From: a virus
Lineage: Duplodnaviria; Caudoviricetes
DNA length: 54,678 nt
Reading direction: 5' to 3' (one strand)
Virus record (IMG/VR): IMGVR_UViG_3300028283_000235
Span: 1 to 54,678 of that record
Shown here one piece after another: positions 1-54,678 of this stretch. Position 1 is the stretch's first letter; every line of letters begins with the position of its first letter. The translations under genes and the position numbers were made by a program. The notes under the pieces were generated by a model. The model was not told where the DNA came from. It saw only the letters and a program-made list of their open reading frames with translations, and ran no database searches.

Positions 1-192
1 GTTCCATCTTTTCCACTAGATCCACTAGATCCACTAGATCCACTAGTTCCTGATATTCCACTAGATCCACTAGTTCCATCTTTTCCAGATGTTCCACTAG
101 TTCCTGATATTCCACTAGATCCACTAGTTCCATCTTTTCCTGATATTCCACTAGTTCCTGATATTCCACTAGTTCCTGATGTTCCACTAGAT
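1..192. repeat. 9-nt-period coding repeats (tccactaga / tccactagt / tcctgatat)
   Basis: Direct reading; encodes (G-S/T-S)n on the minus strand. Similar tracts at about 590-935 and 2715-3060. Confidence 0.85.
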
Positions 193-1079
193 CCATAACC
201 ACCTGAATTTCCTCCACCTGATCCTGAATGCACGTAAGATATTAAATATTCTTTTCCATTTGTGGCATTACCATCAGCAGAATAAACTGTAAATCCACTC
301 ACTTGATAAACATTTGATCCTATCGTGGTTGTGTGTCCAGATGGCACATTATATATTCCAACAACAGAAAGATTTTCTCTCTCTTCTATTTTTAATATTC
401 CTTGTAAATTCCAAGATTGTAACCACGCTGATAATAATACACCATCATCGTCTTTTTTATACAATCTTATCGAAGATAGGGATCCAAAATTATTTGTATT
501 AAAATATACTGTACCAATTACAACAGGAGGATTATTATTATTATCATATATCCATTTACGTGTTGCGCCACCGTAAGCTCCGTCTAAAGCACTACTACCA
601 CTTGTTCCAGATGAACCGTCTAAACCATTTATACCCGAACTACCCGTATCTCCCGATGTTCCTGAAATACCAGATGTTCCACTAGTTCCTGATGTTCCGG
701 ATGAACCAGAACTACCAGCAGTTCCAGTTTTACCAGAAGTTCCGCTAGTTCCAGAAGTGCCTGTTCCTCCACTAGTTCCACTAGTTCCATCTACACCAGT
801 TCTACCTGAAGATCCGCTTTTACCAGAAGAACCAGCAATTCCTGAACCACCAGATGTTCCAGATGATCCAAGAAATTGACCATCAACTCCAGAAGACCCA
901 GCAATTCCTGATGTTCCACTAGTACCACTGGCGGAAGTGCCGCCAGTAGTAATATAATGCCACGAACAATCGTCGAATTTTTCCCAAAGTCCTATTGAGT
1001 CTCTACCAAGATAAATGTGCCCAATGTCTGGACAACCTATATTTTCAGGACTAATAAGTTGAATTTTCTTGAAACTCAT
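1..1079 (-). CDS. Gly-X-X (GTS/GSS) collagen-like tail-fibre-like protein, 3' end outside window
   Basis: Not in ORF track. Hand translation from ATG 1079 gives MSFKKIQLISPENIGCPDIGHIYLGRDSIGLWEK, GTSGSSG repeats, LDGAYGGATRKW domain and further repeats, open to the window edge. Clear paralogue of 1668-3191. Confidence 0.85.
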   Translation of the reverse strand, partial: MSFKKIQLISPENIGCPDIGHIYLGRDSIGLWEKFDDCSWHYITTGGTSASGTSGTSGIAGSSGVDGQFLGSSGTSGGSGIAGSSGKSGSSGRTGVDGTSGTSGGTGTSGTSGTSGKTGTAGSSGSSGTSGTSGTSGISGTSGDTGSSGINGLDGSSGTSGSSALDGAYGGATRKWIYDNNNNPPVVIGTVYFNTNNFGSLSSIRLYKKDDDGVLLSAWLQSWNLQGILKIEERENLSVVGIYNVPSGHTTTIGSNVYQVSGFTVYSADGNATNGKEYLISYVHSGSGGGNSGGYGSSGTSGTSGISGTSGISGKDGTSGSSGISGTSGTSGKDGTSGSSGISGTSGSSGSSGSSGKDG

Positions 1080-1158
1080 TACATATTTTATTTTATATCT
1101 CTATATATATAAAAACCACATCAAAACACAGTTGATAGATTTATTTCTATATATAAAA

Positions 1159-1660
1159 TTATAAAACTTGAAAATTAATAAGATCGATTAGGAAATATGA
1201 AATTAGTTTTCCATCTTCTATACTATGACGCCATTCGTCAACGTAAAAATTTCTGAGTGTTGTTGTAGCTGTCCTATGTTCTGATAAGACGTGATAATCT
1301 AATTTTTTAACATTTGTGTAAGCATAAATCGGTATAGTCCCAGAATCGACTACCGACCGTTTTAAAAAAACCAGCATAAAGATAATCTGTAAAAGGTTTA
1401 CCAGCATCTGAATCCATATTAATCCAAAAATCTATATAATTTATACTTTGAAATATTCATCATAATCTAAAGGTCCACCATCACAATGAATAGATGTTTG
1501 TGTAAATTTTTGTTGAACATTGGAATTTGCAACTAGATCACTTAAATTGGTAACAGAACTCCACGATAAGAAGAGTCAACAAAAAATGTACTTTGATCAG
1601 CTCCTTTGGAATGAACTAATAATAATCATTACCAAAACCGTTATTAGCGTTATTTATCAT
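1159..1660 (-). pseudogene. Frameshifted LamG/concanavalin A-like lectin gene
   Basis: ATG 1660 then collinear fragments in different frames: MINNANNGFGNDYY*, LLLVHSKGADQSTFFVDSS, VTNLSDLVANSNVQQKFTQTSIHCDG, IDFWIN, FYVDEWRHS. These resemble phage LamG motifs (LLHFDG..GSTTF.DSS, KFG..S..FDG, TIEFW, YIDE.RIS). Confidence 0.6.
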
Positions 1661-1667
1661 AATTTGT

Positions 1668-3191
1668 TTATGATTTTACAAATGTCGCTTGAAGTGTTAA
1701 ATCGTTGGCTTGATCACCAACACTGGCTGATGTTTCTATCTCGACTGTATCGTTTAATCTAATATAATAATTTGTTCCATCTATATCATTAGCTGTTGAT
1801 GCCCACGCTGTTGTAACTGTTATTCCTGATGTTGTATTATCAGTACTAACAGGAGATCCAGCTATCATCACGTTAACTTTTGGATTAGTTGTACCGGCGT
1901 TCACTTTATGGATTACAGAAAATCTAACACAATAAGAAGGACTAGTGTGCCATCTATAATATGTATTTAAATCATTGGCTAGTAACGTAGTGTCTGCTCC
2001 ATCCGAATAAGCACCACCAATTAAGAAAGATTCGTTCCAGACCATTTCAGGATTACCTACATATACTGTACTTGTAGTTAAACCCGCACAACTTGGACCT
2101 GATACTGATATAGTTGACGAAGTAACACCTGTTACTATACCGTAATATACAACACTGGATACAGTATATTTTATAGGATAACCTACTACCACCACACCTG
2201 TTTGATCAACAGATGTAGATATTGTCCCTATTGTGGCAGAAGTTATACCAGTAACATTTGTCCATCTTGATGCTGTTCCACCCCCTGAAGGACCCGATGG
2301 TCCTTGTGCTCCAGATGTGCCCGAACTACCAATGCATGATGTGCCACTACTTCCAGATCTACCGGATTTTAAAAAGGAAATTAAATATCTATTACCATTT
2401 ACAAGAGATCCACCACCATTTAAACAATTTAAACTTGATATTTGGTAAGTTCCTGGTGTTATTTGAGTTGATACAACACCATCGTATATTCCAAAAACAG
2501 CAAGATTTCTCCATTCTTCTATTTTTAATATACCATTTGACCAAGTTGGCAACCAAAATTCTACAACTTGATTATCGTAATCAGTTACGTTTACTATTAA
2601 ATTAGTTATTAGAGATAAATCAGTTACACCATTAGCGTAAAATTCACCGTCGATTGGGTTTACTGTGTTAATAAAAGTCCAAGATCTTGTTGCTCCTCCA
2701 TAAGCACCATCCAGTCCAGATGTGCCAGAAGATCCAGTTAAACCTGATGTTCCTGATGATCCATTACCTGACGTACCGGAAGAACCTGTTATACCTGAAG
2801 ACCCTGATGTTCCACTAGATCCAGATGTTCCTGATGAACCAGTTCTACCACTTGTGCCTGATGTTCCATGAATACCAGAAGTACCAGAAGTACCAGCTGT
2901 TCCATCAGTTCCAGTTCTACCAGAAGATCCACTTTTACCAGATGATCCAGATGCTCCAACACCTGACGTGCCAGATGATCCAAGAAATGATCCGTCTTTA
3001 CCAGATGATCCTGCTAAACCAGACGTGCCACTAGTACCGGCTCCTGTTGTGCCACCAGTTATAATATAAACCCATTCACCGTTGGAATATTTTTCCCACA
3101 GACCTACATTATCTCTACCTAAATAGATATGTTCTGTTTCAGGACTACCTACATTTTGAGGACTTATGATTTGAAATTTCTTGAAACTCAT
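1668..3191 (-). CDS. Gly-X-X collagen-like tail-fibre-like protein
   Basis: 507 aa; ~110-residue GTS/GSS tract, DGAYGGATRSW domain, short second repeat tract, beta-rich C-terminal domain. Confidence 0.75.
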   Translation of the reverse strand: MSFKKFQIISPQNVGSPETEHIYLGRDNVGLWEKYSNGEWVYIITGGTTGAGTSGTSGLAGSSGKDGSFLGSSGTSGVGASGSSGKSGSSGRTGTDGTAGTSGTSGIHGTSGTSGRTGSSGTSGSSGTSGSSGITGSSGTSGNGSSGTSGLTGSSGTSGLDGAYGGATRSWTFINTVNPIDGEFYANGVTDLSLITNLIVNVTDYDNQVVEFWLPTWSNGILKIEEWRNLAVFGIYDGVVSTQITPGTYQISSLNCLNGGGSLVNGNRYLISFLKSGRSGSSGTSCIGSSGTSGAQGPSGPSGGGTASRWTNVTGITSATIGTISTSVDQTGVVVVGYPIKYTVSSVVYYGIVTGVTSSTISVSGPSCAGLTTSTVYVGNPEMVWNESFLIGGAYSDGADTTLLANDLNTYYRWHTSPSYCVRFSVIHKVNAGTTNPKVNVMIAGSPVSTDNTTSGITVTTAWASTANDIDGTNYYIRLNDTVEIETSASVGDQANDLTLQATFVKS

Positions 3192-3201
3192 CTAAAATGA
3201 A

Positions 3202-3238
3202 AAACCGATTTTTTATACTATATATAAAAAATCGGTTT
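3202..3238. terminator. 16-bp perfect inverted repeat overlapping a putative late promoter
   Basis: aaaccgattttttata-ctata-tataaaaaatcggttt between the pncA stop and the fibre gene start; T-run follows on the minus strand. Confidence 0.6.
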
Positions 3239-3258
3239 CACATTTTAATTTACAAAGT

Positions 3259-3939
3259 CTAGAACTTCATCTCATATTTTAATTTAAAACTTAATTCATC
3301 ATCTAAACTTTTCATTGTATGAAATTTCTCATCAGATAGAAATATATCCAAATCATTTGAATTGATAATCATGACCCCATTCTTCGCTAAATCTTCCACC
3401 GTTGACGTCATTTCACCAATAAAACGAGTAGCGTCCACAATAAAATAAGTCTTAAAGAATACTGAACAATCTAGAGCTGTGTCCTTTACACAATAATCAC
3501 CAGCCAATCCTACAACATAAACTTCATCAACACCAGAGTCTTTGAAATACTTCTCAACAGATACACCGTCATCGTTTACCCCAACAAATCCACTAAAAGG
3601 GTGTTCTGATTTATTATCACCTTTAGTGAAAATAGGTGCTCCATATAATTGAAGATCAGGATGAAATTTAGCACAGTCCGTAAATTGTACACAATGAGGT
3701 GGCCAGATAATCATATCTTTTCCATCTACTTTAACTACATCCAAAACATTTGTTCCTGGATTATTAGATGTAAATGACATGTGATCTTCTGGATGCCAAT
3801 CTCTTGACACGATCACCATATTAAACTTATCTGAAATTTTATTAATAATAGGCACAATTTTATCCCCAAAAGGTACAGCCAAACTTCCACCTGGCATAAA
3901 ATCTAACTGAGGATCTACGATAAATAACGCTCTTTTCAT
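3259..3939 (-). CDS. pncA: Nicotinamidase/pyrazinamidase
   Basis: IVDPQLDFMPGGSLAV, DWHPEDHMSF, WPPHCVQ, FTKG, GLAGDYCVKDTALD (catalytic D/K/C and metal ligands). Confidence 0.95.
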   Translation of the reverse strand: MKRALFIVDPQLDFMPGGSLAVPFGDKIVPIINKISDKFNMVIVSRDWHPEDHMSFTSNNPGTNVLDVVKVDGKDMIIWPPHCVQFTDCAKFHPDLQLYGAPIFTKGDNKSEHPFSGFVGVNDDGVSVEKYFKDSGVDEVYVVGLAGDYCVKDTALDCSVFFKTYFIVDATRFIGEMTSTVEDLAKNGVMIINSNDLDIFLSDEKFHTMKSLDDELSFKLKYEMKF

Positions 3940-3940
3940 A

Positions 3941-4300
3941 TTATTTTATATTAATTGTATTACCAACTTTATCAAAGGTCTGTTTCTCAACTAATGTATC
4001 TGGTAACGTAAAACTTTTACCGTCTTTAGTCACCATTATAGTTCCTCTTTTAGGAAAATGAATAGGATTAGGACAAGTTCCACTATGAGTTAGAAAACTA
4101 TTATATGTAGGATGAATTGAAAAATCCCCGTTTGGTTTTAAATATCCTAAATATTCATGACCTTCAATATTGTAAACATATATTGTTGCTCCATTCACAA
4201 CAACACTCCTAACAGATCCCGCTTGATCTTTCGGTTTATCTGACTTTCCACACCCAAATAAAAATAAGAACGCCACTAAAATTAATATTATTCTTTTCAT
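3941..4300 (-). CDS. Putative lipoprotein
   Basis: Signal peptide with lipobox LFGC. Confidence 0.6.
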   Translation of the reverse strand: MKRIILILVAFLFLFGCGKSDKPKDQAGSVRSVVVNGATIYVYNIEGHEYLGYLKPNGDFSIHPTYNSFLTHSGTCPNPIHFPKRGTIMVTKDGKSFTLPDTLVEKQTFDKVGNTINIK

Positions 4301-4320
4301 ATCACAAAGTTAATTATTTT

Positions 4321-5304
4321 TTACTTACTAAAAAAAAAATTTTTCTTAACAATATCTATAGCCTTCTTCGTCCTACTATCCCAATCAGTCCCAGTTACTA
4401 TCTCCATCTTCAAACCTTTAGATTTTAAATAGTTATAATGATAATTACGAAGTTCGTTTCTTTCTTCTATTGGCAATCTTGTGCCGTCTTGTACATATGG
4501 AGCGTCACATTCTAGGAAGATATGAAGATCAAATGTATTTGCTTCCTCAACCCAATTTTCGTATTCAGGTATTTTATCAAAGAAGTATTTAGAATACATC
4601 TTAGTAGTATTTAAATCAGTATCACTAAATAATATTTTATTAGCGTAATGAACTTTACCAATTAAATCTGTGGCGTGTGCTTTCCCAATGTTTACAATAT
4701 CTTCAATTGTAGTTTCAAGTGAGGCTTTTACTATTCTTCTTCCCCACTCAGGCACGTGGTTAGTATTGAAATGTCTAGCTAATATTTCTGTTAATGTAGT
4801 TTTACCTGTTGATTCCGTTCCACATATACATATTTTTCTTACGAAATATGGTCTAGCCTCCTTTGAAATGAAATCCCAATATTTAACAGGATTGTTTCTG
4901 ATTTCGGTTCCGCTAATAGGTACTACTTCTCTTTGTTGATCAAACATAATATGTTCAATTCTCATACATTCAGCCACATAATCACCGTAAGGTTCGGAAG
5001 AGAAGATAACATCTAAATCTGGAAACATTTGTTTAAGATGTTTAGCCCATACTTTTGATACTTCCATATCTGATACAGATGTATAGGGAAGTTTGGCGTC
5101 AGTATATCGAATAACAACTTTATCGTCTGTTCTATACGTATTTAATAACCAATTTAACCTAATGTTTCCAGGTATATCTTCCTCATCTTCATTCATACAA
5201 AGAAGCACATATAAAATATCACATTTATCTTTAGCGAAGTTTATAAGTGCCTCATGTCCTAAATGCATTCCATCAAATTTTCCTAATACCAGCCCTCTTA
5301 TCAT
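4321..5304 (-). CDS. nadR: NadR-like bifunctional NMN adenylyltransferase / nicotinamide riboside kinase, no HTH
   Basis: GKFDGMHLGH (HxGH), SSEPYG, PISGTEIR, then P-loop GTESTGKTT, PEWGR, FSDTD, YVQDGTR. Confidence 0.92.
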   Translation of the reverse strand: MIRGLVLGKFDGMHLGHEALINFAKDKCDILYVLLCMNEDEEDIPGNIRLNWLLNTYRTDDKVVIRYTDAKLPYTSVSDMEVSKVWAKHLKQMFPDLDVIFSSEPYGDYVAECMRIEHIMFDQQREVVPISGTEIRNNPVKYWDFISKEARPYFVRKICICGTESTGKTTLTEILARHFNTNHVPEWGRRIVKASLETTIEDIVNIGKAHATDLIGKVHYANKILFSDTDLNTTKMYSKYFFDKIPEYENWVEEANTFDLHIFLECDAPYVQDGTRLPIEERNELRNYHYNYLKSKGLKMEIVTGTDWDSRTKKAIDIVKKNFFFSK

Positions 5305-6182
5305 ATGAAAATATTTTTTATTTTTTCAAAATTGTTATTTACTATTAAATGATATTGAAATTGTTTTTCAGCCTCTTTCATTTTGATTTCGTTTATTTCC
5401 TTATTTTTGTTCCAAAGATAATCTGATTTAATTTCGAATACTATATCAGTATCTTTAATCTTATAATCTATATAATAATTGTGTTCTTTTTCGTTTAAAT
5501 CCTTATAACTAATTCTCGGTCCTCTTTCTATCAAATCCATTTTACCTATCGATTCAACATATTTTAAAAATTTCAATTCATAAGAACTTTGATAATCGAT
5601 ATCTTTATATTGTCTGATTTTAGCGTTTCCCCAGCCACTATTGGGTTTCCTTCTTCCATTTTTAAAAGCATCAATCGCTGATAAACTCATTCTTTTCCTT
5701 GTCTCATCAGATAGTTTAATCCCTCTTCTCTTTTCAGCCACTTTTAACCAACCTTGTTTTTCTTTTATTTTTTCTTTAGAAGACTCCCATGTAAAAGGGT
5801 TGCCGTTTTTTTCCATCCATGTTTTATGGGATAATTTTTGGTGTTCAGACGGAGATATTCCAAATTTCCCATTTCTTTGCCCCTTATTTTTACATTTACT
5901 ACACAAATGATAATTTTTGATCGGATCTAAATCTCTTATTCTTCTTTCAAAAATTTCTTCACAATCGTCACATTTAACCTTTATAAATTTTGTCCTATAT
6001 TCTCTTTTAGTTTTCAATTTAGACCAATGTAATAAATATTTAGTATTTATCACAGGCATAAATTCAAAATCTTTCTCCCATCTAGCACATTGCGATTTAT
6101 TATTTAATACGATCTCTACATTTTCATGCCCTCTATATACATAACTGATTTTTATTATTATATATAAATGTATAAAAATCAA
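5301..6182 (-). CDS. Free-standing endonuclease: Zn-finger + NUMOD3 + TnsA-like PD-(D/E)xK domain
   Basis: CDDC..CSKC, GIKLSDETRKRMS, YQSSYE...YYIDY...FEIKS; start uncertain (possible 5' frameshift). Confidence 0.7.
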   Translation of the reverse strand: MIFIHLYIIIKISYVYRGHENVEIVLNNKSQCARWEKDFEFMPVINTKYLLHWSKLKTKREYRTKFIKVKCDDCEEIFERRIRDLDPIKNYHLCSKCKNKGQRNGKFGISPSEHQKLSHKTWMEKNGNPFTWESSKEKIKEKQGWLKVAEKRRGIKLSDETRKRMSLSAIDAFKNGRRKPNSGWGNAKIRQYKDIDYQSSYELKFLKYVESIGKMDLIERGPRISYKDLNEKEHNYYIDYKIKDTDIVFEIKSDYLWNKNKEINEIKMKEAEKQFQYHLIVNNNFEKIKNIFI

Positions 6183-6202
6183 TTTTTACCATTTCATACT
6201 GG

Positions 6203-6775
6203 TCATATTTGATTTTTATACGTTTTTGTCCAATTGACTAATCCGTAAGTGGCTATAGCAGTGATTAAGATATATTCAATTGAAATTAAATTAATCCCTT
6301 TTAAGTAAAATAAAGCTATACTTAGTATATCTACTATAATCCATAATACCCAAGCTTCTAAATATTTTTTTGATAAACCAAATACTGCAACCATACTTAT
6401 AACAGTTATTGTAGCGTCCAGTATAACATACTCAGTTTGGAAAAAACTAAGAATAAAAGTTCCAATTAAACATAGAAAAGCTGTTATTAAACTATATGAT
6501 ATAATATTTTTTAATCCTATTGTTTTAATTTTTTTACCTGCGTCTCTATCCCAATAATACCAACCATATATGGATACTCCAGTAAAAAATGTTTGAAGAA
6601 CCATTTGTCCAAATAATCCATTTTTTAAGAATAAAAAGAAGAAAAGTATTTGCCCAACAATACCAATGGGCCAATTCCATATCTTAGCTCTAGTCGCAAA
6701 TAAAACTGCTATAAGCGATACAATAGATCCAAATAGTTCTAAATAAGATAGTTCGTACCCTAATACTAACATCAT
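6203..6775 (-). CDS. pnuC: PnuC-family nicotinamide riboside / vitamin transporter
   Basis: Multi-TM; IWNWPIG, YGWYYW, DATIT, KKYLEAWVLWIIVD. Confidence 0.92.
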   Translation of the reverse strand: MMLVLGYELSYLELFGSIVSLIAVLFATRAKIWNWPIGIVGQILFFFLFLKNGLFGQMVLQTFFTGVSIYGWYYWDRDAGKKIKTIGLKNIISYSLITAFLCLIGTFILSFFQTEYVILDATITVISMVAVFGLSKKYLEAWVLWIIVDILSIALFYLKGINLISIEYILITAIATYGLVNWTKTYKNQI

Positions 6776-7389
6776 TTTTTAATTAAAGGATGATTTATTC
6801 TATCAAGAAAATCAACAAGAGCTTCGTAAGCTGATTCCATACCAGCCCTATCGTCAATTAAAATACTGTAAAATATTTTAGGACTTGATGAATTAAAGAA
6901 ACTAGGATTCTCATTTATTTTATGGAAAGGAATTTCATTCTTATCAAGATATTCTTTTACAAAATCGTATCTTTCTTTAGCACTACCAGTCCAAACAATT
7001 AATTCAATCCCAGGAACTTTTCCAAGTTTACGAATTAATTCAATTACCATTTCATAAGATTCTCCTCTGTTATGATAATCGAATACAGTATTATCAAAAT
7101 CGTAAGCTACGATTAAATCTCCGTGTAATTTATATTCTGTTACTAGTCTATCTACCACATTTTCGTGGTTCATGTAATGATCTCTCATATATTTAGTTTT
7201 AGATTTATTATTCCACCATTTCTTCAAAAAGTTAATAGTATCAGTAAGAGATTGACCTTGATCAAAATCACCACCATGCACTTCTTCAACTACAAATCTT
7301 TTAAGTATTCTATAAACACTCTGATTATATTTTTCTTTCATTTTTCCTTTTATCATATTGTGCGTTATATCTTTTCTCACTCCAACCAC
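6772..7389 (-). CDS. HAD-superfamily phosphohydrolase (small, capless type); true start probably downstream
   Basis: AYDFDNTV (DxD), IVWTG, INENP, KIFYSILIDDRAG. Confidence 0.75.
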   Translation of the reverse strand: MVGVRKDITHNMIKGKMKEKYNQSVYRILKRFVVEEVHGGDFDQGQSLTDTINFLKKWWNNKSKTKYMRDHYMNHENVVDRLVTEYKLHGDLIVAYDFDNTVFDYHNRGESYEMVIELIRKLGKVPGIELIVWTGSAKERYDFVKEYLDKNEIPFHKINENPSFFNSSSPKIFYSILIDDRAGMESAYEALVDFLDRINHPLIKK

Positions 7390-7567
7390 TTATACTATTA
7401 CAGTAGCCACAACCACACTCTATTATAAATGCCCCACAATGTTTACAATGCCATTCGCTAGCTTCACAATAAGGTGTGCCACAATGAATTAGTTTTAAAT
7501 AATTATTGTTTGGTTCGTGTTTACACTTACTGACCTTATCCCAAAATTTATTTGTTATTTTTTCCAT
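7325..7567 (-). CDS. Small Cys-rich hypothetical protein
   Basis: 80 aa with CGTPYC, CKHC, CGCGYC; overlaps both neighbours in operon fashion. Confidence 0.55.
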   Translation of the reverse strand: MEKITNKFWDKVSKCKHEPNNNYLKLIHCGTPYCEASEWHCKHCGAFIIECGCGYCNSISGWSEKRYNAQYDKRKNERKI

Positions 7568-9653
7568 AATTCAAAGTCATTTTTAAAGAAGCAAAAAAGT
7601 TAATTGGTGCACCAACAAAATATAATGGTTTTGTACCGTCCCAATTCAATTGTCCACTATTAAAATATTTTACATCTGTTATATTATTTACAAATATGTT
7701 AAAATCAACCCATTTCCAATTAATACCTATTCTACCGTTAAGTGTATAGTAAGCATCTATAACTTCAGCCAAATCATATCCCATATAAGGAATATATCCA
7801 ATAACGCTATAATCTTGATATCTATAAGCTAAACCAACAGTAAACCATTTATATTTATAATACCCTTCAACATTACCAATCCATTTAGGAGATAATATCG
7901 GTGTAGTTATCATGTTATTACTTTGAACAACACCACAATCATTATAAGATCCATTTATATTTACACCAAATCCGTTATCACATTTATATCTAAAATCAGT
8001 TTCGATACCTCTCCTATAACTCTTATCTACATTATCGTGTAAAGGGACACCACTAGCTCCAATTTTACCGTTTAATACAATCTCGTTGCTAAAATTCATA
8101 TAAAAGAAATTGAAATCCCAAGAAAGGTTATCAGTTAAAACTCTAAAACCTAACTCGTTATCAATTGATCTTTCAGGATGAAGATTATTATATACGGGAT
8201 TTCCGATAGAATCACATGGTAAATAGTCATATCCATTAAATATATCATTTCTAGATGGTTCTCTATTTGTAACACCAAAACTGTAATAGAAAACTGTATT
8301 ATTATACTTGTAATCAATACCTAAATCATAATTAATAAAATTCCAAGTAAATGTTGGGAGATTAACGTTATAATGAGGCATGTAATATTCATCATATGAA
8401 ATATCGCCATTGTATTTGAAATCTGTATATCTATATTGAATATCACCAAAAAGATTTAACCCTTCCCAAACATTGTATCTAGCTTTAAAATAAGCACTTA
8501 ACTCATTCCTGTAACCAGTGTTTGTGTACATATACCCATAAAGATCATTATTATCAGAGTGCTGTCTGTTATATGTATAAGCATGAGTTCCAACGTAAAA
8601 ATTAAATCTACTGATTCTCTTAGTGAGATTAACGTAAGCACCAACCCAATTAGATTTGAAATTATATTTATCTATACCATAATTAACTGAGCTATCAGAA
8701 GATGGAATTCCTAAAAAGTTTTTATAATCAAATGTATAATAACCAGTTAAAAAATTATAATAGACAGCGTAATTCAATCTTGTATTTGAATTAAAATCTA
8801 TAGCGTGATGGAATTGAAGATGGTATTGTTCAAATTGATCATGCTCTTTATCTGTTGCTCCATTAGTTCTTCTATCTCTCCAAACTGAATCATAAGGAAC
8901 TCCTAACCACGCTAATTGATTTTGTTGTCTTCCAGCAAAAGCTATAAATTTTAGTTTGCTCTTACCTATATCATAGAATGAATTTAAGAAAAAACTCTGA
9001 CTATGATTACCAGAGTGGTATTTATATCCGTCTGTTGATATATCAGAAAACTGAATATAGAATCCCCCTTTTTTCCATTTTTGATCTATTTGGAAACCAA
9101 TTTTCATAGAATTGAATGATCCATATCCAAATGTCGCAGATACACTAGTTTTTATTGGTAAATGAGAATCAAAATTTAAACTTCCACCAAAACTAGATAC
9201 ACCGTTTTTTGTTAATCCGTTACCCCTTTGGATTTGAATCATATCAAGTGTCTGAAAGAAATCTGGATAATTAGAGAAGTAACATCCCTGATCCTCAGGT
9301 TCATTCATGGGCACTCCATTCAAAGTGAAGTTGATACGAGTCTGATCAATACCTCTTAATCTAATATATGAATATCCCCAAGGGCTACCTGCATCTGAAT
9401 ATGATGTAATAGCTGGTGTAGTATTTAATATAGTAGATGGCTCTTGTCCGTAATTTTTTGTTTCTATTTCTTGTTTTGAAAGATTATCAAAAGTAATAGG
9501 AGTAATAAAAGTTGCTTGGTGTGGATAAGGTGCAGAAACTTCTATTTGCTGAAGTTTAATTGTGTCCTTATGTAGAGTATATCCTTTAAGGGTATCTTGA
9601 CTAAATCCATTTATAAATAAAATGGAGAAAAATAAAATTAATATTTTTTTCAT
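7548..9653 (-). CDS. TonB-dependent outer-membrane receptor, Bacteroidota pnuC-associated type
   Basis: Signal peptide; plug motifs YIRLRGIDQTRINFTLNGVPMNEPE, IQIQRG, FGGSLNF; barrel motifs NREPSRND, PERSIDNELG, VNNITDVKY. Confidence 0.92.
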   Translation of the reverse strand: MKKILILFFSILFINGFSQDTLKGYTLHKDTIKLQQIEVSAPYPHQATFITPITFDNLSKQEIETKNYGQEPSTILNTTPAITSYSDAGSPWGYSYIRLRGIDQTRINFTLNGVPMNEPEDQGCYFSNYPDFFQTLDMIQIQRGNGLTKNGVSSFGGSLNFDSHLPIKTSVSATFGYGSFNSMKIGFQIDQKWKKGGFYIQFSDISTDGYKYHSGNHSQSFFLNSFYDIGKSKLKFIAFAGRQQNQLAWLGVPYDSVWRDRRTNGATDKEHDQFEQYHLQFHHAIDFNSNTRLNYAVYYNFLTGYYTFDYKNFLGIPSSDSSVNYGIDKYNFKSNWVGAYVNLTKRISRFNFYVGTHAYTYNRQHSDNNDLYGYMYTNTGYRNELSAYFKARYNVWEGLNLFGDIQYRYTDFKYNGDISYDEYYMPHYNVNLPTFTWNFINYDLGIDYKYNNTVFYYSFGVTNREPSRNDIFNGYDYLPCDSIGNPVYNNLHPERSIDNELGFRVLTDNLSWDFNFFYMNFSNEIVLNGKIGASGVPLHDNVDKSYRRGIETDFRYKCDNGFGVNINGSYNDCGVVQSNNMITTPILSPKWIGNVEGYYKYKWFTVGLAYRYQDYSVIGYIPYMGYDLAEVIDAYYTLNGRIGINWKWVDFNIFVNNITDVKYFNSGQLNWDGTKPLYFVGAPINFFASLKMTLNYGKNNK

Positions 9654-9666
9654 ATTTTAGATTATT

Positions 9667-10602
9667 TTAGATGTACGAAGCCTCTAAGAGATTGTCTATG
9701 GCTTTATAATTATTATCCCTATCGAAATAAGGAGGATTGTTTCTTTTATGATTACCAGCAACAATCATTCTTTCAACTTTATCAATGAGTTTCTCGTCAA
9801 TTTTTGCAGCCTTCACTTTAGATGTTTCTTTCATGTAATGACCGATATTCTGCCATTTAATATCACGCTTATCGTCAATTTTAACTATGTGTTTCTTAAA
9901 CATCCCTAAATTAGAGTTGTTCCCACCTGTGAAGTCTTCTCTAATAGTCAAATATTTATCAATATCATCGTATTTGAAACCAATTTCGTCTTCGTCAGTC
10001 TGATCAAACCATAGCCCAGCAGAAGGAGCCTTAGTGATAATCCTTTCAGGTACACCTAATTCTCTTGCTAATTCTCTAATTTCATATTTGAAAAAATCAG
10101 CAATAGGTTCGATATCAACCCCCGCTCCACCGTCACCAGCCTTGGTATAATAACCAAGGTACTCTTCTGTTTTATTAGTTGTCCCCAAAACAAGATAACC
10201 AAGTTCTTCGGCTAATGCCCTGAGTGTTACCATTCTAAGACGAGCTTTAATATTAGGAAGGACAAGTTTAGAAGAGTTGCCAACCATTGGTGTGATTTCT
10301 CCACCAAAAAGAACAGATGCTGTTCTACCTAAATTAATTGTATCTAAAGTTACACCAAATGCTTCGGCAACAAGTTTGGCGTCTTCTTCGTCTTCAACTC
10401 TTAACTGCTGACCTTCAGCAGCGCAGGGTAAAGCAAAACACCTAACATTTTCTTTACCAACAGCTTTGACCGCTAATCCTAAAGATACAGCAGAGTCAAT
10501 GCCACCAGATAGTCCGAGTACAAAACCTTTAAAACCTGTTTTTTCAACGTAACTTTTCAACCACATAGAAGTGATTTCGATATTTTCTTTAATGTTTTTC
10601 AT
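9667..10602 (-). CDS. nadE: NH3-dependent NAD+ synthetase
   Basis: GLSGGIDSA, NIKARLRM, GTTNKTE, YYTKAGDG, KAPSAGLW..QTDEDEIG; no glutaminase domain. Confidence 0.95.
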   Translation of the reverse strand: MKNIKENIEITSMWLKSYVEKTGFKGFVLGLSGGIDSAVSLGLAVKAVGKENVRCFALPCAAEGQQLRVEDEEDAKLVAEAFGVTLDTINLGRTASVLFGGEITPMVGNSSKLVLPNIKARLRMVTLRALAEELGYLVLGTTNKTEEYLGYYTKAGDGGAGVDIEPIADFFKYEIRELARELGVPERIITKAPSAGLWFDQTDEDEIGFKYDDIDKYLTIREDFTGGNNSNLGMFKKHIVKIDDKRDIKWQNIGHYMKETSKVKAAKIDEKLIDKVERMIVAGNHKRNNPPYFDRDNNYKAIDNLLEASYI

Positions 10603-10883
10603 AAATATTTCCTTCCTTTTTTAATCCATTTATAATCGTAATTTTCAACACTGCTGCTTTTTCCGTCTGTTGGTATTACTATTGTAATTGAATGTAAATA
10701 TTTTATACACTCGTACATTTGTATGTATTTTCCAAACCAAATGTATTCACCGATGCCCATCTTTGTTGGAAGATAAGCGTACTTTATAACTGATTTTTTG
10801 CTCCCTTCTGTGAGGTTCCCACACATTAGATTTGGATCAGCCTGCACAAATATTTCTTTAGATTTTTTCATGATATGTTTCAC
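10599..10883 (-). CDS. Hypothetical protein
   Basis: Co-oriented ORF overlapping both neighbours. Confidence 0.5.
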   Translation of the reverse strand: MKHIMKKSKEIFVQADPNLMCGNLTEGSKKSVIKYAYLPTKMGIGEYIWFGKYIQMYECIKYLHSITIVIPTDGKSSSVENYDYKWIKKGRKYL

Positions 10884-11373
10884 TTGTTTTAAAACTCCAA
10901 TTTTTATTAGGAATATTCTTTGTTTTCTTAAAGTATTTCAAAAACGGTTTCCAATCTTTCTCAGGTCTAAAACCAGCCTTATCTTCAAAATAAACATTAA
11001 AGTAAGGTTTCTTATCGTAACAACCAAAACATCCACTAGCTTCAGAAATTTCAGGGTTTTCATTAACATATTTAAAGTGAATTCCATCCATTTCAAACTG
11101 TTCCATATAACTCTTTATCTCATTAGGATAAGAAGAAGTATGAATAAACAAAACCATATCAGGACGATTCTTACTAATATACTGTAAGGTTTCCTTAGCG
11201 TAAGGATAATAATTGATTCTAAACTCTTCACCACTTTTTCTATAATCTGGTTTAGATATAACACCATGAATATCAAAGGCGTGATAAGTTTCATACCACT
11301 GTTTGTTAAAAGCGTGAGCAAACATTTTTTCAGTCCACTCGAGTAATGCTGGTTTATAAAATGGATTTCTCAT
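10858..11373 (-). CDS. HAD-like protein, distant paralogue of 6772-7389
   Basis: AFDIHGVI, FIHTS, VNENPE, KPYFNVYFEDKAG. Confidence 0.65.
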   Translation of the reverse strand: MRNPFYKPALLEWTEKMFAHAFNKQWYETYHAFDIHGVISKPDYRKSGEEFRINYYPYAKETLQYISKNRPDMVLFIHTSSYPNEIKSYMEQFEMDGIHFKYVNENPEISEASGCFGCYDKKPYFNVYFEDKAGFRPEKDWKPFLKYFKKTKNIPNKNWSFKTSETYHEKI

Positions 11374-11374
11374 A

Positions 11375-12550
11375 TTACGAAATTTTTAAAACTCTTTTTG
11401 CTAATTCAATAGTTTCTTTATCACCTGTATATTTACCAGGTTCGTCTGATAATTTAACACAGGGTACCCATTCACCATCAATTAAAACTGAGTCCATCTT
11501 TATTACAATATTCAAAGGTTTCACTCCAGGAATGTCGTTGGTAAACCAAGTTCCAATTCCATATGATGTATTAATTCTACCTCTAAAACAATTTTCAATT
11601 TTTAAAACTTTATCAAAATCAAGTGCGTCACTAAAAACAATAGTTTTAGATTTAATTACACTATCATCAATTCCTAATTTCTTATAATGTTCAATAACCT
11701 TTTCACCAAATTTAATAGGATCTCCACTATCGTGCCTCACTCCATCAAATGTTTTAGCAAAAAGTGTGTCGAAAGAATTGAAGAAAGATTCAGTTGTATA
11801 GGTATCAGATAAGGCTATACCTAAGTCTCCACCATATACTTTAACCCAATTCTGTAAGGCTATTTTGTTTGCCTCGTGGAAACCATATTTGGCTCCGTGA
11901 AACATAATCCATTCGTGTGCCATTGTACCAATGGCTTTTATACCGTATTTCAAAGCGAAATATACATTAGATGTACCTACAAAATTATCGCCCGCTGATA
12001 ACATAAGATGGTTAATAACAGCACTCTGGTTATCGTGTGAAAATCTACGACGAGTACCGAAGTCTGCAAACTTAATACCAAAAGTCTTAAAATCTTTACC
12101 TTTTTTAGTGTTGATTTCATATAATTGTTTAACGTCTTCTGGGTATTCCTGGCCAGTCATTCTATAATAAGTTTCGGAAATCATTGCAAGTAAAGGAACT
12201 TCCCAAAGGATTGTTCTAAACCAATATCCTTCAATTAAAATTTCCACATCACCACCTTTTTGTGTGATCTGAACTTCGTCTCCATCAAATTCGTAACCAC
12301 TAATATAGTCAATGTAAAAAGGAGATAAGAATCTGATTTTTTTAAGGTTATCTCTACCCGAGAACTTTTCACTGGTAATGAAGGCCAAATTGTCTATCTC
12401 TTTTCTGAGTTCAACTGCAAACCCTTCAGGGAACTGTGTTTTACCACGATTGATAAATTTATATCTCACTATTTCTTTAGGATATAAAGCAATGACGGCC
12501 TGCTGTTGCGTTAGCTTATATAAATCATTATCTAAAATTCCGTGTATCAT
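11375..12550 (-). CDS. pncB: Nicotinate phosphoribosyltransferase
   Basis: LDNDLYK, DFGTRRR, GTSNV, GTMAHEW, GVRHDSGDP, FSDALD, KLSDEPGK. Confidence 0.96.
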   Translation of the reverse strand: MIHGILDNDLYKLTQQQAVIALYPKEIVRYKFINRGKTQFPEGFAVELRKEIDNLAFITSEKFSGRDNLKKIRFLSPFYIDYISGYEFDGDEVQITQKGGDVEILIEGYWFRTILWEVPLLAMISETYYRMTGQEYPEDVKQLYEINTKKGKDFKTFGIKFADFGTRRRFSHDNQSAVINHLMLSAGDNFVGTSNVYFALKYGIKAIGTMAHEWIMFHGAKYGFHEANKIALQNWVKVYGGDLGIALSDTYTTESFFNSFDTLFAKTFDGVRHDSGDPIKFGEKVIEHYKKLGIDDSVIKSKTIVFSDALDFDKVLKIENCFRGRINTSYGIGTWFTNDIPGVKPLNIVIKMDSVLIDGEWVPCVKLSDEPGKYTGDKETIELAKRVLKIS

Positions 12551-12554
12551 AACA

Positions 12555-13205
12555 TTATATTTTAATTGTTTTAATATATTTCCAACCTTTATATTCTTTA
12601 TTTTCGTTTTTGATTAAATCTTTAAATGTGTTAATTGATATTTTTTGTTTTCTTGAAAATTTCACTATACCCTCCTTAGTTTCATATTCTCTTCCATCTG
12701 GTCCTTTAAATAAATATATTTTAACATATTTTCCGAGATTTTTACCAATCATGGAACTTTTCATTTTCTTTAATGTTTCTTCTGTGTGAGGATGTTCAAT
12801 TTTTCTTTTATCCCAAGCTTTAGATAAAGATTTTTTATGTACTTCTGATTTTGGTTTATTTTTAGAAGCATCACTCATTTTTTTTCTAGATTCATCAGTC
12901 CTTTTTTTACCAGTGTTTTTTAATACTATTTTATCAATAGTTTCTTGTGTTATTCCACTAAATCCATCCCCACCATATGATCTTCCAATTGAATTATAAA
13001 AAATTATATAGTGTTTTTCTTTATCATTTAACTCTTCGTAATTATTACATTCACATAATATACATTTATCAAAATTTTCTTTACCGTATTTTTTAATAGC
13101 TTGTTTAATAACTATTCCACTACCAAAATAATTTTTCTTATTTCTTGTATCTTTACCTATATAAATTTTACCATTTATTTTGTTTGTTATTTTATAAATT
13201 TCCAT
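12555..13205 (-). CDS. GIY-YIG homing endonuclease with NUMOD3 repeats
   Basis: EIYKITNKINGKIYIG, YFGSG, AIKKYGKENF, GKKRTDESRKKMS, HTEETLKKM. Confidence 0.9.
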   Translation of the reverse strand: MEIYKITNKINGKIYIGKDTRNKKNYFGSGIVIKQAIKKYGKENFDKCILCECNNYEELNDKEKHYIIFYNSIGRSYGGDGFSGITQETIDKIVLKNTGKKRTDESRKKMSDASKNKPKSEVHKKSLSKAWDKRKIEHPHTEETLKKMKSSMIGKNLGKYVKIYLFKGPDGREYETKEGIVKFSRKQKISINTFKDLIKNENKEYKGWKYIKTIKI

Positions 13206-13289
13206 ATAACTTTTTATTATTATATATTAAAAATAAAAAGTCATATTTATACAAATCGTTATCTATAACAATTTTTCTGTTTTGTTATA

Positions 13290-13386
13290 CAAATTTAACG
13301 CTTATTTTCATACCAAAAAAATAAAGGTACTGTTAGTTGTATAACTACTGAGGTTTTCTTTTTCACATTCATTTGGGGCAAATATA
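13290..13386 (-). promoter_or_regulatory. Two Bacteroidota-type -7 promoter boxes (TAnnTTTG) upstream of the NAD cluster
   Basis: TATATTTG at 13386-13379 and TAAATTTG at 13297-13290 in the intergenic gap. Confidence 0.55.
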
Positions 13387-13475
13387 AGAAAATTAAAACA
13401 ATAAAAAAAATTATTTATAAATATGTAACCTAATAGAGATACAAGCATCTAATATCTAAAATAAAAACATAAACT

Positions 13476-13718
13476 ATGAAAAGATTGTACAGAACACCTA
13501 AAGACCGTATCCTCGGTGGAGTTTGCGGGGGAATTGGAAAATACTTTGATATTGATCCAGTGATTGTTAGATTAATTTGGGCTTTATTCGGATTTGCTTT
13601 CGGATTTGCTTTCTTACTTTACATCATTGCTTGGATAATTATACCTAAAGAAACAATAGTTGTGATTACTCCTTGTTGTGAGACTAAAGATTGTGAAACA
13701 GAAGAAACTAAATCCTAA
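13476..13718 (+). CDS. pspC: PspC-domain membrane protein
   Basis: KRLYR...DRILGGVCGGIGKYFDIDPVIVRL...LYIIAWIIIP. Confidence 0.93.
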   Translation: MKRLYRTPKDRILGGVCGGIGKYFDIDPVIVRLIWALFGFAFGFAFLLYIIAWIIIPKETIVVITPCCETKDCETEETKS

Positions 13719-14380
13719 ACGTTTATAGGTTTTCCGAAAAGAATTTCCTTTACTTCAGTACCAACGTTTATAGTTCTTTTGTACCAGATATGTTCGGGGT
13801 CTAGGAAGATAGCATCTTTACCATATTCCCCGAATATTTCTTTTATTACATCAATATCATGAACCACAGGAGCATCATGCCTTAATAACATTTTACCCAC
13901 TTTACCACACGCCTCTATGAAATAACCAATAGTACTTAACAACTTAATCAAATGATCTATTAACGTTCCAGTACTATCTATTTTAGTTGTGTGTCCAAAT
14001 CCTGATATTTTTATACCGTATTTTGTTTTCTTTCCAAATATTACAGCGTCAGCGTAGGGATCGTTGTTATTCACATCTATCGCAGTCCAAAAATTGAGTT
14101 CCTGGTCTTGTACGACCTTATCTGGTGAGTTTATTCTGACGTGCCCACCAATATCATCATAGGCTAAATTAACTAGTGTGAAGAGGTTATTTTTGATAAG
14201 TGGTTTATTATTATTTACCAAGTACCACTTATGTTTTGAGTAAATATCATCGAATGCTTTTTTATCCGTGTTAAGAAGTTTATGACGTAATTCTTGATTC
14301 TGTCTGAATTCTCTGTACTCTGGTGGTCTAAACTCATCAGATTCGAATATTTTATATGAAGCTATATATCTGTTTTTCAT
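13715..14380 (-). CDS. Hypothetical protein, tandem paralogue A (probable internal head protein)
   Basis: Shares ELRHKLLN, NNLFTLVNLAYD.IGGH, FWTAID, DPYAD.VIFG, YGIK.SG.GH with the next gene; N-terminus YKIFES. Confidence 0.75.
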   Translation of the reverse strand: MKNRYIASYKIFESDEFRPPEYREFRQNQELRHKLLNTDKKAFDDIYSKHKWYLVNNNKPLIKNNLFTLVNLAYDDIGGHVRINSPDKVVQDQELNFWTAIDVNNNDPYADAVIFGKKTKYGIKISGFGHTTKIDSTGTLIDHLIKLLSTIGYFIEACGKVGKMLLRHDAPVVHDIDVIKEIFGEYGKDAIFLDPEHIWYKRTINVGTEVKEILFGKPINV

Positions 14381-15015
14381 ATAACTGGGCTCCCTAACAT
14401 TACTTTTTTAACTTTTTTACCGTGTTTAATTCTTTCGTACCATGTATTACTTTCATCGACGAAATGTGCGTCAGAATTTGGAAAAATCTTATTTATAATT
14501 TCAATATCTTGTACTACTGGTACATTTTTCCTTAAAGATACTACAGCAGGAACTCCTTCAACCTCAGCCCAATAACCTGGTTTCCTCAATAAGTCCATCA
14601 TGTGTCTCATTAGTTCTTCTTTTCCTCTGACTGATTCGTTATGACCAATTCCAGATAATTTTATACCATATTTATTTCTACCGAATATTACAACATCAGC
14701 GTAAGGATCGTCGTTTATATCTATTGCTGTCCAAAAAGTCATATCTTTATCTCTAACAACTTTGTCTGGATAATTTATTTTTGGATGTCCTCCAATACTA
14801 TCGTAGGCTAAATTTACAAGCGTGAAAAGATTATTTTTAACGTCTTTTCTATTACCTTCAATTGAATACCATTTGTGTTTTGAATATAATTCGTTAAATT
14901 TTTTCTTATCCATATTAAGGAGTTTGTGACGCAACTCTAGATTATCCTTAAAATTTCTATATTTAGGTAATCTAGAATCAGCCTCAAACACTTTATATTT
15001 CAATAGATATATCAA
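14377..15015 (-). CDS. Hypothetical protein, tandem paralogue B
   Basis: ORF 14377-15078; likely TTG start at 15015 overlapping the upstream TGA, giving an N-terminus that aligns with paralogue A. Confidence 0.7.
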   Translation of the reverse strand: MIYLLKYKVFEADSRLPKYRNFKDNLELRHKLLNMDKKKFNELYSKHKWYSIEGNRKDVKNNLFTLVNLAYDSIGGHPKINYPDKVVRDKDMTFWTAIDINDDPYADVVIFGRNKYGIKLSGIGHNESVRGKEELMRHMMDLLRKPGYWAEVEGVPAVVSLRKNVPVVQDIEIINKIFPNSDAHFVDESNTWYERIKHGKKVKKVMLGSPVI

Positions 15016-15935
15016 AGTTTGGCTCTTATTTTTTTGAATTCGTCTTCTTTTACAAGTAAAACTTTTGAATCTGTCCAACCTGGTTGATAACCACCACCGT
15101 GTACATTATTTACAGCAACAGCAGAATGCGGATGATAACATTCTTCAACACTCATAAGTTTAAAATCATTTTTCTTAGGACCAAAACAATAGTCTAAGAA
15201 TATTGGTAAATCTTTTTTCTCGTGTAATTCCATTTTATTTTTAAGAAAATTCAGAACTCTTGGAGTATCTACTTTACTCATCATACCAACATGTGAAAGA
15301 ACTGATACAGAACCATCTGTTTCCATTATTGGACCGTTTAGTTCTCTCAAACATTTTATAGTAGTATCTGGATCTGTGAAATCAAATTCTTTTTTAAAAA
15401 CATCTTCGTAAGCACCTTGTATGCTTTTACATAATGAAGTTGTTGGCATATCGAAAACGTGTTTTACGAATTTCATATATCTACCAATCATCTCAGGAGC
15501 GTTAGCGAGTCTAGCCTTATTATAAGGAACTATCACGTAATGATTATCCATCTCTGAAACCACACCAGATGATCTTGAGTACCAAAAATCTATGCTCCTG
15601 TACTTATCTGGAAAATTACCCCACGTTTTTGATTTATCTATAACGTGAAGAAGAATATAATTATGATACCTACCTTGTGGAAATCTCAATTCGTGTTTTG
15701 ATCCGTCAACTAACATCATTGATGGAACTTCTTCTTTAGTAAAGATACTTCTACTTAATTCAACTCTAGTAAGATCCCATTCACTACATTCTGTTTTAAG
15801 AAGGTGAATGAACTCATCTTCGTTCAATGGAGTATTGTATGATTTATAATCTAAATCATGTACTTCATTTATAAGATTGTAGGATTTATATTTCAGTATC
15901 ACCAGACATAAGATTTTTTTAATCTTTAAACCCAT
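15012..15935 (-). CDS. Hypothetical protein (probable internal head protein)
   Basis: 307-aa ORF; N-terminal ILKYKSYNLINE motif. Confidence 0.65.
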   Translation of the reverse strand: MGLKIKKILCLVILKYKSYNLINEVHDLDYKSYNTPLNEDEFIHLLKTECSEWDLTRVELSRSIFTKEEVPSMMLVDGSKHELRFPQGRYHNYILLHVIDKSKTWGNFPDKYRSIDFWYSRSSGVVSEMDNHYVIVPYNKARLANAPEMIGRYMKFVKHVFDMPTTSLCKSIQGAYEDVFKKEFDFTDPDTTIKCLRELNGPIMETDGSVSVLSHVGMMSKVDTPRVLNFLKNKMELHEKKDLPIFLDYCFGPKKNDFKLMSVEECYHPHSAVAVNNVHGGGYQPGWTDSKVLLVKEDEFKKIRAKL

Positions 15936-17382
15936 ATGTAACCTCAGTTTTGGTTTTTTTTGGGTCTTTACCTGGTACTTTTTTAGTATCTAAAGCTACT
16001 AATAAATCAATATCATAGTAATCGTCACCAACTTTACCAATAGTCTTATTGAGTTCAAATCTATGAGTTAGATCTGGTTTTTGTTTTTTGTTTCTATCGT
16101 GATAAACTTCCACAGCGTATTTTTTCCAAATCCAAGTATTAAGCAATTTTGAAAATTCACAATCTTCCTTAGCGTACCATTTTTTAGTATAAGGTAAATC
16201 TGAATAAACTATATGTGGAGAGTTAGGAAAAGCGTATTCATTATTATAAGATAACCTCACGGCGTCATTTGAAGCTATATAAGAATTATCATATTTACAC
16301 CAAGTCGCTCTACTTTCTGGTATATCTTGGTCGTTATACCCGTCATGTACCATAGGATCATAATCCTCATCACCATTACCCCAACCATTATATTCTTCAT
16401 AGTGTCCTTCTGTATCTGTTAAAGTTATGTACTTGCCTTCACCCTTAGTGTGACTAGCCATCATTCCACTTTCTCTGTAAAAATATCTTAATGTATCAAC
16501 GTAAGGATATAAATTGAAATTAACGTCTTTCAATATGACTTCGAGTTCCATTTCTTTTGATCCTTCACCAGGCACAATTATATGTGTACCTCCATATTTT
16601 TGCTCGTTTTTATATAACCACCCTTGTCTTTTTGCGTAATTCGTGAATAACATTTCATCATCATCATTGTTTGTATAAACCCTATCCATAAAAATAGCGT
16701 CCTTTGGTTTTGATAATTTCCAAACAATAGCCCTTCCTCTAATTTTATCCCCATCTTTATTCTTGAGGACCAACATTTTACATTCTCCTGGGTTATTTTT
16801 ATAACAATTTAGATAGCGACCAGCTTCTGGTCCGCTCATACAAGATGAGCCTAATGTTCCGTATTCTGAATCGTAATTTCTAGCGTCGTACCAATAAACT
16901 ATATCATCGCCTTCTACCATTTCAAAATTACCAGCTTCTTCTGATTCTTTTACTATTGATTTGAACTTTTTAGTGAATTTTTGAATAGAATCTTCACTAA
17001 ATTTCGGAAGTGTTTGACCAATGAATCTGGTGATTTTTTGTTTGGTTCTCATTTTCGAAGTCCAAAACTCTTCCAATGGCTTACCTTCTTTAGTAAGTCT
17101 TTCTATTCTAGATGATTGTAAAAAAGAAACATTTTCACCGTCGTTGTCCACGTCAACATAAGACAGGTCAAAAACTCTATCTGACGATGGTGATTCAAGT
17201 TCTAAAAGACGTTTAGAGATGTTGCTAGCTTTAATATTTTGTATAGCTATAAGTACATCTCTAAACTTATCTGATAGTATCATTTTTTGATCTGGCATTT
17301 TCACTTTTTTCTCGCCTTTTGCGGCTGGTTTAACTTCATCTGCCTCTTTGATCAAATATTGTTGATAATTTATTACACCCAT
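15919..17382 (-). CDS. Uncharacterised SCM-family protein 1
   Basis: GTLGSSCMS, GRAIVW, FMDRVY, YAKRQGW, YPYVDTL; C-terminal aromatic repeats. Confidence 0.8.
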   Translation of the reverse strand: MGVINYQQYLIKEADEVKPAAKGEKKVKMPDQKMILSDKFRDVLIAIQNIKASNISKRLLELESPSSDRVFDLSYVDVDNDGENVSFLQSSRIERLTKEGKPLEEFWTSKMRTKQKITRFIGQTLPKFSEDSIQKFTKKFKSIVKESEEAGNFEMVEGDDIVYWYDARNYDSEYGTLGSSCMSGPEAGRYLNCYKNNPGECKMLVLKNKDGDKIRGRAIVWKLSKPKDAIFMDRVYTNNDDDEMLFTNYAKRQGWLYKNEQKYGGTHIIVPGEGSKEMELEVILKDVNFNLYPYVDTLRYFYRESGMMASHTKGEGKYITLTDTEGHYEEYNGWGNGDEDYDPMVHDGYNDQDIPESRATWCKYDNSYIASNDAVRLSYNNEYAFPNSPHIVYSDLPYTKKWYAKEDCEFSKLLNTWIWKKYAVEVYHDRNKKQKPDLTHRFELNKTIGKVGDDYYDIDLLVALDTKKVPGKDPKKTKTEVTYGFKD

Positions 17383-17399
17383 TTATAATTAGATATTTT

Positions 17400-18821
17400 T
17401 TAGAAAGTCATAGTCGCAACGTCAACTCTTAAATCTTTTTCTTTGTCTTTAAATGAAACCTTAACAATGATTCTATCTGGACGAATTCCTATAATTCTAC
17501 CTTCACCAAAAGTAGGATGTTTTACAAGTAATCCCTCTTTCAAGTCCTTCTCTGTTAATTTAGTAGTACCAATACCAGCTTTCATTTTAAATCCGTAAGT
17601 CAAGAACTTATCTGGTGGTACTATAAACTTACTATTAGTAGTAGTTAATATAGTAATTTTATCATCTATATTAGCCATAGTGCCAAAGAGTTCACCGCTC
17701 TTACTGTAAACTTCAAGATCCTTCTTGATGTCGTTCATATCGATTGGTTTCAAAGAACCACCAGCTCCAGCAACTTCTTTTTTCTTAACCTTTGCTGGAT
17801 CGAAATCTGGGGTGGTGTAGAACCCAACGTATTCAACCCAAATAGCGTCTTTCTTTTCACACCATTGTTTATCGTATTCACACCATTGTGCTTCGGCTGT
17901 TTTAATTTGATTACCGAGATAATCGTTAACAAATTCGGCGTTTCCAATTGCACCAGGTCCAACTGCGGTAGCTTTGGTTGTAGGTGTAGCGTAACCGCCA
18001 CCTTCCCACCATCTATCGTTATCCCATTCTGAACCGTGATATTTACTACTTCTTGAGTAAGATGAGTAAGAGTGCTCAACTTTAGTTTGATCTCTTTTAG
18101 TTGGTAATGTTTCCCAATCAACTTTAACACAAGCCTCAGCAAGCTTTGCTAAGAAAGCTATATTTTGTTCTTCTCTAACTGAGTGTTGATCTTTATAACC
18201 AACTGATAAATTTGTACATTCTGAAAAGATACCAGCCAAATGATGTGAGTCAGTCACAGCTCCAGTAGGATCTTTCTTATATTTAAAACCACCCGCATCA
18301 TTTAATCTTTTTGCCAATTCGTCACCAAACTCGTCCGAACAACATCTTTCACCACATTGGAATGTAATAACACTATCGTCATCTCTACGGTCTAGGGATA
18401 CAACCTTAGTAATTTTTTTATATAGTTCGTCTTCTTTATTGCTTTCTAGATGTCTTTTCAAAGCGTTAGAACCAACACAACCGTGCTCTTCATTTAAGAA
18501 GAAATAGTACAATCCAACTTTCCCTTTTTCTATCATGTGTATCATAATAGTAGTTCCAGCTTTATCGTCAGCACCGAGTATTGTTTTTCCGTCAGTTTCG
18601 ATTATATCACCTTTAATGACGTGGGTTACTTCTTTTGGTTGACCACTATCTGCTGTATCTATGTGACTAGTAAACATCGTTGTAGGATCACCAATTTTTA
18701 TGTAATAGTTACCATGAAAATCTTTCTTCCACCCTTTAGGGAAGTAATTTTCCATCAACTTTTCATGACCGTTTGGCATCGTTGATTTGGTTAACTTTAA
18801 AAATAGGTCTTTAATTGACAT
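17400..18821 (-). CDS. M28/M20-clan Zn peptidase with C-terminal accessory domains
   Basis: SHIDT, LGADDKAG, NEEHGCVGS, LDRR, ECTNLSVGY..QH; C-terminal GLLVKHPTFGEGRI (Tudor/SH3-like). Confidence 0.85.
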   Translation of the reverse strand: MSIKDLFLKLTKSTMPNGHEKLMENYFPKGWKKDFHGNYYIKIGDPTTMFTSHIDTADSGQPKEVTHVIKGDIIETDGKTILGADDKAGTTIMIHMIEKGKVGLYYFFLNEEHGCVGSNALKRHLESNKEDELYKKITKVVSLDRRDDDSVITFQCGERCCSDEFGDELAKRLNDAGGFKYKKDPTGAVTDSHHLAGIFSECTNLSVGYKDQHSVREEQNIAFLAKLAEACVKVDWETLPTKRDQTKVEHSYSSYSRSSKYHGSEWDNDRWWEGGGYATPTTKATAVGPGAIGNAEFVNDYLGNQIKTAEAQWCEYDKQWCEKKDAIWVEYVGFYTTPDFDPAKVKKKEVAGAGGSLKPIDMNDIKKDLEVYSKSGELFGTMANIDDKITILTTTNSKFIVPPDKFLTYGFKMKAGIGTTKLTEKDLKEGLLVKHPTFGEGRIIGIRPDRIIVKVSFKDKEKDLRVDVATMTF

Positions 18822-18854
18822 CTTATTTTATATTATTTTTTGTTCAACTATATA

Positions 18855-20069
18855 TTAAAAATTATTTTTGAGTATGTACTTACCTGTCTCGTCTTTTTCA
18901 GTATGTTCTTTTAAACATATCATTCCATCAACTTTTACAAACTCGTGTTCGGGTGTCACGTAACATTCCTCCCCCATATAATCCAATAGAACCGCGTCAG
19001 TATAATGTACGTAAACTTGATCTATATCTGACCATCTTAAATTTCCTTCGTGTACTATTCTACCAAGATAATCAATTTTAAATGTTTCGCCATCGTCTTG
19101 ATAAAAACCACCACTAGCTAAAACTAAACTGTAATATTTTTTATTGTGAAATTTTTTCACATCACTAGTTAGTGTTCCGTCCTTTGGATTATAGAATTGT
19201 AACGTATCTACGTAGGGGTAGTAATCATATTCTTTTGGTTTTAAATTTACAGTCATTACTAATTTTTCACTCTTTCCATTCACTATAACAGGAATAACAC
19301 TTCCTCCATATATTTGTTTACTCTTATAAATCCAATTGTTTTTAATAGCGTAATCTATAAAAAGTTTTATTTGCCAATCAAATGTTGTATAAATCCTATC
19401 CATAAATATTTTACCAACAGGTTCATCCAAATACCATACATTTGCTCTACCATATATTCTACCTGTCGGATCTTTAAGTATCAACATATTCATTTTTTCT
19501 GGATTATCCTCATATATACCAAAGAATACATTTCTATCAGATTGTCTCATACAAGATCTTTGAAGTTGACCGTTTGATTCTTTACTATAATTCGATCCCA
19601 GATAATATCTTGTTACATCTTTTCCTTTAACTAACTCAAATTGATCTACTTTGTCAGAAGCTAAAGCAGCCTTATAATTTTTTACAAATTCCTCTATCTC
19701 TTTCTGACCAAATTTATTACCAAATATTCTAGCAATAAATCTAGATAATTTTTGCTCTTGTCTATTACTAATCCAACATAAATTCTCACCCTCTTTACGC
19801 TTTTTTATTGATGTGTATTTATCAAGTATAGGTTTAGCCTTATTTGATGTTATGTAAGAAATAGTATCATCTTTATCGGTGAGATCTATAAAAGATACGT
19901 CAAACTTATTTTTATTACCCTCAGCATTTTTTATTTCTGTTGCTATTTTATCCCCTTTTAATACCATATTATATAAAAGTAAATTAAATCTATTAGAGAT
20001 AATTAACTCTACGAAATTTTCTTCACTCTTAGCTTCATTCATGTAAGATTTGAAATCAAATAATAGCAT
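18855..20069 (-). CDS. Uncharacterised SCM-family protein 2
   Basis: GQLQRSCMR, GRANVW, FMDRIY, YAIKNNW, YPYVDTL. Confidence 0.8.
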   Translation of the reverse strand: MLLFDFKSYMNEAKSEENFVELIISNRFNLLLYNMVLKGDKIATEIKNAEGNKNKFDVSFIDLTDKDDTISYITSNKAKPILDKYTSIKKRKEGENLCWISNRQEQKLSRFIARIFGNKFGQKEIEEFVKNYKAALASDKVDQFELVKGKDVTRYYLGSNYSKESNGQLQRSCMRQSDRNVFFGIYEDNPEKMNMLILKDPTGRIYGRANVWYLDEPVGKIFMDRIYTTFDWQIKLFIDYAIKNNWIYKSKQIYGGSVIPVIVNGKSEKLVMTVNLKPKEYDYYPYVDTLQFYNPKDGTLTSDVKKFHNKKYYSLVLASGGFYQDDGETFKIDYLGRIVHEGNLRWSDIDQVYVHYTDAVLLDYMGEECYVTPEHEFVKVDGMICLKEHTEKDETGKYILKNNF

Positions 20070-20103
20070 TTAATGTTTTTATTTTTTCTTCTATATATAA
20101 ATT

Positions 20104-21123
20104 TTAAAAATCGAAATCTTTCCTTAACTCATAACCACCTGTGTGATCACACAAATCATAATATTCCTCGCAACCAATACTCTTCAAATATTTCGGATCA
20201 TTAGTAAGTGAAGCACTGTTTGGATCGTAAAATCCAAGATTATCAACAAATGGAAAATACTCAATGTCCTCTTTTCTTACTTTTACAACCATAGTGGCCT
20301 TAATCACTTTATTATTTGATACTACATTCAATATGTTATCCATACTCTCAAGTTTATATAACCAATTATGTTTAATCGCGTAATTTATAAACATGTTGAG
20401 TATAAAGTCGTTGGAAAAATACACTCTATCCATAAACACTTTACCTGATGGTCTATCTAGGTTCCAAAGTAATGCTCTACCTAAAATTTTCTGTCTGTCC
20501 TCGTCTAATAGAATTAGTAATCTAACTTTATCTGGATTATGAGTATATAGATCAAGAAATATTTGGCAGAACCTATGTCTCATACAAGAGTCTTTAAGGT
20601 TTCCACCACCTTCCGCGTAACTATCGTGTAGGTACCATTTTTTTATATCATCCCCTTTTACTATTTTAAAATTTCTATTTAATTTTTTAGCTTTAATTAT
20701 TGATTTATATTCATTTACAAAACTTTCAATCTCTGGTCCTTGAACTTTTTCACCTAATAATCTGAATACTAATCTACCTATTCTTATTTCGATTCTTTGA
20801 TTGTTAGACCAACATTCTCCTTCAATGTCAGCAACTTTATCCTCTATCATTTTATTGACTTTATCGGAAGTTATGTACGATACCATATCTTCCTTATCAG
20901 TTCTATCTATAAAAGATTCTTTAACTTTAAATTCTGTAGCTGATAACTTTAATAGTTCGTTTGATACATTATCATTTATTCTTTTTAAAATTTTAACAAA
21001 CCTTTTGGACAATATTAAAGGATATAAATCTGGATTTGAGATATTATCTTTATCAATGCTCATTTTAAATTGTTCATTTGTTCGTATATATTTTATTTTG
21101 AATTTGGTTTTACGAACCTCCAA
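20104..21123 (-). CDS. Uncharacterised SCM-family protein 3
   Basis: GNLKDSCMR, GRALLW, FMDRVY, YAIKHNW, FPFVDNL. Confidence 0.8.
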   Translation of the reverse strand: MEVRKTKFKIKYIRTNEQFKMSIDKDNISNPDLYPLILSKRFVKILKRINDNVSNELLKLSATEFKVKESFIDRTDKEDMVSYITSDKVNKMIEDKVADIEGECWSNNQRIEIRIGRLVFRLLGEKVQGPEIESFVNEYKSIIKAKKLNRNFKIVKGDDIKKWYLHDSYAEGGGNLKDSCMRHRFCQIFLDLYTHNPDKVRLLILLDEDRQKILGRALLWNLDRPSGKVFMDRVYFSNDFILNMFINYAIKHNWLYKLESMDNILNVVSNNKVIKATMVVKVRKEDIEYFPFVDNLGFYDPNSASLTNDPKYLKSIGCEEYYDLCDHTGGYELRKDFDF

Positions 21124-22555
21124 AAATTGCTCTCCTTTTCTTTTTCTTTGGCTCTGGTTTATTTTCTTTTATTCCCATCATTTCTCTTACGTAGAGAGAA
21201 CTTTTCATAAGTTCATCAAGTTCCTTTCTTTCCATTTCATTCTGCTCTGAAATCTTTTTCTCATCGTATTCATCTTTGAAATAATATTCTCCGTCTACAC
21301 CTTTCACCAAAAGATCCATGATGTAGTAATTACCTTTACAACGTTCGTAAGTCTTACCCCTATCACTTCTGAAAAAATTATCGTAATATTTCTTGTCTTT
21401 AGTTACGTAAACTCTATGAATATCAGACTCCATTAAAAATGAACCAACAACTTTAGAGTAAGCACTAGACTGCGAATTTAAAAATCTTTTATGATATACA
21501 GAATACCTTAATTCAGTTGGATAAACATATTCATCAAATTCTTTAATAAAGAAAGCGTTATTCTTATGAGTGTAACCGTCACCGTAAAAACAGAAATGAG
21601 AATCTTCAACATTGATGAATTCTCCATTAAGAGCGTCAAAGACAAAGTTTTCGTTACCGGAATCTTGTCCGTTGATTTCTCTTAACTTAATCATATCTGG
21701 AATAGTATTATATTCCTCCTCAATGTTAGTCAAGTACTTATCTTTCTTATTGAAAAATAAAAGGGTGTCGATGTAAGGGAAGTATCTGTAATCACCCCTC
21801 ACATGAACTCTCATATCAATACACACATCATCACCAGCTTTCACAACTTTCACTGCATCAAATGTTTGCGCGCTTTTATAGAGCCAACCATTTTTCTCTG
21901 CGTGTTTTTTGAAAAGGATGGCGTCTGAATCTTCTTTAACGTAGATTCTATCTAGTAACCAGGTATCGGCTGGTTCGTCTAATTTCCAAAGAAGAGCTCT
22001 ACCACCGATAATATCTTTACTACCCTCAAAGAGGACTAGCATTTTAATTTTATCTGAATTTTTGATATAAAGATCCATCCACTCTGCACATTGATCGTGC
22101 CTCATACAGGATTTGTTGAGTGAGCCGTTACCACGAGCGTATCTTTTACCGTTATAGAATTTTATAATATCGTTTCCTTCGATAACTTTGAATTTAATAT
22201 TCTTTAAAGCGTTTTTATATTCAGCTTTAAAAGCGTTAACCCATTTCTCAATCTCGAAAGGTTTAAAGAAAGGGGCTATTTTGTTGATTAATCTACCAAC
22301 TCTGATTTCATTACGTGAGTTACACGACCAAGCTATATCACCGTTACCTCTTTCTTTTGGAAGTTCGTTGTATTTATTAGCTTGTAAAAATGATATAGTG
22401 CTTTCATCCTCAGTTATATCTAAAAAACTGAATTGGAAAGTATAGTCATTATTTTCTTCTAACGACATAATAAATTTAGAAACACCGTCGTTTATTTTGT
22501 ACAAGATGTCTCTAAGCCGTGAAGATAGAATTATCGGCATGTAAGTATTTTCCAT
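21110..22555 (-). CDS. Uncharacterised SCM-family protein 4
   Basis: GSLNKSCMR, GRALLW, LLDRIY, HAEKNGW, FPYIDTL. Confidence 0.8.
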   Translation of the reverse strand: MENTYMPIILSSRLRDILYKINDGVSKFIMSLEENNDYTFQFSFLDITEDESTISFLQANKYNELPKERGNGDIAWSCNSRNEIRVGRLINKIAPFFKPFEIEKWVNAFKAEYKNALKNIKFKVIEGNDIIKFYNGKRYARGNGSLNKSCMRHDQCAEWMDLYIKNSDKIKMLVLFEGSKDIIGGRALLWKLDEPADTWLLDRIYVKEDSDAILFKKHAEKNGWLYKSAQTFDAVKVVKAGDDVCIDMRVHVRGDYRYFPYIDTLLFFNKKDKYLTNIEEEYNTIPDMIKLREINGQDSGNENFVFDALNGEFINVEDSHFCFYGDGYTHKNNAFFIKEFDEYVYPTELRYSVYHKRFLNSQSSAYSKVVGSFLMESDIHRVYVTKDKKYYDNFFRSDRGKTYERCKGNYYIMDLLVKGVDGEYYFKDEYDEKKISEQNEMERKELDELMKSSLYVREMMGIKENKPEPKKKKRRAIFGGS

Positions 22556-22654
22556 AAATGAAATTTAAATTTTAATATATAATCCAAAAAAGAACACTTT
22601 TTTAAATTGTTTTACAAAATTAACAAATATTTTTAATAATACAAAATTATTTCT

Positions 22655-22662
22655 TACTTTTG
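22655..22662 (+). promoter_or_regulatory. Bacteroidota-type -7 promoter box
   Basis: TACTTTTG 26 nt upstream of the ATG at 22689. Confidence 0.55.
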
Positions 22663-22688
22663 TAAAAATAAAAGAATTAAAAAGATAT

Positions 22689-23831
22689 ATGGACATTAAG
22701 GCTAAATTCTTAGAATTAACAACTAAAACATATCCAATGGGAACAGAGAAAGCAGTGTACAACTTTCTCCCAGATGATTTTATCAAAGATAAGTACGATA
22801 ATCTGTATTGGATCATAGGTAAATCAGATACCTTATTCTGCGCCCACCTAGACACCATCGATCGCACAGATAAATCCCAAGACGTAGTACACGTTATGGA
22901 AGGGGACATGGTAAAGACAGACGGTAAAACAACACTAGGTGCTGACGATAAAGCTGGTGTGGCGATCATGTTATATATGATTGAAAAACAAATACCTGGT
23001 TTTTATTTATTTACAGTAGGTGAAGAAAAAGGTTGTGTTGGTTCATCTAAGTTGTCTGCTGCTTTGCAAACAAAAATGGACGATAAATACAAAGGTATTA
23101 AAAAAATAGTTGCCTTCGACCGTTCGGGATATGATTCTATTATTACACACCAGATGGAGCAAAGATGTTGCTCAGATGAATTTGCTATAGCTTTAATTGC
23201 TGAATTAGGTAAAGCTGGGTTAAAATATCAAATTGATACTGGTGGTTATTATTGTGATTCAGCAGAATTTGCAGATATTGTTTCAGAATGTACAAATATA
23301 TCTGTTGGATATTTTGATCAACACGCTAATATAGAAAGACAAGATCTAGCTTTTCTTGAAAGATTGGCAGAGGCATGTTGCCAAGTCAACTGGAACAAAT
23401 TACCAGCAAAGAGAGATCCAAAAAAAGTAGAATATATTGATAGTTATTATTTTAGTAAAAAGAAGAGAGTAAGAGAAGGTGAAGAAGAAACTGAATTTGA
23501 TGATTATGATTTTCATCCATTCGCTGTTGAAGATAATAAAGACGTAGAAGTATTCTATTTTGAAGATAAAAAATTTAATTATATATCTGATATATCATAT
23601 CTTAATGGGCAAATTATTGATGTTACATTAAGTCAAAAAAGAGTAGAATACGAACTTGAAATTATAACAACTGCGATGGAGGCTAATCAAGTTGCTTACG
23701 ATTATTGTGTCTGGGACGGGTTGATTTTAACTATTGAACTTGATAAACACGAAACTAAATTAACAAGAAACGATCTTTTAGAATATTGTCCCGAACTTGA
23801 TATAGATGCAATAAAAAAACAAAAAAAGTAA
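22689..23831 (+). CDS. M28/M20-clan Zn peptidase, paralogue of 17400-18821
   Basis: AHLDT, LGADDKAG, GEEKGCVGS, FDRS, RCCSDEF, ECTNISVGYFDQH. Confidence 0.85.
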   Translation: MDIKAKFLELTTKTYPMGTEKAVYNFLPDDFIKDKYDNLYWIIGKSDTLFCAHLDTIDRTDKSQDVVHVMEGDMVKTDGKTTLGADDKAGVAIMLYMIEKQIPGFYLFTVGEEKGCVGSSKLSAALQTKMDDKYKGIKKIVAFDRSGYDSIITHQMEQRCCSDEFAIALIAELGKAGLKYQIDTGGYYCDSAEFADIVSECTNISVGYFDQHANIERQDLAFLERLAEACCQVNWNKLPAKRDPKKVEYIDSYYFSKKKRVREGEEETEFDDYDFHPFAVEDNKDVEVFYFEDKKFNYISDISYLNGQIIDVTLSQKRVEYELEIITTAMEANQVAYDYCVWDGLILTIELDKHETKLTRNDLLEYCPELDIDAIKKQKK

Positions 23832-23877
23832 AACAAGCCTGACCTTCTTTAATATATAAAAGAAAAAAGAGAACGTC

Positions 23878-24339
23878 ATGCTTGTACACCAATTAACAAA
23901 CGCAAAGAGGGCATTAGATAATGTATCTAATTATCAAGGTTTAGAATTCGCCTACGCTGTTTTCAAAAACAAACAACTTATAGATAATAAATTAATGGAA
24001 GTAGATTTCATTAAAAACGTATCACCCGAAGTCATTGAATACGAAGAAAAAAGAGTAAAACTTTGCGAAGAATACGCAAATAAAGACGATAAAGGGATGC
24101 CAATAATCGAAAACGATCTTTATATCATAACAGATAAAGATACATTCAAAGCAAAAATGGACGCCTTATTAACACAATATAAACCATTTGTGGAAGAAAG
24201 ACAAAAACAAATAGAACTATTTAACGATAAAATGAACAACACTGTTGATTTTCAATTCGTTAAGATTAAAAAGGAACAAATTCCACCACAAGTTCAAACA
24301 GCTAGGGAATTAGAGGAAATATCATTTATGATAGAATAA
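23878..24339 (+). CDS. Hypothetical protein
   Basis: 153-aa ORF preceded by TAATATATA and followed by a terminator. Confidence 0.7.
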   Translation: MLVHQLTNAKRALDNVSNYQGLEFAYAVFKNKQLIDNKLMEVDFIKNVSPEVIEYEEKRVKLCEEYANKDDKGMPIIENDLYIITDKDTFKAKMDALLTQYKPFVEERQKQIELFNDKMNNTVDFQFVKIKKEQIPPQVQTARELEEISFMIE

Positions 24340-24361
24340 TTGTTACCAGGATGAAGACAAG

Positions 24362-24388
24362 AAAAAACCAGTCAAATGACTGGTTTTT
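24362..24388. terminator. Bidirectional intrinsic terminator
   Basis: aaaaaccagtca-aa-tgactggttttt between convergent genes. Confidence 0.85.
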
Positions 24389-24391
24389 CTT

Positions 24392-24649
24392 TTATATAGA
24401 AGGTGGTTTAAAACCAGTTAGTGATAATAGATAAGAAAGTAAAAAAACTTGTGAGAAAAGAGATATCATTACTATAACAGTAATAATATTTTCACTTTTT
24501 TTATCCATATTTGAATTAGGTAGTACCTTATCCAATATTTCAGTGCATTTTGGTATAAATGTTGATAATACTGCTAATACCACGCCAACTAACAATCCAG
24601 GCACAGAGAAACAAGCGATTGCGGTTAAAATTTCTTTCTGATTAAGCAT
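24392..24649 (-). CDS. Small two-TM membrane protein
   Basis: Two hydrophobic stretches. Confidence 0.55.
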   Translation of the reverse strand: MLNQKEILTAIACFSVPGLLVGVVLAVLSTFIPKCTEILDKVLPNSNMDKKSENIITVIVMISLFSQVFLLSYLLSLTGFKPPSI

Positions 24650-24660
24650 ATCTTTTAAAT

Positions 24661-24942
24661 TTAGTTCATATTTAACTCTCTCAATAACTTATTTACAAAA
24701 TCTACTGCTTTCATAGTCTCTACATTTACCTTAGCTTCATATTCAGCTTTCTGAACAGCGTGTAGCAAATCTGGATAAATCAACGTTCTGGTAGCTAACT
24801 GAACTTCATCGGCCAAAAGTTTTTCATTATCAGTATAAAGAGCAGCAATCACAGAATATAGAATGGCAGCAACCTGAATGTTGTCCTTCTCACATTTGAA
24901 TGCCAACTTATCCAATTTATCAATCAATTTATCTCTATTCAT
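24661..24942 (-). CDS. Hypothetical protein
   Basis: TGATG overlap with the upstream gene. Confidence 0.6.
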   Translation of the reverse strand: MNRDKLIDKLDKLAFKCEKDNIQVAAILYSVIAALYTDNEKLLADEVQLATRTLIYPDLLHAVQKAEYEAKVNVETMKAVDFVNKLLRELNMN

Positions 24943-25577
24943 CAGTGAGTATAGTTTTTAGTTGGTTTACGGCATTTACACATAGAACGAGTGTTGTTCT
25001 TTTCAGTTACACCTGGCTCAAGACCAGCATCTTTTCTTTTAAGAACAAGACCCTCAAGCATATCAATTGTAACAAATTTATCCCAAAGTTTACCAAATCC
25101 TTTGTAAAAAGTCTTGGTAAGGAAAATATTATCACTAAGTTTGAATGAGTAGTCGTTTTCTTCTGAAATTTTATTTCTGAATAATTCTACCAGTAAATCC
25201 ATTCTTTCCTGAAAGGTTGCACCAATGAGGTGGTCGTTACTGATAACGAGAATATCAAAAATCATAAATTTGTTGTTGAACACTTTACCTAATTCGTTCT
25301 TTTTAGAAGTGTTCATATATTCACCCACAATAAGATGAGTACCAGGTAAATGACCAATGAGTCCACCCATTTCATCTTTTGTGATTTTAAATTCTGTAAG
25401 ATCTCTGTGTCTATTGTAGATTTTCCAAACATCTTCCCCGTAATATACTTCTGTGCATTTCCCGTTGAATTTGGGTTGTGCCATATAAACGCCGTTATCG
25501 AAGGTGTCCATCCCTGTACGGGGAAAACATTTTTCGGGGCGAGGTGGAAAAATATATTTTGAAGGTTTGTAAATCAT
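24942..25577 (-). CDS. ATP-dependent ligase nucleotidyltransferase core, no OB domain
   Basis: QPKFNG (I), GEYM (III), FMIFDIL (IIIa), EGLVLK (IV), KCR (V); start set at ATG 25577, downstream of a terminator. Confidence 0.8.
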   Translation of the reverse strand: MIYKPSKYIFPPRPEKCFPRTGMDTFDNGVYMAQPKFNGKCTEVYYGEDVWKIYNRHRDLTEFKITKDEMGGLIGHLPGTHLIVGEYMNTSKKNELGKVFNNKFMIFDILVISNDHLIGATFQERMDLLVELFRNKISEENDYSFKLSDNIFLTKTFYKGFGKLWDKFVTIDMLEGLVLKRKDAGLEPGVTEKNNTRSMCKCRKPTKNYTH

Positions 25578-25590
25578 TTTTTGGAAAATT

Positions 25591-25630
25591 AAAAGGGGTG
25601 AGTGGTAATCTCTTACCACTCAGTGCCCTT
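25591..25630 (-). terminator. Intrinsic terminator
   Basis: tgagtggtaa-gaga-ttaccactca hairpin followed by a T-run on the minus strand. Confidence 0.7.
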
Positions 25631-25641
25631 GATTCAAAAAA

Positions 25642-26262
25642 TTAACCCTGTACTTTTGCGCCTTTCATTGCGAAGATAGGCTGGATGTCTCTGATGAAGT
25701 CAGCTACTTTTCCCTTACCCCAGGTGAAGGCTTTTTCGATTGAACCTTTGCTTACTGAGTAAGCTACTTTAGCCTGGATGAGTTCACCTTTGTCGTCGTC
25801 TGCGATATCAGGGCAGTGCTCAATCAAATCAGAAAGAACTTCACCGTATTTATCAATCAGAGCGGCGTTGAGAACGAATTCGGTTTTTTCGGTTACAACA
25901 TCGTCACCGTAAGCGTCTTTGAGTTCGTTGAAACGGTTCTCATCACATTTGATGTATTTATCCATAGGGACAAACATAATCGAAGACTGTGAATCTGAGG
26001 AGAGAATGAAAGAACCAGGATACCCACCAGTTTTAGCGTAAACGTCATTGAAAGTTTTCACACCAATTTCTTTCACAATGCCCTTTGCCATTTCGAGTTC
26101 AGCTGTGAGCTGATCAATCTGAGCCTCGAGCTGAGCCATTTTGGTAAGATTCTGATCAAATTCTGCACCATTTACGGTCACATTCAATTTATCATTTTTC
26201 TTTTCGGCTTTTGCAGCTCCTTTTTCTTTAGCTTTTGCGAAGAGATTTCCTTTGGTTGCCAT
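25642..26262 (-). CDS. Hypothetical protein, probably early and highly expressed
   Basis: Own TATCTTTG promoter box and terminator; visibly higher GC than neighbours. Confidence 0.75.
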   Translation of the reverse strand: MATKGNLFAKAKEKGAAKAEKKNDKLNVTVNGAEFDQNLTKMAQLEAQIDQLTAELEMAKGIVKEIGVKTFNDVYAKTGGYPGSFILSSDSQSSIMFVPMDKYIKCDENRFNELKDAYGDDVVTEKTEFVLNAALIDKYGEVLSDLIEHCPDIADDDKGELIQAKVAYSVSKGSIEKAFTWGKGKVADFIRDIQPIFAMKGAKVQG

Positions 26263-26323
26263 TTTGTTTGGTTTTTAAAAGGGTTTATATTTTTTGAATA
26301 GTTTTTGTCTTAATTTGATAACA

Positions 26324-26331
26324 CAAAGATA
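26324..26331 (-). promoter_or_regulatory. Bacteroidota-type -7 promoter box
   Basis: cgTATCTTTGtgttatcaaa; the same downstream context occurs at 40390-40397. Confidence 0.7.
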
Positions 26332-26424
26332 CGCCAATGGCTGGACATAAAAAAATTACACCAAACATTTTTTAGCAGGCAAATCAATGAGTTACAAAAT
26401 ATTTTTATATTTTGTGTTTCTTTT

Positions 26425-26832
26425 TTAGTCAAATTTTGGTTCTTCGTAGACTACTTTAGCTTTGGCGTCTTGTTTTATACCGTTTTTAAAATAGTATCTA
26501 TCAGTTCCTCCCTCTTCCCACTCTACGTCTAACTGAAACATAAGAGTTGGATATTTCTTTGAAAATTTCTGAATATCATCAGGTACATCGTACCCACTAC
26601 CACATTCTCTACCTTTACCTGTATCTTCTAAAACAAAAGAACAATCATCACTTAATTTCCTGAGTTCACCTATGATCTCTTTCTTATCTACTGGCGCTTG
26701 AATTATATCCAATGGTGTTCCGCAATCTGGGCAGAACTTACCAGCTATCTGGATTTTACATGTTGGGCAAAATGTTACTGGTTTTGTAACTTCACCCTGA
26801 ATCTTTAAACTAAAATAATTATCGTATCCCAT
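26425..26832 (-). CDS. Hypothetical protein with Zn ribbon
   Basis: CPTC...FCPDCG. Confidence 0.65.
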   Translation of the reverse strand: MGYDNYFSLKIQGEVTKPVTFCPTCKIQIAGKFCPDCGTPLDIIQAPVDKKEIIGELRKLSDDCSFVLEDTGKGRECGSGYDVPDDIQKFSKKYPTLMFQLDVEWEEGGTDRYYFKNGIKQDAKAKVVYEEPKFD

Positions 26833-26850
26833 TTTTTAAATTTTTAATTG

Positions 26851-27333
26851 TTATTTATCCCAATCTTCTTCCCCGTAAGGGTCAATTTCTTTTCTTAATT
26901 TGAATATATTGATGTTTACAAATTTAAGATTATAATTATTAAATACGTGAACTATAAATATTATCATAAATACTAATAGGGCTAGTACATTAGCTATTAA
27001 AATTATACAACAAAATATAGTAACAATCTGGTATCCAGCACTAATCTTTCCCATATCTTGATTAGTCATGTTAAATGTTACTCTTTGTCCAACTTTTACA
27101 GAAAAATAAGTATCGGCTGTAACAAGAATCTCTTTAGTTTTTTCCACACTGTCGAATTTCACAATAAGCTTTTTCTGTATAGAATATACGTCATTGCCTT
27201 TATCTCTGAGTTCGTCTTGGTATCTATATTTAACTATACCACTATAATCTTTTTTACCTTCTATTTTTTCACATCTTTTACCTGTGAACATTAATACAGG
27301 CAATATGGTTACTAATAATATAGTAAACCACAT
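26851..27333 (-). CDS. Membrane protein with C-terminal DPYGEEDW motif
   Basis: Two hydrophobic segments; motif shared with two other proteins in the window. Confidence 0.65.
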   Translation of the reverse strand: MWFTILLVTILPVLMFTGKRCEKIEGKKDYSGIVKYRYQDELRDKGNDVYSIQKKLIVKFDSVEKTKEILVTADTYFSVKVGQRVTFNMTNQDMGKISAGYQIVTIFCCIILIANVLALLVFMIIFIVHVFNNYNLKFVNINIFKLRKEIDPYGEEDWDK

Positions 27334-27387
27334 TTTATTAATCTGGGAATTTACTTCCTATATGTTTTATTACTATTTTGTACATAA

Positions 27388-27759
27388 TTAATTAAAATTA
27401 CTAAATACAAACAACTTAGGATCGTATTGAAATTCTCTATCTAGCATATCCATAACAGTATAACCACCAAAGAGTTCAACAAATTTCTCTTTAACTTTAT
27501 CAAAATCCATATCATCGTAGGTGATTTCTTTGAATTCAAACCCTGTATCTTCGTAAGCTCTAGCTAGAACTTTACCAAACACAGCGTAGTCACCACACAT
27601 TTGATCAATAATGATACCAAATTCACAACCCTTTCTCCCTTCAATGTATGGTAAAAATGTATCATCGTGCCAATTAATTCTTTCACCAGAAATGACGTTA
27701 TTGAAATTATAAGGTAATTTATAACCTATAATTACGTAATCCGTTCTATCTACTCCCAT
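27388..27759 (-). CDS. Hypothetical protein
   Basis: Co-oriented 123-aa ORF. Confidence 0.6.
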   Translation of the reverse strand: MGVDRTDYVIIGYKLPYNFNNVISGERINWHDDTFLPYIEGRKGCEFGIIIDQMCGDYAVFGKVLARAYEDTGFEFKEITYDDMDFDKVKEKFVELFGGYTVMDMLDREFQYDPKLFVFSNFN

Positions 27760-28147
27760 TTTCTTCCTCCAATTTTCCTTTTTTATACCACCTAACTGCT
27801 ACTGTTTTTTCTTCCTTTTCTTTAATATTACTTAAAGTGACGTCTGATAAATCACCAAAAAATTCTTCCATTTCTTTTCTAGTACAAGTAGGCTTTTCGA
27901 AGTCCTCTGGTTTAGAATATTCTGGTGTTGTCCAAAATCCCATATAATCGATCCAAATAGCTTCGTCTCTATGGCAATACTTCTTATCCCATTCACACCA
28001 TACCGCGTCTTCAATTAGTAAAAGATCTCCTTTATAATCAAAAACATCTCCTCGTTGTGCTGGTTTCAAAACTACCTCAGCACAAGGATTTTCAGTTCTG
28101 GAAATTCCAGCAAACTGGTGTAAATCGTACATATCACGAAAATTCAT
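27746..28147 (-). CDS. Small protein carrying the module shared with the M28 peptidase
   Basis: DYKGDLLLIEDAVWCEWDKKYCHRDEAIWIDYMGFWTTPEY. Confidence 0.7.
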   Translation of the reverse strand: MNFRDMYDLHQFAGISRTENPCAEVVLKPAQRGDVFDYKGDLLLIEDAVWCEWDKKYCHRDEAIWIDYMGFWTTPEYSKPEDFEKPTCTRKEMEEFFGDLSDVTLSNIKEKEEKTVAVRWYKKGKLEEENGSR

Positions 28148-28476
28148 TTCATTAAAGTTTTTCTCAATGAATCCAACTCATCCCTCACCCCCACAATAAT
28201 AGATGCTAACAGTTTACAAAAAACTAAAACACAAACAATAATAGAAGCGAAGAAAGAAAATATGGCCCATCCTATTCCACCTAAAAAATAAACGCCAATA
28301 GGAATACCTACAAGTAGCAATACTGATACTATAACATATAGAACGATGTAAATAAACATATCTTGGTAAAGATCAATACCTTTAACAACAGTATTTCCAA
28401 CACCTAGTGATTTACTATCAGTCTTGTGATTTTCAAGATAACGTTTTGCTATAATTTTTGATAAAAATTTAATCAT
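28144..28476 (-). CDS. Two-TM membrane protein
   Basis: Hydrophobic hairpin. Confidence 0.6.
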   Translation of the reverse strand: MIKFLSKIIAKRYLENHKTDSKSLGVGNTVVKGIDLYQDMFIYIVLYVIVSVLLLVGIPIGVYFLGGIGWAIFSFFASIIVCVLVFCKLLASIIVGVRDELDSLRKTLMK

Positions 28477-29336
28477 TATTTTTCGTTTAAAAGTTGTTCT
28501 TTATAAGTTGATAACATATCTGCTTTTTCCTTTGGTAAAACTGGATATTGTAAATCAAGTTCCTTCATTTTGTCTATGAGGATCTGTGAAACCAGAAGTC
28601 TTGCTAATTTTTTCTTATTACCAGGAACAACATACCAAGGAGATTTCTTTGTGGAAGTACCATTAATCATATCCTCGTAAGCTTCCATATAATTATCCCA
28701 ATAAGCTCTCTCCTTGAGGTCTGCATCAGAGAATTTCCAATTCTTTAACTTATCGTCAATTCTTTCAATAAGCCTTTCTTTCTGTTCATCTTTAGAAATG
28801 TTCAAGAAAATTTTAACAACTTCGATTCCATTACGTTGAAGATGATCCTCAAAACAACGAATATCCTTATATCTCTCTTCCCAAATATCTTTACCGATAA
28901 GAGATGGATGAATTTTTTGTTTTTCAACAAGGTTGTGAACTTTTACAACTAGCACTTCTTCGTAATAAGAACGATTGAATATACCTATATTACCACGTTC
29001 GGGTGCGAGTTTCTGAGCCTTCCATAACCAAGTGTGGTCCAGATCTTCAGCGGTTGGTTGTTTAAATGGATAAACGTTAGTAGCTTGTGGATTCAATCCA
29101 CTCATAACGTGTTTAATGATACCGTCTTTGCCACAAGTGTCCATTCCTTGTAAGATAATCAGCATTCCGTATTTGTCCTGCGCGTAGAGCATATCTTGCA
29201 TATGAGCAAGATCTCTAATACTTTCTACTAATTTAGTTTCAATTTCTTCTTTATCCAAATTAGTTTTAATTTCATTATTAAACTTAATTAATTTGAATTC
29301 TTTTAAACCTTCTATGGTATAGTCTTTAATTTTCAT
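28476..29336 (-). CDS. ppk2: Polyphosphate kinase 2 family (class III-like)
   Basis: LQGMDTCGKDG, FKQPT, FNRSYYEEVL, NWKFSDADLKER, PWYVVP. Confidence 0.92.
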   Translation of the reverse strand: MKIKDYTIEGLKEFKLIKFNNEIKTNLDKEEIETKLVESIRDLAHMQDMLYAQDKYGMLIILQGMDTCGKDGIIKHVMSGLNPQATNVYPFKQPTAEDLDHTWLWKAQKLAPERGNIGIFNRSYYEEVLVVKVHNLVEKQKIHPSLIGKDIWEERYKDIRCFEDHLQRNGIEVVKIFLNISKDEQKERLIERIDDKLKNWKFSDADLKERAYWDNYMEAYEDMINGTSTKKSPWYVVPGNKKKLARLLVSQILIDKMKELDLQYPVLPKEKADMLSTYKEQLLNEK

Positions 29337-29438
29337 ATTTTTTTTATTTCAAACAAAATTAAACATTTTTATTGAAATAAAAAAAGAAAAATATGACTTT
29401 TAATTATTAATATATAATAATAAATAATAAGAAGTAAT

Positions 29439-29606
29439 ATGAAAAAAGTTTTTAGTTTTTCAATTGATGATGATGTTATAAAGGATCTTGACGTTTATTG
29501 TAAAGAAGGCTTAATTACTAAATCAAAACTAATAAATAAAATATTGAGAGATTACATTGAAAAAAATAAAGAAGAACAACATGATAATCTACAAAGTAAC
29601 AAATGA
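29439..29606 (+). CDS. Ribbon-helix-helix (CopG-like) protein, 55 aa
   Basis: Below ORF-track cutoff; MKKVFSFSIDDDVIKDLDVYCKEGLITKSKLINKILRDYIEK; follows TAATATATA. Confidence 0.7.
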   Translation: MKKVFSFSIDDDVIKDLDVYCKEGLITKSKLINKILRDYIEKNKEEQHDNLQSNK

Positions 29607-30252
29607 AATAAATAACAAGATATACATAGGACAAACAGTGAACTCACTAGATAAGAGAAAGTCTCAGCATAAAGCAGATTCCAATAATAAAAAGAAATTG
29701 ATAAGATATTTCTATTTAGCAATAAATAAATACGGTTTTGATTGTTTTCAATGGGAAATTTTAACTGAAGCAAAAAATTTAGAAGAATTGAATGAATTAG
29801 AAAAATATTATATTCAATTATATGACAGTACTAACCCACAAAAAGGGTATAATATCTCAAAAGGCGGATTGGGAAGAGGAAATTATGAATATAGCAATGA
29901 AACTAGAGAAAAAATAAGCAAATCTTTGAAAGATAGGTATAAAAATGGATTGATCGTTTGGAATAAAGGAATAAAAACTAATAAATCTTCTTGGAATAAA
30001 GGGTTGAAATTTAATCACACACAAGAATCGAAGAAAAAAATATCTAATTCTCAAATAATTCCAATCTTTATGATTGATAAAAGTGGTAATAAAACAAAAT
30101 ATTCATCTTTAAAAGAATGCGTCGAAAAAATTGGAATAAATAGATTTACTATTCAAAATTGTATAAAAAATAATCAACCCATTAAAAAAGGAAAGAATAA
30201 AGGTATTAGATTCGAGCACTCTTCCAATAAAAAATCAAAATTTAATTTATAA
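29581..30252 (+). CDS. GIY-YIG homing endonuclease with NUMOD motifs
   Basis: MIIYKVTNEINNKIYIGQT, AINKYG, GYNISKGG, WNKG x2, HTQESKKKIS. Confidence 0.9.
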   Translation: MIIYKVTNEINNKIYIGQTVNSLDKRKSQHKADSNNKKKLIRYFYLAINKYGFDCFQWEILTEAKNLEELNELEKYYIQLYDSTNPQKGYNISKGGLGRGNYEYSNETREKISKSLKDRYKNGLIVWNKGIKTNKSSWNKGLKFNHTQESKKKISNSQIIPIFMIDKSGNKTKYSSLKECVEKIGINRFTIQNCIKNNQPIKKGKNKGIRFEHSSNKKSKFNL

Positions 30253-30454
30253 TTTTTCTATATTTTCTATCGTATAAATCAATTTGTTCTTCCATTCTTT
30301 CAATTCCATCTCTGGACCCATCATGTGAACCAGATCCATCTGCATATATTTTAGAACCACATCTTTCACAATAGATATAATCCTTTATTTCACCAACTTG
30401 TTGTTGTTCAGTTCCACATGATAAACAGAAATTTATTTTCATTTTCATTTTCAT
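30242..30454 (-). CDS. Small Zn-ribbon protein
   Basis: CLSCG...CERCG. Confidence 0.55.
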   Translation of the reverse strand: MKMKMKINFCLSCGTEQQQVGEIKDYIYCERCGSKIYADGSGSHDGSRDGIERMEEQIDLYDRKYRKIIN

Positions 30455-30468
30455 AAAACTATTTTCTT

Positions 30469-30705
30469 TTATCCGATTAAAATAATTTGTTCGTTGCTTT
30501 CATATGGTTTATCATTCAAGTAATCCAAATCAGAAGTTAAATGTACTACATTGTTAAGTTCTCCCTTCTGAATTGACCAAGATCCATTCTCCCCATCAAA
30601 GGCTACTATTAAATTCGGATTATGTGCTTCATATACTTGAAGATATACTATCAAATCTCTAACTGTACAATTTTTTTTCATATCTTTATTTGCTACTATT
30701 ACCAT
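30469..30705 (-). CDS. Hypothetical protein
   Basis: Overlaps the prs 3' end. Confidence 0.5.
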   Translation of the reverse strand: MVIVANKDMKKNCTVRDLIVYLQVYEAHNPNLIVAFDGENGSWSIQKGELNNVVHLTSDLDYLNDKPYESNEQIILIG

Positions 30706-31636
30706 TTAAAAATAACTTACTAATTGATTTGTAGTCAACAATATTTCTGATAGCCCTTGATAAAAGAGTTCCCACAGAAATAACTGTAATCTTTTCAGAT
30801 TTTTCTCTCAGCGCAATTGTATCAGTAACAATGAGTTCCGTTAGAGCTGATTTTGTTATGTTTTCATAAGCGTGTCCACTCATAACTGGGTGAGTACAAA
30901 CCGCTCTCACACTCATTGCCCCTTTTTCCATCATCAGAGCTGCACATCTACAAAGAGTTCCACCAGTGTCGATAATATCATCAACAATAATTACGTGTTT
31001 CCCTTTAACGTCACCGATGAGTAACATTTCATCTATCTCGTTGGCTTTTGAACGATGTTTATAACAGATAACCATTTCTGCTCCAAGATGATTGGCTAGA
31101 TGTTTTGCCTTTTTAGTTCCACCAAGGTCTGGTGATGCTACCACTATATTTTCTAATCCTAATTCTTTGAGATAAGGGACGAAAACGTATGAAGCGTATA
31201 ACTGATCAACTTTAATATCAAAGAAACCGACAATTTGGTCGGCGTGTAGGTCGATGGTTATAACTCTTGTTGCCCCAGCGCTTTCGAGAAATTTCGCGAT
31301 TAATTTCGCACTAATACCAACTCTTGGTTGGTCTTTTCTATCTTGTCTACCGTAACCGTAGTAGGGGATAACAGCCACAATTTCTTTAGCTGATGCTTTC
31401 TTGGCTGCGTCTACCATTTGGAATAACTCCCAATAATTTTCAAATGGTGCTTGACCTGATTGAATCAGGAACACTTTTCTACCTCTGATATTTTCTTTAA
31501 AGACTGGTAGAATTTCACCATCAGAGAACTTCTGAAGTTCGTATTGTCCCAATCCTATTTTCAGGTTTCTGGCCACAATTTTAGCTAATTCAGTGCTACC
31601 ACTACCTGCGAAAACCTTAACCTTTTTCTTATTCAT
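30686..31636 (-). CDS. prs: Ribose-phosphate pyrophosphokinase
   Basis: FSDGE, PYYGYGRQDRK, DLHADQI, SPDLGG, IVDDIIDTGGTL, THPV; ATG 31636 preferred because the upstream GTG overlaps a TATCTTTG box. Confidence 0.96.
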   Translation of the reverse strand: MNKKKVKVFAGSGSTELAKIVARNLKIGLGQYELQKFSDGEILPVFKENIRGRKVFLIQSGQAPFENYWELFQMVDAAKKASAKEIVAVIPYYGYGRQDRKDQPRVGISAKLIAKFLESAGATRVITIDLHADQIVGFFDIKVDQLYASYVFVPYLKELGLENIVVASPDLGGTKKAKHLANHLGAEMVICYKHRSKANEIDEMLLIGDVKGKHVIIVDDIIDTGGTLCRCAALMMEKGAMSVRAVCTHPVMSGHAYENITKSALTELIVTDTIALREKSEKITVISVGTLLSRAIRNIVDYKSISKLFLNGNSSK

Positions 31637-31768
31637 AAAGTGTGTTTTTGATTTATACTCAAAAAACTGAACTTTGTTTCCAAACACAAAGATAAAAATA
31701 AATTTTAATATAAAAAATTAATTGAACTAATATCTTTTAATATATACCAGCAAATTACATTATAATAA

Positions 31769-32941
31769 ATGGCCACACAACTTGAACAATTACCTATAAA
31801 CATTGAAAAGTTAATGGATAAAGTTTACAAATTAACTTCTAAAACTTTTTTAGTTCCACCTATGCCGTCAATAGATATAAAACCTTTTCTTATGACTGAT
31901 AGACAAATAGCTAAGAAAATTATTTTAATTACCGCTGGATCTATTACTGCTGCTGGAAAAATAATAGAAACTGGTACAGTAGCAGCTGGTAGTACTGTAG
32001 CAGGGGCCAATACTCTTGGAGCTGGTATTAATCCAAGTGGATTGAATAATGTTACTAATAGCAACGAGATGGCAATGGCTATGAATGCATCTAGAATGCT
32101 TGGTCAATATGTTACACCAGAATCCGCCCACTTTATAGTTTACGGAAAATTTAAAAGAGACGCAAATGGTAAATTAATAGATAATGAAATTCAAGATCCA
32201 GATTGTGTACTAACAAAAATAGCAATGCCTTCATCACACCCCACAATGTCTAGTATTAAAGTTATGATTTCACAAGTTACTAAAGTGTTAAAGATGATGG
32301 GCATAAAACAAGCACAATTACTAGATGATATCGCACAATCAACTATAGCAATCGCGGCTTCGATTACATCAATAGCTTCAGCCGCAGCCATATTACCACC
32401 AGGCGCAGGTATTCCTGTCGCTTTTGCCGCTTTCCAAGGATTAATGGCAAATATAATGGCTTTAGTCGCTAAAATACCAGGAGTAACACAGGATATGGAA
32501 TATCTAAATTATCTTCCACTTTTAGTAGAAGTCGAAAAAATAGACGCCGTTATAGGATTAGTAAATATACAAATAATAGCACTTAATACTATATTAAGCA
32601 CAATAGACGGATTAACAAAAATTCTACCTAGCGTACCAACACCACCAGGGGTTGGAAACGAACCAGGTAATCCTGTCACTATCGAAGTTACAGCAACACC
32701 AAATTCAATAACACGCGGCGTACCTGTTGGTGGTCAGGATGTTACATTAAAAGCAACTGCTTCAAATGGGTCTTGGGAGTTTGATTACAACTGGTCTGGT
32801 CCTAATGGATTTAATTGGGACGAAAAAGAAGTAACCATACAAGGTGGCCCATTTGAAACTAGCACTTACACCTGTACTGCTACAGATAAAAAAGATAGCG
32901 CCAACAGTGCTTCTGGGAGTGTAACTGTTACGGTTATTTAA
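31769..32941 (+). CDS. Probable virion protein with hydrophobic helical region and C-terminal Ig/PKD-like domain
   Basis: Late-type promoter; AAAILPPGAGIP segment; YNWSGPNGF...TYTCTATD...SVTVTV. Confidence 0.55.
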   Translation: MATQLEQLPINIEKLMDKVYKLTSKTFLVPPMPSIDIKPFLMTDRQIAKKIILITAGSITAAGKIIETGTVAAGSTVAGANTLGAGINPSGLNNVTNSNEMAMAMNASRMLGQYVTPESAHFIVYGKFKRDANGKLIDNEIQDPDCVLTKIAMPSSHPTMSSIKVMISQVTKVLKMMGIKQAQLLDDIAQSTIAIAASITSIASAAAILPPGAGIPVAFAAFQGLMANIMALVAKIPGVTQDMEYLNYLPLLVEVEKIDAVIGLVNIQIIALNTILSTIDGLTKILPSVPTPPGVGNEPGNPVTIEVTATPNSITRGVPVGGQDVTLKATASNGSWEFDYNWSGPNGFNWDEKEVTIQGGPFETSTYTCTATDKKDSANSASGSVTVTVI

Positions 32942-33690
32942 AGATCAATCTTGTAGAAAATATCACATACTGCGTTACAATCACAATAAGTAACCTTAGT
33001 AAGATCGTAGAAATCATAAGTCCTAGGACAAGGTACTGGAGTATGTCCAACAATCTGGTGATAACCAGCTAATGGTTTGGTATAAGTTTCGATCTTATCA
33101 GCCCAAAGAGGACCACCAACCTTGTTGTGTCCACCACGATGATGGCTAACCATAAAGATAGCAGGATGCTTAAATTCATACATCAAATTCAAAAGATCCG
33201 CGATATTTTTACAATCTCCAAGAAAATCCCTGAAACGAGTTTCCTCTGTTCCGTTAAGGATAGGTTGAACGTGATATTGGTACCAACCTTTATGGATACC
33301 AGCGTGGGTCCAAATTGTATTCTTGTACTGGTAAGCGATCTTGAATAAATCACGATTTTCGTGAAAAAGTTGATAAAGATCTGGTCCCATTTCTGGACGA
33401 TGTCCACTGATACCATTATCATTCATGATATAAGCAACGTCGTGATTACCAAGAAGTAACTCAACATTATCAGGATAGTCTTTCTTTAATTGGATGATTT
33501 CCTTTAAATTGTGGAGGATTTCAACGTTGCTTAATCCCCAATCATCAACGTAATCCCCTAAAAATACAACCTTATTTATTGTAAAATTGATATTACAGTA
33601 CATTATTTCACCAGTATCTTCGTTGATGCGATACACTGCATTTTTCCATTTATCATGGCCGTGGACGTCTCCAATTGTAACGATTTTCAT
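32938..33690 (-). CDS. Calcineurin-like metallophosphoesterase
   Basis: GDVHG, GDYVD, GNHD, THAG, GHTP. Confidence 0.92.
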   Translation of the reverse strand: MKIVTIGDVHGHDKWKNAVYRINEDTGEIMYCNINFTINKVVFLGDYVDDWGLSNVEILHNLKEIIQLKKDYPDNVELLLGNHDVAYIMNDNGISGHRPEMGPDLYQLFHENRDLFKIAYQYKNTIWTHAGIHKGWYQYHVQPILNGTEETRFRDFLGDCKNIADLLNLMYEFKHPAIFMVSHHRGGHNKVGGPLWADKIETYTKPLAGYHQIVGHTPVPCPRTYDFYDLTKVTYCDCNAVCDIFYKIDL

Positions 33691-33695
33691 TTTTA

Positions 33696-34493
33696 TTAAT
33701 TATAAATCCAAGTAGTATCTGGATATTTTATTGAATTTTTAGCTTTACCGTTAAGAATATTATTTAACGCCTTATAACTTATTTTTAACACATCGGAAGC
33801 TTCTTTAGCATTTAAATATTCTTTTATAAATATTCCATTTTTATATTCTTTTATTTTTCTATTACGTAGAATGATTTTGTCTCTGATAGAGTCGATTTTT
33901 ATTGGATAATTATCAAAATAATAGAAAAATCTAAATTCTTTTGTGTGTTCTGAATGATTTTTCAAACATGAAGATATTAAGTTTTTATTTATATTTAATA
34001 TAACAGAAGCAGTCTTAATGCCTTTTATTTCTTTAATGAAATTTCCGTCAATATCATATACTAGTATGTTCTTTTTAATATTTTCCAATGCTTTTTCGTC
34101 GTTCAATCTTTTGTGTCCTATTTTAAATTTTCCATTATTTTCTTTTTTACTAGATTCACTTATTTTTTTCTTTGTTTCCACGCTGTGTTTAAACCCAATC
34201 GGTAACCCATCTCCACCATCAGTTAAATTTGTTAAATTATAAATTTTTCTAAAATAATAAATCCAATATATTTCTCTATCGTTTAATTCATTCTCGTTAC
34301 ACAATTCCACTGTTCTTATTAAAGGTTTTAATCCATTTTCTTTTAAAGATTTGATCCAACTAGTTTTATGAGTAATTGATTTATCTCTACAATGATTCCA
34401 CAATCTTTTCTGTAAAAGAGATACAGTTTTTCCAACATATCTAACATCATTTGTGATTGGATCTATTAAAATATAAATTTGTGGAATTTTCAT
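33696..34493 (-). CDS. GIY-YIG homing endonuclease with NUMOD3/NUMOD1 repeats
   Basis: IYILIDP...RYVGKT, REIYWI, NLTDGGDG, HSVETKKKIS, GNFIKE x2. Confidence 0.88.
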   Translation of the reverse strand: MKIPQIYILIDPITNDVRYVGKTVSLLQKRLWNHCRDKSITHKTSWIKSLKENGLKPLIRTVELCNENELNDREIYWIYYFRKIYNLTNLTDGGDGLPIGFKHSVETKKKISESSKKENNGKFKIGHKRLNDEKALENIKKNILVYDIDGNFIKEIKGIKTASVILNINKNLISSCLKNHSEHTKEFRFFYYFDNYPIKIDSIRDKIILRNRKIKEYKNGIFIKEYLNAKEASDVLKISYKALNNILNGKAKNSIKYPDTTWIYN

Positions 34494-34588
34494 GTTTTTA
34501 CAAGTATATATTAATTTTTAATACCCAAAAAAACATAATATTCAATTTTATTTGTACAAAGATAGGGAAATTAAATTAAATTAAAAAA

Positions 34589-36094
34589 TTAACTGGTTTT
34601 TTTACGAAACCTTCCCATCTTATCTCTATAATATGTTGGATGATAATCTTCTTTATCCATAGGCTCTCCCCAATCATCGAGGTTTTCCGCTGGTTTAATT
34701 CTTGGTTGTAATTGATCTTTTTCATCTGAAATTTTAGTGTTCTGATCAACAACAACTTTTGGTTCTAGTTGGACCACAGGTTGTGGAACCTTATCTGTTA
34801 GTTTATCAAGATCTTCTTCCGTTAAATAAAAACTACCTTTTTCATCATATGGTGGCATTGTGCTTCTTTGAGCCATAATAAGTTTTCCATCAGCGTCTAT
34901 ATTTTTAGCCCAAGTATAATGTGGGAAATAATGGCATAACGCTTCGTATTCTTCATTTGTTAACGGCCTTTTAAAAGGTTGCTTTGGATTAACTGATCCA
35001 CTTGATTTTCTTGGATCAATATCTATTTTTGGTGTATGAGACTTTTCTTCCTCTAGTCTTTCTTTAACATATTTCTTTGGGCAAAAAGCGTGATAAGTAT
35101 TTACCCAACTATAATTACAGTACGGTGACGGTAAACTACTAGGATTATCTGTTAATAAATTATGTTCAAAATTCACATACATAGAATCAAAAGGACAATA
35201 ATAAGTAAATCTTGTTTCTAAAGATATACACAAACCACTATAATTAGGACCACCCTGTTTTACTACAGCATTTGGGTATTTCTTTCTTAAATAATCTAAC
35301 ATCATAACATCATATTTTCCACTTACACCGTAATAATTTCCCCACACAGTATGAAATTCGCCTTTCTTCCATAATTTACTATCACATACCTGAATACCTT
35401 GTTGGAAAGATCTTCTAGCCATAATAACACCATTATCCCAAACTACAACTACCCCGCATTGTTCAGGATTTTTAGTATAAATATCGAATTCACTAACTTT
35501 AGGTTCTGTGTATTTTCCAAAACTATTTTCAGCCTGATGGAAATTAGCACAACTATATCCAAAATTCTTTGATAATTCCTTCTTATAATTATAAGCTCTC
35601 AAAGAATCCATACCTCTGAATTCCTCTACTCTACAAGATGTATCCTTTACACTTGCTAATTTATTCACAAACGCTTCAATATCAGTCTGTTTAATGTTAG
35701 TATTAATATATTGTTCGTTAAAAATTTCCTTTAAAACTTTAGTTGCTTTCATCTTGACTCTTCTTGTAGAAGACCATTTATCTGGTGATTCATCGAAATA
35801 TCTGGATTTCAAAAAAGAAATATTACCTTCATCATCAATATCAAGGTAGTTAACTGGATCTTTTGCCAAATACTTCCTAGTAACTCCGCCTTCTAATTTT
35901 GATAAAAGTTCAGCAACTTTATAACTGTCCTTCATAGAAGAAATAAGTTTCTTTAATTTTTCAGATATATGAAAATTAACCACTTCTTCTGGATCAATAG
36001 CAACAGGCTCAGGTCTAACATATACTGGTTTAACATCTTGATCTAAACCTTCGTTTAAAAATTGTAAAAATTTTCTAATTCTAGTCATATACAA
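34589..36094 (-). CDS. Divergent SCM-family protein 5 (SCANF variant)
   Basis: NISFLKS, W...RRVK, DIEAFVN, GYSCANF, YTKNPEQC, YCPFDSM, collinear with family members 1-4. Confidence 0.7.
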   Translation of the reverse strand: MYMTRIRKFLQFLNEGLDQDVKPVYVRPEPVAIDPEEVVNFHISEKLKKLISSMKDSYKVAELLSKLEGGVTRKYLAKDPVNYLDIDDEGNISFLKSRYFDESPDKWSSTRRVKMKATKVLKEIFNEQYINTNIKQTDIEAFVNKLASVKDTSCRVEEFRGMDSLRAYNYKKELSKNFGYSCANFHQAENSFGKYTEPKVSEFDIYTKNPEQCGVVVVWDNGVIMARRSFQQGIQVCDSKLWKKGEFHTVWGNYYGVSGKYDVMMLDYLRKKYPNAVVKQGGPNYSGLCISLETRFTYYCPFDSMYVNFEHNLLTDNPSSLPSPYCNYSWVNTYHAFCPKKYVKERLEEEKSHTPKIDIDPRKSSGSVNPKQPFKRPLTNEEYEALCHYFPHYTWAKNIDADGKLIMAQRSTMPPYDEKGSFYLTEEDLDKLTDKVPQPVVQLEPKVVVDQNTKISDEKDQLQPRIKPAENLDDWGEPMDKEDYHPTYYRDKMGRFRKKTS

Positions 36095-37411
36095 TTATTT
36101 CTTTTCTTCTTCTACGTGTTTAATATTTTTGGGATTACAAGCGAATAATTTACCCGTTTCGTCCCATCTTATTCTATATTTACCATCTTCTCTAGTCTCA
36201 ACAAAAACTGCTGTTTTACCAAAATAGTCTGGTTTTTCTGCAACTACTTCTTCGTCTTTAGCTTTACCTGCTTTTGGAGCTTTAGCAGCCTTAGGCTGTC
36301 TTACGTAAACAACTTTTTCACCAGGTAAAAATGGTCTTGGTGGTGGAGGTGGTGGCGGTACTTCTGGCATTGGTTCTGGTTCTAATTCACCTTTTTCTTC
36401 TTTAATTCTTCTATTAACTAAATCTTTAGGACAATGAGCGTGATAAGTGCCAACCCATCTTAAATTCTTTGGGTACCCTTCTTTTTCTAAAGATTGGTTT
36501 CGTCCACCATATCCATCAGATAATAAATTGTATTCAAAACAAACATTCATACTATCGAACGGACAGTATTCAGCAAACCTTGTTTCCATTTTTATAACAA
36601 AATTACCACCACCCATTGATGCTGCGTTATATTTATTTATAAGATAATCAGTTACTAATTTATCAAACTTTCCCCCTCTACCAGCCACACCGTAACCGTT
36701 TCCATATACTGTGGCCAAATCTCCTTTTTTAAATTTTCCTCCATCTATTAAGTTAGCACCTTGTTGAAAGGAACGTCTGTACATAACTTTACCATTTTCC
36801 ATAATTACAACAACACCACAATTTTCAGGGTTCTTCACATATACATCGTATTGTGCCAGTGTTGGTTCGGCGTGACCTCCGAAATTATTTTTCCTTTGGT
36901 GAAAATTAGCACAAGTGTAACCAAAATCTTTAGCACATTCTTCTGTGTAATTATAAGCTCTCAATAAATCTTTACCTCTCCATTCTAATATTTGAACACC
37001 TTTTTTGGCTTTTATTGCGGCCAATTTAGCGAGATATGTTTCAACATCAGTGTCCTTAATGTTAGCTTTTGAAAAATCTTCACTGAAAGTGTCTCTTAAC
37101 ACTTTTCCAGTTTTTTGTTTTATTCTTCTTTTAGTTGCCCAAAAGTCACCATCTGGAAAATATCTAGATTTCAAATAACTCACGTAATCACCGTCGTCTT
37201 CCAATTCAAAATAATTTGCTGGATCCTTTGATAAATCAGCTTTATTTACGCCTTCACCCAATTTTAAAAATAGATCAGCTATCTTATATTCTTTTCTTAA
37301 AGGGGTTAAAAACTTAATCATTTTATCAGATAAATGTAATTTAACCACTTCTGGTTCTCCTACTCCATCTTCAACTAATTCATTTAAAAACTGATTATAT
37401 TTCTTTACCAT
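36095..37411 (-). CDS. Divergent SCM-family protein 6 with Pro linker and C-terminal SH3/KOW-like domain
   Basis: GYTCANF, YVKNPENC, YCPFDSM, PPPPPPP, FLPGEKVVYV. Confidence 0.7.
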   Translation of the reverse strand: MVKKYNQFLNELVEDGVGEPEVVKLHLSDKMIKFLTPLRKEYKIADLFLKLGEGVNKADLSKDPANYFELEDDGDYVSYLKSRYFPDGDFWATKRRIKQKTGKVLRDTFSEDFSKANIKDTDVETYLAKLAAIKAKKGVQILEWRGKDLLRAYNYTEECAKDFGYTCANFHQRKNNFGGHAEPTLAQYDVYVKNPENCGVVVIMENGKVMYRRSFQQGANLIDGGKFKKGDLATVYGNGYGVAGRGGKFDKLVTDYLINKYNAASMGGGNFVIKMETRFAEYCPFDSMNVCFEYNLLSDGYGGRNQSLEKEGYPKNLRWVGTYHAHCPKDLVNRRIKEEKGELEPEPMPEVPPPPPPPRPFLPGEKVVYVRQPKAAKAPKAGKAKDEEVVAEKPDYFGKTAVFVETREDGKYRIRWDETGKLFACNPKNIKHVEEEKK

Positions 37412-37425
37412 AGCTTTTTTATTTA

Positions 37426-38187
37426 TTATCTAGCCATCTTAAACCAAGATGTCGTACTTTGCTCTTTTATATAAGTCTTTACTTCTTCTACCATTTCCTT
37501 ACCTTGTGTTATAATATCATTAGCATTATATGTGAAGTTACCTGGCATGTTAAAATTAAATCTACCCAACAATTCACCCATTCTTGCTCTACAAGTTCCA
37601 ATTATAAATCTTTTAAACATTTCAAAATCAAAGAGTTCTTCCTCCTGTATTCTCACCCAACATTCCAACATAAGATTGGATTGATCCTCAATTGCCGATA
37701 AAAAGTGTAATCTTTTATTTATATGGTTAAAGTTATGAGCAATTGTATTTTTTGTGAGTTTATTGATTTCATCTGCGAAATAACTGATAGTTGATCTATA
37801 TAAGGCTAAATCACCAGCGGTAGTTACAAATGATGTTAAGAATGGTTGGTTAGTTACACCTAGGTTTATTGAAAGGTTTGGTGCTTGAATACCTAATCTA
37901 AATAAAGAAGTATCTTCCATTTTAACAATTTTAGTGATGGCTTCTACTTCTTCTGGTAGTTGGAAGTATTGGAAAGTAGCGTATGTTTCACGCATAAGAT
38001 GGTCGTATTTAACGAAGTAGTAAAATTTTTGAACAGCGAACTGGTAATTCTTATAGAACCATTCTAGAGTAATTTCTTTGATCATACGTTTAACTTCTTG
38101 ATCCGGTAACACTTTTGGAAGAGCTCCTGAAAAAGTTAAATCTTGTTGAACTATATCTATTAATTGTTCTAAAGTAATTGAAGCCAT
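37426..38187 (-). CDS. T4 gp13-like neck protein
   Basis: C-terminal MGELLGRFNFNMPGNFTYNANDIITQG resembles gp13 (WG.NL.KF..LPGG...NG..I); size and late promoter fit. Confidence 0.65.
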   Translation of the reverse strand: MASITLEQLIDIVQQDLTFSGALPKVLPDQEVKRMIKEITLEWFYKNYQFAVQKFYYFVKYDHLMRETYATFQYFQLPEEVEAITKIVKMEDTSLFRLGIQAPNLSINLGVTNQPFLTSFVTTAGDLALYRSTISYFADEINKLTKNTIAHNFNHINKRLHFLSAIEDQSNLMLECWVRIQEEELFDFEMFKRFIIGTCRARMGELLGRFNFNMPGNFTYNANDIITQGKEMVEEVKTYIKEQSTTSWFKMAR

Positions 38188-38226
38188 AATAACAATTTCT
38201 TTTTGCTATATATTAATTTATTATTA

Positions 38227-38529
38227 TCATTTTATAATTTCACAACAATCTCTTGGTATTAAATAACCAATTGTATTTGGATTTGGATCTGTATCTATTT
38301 CTGGATATACTACGTAACAAAATACATCGTGATATATCTCGGGTAAAGGGTCTTTAATCTCTGCTGTTTTACCAATAAAAGATCTAAATTTTTCTTTAAA
38401 CATACAGGCGTCTACGTAATCATTTAGTTTTGGTGTAATCTTCACAAGCACAGGACTAACATTTCCCCATTCGTCTTCTTCACCGTATGGATCTAAATCA
38501 TTTTCAAATAATTTGAAATTAGTTATCAT
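38227..38529 (-). CDS. Small probable internal head protein with DPYGEE motif
   Basis: MITNFKLFEN-DLDPYGEEDEW. Confidence 0.65.
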   Translation of the reverse strand: MITNFKLFENDLDPYGEEDEWGNVSPVLVKITPKLNDYVDACMFKEKFRSFIGKTAEIKDPLPEIYHDVFCYVVYPEIDTDPNPNTIGYLIPRDCCEIIK

Positions 38530-38591
38530 TATGTGGTTATATATTAAAAAATGATTACGAACTTTTAATATATAAAAATAAAAAATCTGCG

Positions 38592-39188
38592 ATGAAGGTG
38601 ATAAAGTTCTCTGACTACTTAATAGAATCCCAGAACATAAGTCAAAACGACGGAATATTAGTGGTTGTTGACGTTCAAAAACAATTCGATAAATTCATTC
38701 CTCAAAACTTCGAGCAAAATATATCCAAATATTGCGAAGAATTTCCTAAAGATGATAATACGGGTAAAGGAGTATACCAGATTTGGGACGCCAATAAAGC
38801 GCAGAACTTTAGTTATAATTTCCCCAACACTATACAAACAGTGAAGAAGAATTATGGCACTAAATTCGATAACGGTATAAAACAAATAGCAGATAACCTT
38901 CTTAAACAAAATCCAAAAGTGGGTGCAAAATTTAAAATCAATAATAAAAACGCTTACCTTATTAGAGTTGATAATAACCACAAATGGTTTTACGTGAACG
39001 AAGATCTTTATAGTCTTTATCTTAAATTAAAAGGTAAGAGTATAGTTTTAGTTGGTGGCGCAGATGATGAATGTCTTGAAGACGTCTACGTATCAATGAA
39101 AGCATTTGGAGTAAATCCAACATATAATCACGATTACATATATGACGCACAAAATAACGATAAGCAAGTAGCTGCACCAAAGAAATAG
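38592..39188 (+). CDS. Isochorismatase/cysteine-hydrolase-fold protein
   Basis: LVVVDVQKQF, VKKNYG, VLVGGADDECL. Confidence 0.65.
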   Translation: MKVIKFSDYLIESQNISQNDGILVVVDVQKQFDKFIPQNFEQNISKYCEEFPKDDNTGKGVYQIWDANKAQNFSYNFPNTIQTVKKNYGTKFDNGIKQIADNLLKQNPKVGAKFKINNKNAYLIRVDNNHKWFYVNEDLYSLYLKLKGKSIVLVGGADDECLEDVYVSMKAFGVNPTYNHDYIYDAQNNDKQVAAPKK

Positions 39189-39192
39189 GCAT

Positions 39193-39222
39193 AAAAAAAG
39201 GGAACCAATTGGTTCCCTTTTT
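39193..39222. terminator. Bidirectional intrinsic terminator
   Basis: aaaaaaagggaaccaattggttcccttttt. Confidence 0.88.
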
Positions 39223-39239
39223 CATTTTAGTAAAACTTC

Positions 39240-40322
39240 TTACTTTTTACCAGTGAGAGCGTTAATGTCCATTAAGAACATATTTCCACCGCTTCCACCT
39301 TTATCGCCACCACTACCAGTCATAAGGACATTAGGTACTTGTGATCCACCAGCCTGCCAAGCATTGATCCATTCGAGAACGATAATCTTTGGGTTTTGAT
39401 TGATAGCATTACCCTTGATTTTGAGGGCTTCTGCTTCACCCTGAGCGCCTTGGATAACGATATCCTTATCAATTTTAGCTTGAATTAACAGCTCGTTCTT
39501 CTGTTTGGTTACTTCGATTAAAGTAAGAGCCTTCTGTTCTTGAACTTTCTTGTTCTTGATTTCAGCTTCGTACTGTGGATCGTAGTAAACTTCACGAATA
39601 TCAATCTGATCAAGAATGAGTCTCCAAGAAGCCAATTCAAATTTCATTTTCTTCAAAACTTTATCCTGAATCTCCTGACGCTTCATAGAATAAACCTCAA
39701 TTGGGGTATATTCTGATACAACAAGAGCAAGACAAGATTTCAGTTTAGCTCTAATAACGTTTTCTTCGATCCAAATGTAACGAGAAGCCTCATTTCCATC
39801 TTGAGGAGTTACGTTCTGGTAAATCCAAGGAGCCTGATTTCCGTCAATCTTCCAAGATGCTGAAATATCAAAACCCATCTTGATACCTTCCGAAGTAGGT
39901 GCCCAAATAGCGTCGTCGTCTATTTTCTGTCCTTCTTTTGTTGCTTTTGCGCAAGTGTAAACCCAAACGGTTTTATCCATCATATGAATATCCCACCAAG
40001 GCATTACCACGCGCCAACCTGTATGAACTGCTTCATTTTTAACACCTGCTGGTGTAGTAATAACACCAACACTCTGTCCGTCCACCTTTACTACAAAAAT
40101 CCAGAAAAGGAAAAACAAAACAAACATAATTCCCGAAATAATACTAATTGGGAGAGTGAAGGGGAGTTCAATTTGAGGAGGTGCGTTCTTTCCTCTGTTT
40201 CCCCCAGCGGCTTGTGTTTTTAAGAAATCTTCGCGATTCATTTTTGAAACTTTGTTGGTAATCGCTCCACCAACGCCATAAATTAGCCCAAAAAGAGCTA
40301 TAATCACTAATATTGCTACCAT
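39240..40322 (-). CDS. SPFH/Band 7/prohibitin-family membrane protein
   Basis: Two N-terminal TMs, VGVITT..GV, D.SASW.I, IDIREV, AQGEAEA, NPKIIVLEWI..W. Confidence 0.88.
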   Translation of the reverse strand: MVAILVIIALFGLIYGVGGAITNKVSKMNREDFLKTQAAGGNRGKNAPPQIELPFTLPISIISGIMFVLFFLFWIFVVKVDGQSVGVITTPAGVKNEAVHTGWRVVMPWWDIHMMDKTVWVYTCAKATKEGQKIDDDAIWAPTSEGIKMGFDISASWKIDGNQAPWIYQNVTPQDGNEASRYIWIEENVIRAKLKSCLALVVSEYTPIEVYSMKRQEIQDKVLKKMKFELASWRLILDQIDIREVYYDPQYEAEIKNKKVQEQKALTLIEVTKQKNELLIQAKIDKDIVIQGAQGEAEALKIKGNAINQNPKIIVLEWINAWQAGGSQVPNVLMTGSGGDKGGSGGNMFLMDINALTGKK

Positions 40323-40389
40323 TTTTTTATTGGTATTAATAAATTGTCTACTCTATTCACCATTTTCGACATCCTGGTTTTTGATAACA

Positions 40390-40397
40390 CAAATTTA
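40390..40397 (-). promoter_or_regulatory. Bacteroidota-type -7 promoter box
   Basis: TAAATTTGtgttatcaaa. Confidence 0.6.
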
Positions 40398-40476
40398 AGA
40401 CGATTTTTGATTAAAAAAAAATAATCGATAAAATTTATTTTACCTTCGATTATATAAAGAAAAAATTGTGAAGTTT

Positions 40477-41610
40477 TTACTGACTATAAATTTTATCGTA
40501 AAATCTTGTTATTACATCTATTATTTTCTTAATCTTACCTTCTTTTCTCAATTTCTTAAATACTAAATTTTCAATTGAAAATTCACCTTCTTCCGTAAGA
40601 CCTTCCTTCCTAGACTTCATAATCTTAGATTTTAACTCTTTGGCGTTTTCGTAATATTCTTCTGCTTCTTCTGGTGATAATTCTTGTTTAGATAACTTTT
40701 CGTATTTAAGAATATCATATACTCTTGCGTCATATTTAACATTCACGTCTTTAGTATCTACGTTAGGTGGATTATAAACAGGTTTTGTTATCCATTCATC
40801 ATTCAATAACGAATATAAACCAGTGGCGTTATGTTCTTCTGTTTCATCTTGAATATACAATTCTACATCGTGTCCTTTTATAATAATATTATGTCTTAAA
40901 TTCCATATAAATCTTTGACCATCAATGGCTTTCTTAACTAGTTCAGTGTCTTCATTTATGTCTTTAAAATCACAAACTATATGAACGTCAATATCTGATT
41001 CTTCTGTATAGTTATAGTTTGCCATAGATCCAGTGAGATAAATATCTTTAATTTCTGTTTCTAATTCAACGTCATTGAAGAAGTCTTTAGCTATCTTTAT
41101 AAGTTTTTCTCTTATTCTTTCTATAAGTTTATCATCTTCCCATAAATCTTGGCAAAGAGTTTTCTTGTATGGAATTTTTCTTTCTTCTTTCAACATATCA
41201 TCCCATTCTTCTTCACCGTAAGGATCAAATTCTTTCATGTCATCTATAAATTTTTGTTTTGCTTCTTCTTTCCTTTTAATTTCTTTATCTCTTTCTATTC
41301 TATTATTATTCAATTCTTTCCTTTTACTTTTATATTCTTTCTCAGTAGAATAAAGATCTTCCCTATTTATCCATTTAATCTCTTTCCCACTTTTTTTATT
41401 TCTTAAAGCGTACCAAATCAGATCATTAATGTCTTCATATGTATTAATAACTTCATTTTCACCGTAATATTTAGATAACATTGAAAATCCAGCAACGTAC
41501 CAAACAGTGTCCCCTTTCTTAAACTTACTAGCTTTTAAAAGTTTAGATAATCTTTTATCAAATTCAGTAAGCTCATATTCTTCTTTTATAAATGAATTGT
41601 ATTTTAACAT
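40477..41610 (-). CDS. Pol-beta-superfamily nucleotidyltransferase with N-terminal extension
   Basis: LTGSMANYNY..SDIDVH (GS..DxD), DVELY, GEFSIENLVFKKLR. Confidence 0.85.
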   Translation of the reverse strand: MLKYNSFIKEEYELTEFDKRLSKLLKASKFKKGDTVWYVAGFSMLSKYYGENEVINTYEDINDLIWYALRNKKSGKEIKWINREDLYSTEKEYKSKRKELNNNRIERDKEIKRKEEAKQKFIDDMKEFDPYGEEEWDDMLKEERKIPYKKTLCQDLWEDDKLIERIREKLIKIAKDFFNDVELETEIKDIYLTGSMANYNYTEESDIDVHIVCDFKDINEDTELVKKAIDGQRFIWNLRHNIIIKGHDVELYIQDETEEHNATGLYSLLNDEWITKPVYNPPNVDTKDVNVKYDARVYDILKYEKLSKQELSPEEAEEYYENAKELKSKIMKSRKEGLTEEGEFSIENLVFKKLRKEGKIKKIIDVITRFYDKIYSQ

Positions 41611-41692
41611 GAATCTATATATTAAAAAGAGAAACTAAAAAAATAAACCTACCACTTTTATATCTATATATAAAAGAAAAACTATTTACACT

Positions 41693-42973
41693 ATGATAAG
41701 AAAGAAAGATGAAGACATTATTACAGCTTTAAGAAATGTGATGGATAATAGTTATTTCAGGGATATGACTTCTGCTCTCAAATCTAATGGGAAAAGTAAG
41801 CCAGTTGAAGACTTTAACATCCTTGATGAATATCAATCAAGTTTCAACGAGACACCAAGTTTATTAAAAATAACTCACGACGATTGTGATCTTTTCTTAT
41901 ACGAAAAACTAAAGAAAATGTTAAAAGAAGAATTTGGTGCATCCAGAGTCCTCTTCAACGATACAGAATACAATTTAAAAAGAGAAAAATATATCGCTAA
42001 CCGCGAAGTGTGGTACATCGCTGACGGCTATCTTCTTAACCTCTGGACTAGCGAATCTAAAAACATATACGCTAACCCAGAACTGGACGTGAAATTAAAT
42101 AAACACGACCAACTTATAGAAGGCAACACTCTTCTTGTTCCACCACACGGTTCAAATAGAACTAACAAGGATATAGAAGAAAGAGTTATCAAAACATTCA
42201 AAACTACAACTATCAAAGAATACGAAAGAAACTCTATCGGCATGATGAGCGTTGAAGGTTCTGGTGATCTTTACGTGAAAGAATTTACCCTAGATAAGAA
42301 ATTTAAAATCAACGATCTAGATCTTCATTACGGTGATGAATTTAAAACATTTCATGCTGAACTCTTCAAGAAACTTAAAGGTGATAAGAAAGGATTAGTA
42401 CTATTACATGGCGATCCTGGCACAGGTAAAACATTCTATATTAGATATTTACTACAATGTTTAGCTAAAACTAAGAAGAAGGTATTATATTTTCCACCAA
42501 GTATGGTAGAGGCTGTAACAGATCCAACCTTTTTTAATTTTATCACAAATTGGACAATGGATAACGGTAAGAATTCGATTCTTTTAATTGAAGACGCCGA
42601 GCCACTTTTGGTTTCTAGGGAGGCTAATCGTAATATGGGTATAACAAATCTTCTTAATTTAACTGATGGTATTTTAAATGATATACTTTCAATTCAGATT
42701 ATAGCCACTTTTAATACTAGTCTTGGTGAATTGGATAAAGCTTTATTAAGACCAGAAAGATTAATTGCTAGAAAAGAGTTTAAGAAATTAACAATTGATA
42801 ATTCTATGAAATTGGTAGAATTGCTTGGAATGGACCCAGCGACTGTAAAAAAGGAAATGTCTTTGGCTGAAATTTATTCAGTTAAAAATGATAACGAGGT
42901 TTTACTTCACGGGGTGGATAAAACAAAGGCTGCTGGGGAAAGAACAGCGATAGGGTTCGGAAGTAAGAGATAA
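41693..42973 (+). CDS. AAA+ ATPase
   Basis: HGDPGTGKT, LLIEDAE, LLNLTDG, DKALLRPERL, C-terminal IGF. Confidence 0.92.
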   Translation: MIRKKDEDIITALRNVMDNSYFRDMTSALKSNGKSKPVEDFNILDEYQSSFNETPSLLKITHDDCDLFLYEKLKKMLKEEFGASRVLFNDTEYNLKREKYIANREVWYIADGYLLNLWTSESKNIYANPELDVKLNKHDQLIEGNTLLVPPHGSNRTNKDIEERVIKTFKTTTIKEYERNSIGMMSVEGSGDLYVKEFTLDKKFKINDLDLHYGDEFKTFHAELFKKLKGDKKGLVLLHGDPGTGKTFYIRYLLQCLAKTKKKVLYFPPSMVEAVTDPTFFNFITNWTMDNGKNSILLIEDAEPLLVSREANRNMGITNLLNLTDGILNDILSIQIIATFNTSLGELDKALLRPERLIARKEFKKLTIDNSMKLVELLGMDPATVKKEMSLAEIYSVKNDNEVLLHGVDKTKAAGERTAIGFGSKR

Positions 42974-42974
42974 T

Positions 42975-43005
42975 AAAAAAAGGGGAACTTAGTTCCCCTT
43001 TTTTT
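42975..43005. terminator. Bidirectional intrinsic terminator
   Basis: aaaaaaaggggaact-t-agttccccttttttt. Confidence 0.88.
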
Positions 43006-43006
43006 A

Positions 43007-44149
43007 TTAGAATGGCATTTCATTTACGAAATCGTCTGGTTGTTTACCTTGTGCTGTAGCTATCGCATTTCTTACTTTTATTAATGTGTTTTTATCTGGA
43101 ATGTTTACTATATTTCTTAATAGTTTAGATAAAGAAGCTCTGTGTTGATCATCTACTGCTTTTGATCCTTTTGCTATTGTATCATATGGATCACCTTGTC
43201 CTGTCGCTGCACCGGCTGGCGCTTTAACTTGTTTTACTTTAGTTAAAGCAGTACCAAACATAGCGTTCTTCAATAGTGTGTTCACTCCCTCTTTTAAAGC
43301 ATTTACATCGCCTTTAGGAACACCACCGTTAGCTTGGTCTGGTTTGGCATTTGGATCTGGTTTAGCATTTGGATCTGGTTTAGCATTTGGATCTGGTTTA
43401 GCATTTGGATCTGGTTTGGTGTTAGTCGCCTTATTTCTAGTAGATACAGGATTTCCGTTAGCGTCGTATTCGTATTCTTCGTTTAATTCGTCAGTAGAAC
43501 TGAAATTGTATTTTTCGATAGGTTGTCCGCCTGGTAAATTTGTTTTAACATTATCCTTCGGATTTGTTTGTTTTTGTTCTGGTGTATTTGTATTTGTTGT
43601 GGCTGCTGGGGTTGTTTCAACTTTAGTAACATCTTTATTACTTTCGAGATAAGTTTTTAATTCTGCGTCATTATAAACACCTTTAGCTCTTTGTTCTAAC
43701 ATTAAATTACAAGCGTCTACAGCGTGTTTAGTAAATTCTTCTGATTTATCAAAATTGAACAAATCTGCTGCGGCCGTACCTTCAAATATTTTTTTAGGCG
43801 CTAACTCTGGGGATTGATATTTGTTAGACATTTCTTGTAAAGTTAAAAATATCATACTAGCGTTATCGTAAAGAACCTTTCTAACACCTAAAGGTCCAGT
43901 TGCGGTCTTCATCGCCTCATCACATAACATCATTCTATCTTTAGTTGATTGTTCGTATAATCTGATAGAATCGTTCCAATTTTTAGACGCGTCTAATTTC
44001 TTCGTGAACTCAGCTACTTTATCTGCTAACTTCTTATCTATATTTCCAAAAATCTTACCGAAAAGATTTTTGATGGCGTCCCATAATAACTCTTCATTAA
44101 CAGCGTCTTTGAATTCCTCAAAATGTCTAATATTTTTTAAATCTTCCAT
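43007..44149 (-). CDS. Probable internal head protein with low-complexity linker
   Basis: N-terminal IRHFEEFKDAVNEE; (KPDPNA)4 repeat. Confidence 0.65.
   Translation of the reverse strand: MEDLKNIRHFEEFKDAVNEELLWDAIKNLFGKIFGNIDKKLADKVAEFTKKLDASKNWNDSIRLYEQSTKDRMMLCDEAMKTATGPLGVRKVLYDNASMIFLTLQEMSNKYQSPELAPKKIFEGTAAADLFNFDKSEEFTKHAVDACNLMLEQRAKGVYNDAELKTYLESNKDVTKVETTPAATTNTNTPEQKQTNPKDNVKTNLPGGQPIEKYNFSSTDELNEEYEYDANGNPVSTRNKATNTKPDPNAKPDPNAKPDPNAKPDPNAKPDQANGGVPKGDVNALKEGVNTLLKNAMFGTALTKVKQVKAPAGAATGQGDPYDTIAKGSKAVDDQHRASLSKLLRNIVNIPDKNTLIKVRNAIATAQGKQPDDFVNEMPF
43338..43417. repeat. 18-bp tandem repeat, about 4.4 copies
   Basis: tctggtttagcatttgga units encoding KPDPNA. Confidence 0.9.
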
Positions 44150-44169
44150 ATTTATTAATTTTATTTTTA

Positions 44170-44529
44170 TTATACATCCACATCTTCGTCATCTCTCATC
44201 CAATGCATAGGCATTTTATCTAACCTGCCTTGAAAACTAGATTTTTTACCTGTTTTAGTGTTAAAAGTAAATCCTCCGCCTCTATTTATCTCACCAATTT
44301 CTTCAAGTCCTTCTTTGGTCTCTTCGAGTTTAGCCAAGCCTGCTTTCATTTTAGCTATTTTTAAAACGTCTTTTTCTTTAGCAATTTCTTCTTCCATTAA
44401 TCCTAAAACATAATCAATGTCTTCTAATATATTAGTGCCGTGTAATTTCTCGTATTCATCTAGATAATTACCTTCGTAATAAGTGATTACATCAGGATTT
44501 CTTTTCATTGTTAATATAAAATCTGCCAC
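44170..44529 (-). CDS. Hypothetical protein
   Basis: 119-aa ORF; start uncertain. Confidence 0.55.
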   Translation of the reverse strand: MADFILTMKRNPDVITYYEGNYLDEYEKLHGTNILEDIDYVLGLMEEEIAKEKDVLKIAKMKAGLAKLEETKEGLEEIGEINRGGGFTFNTKTGKKSSFQGRLDKMPMHWMRDDEDVDV

Positions 44530-44722
44530 ATTTGAAATTACATTACCAGATCAGATTATTCATAATTTGTTCTTTTATTTTGAACTATATATTAATATTA
44601 TTTTTTCATTTTCTTGAAAAAGAACGCTTGGGTTTTTTATATATATAGTTATGAATACAGAAAAAAATGACTTTTTTCATTTAATATATAAGTATATAGA
44701 AACATTAAAAAACCATATACTC

Positions 44723-45937
44723 ATGAAATTAGTAGAGAGACATATAATAAGTAAATCTGACAAACGATGGAAATCATTAGATAATATATGCTTTTTATCT
44801 AAGAACTTATATAACAGCGCTATTTATAAAATTAAAAAAAATTATGAAGAAACTGGAAAATTTATAAGATATAATGATTTAGAGAGAGAATTTAAAATAA
44901 ATAATCAACCAGATTATAGAGGAATGGTTATAGGATCTTCTCAACAAACATTAATGTTAGTAGATAAAAGTTTAACTAGTTATTTTAAACTTTTATCTAA
45001 ATATAAGAAAAATAAAAAATCTTTAAACGGTTGTCCTAAATTTCCTAAATATAAAGATAAAATAAAAGGGAGATTTATAGTGGTTTTTACAATTGGTCAA
45101 GCTAAATTAAAAAATGGATATATTTATTTTCCTAAAAGATCTGGTATAGAACCGATTAAAACTAATGTTCAATCATTAAAACAGGTTCGTATAATACCTC
45201 AATCCAGTTGTTACATTATTGAAGTTGTGTACGAAAAACAAGAAAAAGAAAAAATAAACAATGATCATTATTTATCTATTGATCTAGGTGTCAATAACTT
45301 GATGACTTGTTACGATACTAAAAACAATAAATCTTTTATTATTAACGGCCGACCTTTGAAATCGATAAATCAATATTATAATAAAAAGAAATCTAAATTG
45401 CAAGAACGATTGATGAAAAATCATAAAAAATATAACTCAAATAGGATCAATAAATTAACATTAAAAAGAAACAATAAAATTAGCGACTGTCTCCACAAAA
45501 GCTCTAGGTTTATAGTCGATTATTGTGTAAGAGAAAATATTGGAAACGTGATAGTTGGATATAATAAAGAATGGAAGAGTGATTGTAATATTGGAAAGAA
45601 AAATAATCAAAACTTCATTCAAATTCCACACAGAATAACGCTAAACATGTTGTCTTATAAATCTTTATTAGAAGGACTAAATTACATAGAAAATGAGGAG
45701 AGTTATACCAGTAAATGTTCAGCGTTGGATTTAGAACCATTGAATAAACAAAAAAAATATATGGGCAAACGTGTTAAACGTGGTTTATTTGTTAGTTCAA
45801 CTGGAATAAAAATCAATGCTGATCTAAATGGAGCTTTAAATATTTTAAGAAAAGTGGCACCTGATAAGGAACAAGAAATTGTTCAATCTCTAAGGTGTAT
45901 AGGCCAAGCGATTTGGCCATTAAAGATTAATCTTTAA
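44723..45937 (+). mobile_element. tnpB: TnpB (IS200/IS605-superfamily RNA-guided endonuclease), no tnpA in window
   Basis: SKNLYN, PKFPKYK, SIDLGVNNL (RuvC I), EESYTSKC, INADLNGALNI (RuvC III); start MKLVERH preferred within ORF 44651-45937. Confidence 0.92.
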
Positions 45938-45957
45938 CAAAAAATAATTTTTATATC

Positions 45958-48900
45958 GTGGACTCCATAAATTCATTTGTTACATTAGCGGAAAAAATCA
46001 CAATCCTTAACAAGAATTGTGTTGAAATATTAACAAAAGTGAACGATTTAGTATCCAGTCAAAGCGATAGTGTAAATATCGTTTACGACGACAACGGTGC
46101 AGTAAATTCATTTTCTCAACCTACTGTTGGATATTTGAAAAATCAAATAGACGTTCTCAATCAAAATATGAAAAGAATGGCGTCTATTGATGGATATACC
46201 TTTATTAGAGACGGTCAATCATTCAAAAGAATTATGACTTCTGATCTTAATAGAGAACCAGCATCTATTCAAGAAATTAATCAAGTAACTACATTTACAC
46301 CTGTAAACAATCATTTCTTTGAGTCCTTAATGAACCCAATGCTAGCAGTAACTATTAACCTGAGAGATAAAGTGGAGCAAGTTGTTAATAAAATTGTATC
46401 ACGTAGATATATCGTTAGATTTGAAAAGAATCTTGATGGTAGTCTTACTGAAGCAGGTCTCAGATCTTTTAATAGTTTCTCTACTACTTTTTTAAATCAA
46501 ACTGGTATTAACATCTCAGACTTCATCGCTTGGTACGATAATCCTTCAAATGACGGACTTATTGTAGATACTGTTAAACCATATGACGAACAAATTTACG
46601 ATTTAGCTCTTAAAACATTAAATTATTACGGTGTGTTCTCTGTTATAAAAGTGGAAATAGACGACATTAATAATAAAATGTGGTACCACCTTAACGATAT
46701 TAAATATTATGGTAACGATGGTACAATCAAGAATTTAACCATAGGTGACGAACTTATTGTTAATAGATTAAACGCTGGAACAAGATATAAAATTAAAGAA
46801 GTAAATACTGATTCTTCAAACACTAAAATAAGATTAGAAAATGTAGAAGGTTACGATCCAGTTGTTGTTGGTACAAATGTATTAAAATATTATAGTGATA
46901 TATCAGCAGATAAAAATGTACAAATCAATGTTGGTTTCGACGAATACATTGTACTCTTCGTTAAACCAATCAATACAGATGATAATATAGTTGGAACTCT
47001 TTGGAGTAAAGGTATATCATTTTATACTAACGATCTTATTCTTGATATTAATAATAATATAAATTTAGCAAATTATTACGTAGAAGCAGTTTACGATTAC
47101 GGTACTTGGTTAAGAGATCAATTAACAAAAAGTATTCCTACAATTTACGGGGCAACACCAAATCCTGTTACTCTAACATCTGATAATTTTAAAGTTGTAC
47201 AAATAAATAAACACTTAACAGATAACGTAGATCAAAACGCTATATTGAAAGCACACGCTGATAAATCAACTGTTAAAACGCAAATATCACAATTGAATAC
47301 GGCTATTACACAAAAGACTGGAAAACTTAATAGTGGTGGTTTAACAACAGTTGAAAAACAATCTTATTTAACTGAAATCAATAAGATGAAGACTGATTTG
47401 AACATATCAACAAATAATTTGTCTTCTTTAGTAACTGAAATCACAAATTTAAGTACAGGACAAAATAATAACGTAGCAGCCAAATATAGAGTAAGAGGAT
47501 TTTGGACAATGCCAGAACCTATTCAAACAGGTAAAACCCCTCCTCAACACGTTGTTCAATTTAGAGTTCAATATAGATATAGCTCAAGGAGTGGTAATTC
47601 TAATAATATTCAAACGTTTAATTACGTTAATGTTCAACAACCATCTACAAATACTGCCCCCACAACTACAAGTGGAACAATTGTAAGAACTAATGTGAAT
47701 ACTACAGCTAGAACAGGTGGAGCAGCATTGGCTGCGTCAGCAACAAATCAAAATAGAAATACTGGTAATTCTAATTTAGGTAAAGCTACAACTTTACCGC
47801 CAGTTAATGTTGGTAAAACAGTGCCAGTCGCTTCTACCCAAGTATCGACCACAACTGAAAATCCACCAACAGCACCAAAATATGCTAACTTTTCTAACTG
47901 GGTAGAATTTTTATCTGACGTTAGAAAAAGATATTGGGACGAAAATAGTAAACAATGGTACTGGAAAATTGAAGACGTATCAGACGCTGAGACACCAAAT
48001 ATCAATCAATTAGATATAGCAATTCAACAAAACGAAAGAGTTGAAATTAGAGTGAAATCTATTTCAGAAGTAGGTTGGCCAGATTCATTAATAGAATCAG
48101 ATTGGAGTAATGTATTAACAGTTGATTTTCCAAACGATATTAGTGACGTGTTAGCTGATAACCAATTCATTTTAGCTGAAGCCTCACAAGATAAAACATC
48201 TGTTGTATTAGAATCCACATTAAGCAGTAAAGGTGTTAATCAACACGTACAAGATAGTTATGTCGCTGGACAGGATTACGTTGCACATAAAGACACTAGC
48301 ATTCAAGTTGGTATTGGGTTCAATACTATTAATAATCCAAATCTATTCCAATATTTAACATATTTAACAGACAGAATAGCCAAGTTAGAACAGACTATAT
48401 CTGGGGCTAAAGGTACTCTTAACATCACATTGTTTAAGAAATCTACAGAACTAAAGACTATTACTAATAATACGACTACCATAATTAATGTGGAATGTGA
48501 AGATTACGGTACAGTCGTAACCGGGAGAACATATGTGAATTCAATCAATATCATAGAAGATTATATTCTTTCTTTTGAAAACACAAATCAAAGTGGTAAT
48601 TTGGGTTTCTTATCTAGCAGACTTTATACAAGTGGTGGTACCAACGCTTTTTATTCAGATGGCGGTAAAGATCATAAAGTGTTATTAGTTGACTGGAACA
48701 GTAATCTTTATACTCAAAATGATAATCAATTTGTATGGTTTGCTGACAGAGATAATAATGACTGGATATCAAGTGGTGCTACAAATCTTAACACAACAAG
48801 TATTCTAAACCAATCGTATTATAATTTTGGAGCAACTGGAACATCATCAGCGAATGCCCCCTTATGGAATGTTAATTCTATATTTAACTCATCCACTGGT

Positions 48901-49236
48901 GATTTATTATGTGCTGTATTCCCATATTTACCAGATATTACAAATTTTATTGAGAACGGTCAAGATAAAACAAGAGTTATTAAACCACAAACCAAATTCA
49001 ATATAGGTTTGAAGATTTTCTTTAAATTTGACGGTAGTAAAAACACATCGACAGAAAGTGCGCCAACTTATTATTACGCCGGTGACGGTAATCCTATTAA
49101 TAAAAGTAGGAAAGTGAAACTATGGTTTGAAACTACCGATAATACTACTTATCAATTTATTATTAACTTCAACTTAAATAGATATAGAAGTTTCTTAAAA
49201 CCAAAAACTGATACAGGCGCAATCGAAGTTGTTTAA
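45958..49236 (+). CDS. Large probable structural protein (tail/baseplate region)
   Basis: 1092 aa, N/T-rich, coiled coil, FN3-like segments (VQFRVQYRY, EIRVKSIS..ESDWS). Confidence 0.55.
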   Translation: MDSINSFVTLAEKITILNKNCVEILTKVNDLVSSQSDSVNIVYDDNGAVNSFSQPTVGYLKNQIDVLNQNMKRMASIDGYTFIRDGQSFKRIMTSDLNREPASIQEINQVTTFTPVNNHFFESLMNPMLAVTINLRDKVEQVVNKIVSRRYIVRFEKNLDGSLTEAGLRSFNSFSTTFLNQTGINISDFIAWYDNPSNDGLIVDTVKPYDEQIYDLALKTLNYYGVFSVIKVEIDDINNKMWYHLNDIKYYGNDGTIKNLTIGDELIVNRLNAGTRYKIKEVNTDSSNTKIRLENVEGYDPVVVGTNVLKYYSDISADKNVQINVGFDEYIVLFVKPINTDDNIVGTLWSKGISFYTNDLILDINNNINLANYYVEAVYDYGTWLRDQLTKSIPTIYGATPNPVTLTSDNFKVVQINKHLTDNVDQNAILKAHADKSTVKTQISQLNTAITQKTGKLNSGGLTTVEKQSYLTEINKMKTDLNISTNNLSSLVTEITNLSTGQNNNVAAKYRVRGFWTMPEPIQTGKTPPQHVVQFRVQYRYSSRSGNSNNIQTFNYVNVQQPSTNTAPTTTSGTIVRTNVNTTARTGGAALAASATNQNRNTGNSNLGKATTLPPVNVGKTVPVASTQVSTTTENPPTAPKYANFSNWVEFLSDVRKRYWDENSKQWYWKIEDVSDAETPNINQLDIAIQQNERVEIRVKSISEVGWPDSLIESDWSNVLTVDFPNDISDVLADNQFILAEASQDKTSVVLESTLSSKGVNQHVQDSYVAGQDYVAHKDTSIQVGIGFNTINNPNLFQYLTYLTDRIAKLEQTISGAKGTLNITLFKKSTELKTITNNTTTIINVECEDYGTVVTGRTYVNSINIIEDYILSFENTNQSGNLGFLSSRLYTSGGTNAFYSDGGKDHKVLLVDWNSNLYTQNDNQFVWFADRDNNDWISSGATNLNTTSILNQSYYNFGATGTSSANAPLWNVNSIFNSSTGDLLCAVFPYLPDITNFIENGQDKTRVIKPQTKFNIGLKIFFKFDGSKNTSTESAPTYYYAGDGNPINKSRKVKLWFETTDNTTYQFIINFNLNRYRSFLKPKTDTGAIEVV

Positions 49237-49252
49237 AAAATTAAATATATAA

Positions 49253-52200
49253 ATGATAAATAAAAGTTTTCAATTACTTAGAACAAATCCTTTATTAACA
49301 TCAAATTTTAAAGTTGTAGTTAGTTCTGATTACAATTTATATCTGGAGAGTTTTAATACTAACGCCGAACTTAGTAATATTAAATATAAACATTTTCCGA
49401 TGTATAAATCAGATTATTTGGAAAATAAAATTCCATATTTCTACAAAAAATTACCAATAGATACAGCGTTTGACGTTAGATATGATAAAGATAATAACAT
49501 TGTTCAGAATAGTTTTGATAAACAATTCGATACAAATTATTACGCTGGCGGTAGTTATGTCGAAGATCAATGGTACACAGAGGAATTTGATTATTTGGCC
49601 CCTCTTTATATTAGAAAAGATAATTTACCAAAAGGTTTTGTTATATTAAGAGTTGACGATCCTTCTGGATATAATCTAAATGTTAGTAATAATTTTGAGT
49701 TAAACAGTTTGAACGCTGATAATTTTCACGAAATAGTAGATAATTGGAAATGTGTTAAATTTTTCGATATGACTTATACATCTAATCTAGGTGAATGGTT
49801 ATATACAAACTACTCAAATAACGATAGAGTCCCGAAAACTGCTTTTGAATACCACCCTGAAAGAGCTGAATTCTCCAACTGGTACGGTATGGATTATACA
49901 ACAGGTATTTATACGTACAGACCTCTATTCATGGACGATAGAGATGAAATTGAAACTCCTCATTTTAGATGGGAAAAATTCATAACAGAAGGTTATAAAA
50001 GAAGTGGACTTATTTTTCCATATATTCTTAATTTGAAATTCTTATTCGACGATACACCAGCAACTCCAAGTGCTCTTAAAAAATATTCTATGAATAGGTA
50101 CTACGGCTTCTATATTGAAAATATGGATTTTGTTGGTAGTATAACTTCTTATAGAACACCAGATATGATACCAAACACTTATCTTGTTAATAATATTATA
50201 GTATCAGGTAATACCGGCATGACCACAGATCAATATTGTAAATTAGATTATTACGACGTTCCAACGGTAAATCCATTTGTTGAAAAATGGGACGATAATA
50301 AAGAATATTATGTTTTTATAGACAACACCAACGATTTCTATAGAACTAAAACTATATCAGGCCTTTATCCTGTTCAAAGAGTTTTGCAGAATAATAAATA
50401 TATTTATAAAATTGTCAGTGATGAAACCCTTGATAGTTATTGGAACACAGGATATACTAATATCAAAACTGTTGATATAAATTACGGAACATATAATATA
50501 CTTAGTGCTGTAACCAGTAATTTCTTTATTGATAAATATATTGATTGTGTAGGAGATGAGAAATATATGTACGGGGATTTATATTTAATAAGGATAGATG
50601 ATAAATTCCACGTTCTTAAATATAGTTCGGGTATGACTACGGCTAATGATTTAACAGTGAATCCGTCAACTGGTGATTTAGATGATTATAAATATTATAT
50701 ACAGACAGATTACGCTATAAACTTAAATTCAAAATTTGTAGAATATTGGATATTGGGTAAGAGTTCTCCTTATTATAGACAAACTGCGGTACAGAATACC
50801 GGATATGCACCTTTGTCTTTTCCTATATACAGAGTTAAATTTTCTGATATTAAAGATTTTGATTTTGATAGAATTAATACTGGATTTTCAGATTTTGATT
50901 ACGAAAAGACTGAGTATGTTGATACTAATGAAGAGAAGTTATACGCATTTGATTATAACGATCCTAGTATTCCACCAAGTAAAAGAGTAGAAAAACCAGG
51001 AACATCAGCTCAATATAAAGTGATCAACATTTCATCTGAATATATCGCTGGAGACGAATTATACGAAGTGTTTGATTTGGGTCAACAAAATACATTTTCT
51101 AATACCTACGGCGAAGAGAATAAATTATACGATTTAAACGATATATGGAGAAAGAATCAATCTAACTGTAAATGGGGATTCATGGGTTCAATGAGTCACT
51201 CTGATTACCCTTATAAATTAAATAACAATTATGAAATTGGTGGACCATATAATAGGACAGCAGATCCTTTTTATACTATACCAAATGTGATTTCAAAAAA
51301 TATGGATTATTTTTACAGATTAGGTAATTTCTACGATGGGACTACCGGTAATACAGTATATTATAAAAATCAAACTACAAATATTCAGTACGATTTTATT
51401 AGCGGTCAAATTGGTAGTGGATTTGATATTAAAGCCTATTTCACTTTAAATTTTGATTACTTTACATTCTTCTTTAAAAATAAAATGTATTACGAAGACA
51501 AAGCTCAAAGATATACAAAGAGTTACGATAAATACGCTGTATTTAACTACGGCGATAGTAACGTACCATCTGTGACCCTATTCAAAGGACTTAAAATTAA
51601 AATAAGAGAAGTTAAGAACATTTACACAGACGAAAACAATATAATAACAAAAGTTCTATACGGAAACAATACTTATAACAACTATAAAATGTCTATTATA
51701 TTCAATGAAAATCACGAAGGGATTAACAACGGGTTGATGAACAATGATATAGGAACATATATAGATACTACACAAAATGGAATTAGTGTTATATTAAATG
51801 AAAAATTCCAAAACGTATTAATAATAATTAACGCTAAATTACCAAGTGGTACAACTCTAAACGATATAAGTGTATTTGATGAAAAAGAAGGTTTATATTA
51901 CGGTAAGAAATTAGATGGAACTTATTTAAACGGTTATAATAATAGTAATTTAACTGGAATAACTTCTACATCTTTATTTACAGCATCTAACTTCATAAAC
52001 ACTATAAATGATTACACTAATAATTACGGACTGTCTGTAAAATATTATTACATCAGAGAGTCTAACAGTAAATTATATAACGGTAATGTTTTAATTAGTA
52101 GAGGAGTTAGTTTTAATAACGTGTCAACAATGAAAAATATTCCAAATTGGAACTATTATTTTCCACCTTTTTTATTAAATATAGAGACACCTGTTAATAT

Positions 52201-53275
52201 ATCTTTAAGTAATAATTGTTATGCAACATATCCCTACTACGTAAATAGTGTACCCGATGATTACGTTGCGACTCTATTAACATTCAACGAGAATAAAAGT
52301 TATAAAGTTCCAATTTACAGATTTCCAGGACCTTATGAACCAATTTTTAAGGACGTAAATCTATTTAAAGGTGGATATTTTTGTTACAATAACATTACAA
52401 ACGTAACGGGTATGACTTCTGGTATCACATCATCCAACGCTTCTATATCTTTCGAATATCCTAATACTGATTATAGTTGGTCAAATTTCCAAAATATGTG
52501 TAGTACTAATACGAATGGTTATGTTGAGATAAATCTAGTACCGAATACGATTGTTAATTCCAGATATCTTTGTATAAGGGGATTTGATTTTTCTAATATA
52601 CCATCAGAAGCTATTATCACTGGTTTAACATTAACCATTAGTAGGAAAGCGTTCATATATTCTTTTCCTAATATTTATGTTAAGGACGTGGGTGTTTTTC
52701 TAGCTAAAAATTCCTACGATATAAATTTAAAATCAAATAATAGAATTTCACCTTACGGTCCTACGTATTGGGACACAAATCTTACAGATATTTCTTACGG
52801 TGGCGTGGACGATACGTGGGGAGACGTTTACTCTGGCACTGGTGGATGGTCAGGTAGTACATTGAAAGGCAGTGATCTAAATAATCCTTTATTTGGTGCA
52901 CTCATACAAGTGGAAATGAAAAATAGCGGAACCAGTACTAGCACTCTTTTACCACAAATTAAATGTGTCAGATTAACAGTTCAATATACATGGAACCAAA
53001 CTACATATACAGCAGATAGAACAGTATATTTTGATAATAACTATAAATTTGATACAACTCTCAACGATTTCGCTAAGATAGACGAATTAATATATTCCAA
53101 AGTGAATGAAACCACAAATATATTGAAAAATTCGCCAGATGTATATCATATATATCCTTGTGTAGATGAATTTGGTTACGAGTACAGTGATAGATTTATC
53201 TTTAAATCTTCTTGGGATAAAGAATTCTTTACTAAAACTAATAGTAATCTGAAAACAGATTCTGGTATAGTTTAA
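49253..53275 (+). CDS. Large probable structural protein
   Basis: 1340 aa, N/Y-rich, beta-rich C-terminal domain (IPSEAIITGLTLTI...YGGVDDTWG). Confidence 0.5.
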   Translation: MINKSFQLLRTNPLLTSNFKVVVSSDYNLYLESFNTNAELSNIKYKHFPMYKSDYLENKIPYFYKKLPIDTAFDVRYDKDNNIVQNSFDKQFDTNYYAGGSYVEDQWYTEEFDYLAPLYIRKDNLPKGFVILRVDDPSGYNLNVSNNFELNSLNADNFHEIVDNWKCVKFFDMTYTSNLGEWLYTNYSNNDRVPKTAFEYHPERAEFSNWYGMDYTTGIYTYRPLFMDDRDEIETPHFRWEKFITEGYKRSGLIFPYILNLKFLFDDTPATPSALKKYSMNRYYGFYIENMDFVGSITSYRTPDMIPNTYLVNNIIVSGNTGMTTDQYCKLDYYDVPTVNPFVEKWDDNKEYYVFIDNTNDFYRTKTISGLYPVQRVLQNNKYIYKIVSDETLDSYWNTGYTNIKTVDINYGTYNILSAVTSNFFIDKYIDCVGDEKYMYGDLYLIRIDDKFHVLKYSSGMTTANDLTVNPSTGDLDDYKYYIQTDYAINLNSKFVEYWILGKSSPYYRQTAVQNTGYAPLSFPIYRVKFSDIKDFDFDRINTGFSDFDYEKTEYVDTNEEKLYAFDYNDPSIPPSKRVEKPGTSAQYKVINISSEYIAGDELYEVFDLGQQNTFSNTYGEENKLYDLNDIWRKNQSNCKWGFMGSMSHSDYPYKLNNNYEIGGPYNRTADPFYTIPNVISKNMDYFYRLGNFYDGTTGNTVYYKNQTTNIQYDFISGQIGSGFDIKAYFTLNFDYFTFFFKNKMYYEDKAQRYTKSYDKYAVFNYGDSNVPSVTLFKGLKIKIREVKNIYTDENNIITKVLYGNNTYNNYKMSIIFNENHEGINNGLMNNDIGTYIDTTQNGISVILNEKFQNVLIIINAKLPSGTTLNDISVFDEKEGLYYGKKLDGTYLNGYNNSNLTGITSTSLFTASNFINTINDYTNNYGLSVKYYYIRESNSKLYNGNVLISRGVSFNNVSTMKNIPNWNYYFPPFLLNIETPVNISLSNNCYATYPYYVNSVPDDYVATLLTFNENKSYKVPIYRFPGPYEPIFKDVNLFKGGYFCYNNITNVTGMTSGITSSNASISFEYPNTDYSWSNFQNMCSTNTNGYVEINLVPNTIVNSRYLCIRGFDFSNIPSEAIITGLTLTISRKAFIYSFPNIYVKDVGVFLAKNSYDINLKSNNRISPYGPTYWDTNLTDISYGGVDDTWGDVYSGTGGWSGSTLKGSDLNNPLFGALIQVEMKNSGTSTSTLLPQIKCVRLTVQYTWNQTTYTADRTVYFDNNYKFDTTLNDFAKIDELIYSKVNETTNILKNSPDVYHIYPCVDEFGYEYSDRFIFKSSWDKEFFTKTNSNLKTDSGIV

Positions 53276-53781
53276 TTCAAAGTGAATTTAACAGGAATAT
53301 TGAACTGTACTCTTACAGAATTACCTCTCTGTTTACCTGGTGTCCATTTTGGCATAGACTGAACAACTCTGATAGCCTCTTCGTCACATCCGCCACCAAT
53401 GCCTCTGAGTACTCTCACGTTTGAAACAGAACCATCTGCTTCAACTACAAAGGTCACAAAGACTTTACCCTGAATTCCAAGTTCTTTGGCTTCATCAGGG
53501 TACCTGATGTTTTTACTGAGAAATTCATACATTCCTTCAAGTACAGGCTGCTCTTCAACAACAGTAAAGATTTCTGCTGGTTTTGGCTCTCTTTTAAGAT
53601 CTTTAGAAGTCTTACTCTTATTCATATAAGACGCAATAACGGGATAAGCAATCACAGTGCCCAAAAATAGAATACCAATGATAAGAGAAGTCATAAGGTG
53701 TTTACCATACTTCTTTCTAAGAACATAAGAACCGTATTCTTTGTTCCTTTTTTCAAATAAGATTTCGTCGAAAGGTTTCAT
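53272..53781 (-). CDS. tonB: Energy transducer TonB, Bacteroidota type, short linker
   Basis: FDEILFEKRNKEYGSYVLRKKY + TM; NIRYPDEAKELGIQGKVFVTFVVEADG, GCDEEAIRVV, KWTPGKQRG. Confidence 0.92.
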   Translation of the reverse strand: MKPFDEILFEKRNKEYGSYVLRKKYGKHLMTSLIIGILFLGTVIAYPVIASYMNKSKTSKDLKREPKPAEIFTVVEEQPVLEGMYEFLSKNIRYPDEAKELGIQGKVFVTFVVEADGSVSNVRVLRGIGGGCDEEAIRVVQSMPKWTPGKQRGNSVRVQFNIPVKFTLN

Positions 53782-53836
53782 AGTTTTAATTTTATTTTTA
53801 TAAATATAATACTTTATTTTAAAAAATCCAAATTTT

Positions 53837-54295
53837 TTAATCGATATCCGTCATTTGATATAAAGCTATTTTATTCTTTACAGAATAATTCATATTGTCT
53901 ATATCCTTCAATGCTATTCTTAAAAATTCTATATGACCGTCAAGAATATCCTTCCTTTGCTCTAATTTAGCCACGTCCCATTCAATTAGTCTCATTCTTT
54001 CAGTAGCGTTGTTTGGGTAAGGGGAAAGAGCACCAGCGTAATATTCAAATCTTTCTTTTTTGAAAGCCTTTATCTTTGGCATCATCTTGGCTAACTCGTA
54101 AACCATATTCTTTATCTGCTCGTTGAGCTGTTGATAAAGACTTATAGTTTCAGCCTGTAAAGGTATAACGTCTTTAGCACTACAATTAAGTCTTTTAGAT
54201 ATATCATCTATTGTTTTAGTCCAGTAATCTTCTCTTTCGCCTAACTTAGCAATTAATTTATCAATACCAGTACCTTCTTCTTCTAATTCGGGCAT
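53837..54295 (-). CDS. UvsY-like recombination mediator
   Basis: Helical 152 aa; RFEYYAG...IEWD...IEFLRIALKDIDNMNYSVKNKI resembles the T4 UvsY pattern. Confidence 0.6.
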   Translation of the reverse strand: MPELEEEGTGIDKLIAKLGEREDYWTKTIDDISKRLNCSAKDVIPLQAETISLYQQLNEQIKNMVYELAKMMPKIKAFKKERFEYYAGALSPYPNNATERMRLIEWDVAKLEQRKDILDGHIEFLRIALKDIDNMNYSVKNKIALYQMTDID

Positions 54296-54337
54296 ATTAA
54301 TTCTCTTTATTTTTATAGAATAAATTTATTGTGTTGT

Positions 54338-54678
54338 TTAGATTTTTTTGTACGAAATGGTAAAGTAATAATCAAACTTGTATCTCCTATTATCTTTAAT
54401 TTGATTGTATATAATCTTAACAGTATCTAAATTATTTAAATAGTCTGGTGTTATAATATTAACGTTCTTTATTCTATTTTTATCTGTGAAAACCGTTTTA
54501 TTAAAATTCGGTCCTCTTAATACCTGACCTTTTGTGAATATTGTAGCGTCATTTACTACATCAAAGTAATTTGTGTAAAAAGATAATTCTGATATATTAT
54601 ATCTGTTTAATAGGTTAGCATCTATATAATCATTAATATAAGTGTTTACGTTTCTTTCTACTAAATCTTCACTCTTAA
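54338..54678 (-). CDS. 3' end of a hypothetical protein starting outside the window
   Basis: Open frame KSEDLVERNVNTYINDYIDANLLNRY...YKFDYYFTISYKKI*. Confidence 0.65.
   Translation of the reverse strand, partial: KSEDLVERNVNTYINDYIDANLLNRYNISELSFYTNYFDVVNDATIFTKGQVLRGPNFNKTVFTDKNRIKNVNIITPDYLNNLDTVKIIYNQIKDNRRYKFDYYFTISYKKI

Follow-up and report, generated by a model that had tools for sequence, protein, structure and literature searches.

A phage-borne TonB-dependent receptor in an NAD salvage island with pnuC and nadR: a candidate outer-membrane step for nicotinamide riboside uptake

Background

In the NARP3 system (Bas30_87/Bas30_86; Sci Adv 2026), a phage-encoded PnuC acts together with NadR to import nicotinamide riboside and restore NAD+ against Sir2-HerA, and the system is presented as a module of two genes in phages that infect Enterobacteriaceae (PMC13464706). 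Units composed of a TPP riboswitch, a receptor and the transporter PnuT exist in Bacteroidota (PMC6977713). TonB-dependent receptors of phages are also already in print: that of Mar_Mega_1 (LR745206) was read as a 'SusC' serving carbohydrate uptake (PMC9723777), and the 22-strand receptor of Lak phage, which is reportedly transcribed, was read as a means of surface remodelling (bioRxiv 10.64898/2026.10.24.761521). The latter work reports NMN-transport genes as neighbours of phage outer-membrane proteins, and the words PnuC and NadR are not used in it. Our full-text literature search returned no paper linking a phage TonB-dependent receptor to nicotinamide riboside or NadR.

Here we describe a stretch of 54,678 nucleotides (IMG/VR virus record IMGVR_UViG_3300028283_000235, hereafter called the window) in which a gene for a TonB-dependent receptor lies among genes for NAD salvage.

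Results

An NAD salvage island in a phage genome

Over 87% of 10 kb, the window shares about 85% DNA identity with LR756501, a 735-kb 'uncultured phage'. Its assignment to a phage rests on this identity, its status as a virus record and one phage-family match; no structural phage genes were identified within the window. The island has the gene order pncB, nadE, receptor, pnuC, nadR and pncA (Table 1).

Table 1. Features of the window and parts of the receptor (receptor parts in residue numbers)
Feature	Position	Strand	Evidence
PncA nicotinamidase, isochorismatase fold	3259..3939	(-)	NF008623, E 6.9e-38, below its cut-off
Predicted lipoprotein, 119 aa, lipobox with Cys	3941..4300	(-)	Sequence; 88% identity to LR756501
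NadR-like bifunctional enzyme (NMN adenylyltransferase and ribosylnicotinamide kinase)	4321..5304	(-)	TIGR01526, E 1.6e-56; AAA_28, E 1.4e-23
Homing-endonuclease-like insertion between pnuC and nadR, 293 aa	5301..6182	(-)	Weak Pfam matches
PnuC-type inner-membrane nicotinamide riboside transporter, 190 aa	6203..6775	(-)	PF04973, E 1.3e-45; TIGR01528, 100 bits (cut-off 42)
HAD-like hydrolase, mostly viral family	6772..7389 (probable start ATG 7356)	(-)	PHROG 1238, E 2.4e-28
Cys-rich small ORF, 80 aa	7325..7567	(-)	91% aa identity to LR756501; conserved
TonB-dependent outer-membrane transporter, 701 aa	7548..9653	(-)	Pfam, AlphaFold2 model, PDB fold matches
Receptor: predicted signal peptide	1-18		
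Receptor: Gln	19		
Receptor: TonB-box-like stretch	~33-41		
Receptor: plug	~45-169		
Receptor: barrel	170-695		
Receptor: tail	695-701		
NadE, NH3-type NAD synthetase	9667..10602	(-)	PF02540, E 4.7e-63; TIGR00552, 216 bits
Distant paralogue of the HAD-like ORF, 171 aa	10858..11373	(-)	BLASTP, E 2e-4, 26% identity
PncB nicotinate phosphoribosyltransferase	11375..12550	(-)	NF003704, 438 bits (cut-off 379)
TonB homologue, 169 aa, N-terminal TM helix and TonB C-terminal domain	53272..53781	(-)	PF03544, E 2.7e-22

The NadR-like protein matched the PDB entry 8x7f, also a NadR (E 1.8e-39, residues 4-321), and its TIGR01526 match (residues 3-311) covers both enzyme domains; since the model of full-length NadR is matched from its position 67 onwards, the protein lacks the DNA-binding part. 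The NCBIfam scores of both NadR and PncA were under the curated cut-offs. PnuC was matched to the PnuC 4QTN (E 5e-10). As judged by these gene assignments, the window carries the gene combination of NARP3, i.e. a PnuC-type gene and a NadR-like gene without DNA-binding domain lying near each other, and the expected chemistry, from riboside via NMN to NAD+, is the same. However, a TonB-dependent receptor precedes the pair in the window, whereas neither 'TonB' nor 'outer membrane' occurs in the text on NARP3 (PMC13464706). The window further differs in that the hosts are Bacteroidota, that the pair belongs to a bigger island with pncA, pncB and nadE, and that a gene for a TonB homologue lies at a distance of 44 kb. 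Apart from NadR itself, no nadD (NaMN adenylyltransferase) was found in the window, and the pncA-pncB-nadE branch would therefore depend on the host.

The sequence-only reading had presented the receptor and PnuC as a phage-borne pair. Both genes are present, but they are not directly adjacent, the gap being filled by the Cys-rich and HAD-like ORFs; receptor, pnuC and nadR follow each other on the same strand with three inserted ORFs. The third, homing-endonuclease-like ORF splits pnuC and nadR, which are adjacent in LR756501, where its counterpart consists of the last 28 codons only; relatives of this ORF adjoin nadR in 4 of 30 IMG/VR loci. The HAD-like ORF gave a weak match to the HAD protein BT0820 and fell in mostly viral Atlas clusters, the Atlas record beginning at residue 12. 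No Pfam, NCBIfam or PHROG match was obtained for the 119-aa lipoprotein, for which Atlas provided leads only, and no Pfam, NCBIfam or PDB match for the 171-aa ORF. The Cys-rich ORF could be assigned to no family.

The receptor is predicted to be a classical TonB-dependent transporter

The receptor ORF is free of internal stops. Its residues 51-157 match the Plug domain (PF07715, E 1e-9) and its residues 227-658 the barrel of TonB-dependent receptors (PF00593, E 1.7e-19). AlphaFold2, given an alignment of 120 sequences, yielded a model (pLDDT 81.7, pTM 0.81) with an N-terminal helix (residues 2-13) that corresponds to the predicted signal peptide, a plug and 22 barrel strands as counted from the DSSP string, and Foldseek comparison with the PDB placed it close to the classical transporters PqqU, Fiu, FecA and YncD (TM 0.7-0.8, E down to 4e-32). 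The hydrophobic N-terminus is followed by a Gln that is invariant in a 24-row alignment and, in an alignment of 120 rows, conserved in 90% of them or more; in the 24-row alignment, residues 33-41 form a conserved L-x-E-V-x-V-like stretch, and all 65 of the 65 columns invariant across 120 family members are retained. ORF, Pfam, AlphaFold2 and Foldseek results thus agree with the earlier description of an intact 701-aa receptor with plug and barrel amid NAD genes, and the structure prediction that had been suggested as a check gave a confident model. By its Pfam domains, this model and the PDB matches, the protein belongs to the TonB-dependent transporter superfamily, with a plug inside a 22-strand barrel.

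The best structural matches, the PQQ transporter PqqU (PDB 9c4o) and YncD (6v81), have TM values of 0.76-0.82 and a similar compact size, and PqqU, too, transports a small cofactor. Nevertheless, they are only 15% identical to it in sequence and have no gene context in common with it. SusC-like transporters are about 1000 aa long, with an N-terminal extension and a paired gene for a SusD-like lipoprotein. A SusC-like identity was considered and rejected, given the 701-aa length, the neighbours (nadE and the Cys-rich ORF) and the classical transporters among the top folds; moreover, no SusD family member was detected among 10 neighbour genes scanned. The phage receptors already in print are genes of this type from this group of phages; LR745206, to which the published 'SusC' reading applies, encodes a relative of the window receptor.

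Cellular and phage relatives are linked to nadR

Relatives of the receptor amounted to 1232 proteins at E<=1e-10 and are encoded by at least 354 species-level genome stretches; named Bacteroidota receptors matched with 43-45% identity over 95-99% coverage (E about 1e-153). Gene context was counted for the best 80 of the 354 genome loci with a receptor relative. These nearest cellular relatives, from Bacteroidota and 40-45% identical, had nadR directly downstream in 73 of the 80 loci, and in three of the remaining seven the contig ends within 350 nt of the receptor. pnuC was located between receptor and nadR in 62 loci (64 when two short contigs with partial pnuC are included), while 11 loci had nadR but no recognisable pnuC beside the receptor. 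The phage PnuC is 31-42% identical to the nadR-linked PnuC proteins, and the plug motif NEPEDQG..YFSNYPD is common to the window, LR756501, LR756502, LR745206 and the nadR-linked receptors. These comparisons place the window receptor, as far as sequence can tell, in an unnamed nadR/pnuC-linked Bacteroidota family, no characterised member of which was found in the literature.

The cellular receptor-pnuC-nadR operon, for which we found no published name either, shares with the window its gene order, the plug motif, the invariant Gln after the predicted signal peptide and the lack of a riboswitch. It differs in having none of the extra ORFs between the three genes and in encoding receptors of ~664 aa, to which the window copy adds loop insertions, a Leu-ended last strand and a 7-aa tail.

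The same linkage recurs in phages. Two phages of more than 630 kb, LR756502 and LR745206, have receptor, pnuC and nadR in this order without spacers, the HAD-like ORF being missing from the module, and Lak-C1 has the three genes more loosely within about 9 kb. Among the 30 IMG/VR loci, nadR lies within about 4 kb downstream of the receptor in 27, pnuC is present in 18, and the receptor ORF is full length in 29; in at least nine viral loci nadR is present, but a pnuC could not be recognised beside the receptor. The phage receptors have been retained at just 28-50% mutual identity. In 50,697 phage records, PnuC relatives were found in 654 and the receptor in 24. With regard to expression, two RNA libraries from lake water contain contigs that agree without differences with portions of the receptor, nadR, pncA and pncB genes, which is weak evidence because such libraries can contain DNA.

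A TonB_C protein is encoded by the window and by LR756501, but not by LR756502, LR745206 or Lak-C1. The window version is without the 76-aa Pro-rich periplasm-spanning spacer that is present in the 266-aa ORF of LR756501, and searches of the window and of four megaphage records detected neither ExbB nor ExbD. We infer a link between this TonB homologue and the receptor.

A proposed route for nicotinamide riboside

We consider it likely that nicotinamide riboside, or a pyridine nucleoside or nucleotide very close to it, is salvaged by a route through three compartments in which the receptor serves the outer membrane, and that the trio was captured from a Bacteroidota host operon. The substrate is deduced from gene context. 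The transporter, presumably inserted in the outer membrane and dependent on TonB, would move nicotinamide riboside into the periplasm, PnuC would carry it over the inner membrane, and NadR would phosphorylate and adenylate it to give NAD+. The neighbouring pncA, pncB and nadE could recycle nicotinamide, and the phage TonB homologue may energise the receptor through host ExbBD. Megaphages would have taken the trio from the host operon probably more than once, and NAD+ might thereby be kept up during a long infection and/or against NAD+-depleting defences. Infected cells probably import the vitamin B3 nucleoside and rebuild NAD+ by means of this module, which we read as the phage PnuC and NadR pathway extended by an outer-membrane tier suited to Bacteroidota.

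Nicotinamide riboside is small, and enterobacteria are not known to need a dedicated receptor for it. TonB-dependent transporters typically serve solutes whose size or scarcity puts them beyond the reach of porins, which would favour NMN, NAD+ or nicotinic acid riboside as the compound imported by the same three-tier route and trimmed by the phage HAD-like phosphatase or by host enzymes. Two HAD-like ORFs do occur in the island, one of them between receptor and pnuC; however, neither has a signal peptide visible in its sequence, and such ORFs are missing from the LR756502 and LR745206 modules and from 79 of the 80 cellular loci, the single match being non-adjacent. As PnuC and the NadR kinase domain act on the riboside (PMC13464706; PMC2330246), we regard import of one of these other compounds as rather unlikely.

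Divergence of the receptor

Among 14 genes compared with LR756501, none has diverged more than the receptor, with an amino acid identity of 0.72 (0.87-0.99 for the others), a dN of 0.199 (0.007-0.078 in the other compared genes) and a dS of 1.25 (0.31-0.80). All insertions of the window receptor relative to LR756501 are in the predicted extracellular loops 4, 6 and 10. Such divergence would also fit a role in surface interactions, in which the protein is made mainly to change the set of receptors that an infected cell displays, or serves as a decoy, with transport being incidental; surface remodelling or superinfection exclusion of this kind has been proposed for phage outer-membrane proteins including the Lak receptor (bioRxiv 10.64898/2026.10.24.761521). 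Yet the divergence extends across strands (identity 0.72), periplasmic turns (0.50) and loops (0.61) and is not confined to the surface, and dS is raised as well, which is consistent with an exchange of alleles and not with positive selection; overall dN/dS is 0.16. The plug with its family motif has been kept, as has the TonB-box-like stretch, and a surface role leaves the recurrent tight pnuC/nadR linkage in the 27 of 30 phage loci unexplained. We therefore judge a primarily surface-related function to be quite improbable and retain uptake of the riboside as the preferred reading.

The C-terminus

The sequence-only reading had pointed out that the usual terminal aromatic residue is lacking. 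This was borne out: the last strand ends at Leu694, where cellular relatives have Phe, and seven residues follow. Such an end with a tail might impair BAM-dependent assembly, and the receptor could be a non-functional passenger, a recently captured host gene that is unexpressed or unable to assemble. The odd C-terminus has a simple genetic explanation in that the ATG of the 80-aa Cys-rich ORF lies inside the tail codons (20-nt overlap). Phe or Trp ends 56 of the 80 cellular copies, and 17 of the 80 end in an aliphatic residue without a tail; so do 17 of the 29 full-length IMG/VR copies (L114 and L129 end in Phe). Leu, Ile or Met is the last residue in many of the full-length copies, both cellular and viral. 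In addition, the gene is intact and, as judged by its dN/dS, under purifying selection, the tail is 100% conserved between the window and LR756501, and the receptor is retained across phages despite its low mutual identity. A passenger role is thus very improbable.

Thiamine as a substrate

According to the sequence-only reading, receptor-pnuC pairs of Bacteroidota are usually linked to thiamine uptake under a TPP riboswitch. Such pairs do exist, and an OMthi-PnuT pair has reportedly been studied for thiamine uptake in Bacteroides thetaiotaomicron, but the nadR-linked receptor/PnuC pair is a separate, widespread family. Both have the architecture of a receptor followed by a Pnu carrier and are distant homologues; the OMthi-PnuT unit, however, lies behind a TPP riboswitch, and its receptors have 710-740 aa, extra insertions and another plug motif in place of the one given above. 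TPP-linked receptors, taken from genomes that also have a nadR-linked copy, are 26-31% identical to the phage receptor (40-45% for the nadR-linked ones), and the PnuT of these units shares 25% identity with the phage PnuC (31-42% for the nadR-linked PnuC). In both cases the nadR-linked paralogues of the same genomes are the nearer relatives of the phage pair. The phylogeny that had been suggested as a check gave the same answer: in both the FastTree (125 rows) and the IQ-TREE (59 rows) analysis, a branch with 100% support separated all phage and nadR-linked rows from the four TPP-linked rows, which formed the outgroup side.

The distance of 13 nt between the end of nadE, which lies upstream, and the receptor ATG was confirmed, and no riboswitch, TPP or other Rfam family, reached the gathering score in the window, four phage loci or 20 of the 80 cellular loci. 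Thiamine pyrophosphokinase (PF04263) was likewise absent from the window, as noted earlier, and from the four complete megaphage records. An OMthi-type thiamine receptor identity was rejected on these grounds, and thiamine uptake by a pair of the B. thetaiotaomicron type is extremely improbable. A pyridine compound as the substrate, as had been proposed, is supported by the nadR context as well as by these findings.

Discussion

The sequence-only reading regarded a pyridine specificity as unusual for such a receptor. This holds insofar as we found no nicotinamide riboside receptor described in print; the nadR/pnuC context, in contrast, is the rule in this family and not an oddity. More tentatively, and with somewhat less than even confidence, we suggest that a widespread family of TonB-dependent transporters in Bacteroidota may be specialised for nicotinamide riboside, which would make the vitamin B3 nucleoside the third vitamin with an outer-membrane receptor of its own, after B12 and B1, and that megaphages have repeatedly captured the whole route, one lineage adding its own TonB, so that active import would feed NAD+ reconstitution against NAD+-depleting immunity.

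If the proposed route is true, a substrate would be named for a family of outer-membrane transporters that is large in Bacteroidota and so far an orphan, and nicotinamide riboside would join the short list of vitamins with dedicated TonB-dependent receptors. Two published readings of megaphage receptors, carbohydrate uptake and surface remodelling, would be corrected, and the PnuC and NadR counter-defence pathway would gain an outer-membrane tier. It would also mean that a virus invests in a protein that, while infection is under way, needs export, the host BAM for folding and TonB for energy, an investment that would be sensible only for long infections, as expected of phages of 0.5-0.7 Mb.

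The NAD island and its receptor

All genes of the NAD island lie on the minus strand of the window, and their families were assigned with Pfam and NCBIfam. PncB, NadE and PnuC scored above curated cut-offs, whereas NadR and PncA gave strong matches below the equivalog cut-offs. Sequence matches to solved structures were obtained for NadR (residues 4-321 to NadR 8x7f, E 1.8e-39) and for PnuC (to Neisseria PnuC 4QTN, E 5e-10).

Features of the window: the NAD island in transcription order, followed by other ORFs
Feature	Position	Strand	Remark
pncB	11375-12550	-	first in transcription order; passes curated NCBIfam cut-off
171-aa ORF	10858-11373	-	after pncB; HAD-like
94-aa ORF	10599-10883	-	before nadE
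nadE	9667-10602	-	directly before receptor; passes curated cut-off
receptor	7548-9653	-	plug and barrel domains (Pfam)
80-aa Cys-rich ORF	7325-7567	-	directly after receptor
HAD-like ORF	6772-7389	-	before pnuC
pnuC	6203-6775	-	passes curated cut-off; 4QTN match
homing-endonuclease-like ORF	5301-6182	-	between pnuC and nadR; 293 aa
nadR	4321-5304	-	below equivalog cut-off; 8x7f match
predicted lipoprotein	3941-4300	-	between nadR and pncA; 119 aa
pncA	3259-3939	-	below equivalog cut-off
collagen-repeat fibre-like proteins	3-1079 and 1668-3191	-	last in transcription order
GIY-YIG/NUMOD3-like ORF	12555-13205	-	upstream of pncB; 216 aa
paralogous ORF pair	13715-14380 and 14377-15078	-	neighbours
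tonB	53272-53781	-	169 aa
152-aa ORF	53837-54295	-	adjoins tonB

The sequence-only reading had described a 701-aa receptor with plug and barrel, and this description held. Both domains were detected, and the structure predicted with AlphaFold2 (120-row alignment as input; pLDDT 81.7, pTM 0.81) consists of a plug surrounded by a 22-strand barrel spanning residues 170-695, as judged by our own count from the DSSP string. Foldseek searches of the PDB matched the model to the classical TonB-dependent transporters PqqU (9c4o), Fiu, FecA and YncD with TM values of 0.7-0.8, at an identity of only 12-15%. The N-terminus shows a hydrophobic signal-like helix followed by Gln19, which is invariant in a 24-row alignment and kept in at least 90% of the 120 rows. 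Bacteroidota habitually carry Gln after the signal-peptidase site, and the conservation of Gln19 fits this habit. A conserved L-x-E-V-x-V stretch at residues 33-41 looks like a TonB box.

The receptor family in cellular genomes

A large protein collection contained 1232 relatives of the receptor at E<=1e-10, and the named ones are Bacteroidota receptors (Mucilaginibacter, Bernardetia and MAGs) with 43-45% identity over 95-99% of the length. Scanning genome contigs with the single receptor sequence returned no relative; in an alignment-based scan, 354 of 381 matched stretches encoded one. Gene context was read by tblastn for nadR and pnuC in the best 80 of the 354 loci, where nadR was found directly downstream of the receptor in 73 and pnuC in 64. 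Of the 80, 62 had both genes and 11 only nadR, while two short contigs contained only the start of pnuC. Among the seven loci without nadR, three contigs end within 350 nt past the receptor, and the other four show neither gene in 3 kb or more of sequence beyond the receptor. These counts argue that a receptor-pnuC-nadR operon is the normal home of the receptor family.

MAG and IMG/VR assignments can be wrong, and four receptor-bearing contigs (L041, L046, L023 and L036) sit in non-Bacteroidota bins, namely Thalassovita, Williamsia, Staskawiczbacteria and Marinamargulisbacteria MAGs. The receptor on L036 has an identical counterpart in a Flavobacteriales MAG (L038), and faulty binning is a more probable explanation of the four bins than gene transfer. 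The closest 'cellular' relatives of the window's clade for receptor, PnuC and NadR (NadR 51% identical) are found on L005, an 11-kb contig in a Bacteroidales MAG bin; this short contig may itself be phage DNA.

Nicotinamide riboside or thiamine

An alternative to nicotinamide riboside as the substrate is thiamine, which in Bacteroidota is taken up through the OMthi/PnuT arrangement (described in the available text of PMC6977713). We searched for the TPP riboswitch in five genomes that also encode a nadR-linked receptor, and it was present in all five. In four it lay ahead of a 710-740-aa receptor (one of the four matches being below the family cut-off), and in two of these four the receptor was followed by a 197-aa PnuC-like gene, that is, the OMthi/PnuT arrangement. 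The phage receptor is only 26-31% identical to the four TPP-linked receptors, compared to 40-45% for nadR-linked ones, and for the phage PnuC the values are 25% with the two PnuT proteins and 31-42% with nadR-linked PnuC. A plug motif, NEPEDQG..YFSNYPD, is common to the receptors of the window, its nearest relative LR756501, the huge phages LR756502 and LR745206, and the nadR-linked receptors, and occurs in a diverged form in the Lak receptor; the TPP-linked receptors have different residues there as well as several extra insertions.

Two phylogenies gave the same division. The FastTree phylogeny had 125 rows, made up of the window, receptors from 88 loci and 36 of 120 proteins from the collection (P0039-P0120 left out). 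A quick IQ-TREE run (LG+G4) had 59 rows: the window, four phage records, 22 of 30 IMG/VR copies (without the near-copies or truncated sequences L114, L116, L117, L118, L120, L128, L131 and L132), 28 of 80 cellular copies and the four TPP-linked receptors. In both trees a branch with 100% support separates the four TPP rows from all others, placing the window on the side of the NadR-associated receptors.

The initial observations against thiamine were also borne out: the nadE stop lies 13 nt from the receptor ATG, and neither a riboswitch nor a thiamine pyrophosphokinase was detected in the window. With Rfam at gathering thresholds, nothing was found in the window and four phage loci; the 20 cellular loci scanned, out of the 80, had no riboswitch, their only matches (two tRNAs, a group II intron and a Flavo-1 RNA) never lying immediately ahead of the receptor. 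The thiamine pyrophosphokinase family was absent from the window and from four complete megaphage records. Gene context, identities and both trees thus agree in pointing to a pyridine compound rather than thiamine as the probable substrate.

Phage identity and recurrence

Over the 10 kb around the receptor, LR756501/LR756503 align to 87% of the length with an identity of 85%. LR756501 is a 735-kb 'uncultured phage' of Al-Shayeb et al., placed in the Mahaphage clade with Bacteroidetes hosts in the available text (PMC7162821). The window itself is a linear virus record with an estimated completeness of 23%, and PHROGs recognised only three of the ten ORFs scanned, which gave no confirmation of phage identity through structural genes. 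Its phage label rests mainly on this relative.

Relatives of the receptor were found in 24 of 50,697 reference phage records (four huge 'uncultured phage' genomes, 15 Lak genomes and five short fragments), and relatives of PnuC in 654, mostly Vibrio and Salmonella phages. Receptor, pnuC and nadR stand back to back in LR756502 (642 kb) and LR745206 (635 kb), and in Lak-C1 about 5 kb separate the receptor from nadR-pnuC. IMG/VR yielded 30 loci with a receptor relative, on contigs of up to 483 kb; 29 have a full-length ORF of 643-709 aa. Within about 4 kb downstream, nadR occurs in 27 of the loci, pnuC in 18, pncB in seven, nadE in six and pncA in six. The phage rows occupy at least four places in the 59-row tree: Lak alone, a 13-row clade with LR756502 and LR745206, a 12-row clade including the window and nested among cellular rows, and one single row. 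This distribution suggests that the receptor has been exchanged with hosts more than once, with long branches making the deep order unsafe.

Divergence and C-terminus of the receptor

A codon-by-codon comparison with LR756501 of 14 genes (the receptor and 13 neighbours) showed that the receptor is the most diverged, with an amino-acid identity of 0.72 compared to 0.87-0.99 for the neighbours. Its dN (0.199; neighbours 0.007-0.078), dS (1.25; 0.31-0.80) and dN/dS (0.16; 0.016-0.151) are likewise the highest, and the ratio points clearly to purifying selection. Identity was 0.82 in the plug, 0.72 in the strands, 0.61 in the loops and 0.50 in the turns, while the first and last 25 residues are 92-100% identical, and all insertions of the window receptor fall in predicted extracellular loops 4, 6 and 10. 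Positive selection on the surface loops was rejected as the cause, the divergence not being specific to them: strands and turns have also diverged and dS is raised. Given this raised dS, the receptor gene has in our reading probably exchanged its interior with a more distantly related allele, and we do not take the pattern to prove positive selection.

The usual terminal aromatic residue, reported missing by the sequence-only reading, is indeed replaced: the last strand (685-695) closes with Leu694 in place of the terminal Phe seen in cellular relatives, and is followed by a tail of seven further residues. The C-terminal residue of the 80 cellular copies is F in 50, L in 17, W in six and another in seven, and that of the full-length IMG/VR copies is F in 12, I in eight, L in eight and M in one, none of them with a tail. 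The tail is confined to the window's nearest clade, i.e. LR756501 and, in other forms, P0003-P0005 of the protein collection. Since the ATG of the conserved Cys-rich ORF falls within the tail codons, the tail is most simply explained as a by-product of a 20-nt gene overlap. The Cys-rich ORF is zinc-ribbon-like and 91% conserved with LR756501, and its 3' end overlaps the HAD-like ORF.

Phage TonB

Searches for the TonB C-terminal domain revealed a single gene each in LR756501 and in the window (Pfam E 2.7e-22 for the window copy), and none in LR756502, LR745206 or Lak-C1. The LR756501 protein (266 aa; positions 1495-2295, minus strand, of its TonB locus L096) has a TM helix, a Pro-rich spacer and the C-terminal domain. 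The window copy consists of two parts, 98% and 88% identical to it, and differs by a clean deletion of exactly the 76-residue Pro-rich spacer. ExbB/ExbD were not found in the window or the four megaphage records; one sub-threshold ExbD match with internal stops was disregarded. From co-occurrence only, we infer that the phage TonB may serve the receptor. The predicted complex of the mature receptor with the phage TonB C-terminal domain scored 0.00, which speaks neither for nor against binding. The 152-aa ORF adjoining tonB has a weak UvsY-like Pfam match below cut-off (E 0.003).

Possible transcription and other ORFs of the region

Two lake-water RNA libraries contain contigs identical to parts of the island, e.g. 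8206-8640 within the receptor and stretches within nadR, pncA and pncB; coverage by two DNA runs is even across the full 20 kb. This gives a weak hint that the island is transcribed, as DNA can be present in RNA libraries and the contigs carry no strand; stretches lacking such contigs are no evidence of silence. Contigs over the paralogous ORF pair, whose members are about 53% identical to each other, have the highest depth in both RNA libraries (28 and 19), the DNA runs being flat there.

Two mobile-looking ORFs, the homing-endonuclease-like and the GIY-YIG/NUMOD3-like one, interrupt the island and are absent from LR756501; their relatives adjoin nadR or pncB in four and eight, respectively, of the 30 IMG/VR loci. 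Contigs of both the DNA runs and the RNA libraries have 15 nt fewer than the window at 5729. The two HAD-like ORFs, both from mostly viral clusters, are distant relatives of each other (26% identity, E 2e-4) and could be pyridine-nucleotide phosphatases; PDB sequence searches with them gave nothing below E 0.3. In Atlas searches the HAD-like ORF before pnuC and the lipoprotein matched only unnamed, mostly viral clusters. The lipoprotein is 88% conserved with LR756501 and had no family match. The collagen-repeat proteins (G-x-y, Ser/Thr-rich, with an N-terminal domain in common) are probably fibre proteins, and sequencing-run contigs show joints and raised depth within their repeats.

Proposed uptake route and relation to known systems

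In the proposed route, the receptor would bind nicotinamide riboside at the cell surface and pass it to the periplasm, powered by host or phage TonB and host ExbBD. PnuC would then carry the riboside to the cytoplasm, where NadR would trap it as NMN and convert this to NAD+. PncA, PncB and NadE, together with a host NaMN adenylyltransferase, would recycle nicotinamide; no second adenylyltransferase besides NadR was found in the window.

Receptors of this kind have been noted before. In 2021 Mar_Mega_1 and LR745206 were noted to carry a 'TonB-dependent receptor (SusC)', interpreted as serving carbohydrate uptake, according to the available text (PMC9723777). A SusC-type role was rejected for the window receptor on protein size, fold matches and neighbours: its length does not match that of SusC, and neither neighbour is a SusD-like gene. 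An October 2026 preprint, in its accessible portion, presents a catalogue of 1,603 outer-membrane proteins of phages, reports that Lak has a 22-strand receptor that is transcribed, favours surface remodelling, and includes 'nicotinamide mononucleotide transport' among the neighbours; 'PnuC' and 'NadR' do not occur in that portion (bioRxiv 10.64898/2026.10.24.761521).

Of the proposed route, the two-gene core of PnuC and NadR has been demonstrated by experiment in coliphages as NARP3, an NAD+ reconstitution pathway: there it imports the riboside and restores NAD+ after depletion by Sir2-HerA, a few micromolar riboside giving half-maximal rescue (PMC13464706, available text). Gut jumbo phages also carry NAD synthesis genes, pnuC being reported in 68 of 174 NAD-jumbo phages (PMC11662467, available text). 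The words 'TonB' and 'outer membrane' are absent from the accessible texts of both papers (PMC13464706; PMC11662467).

Compared with NARP3, the window would add an outer-membrane tier to salvage by PnuC and NadR. The added phage receptor mirrors the route of B12 in Bacteroidota, which is likewise of the outer-membrane-receptor type, and the OMthi route of thiamine uptake in this phylum (PMC6977713, available text). In full-text searches, supplementary tables aside, we found no paper tying such a receptor to nicotinamide riboside or NadR, and the accessible portions of an NrtR regulon paper, a gut micronutrient paper and a B-vitamin review contain no such link. For this reason we class the finding as a putative NARP3-type salvage with an outer-membrane tier, which would rest on an undescribed cellular receptor family.
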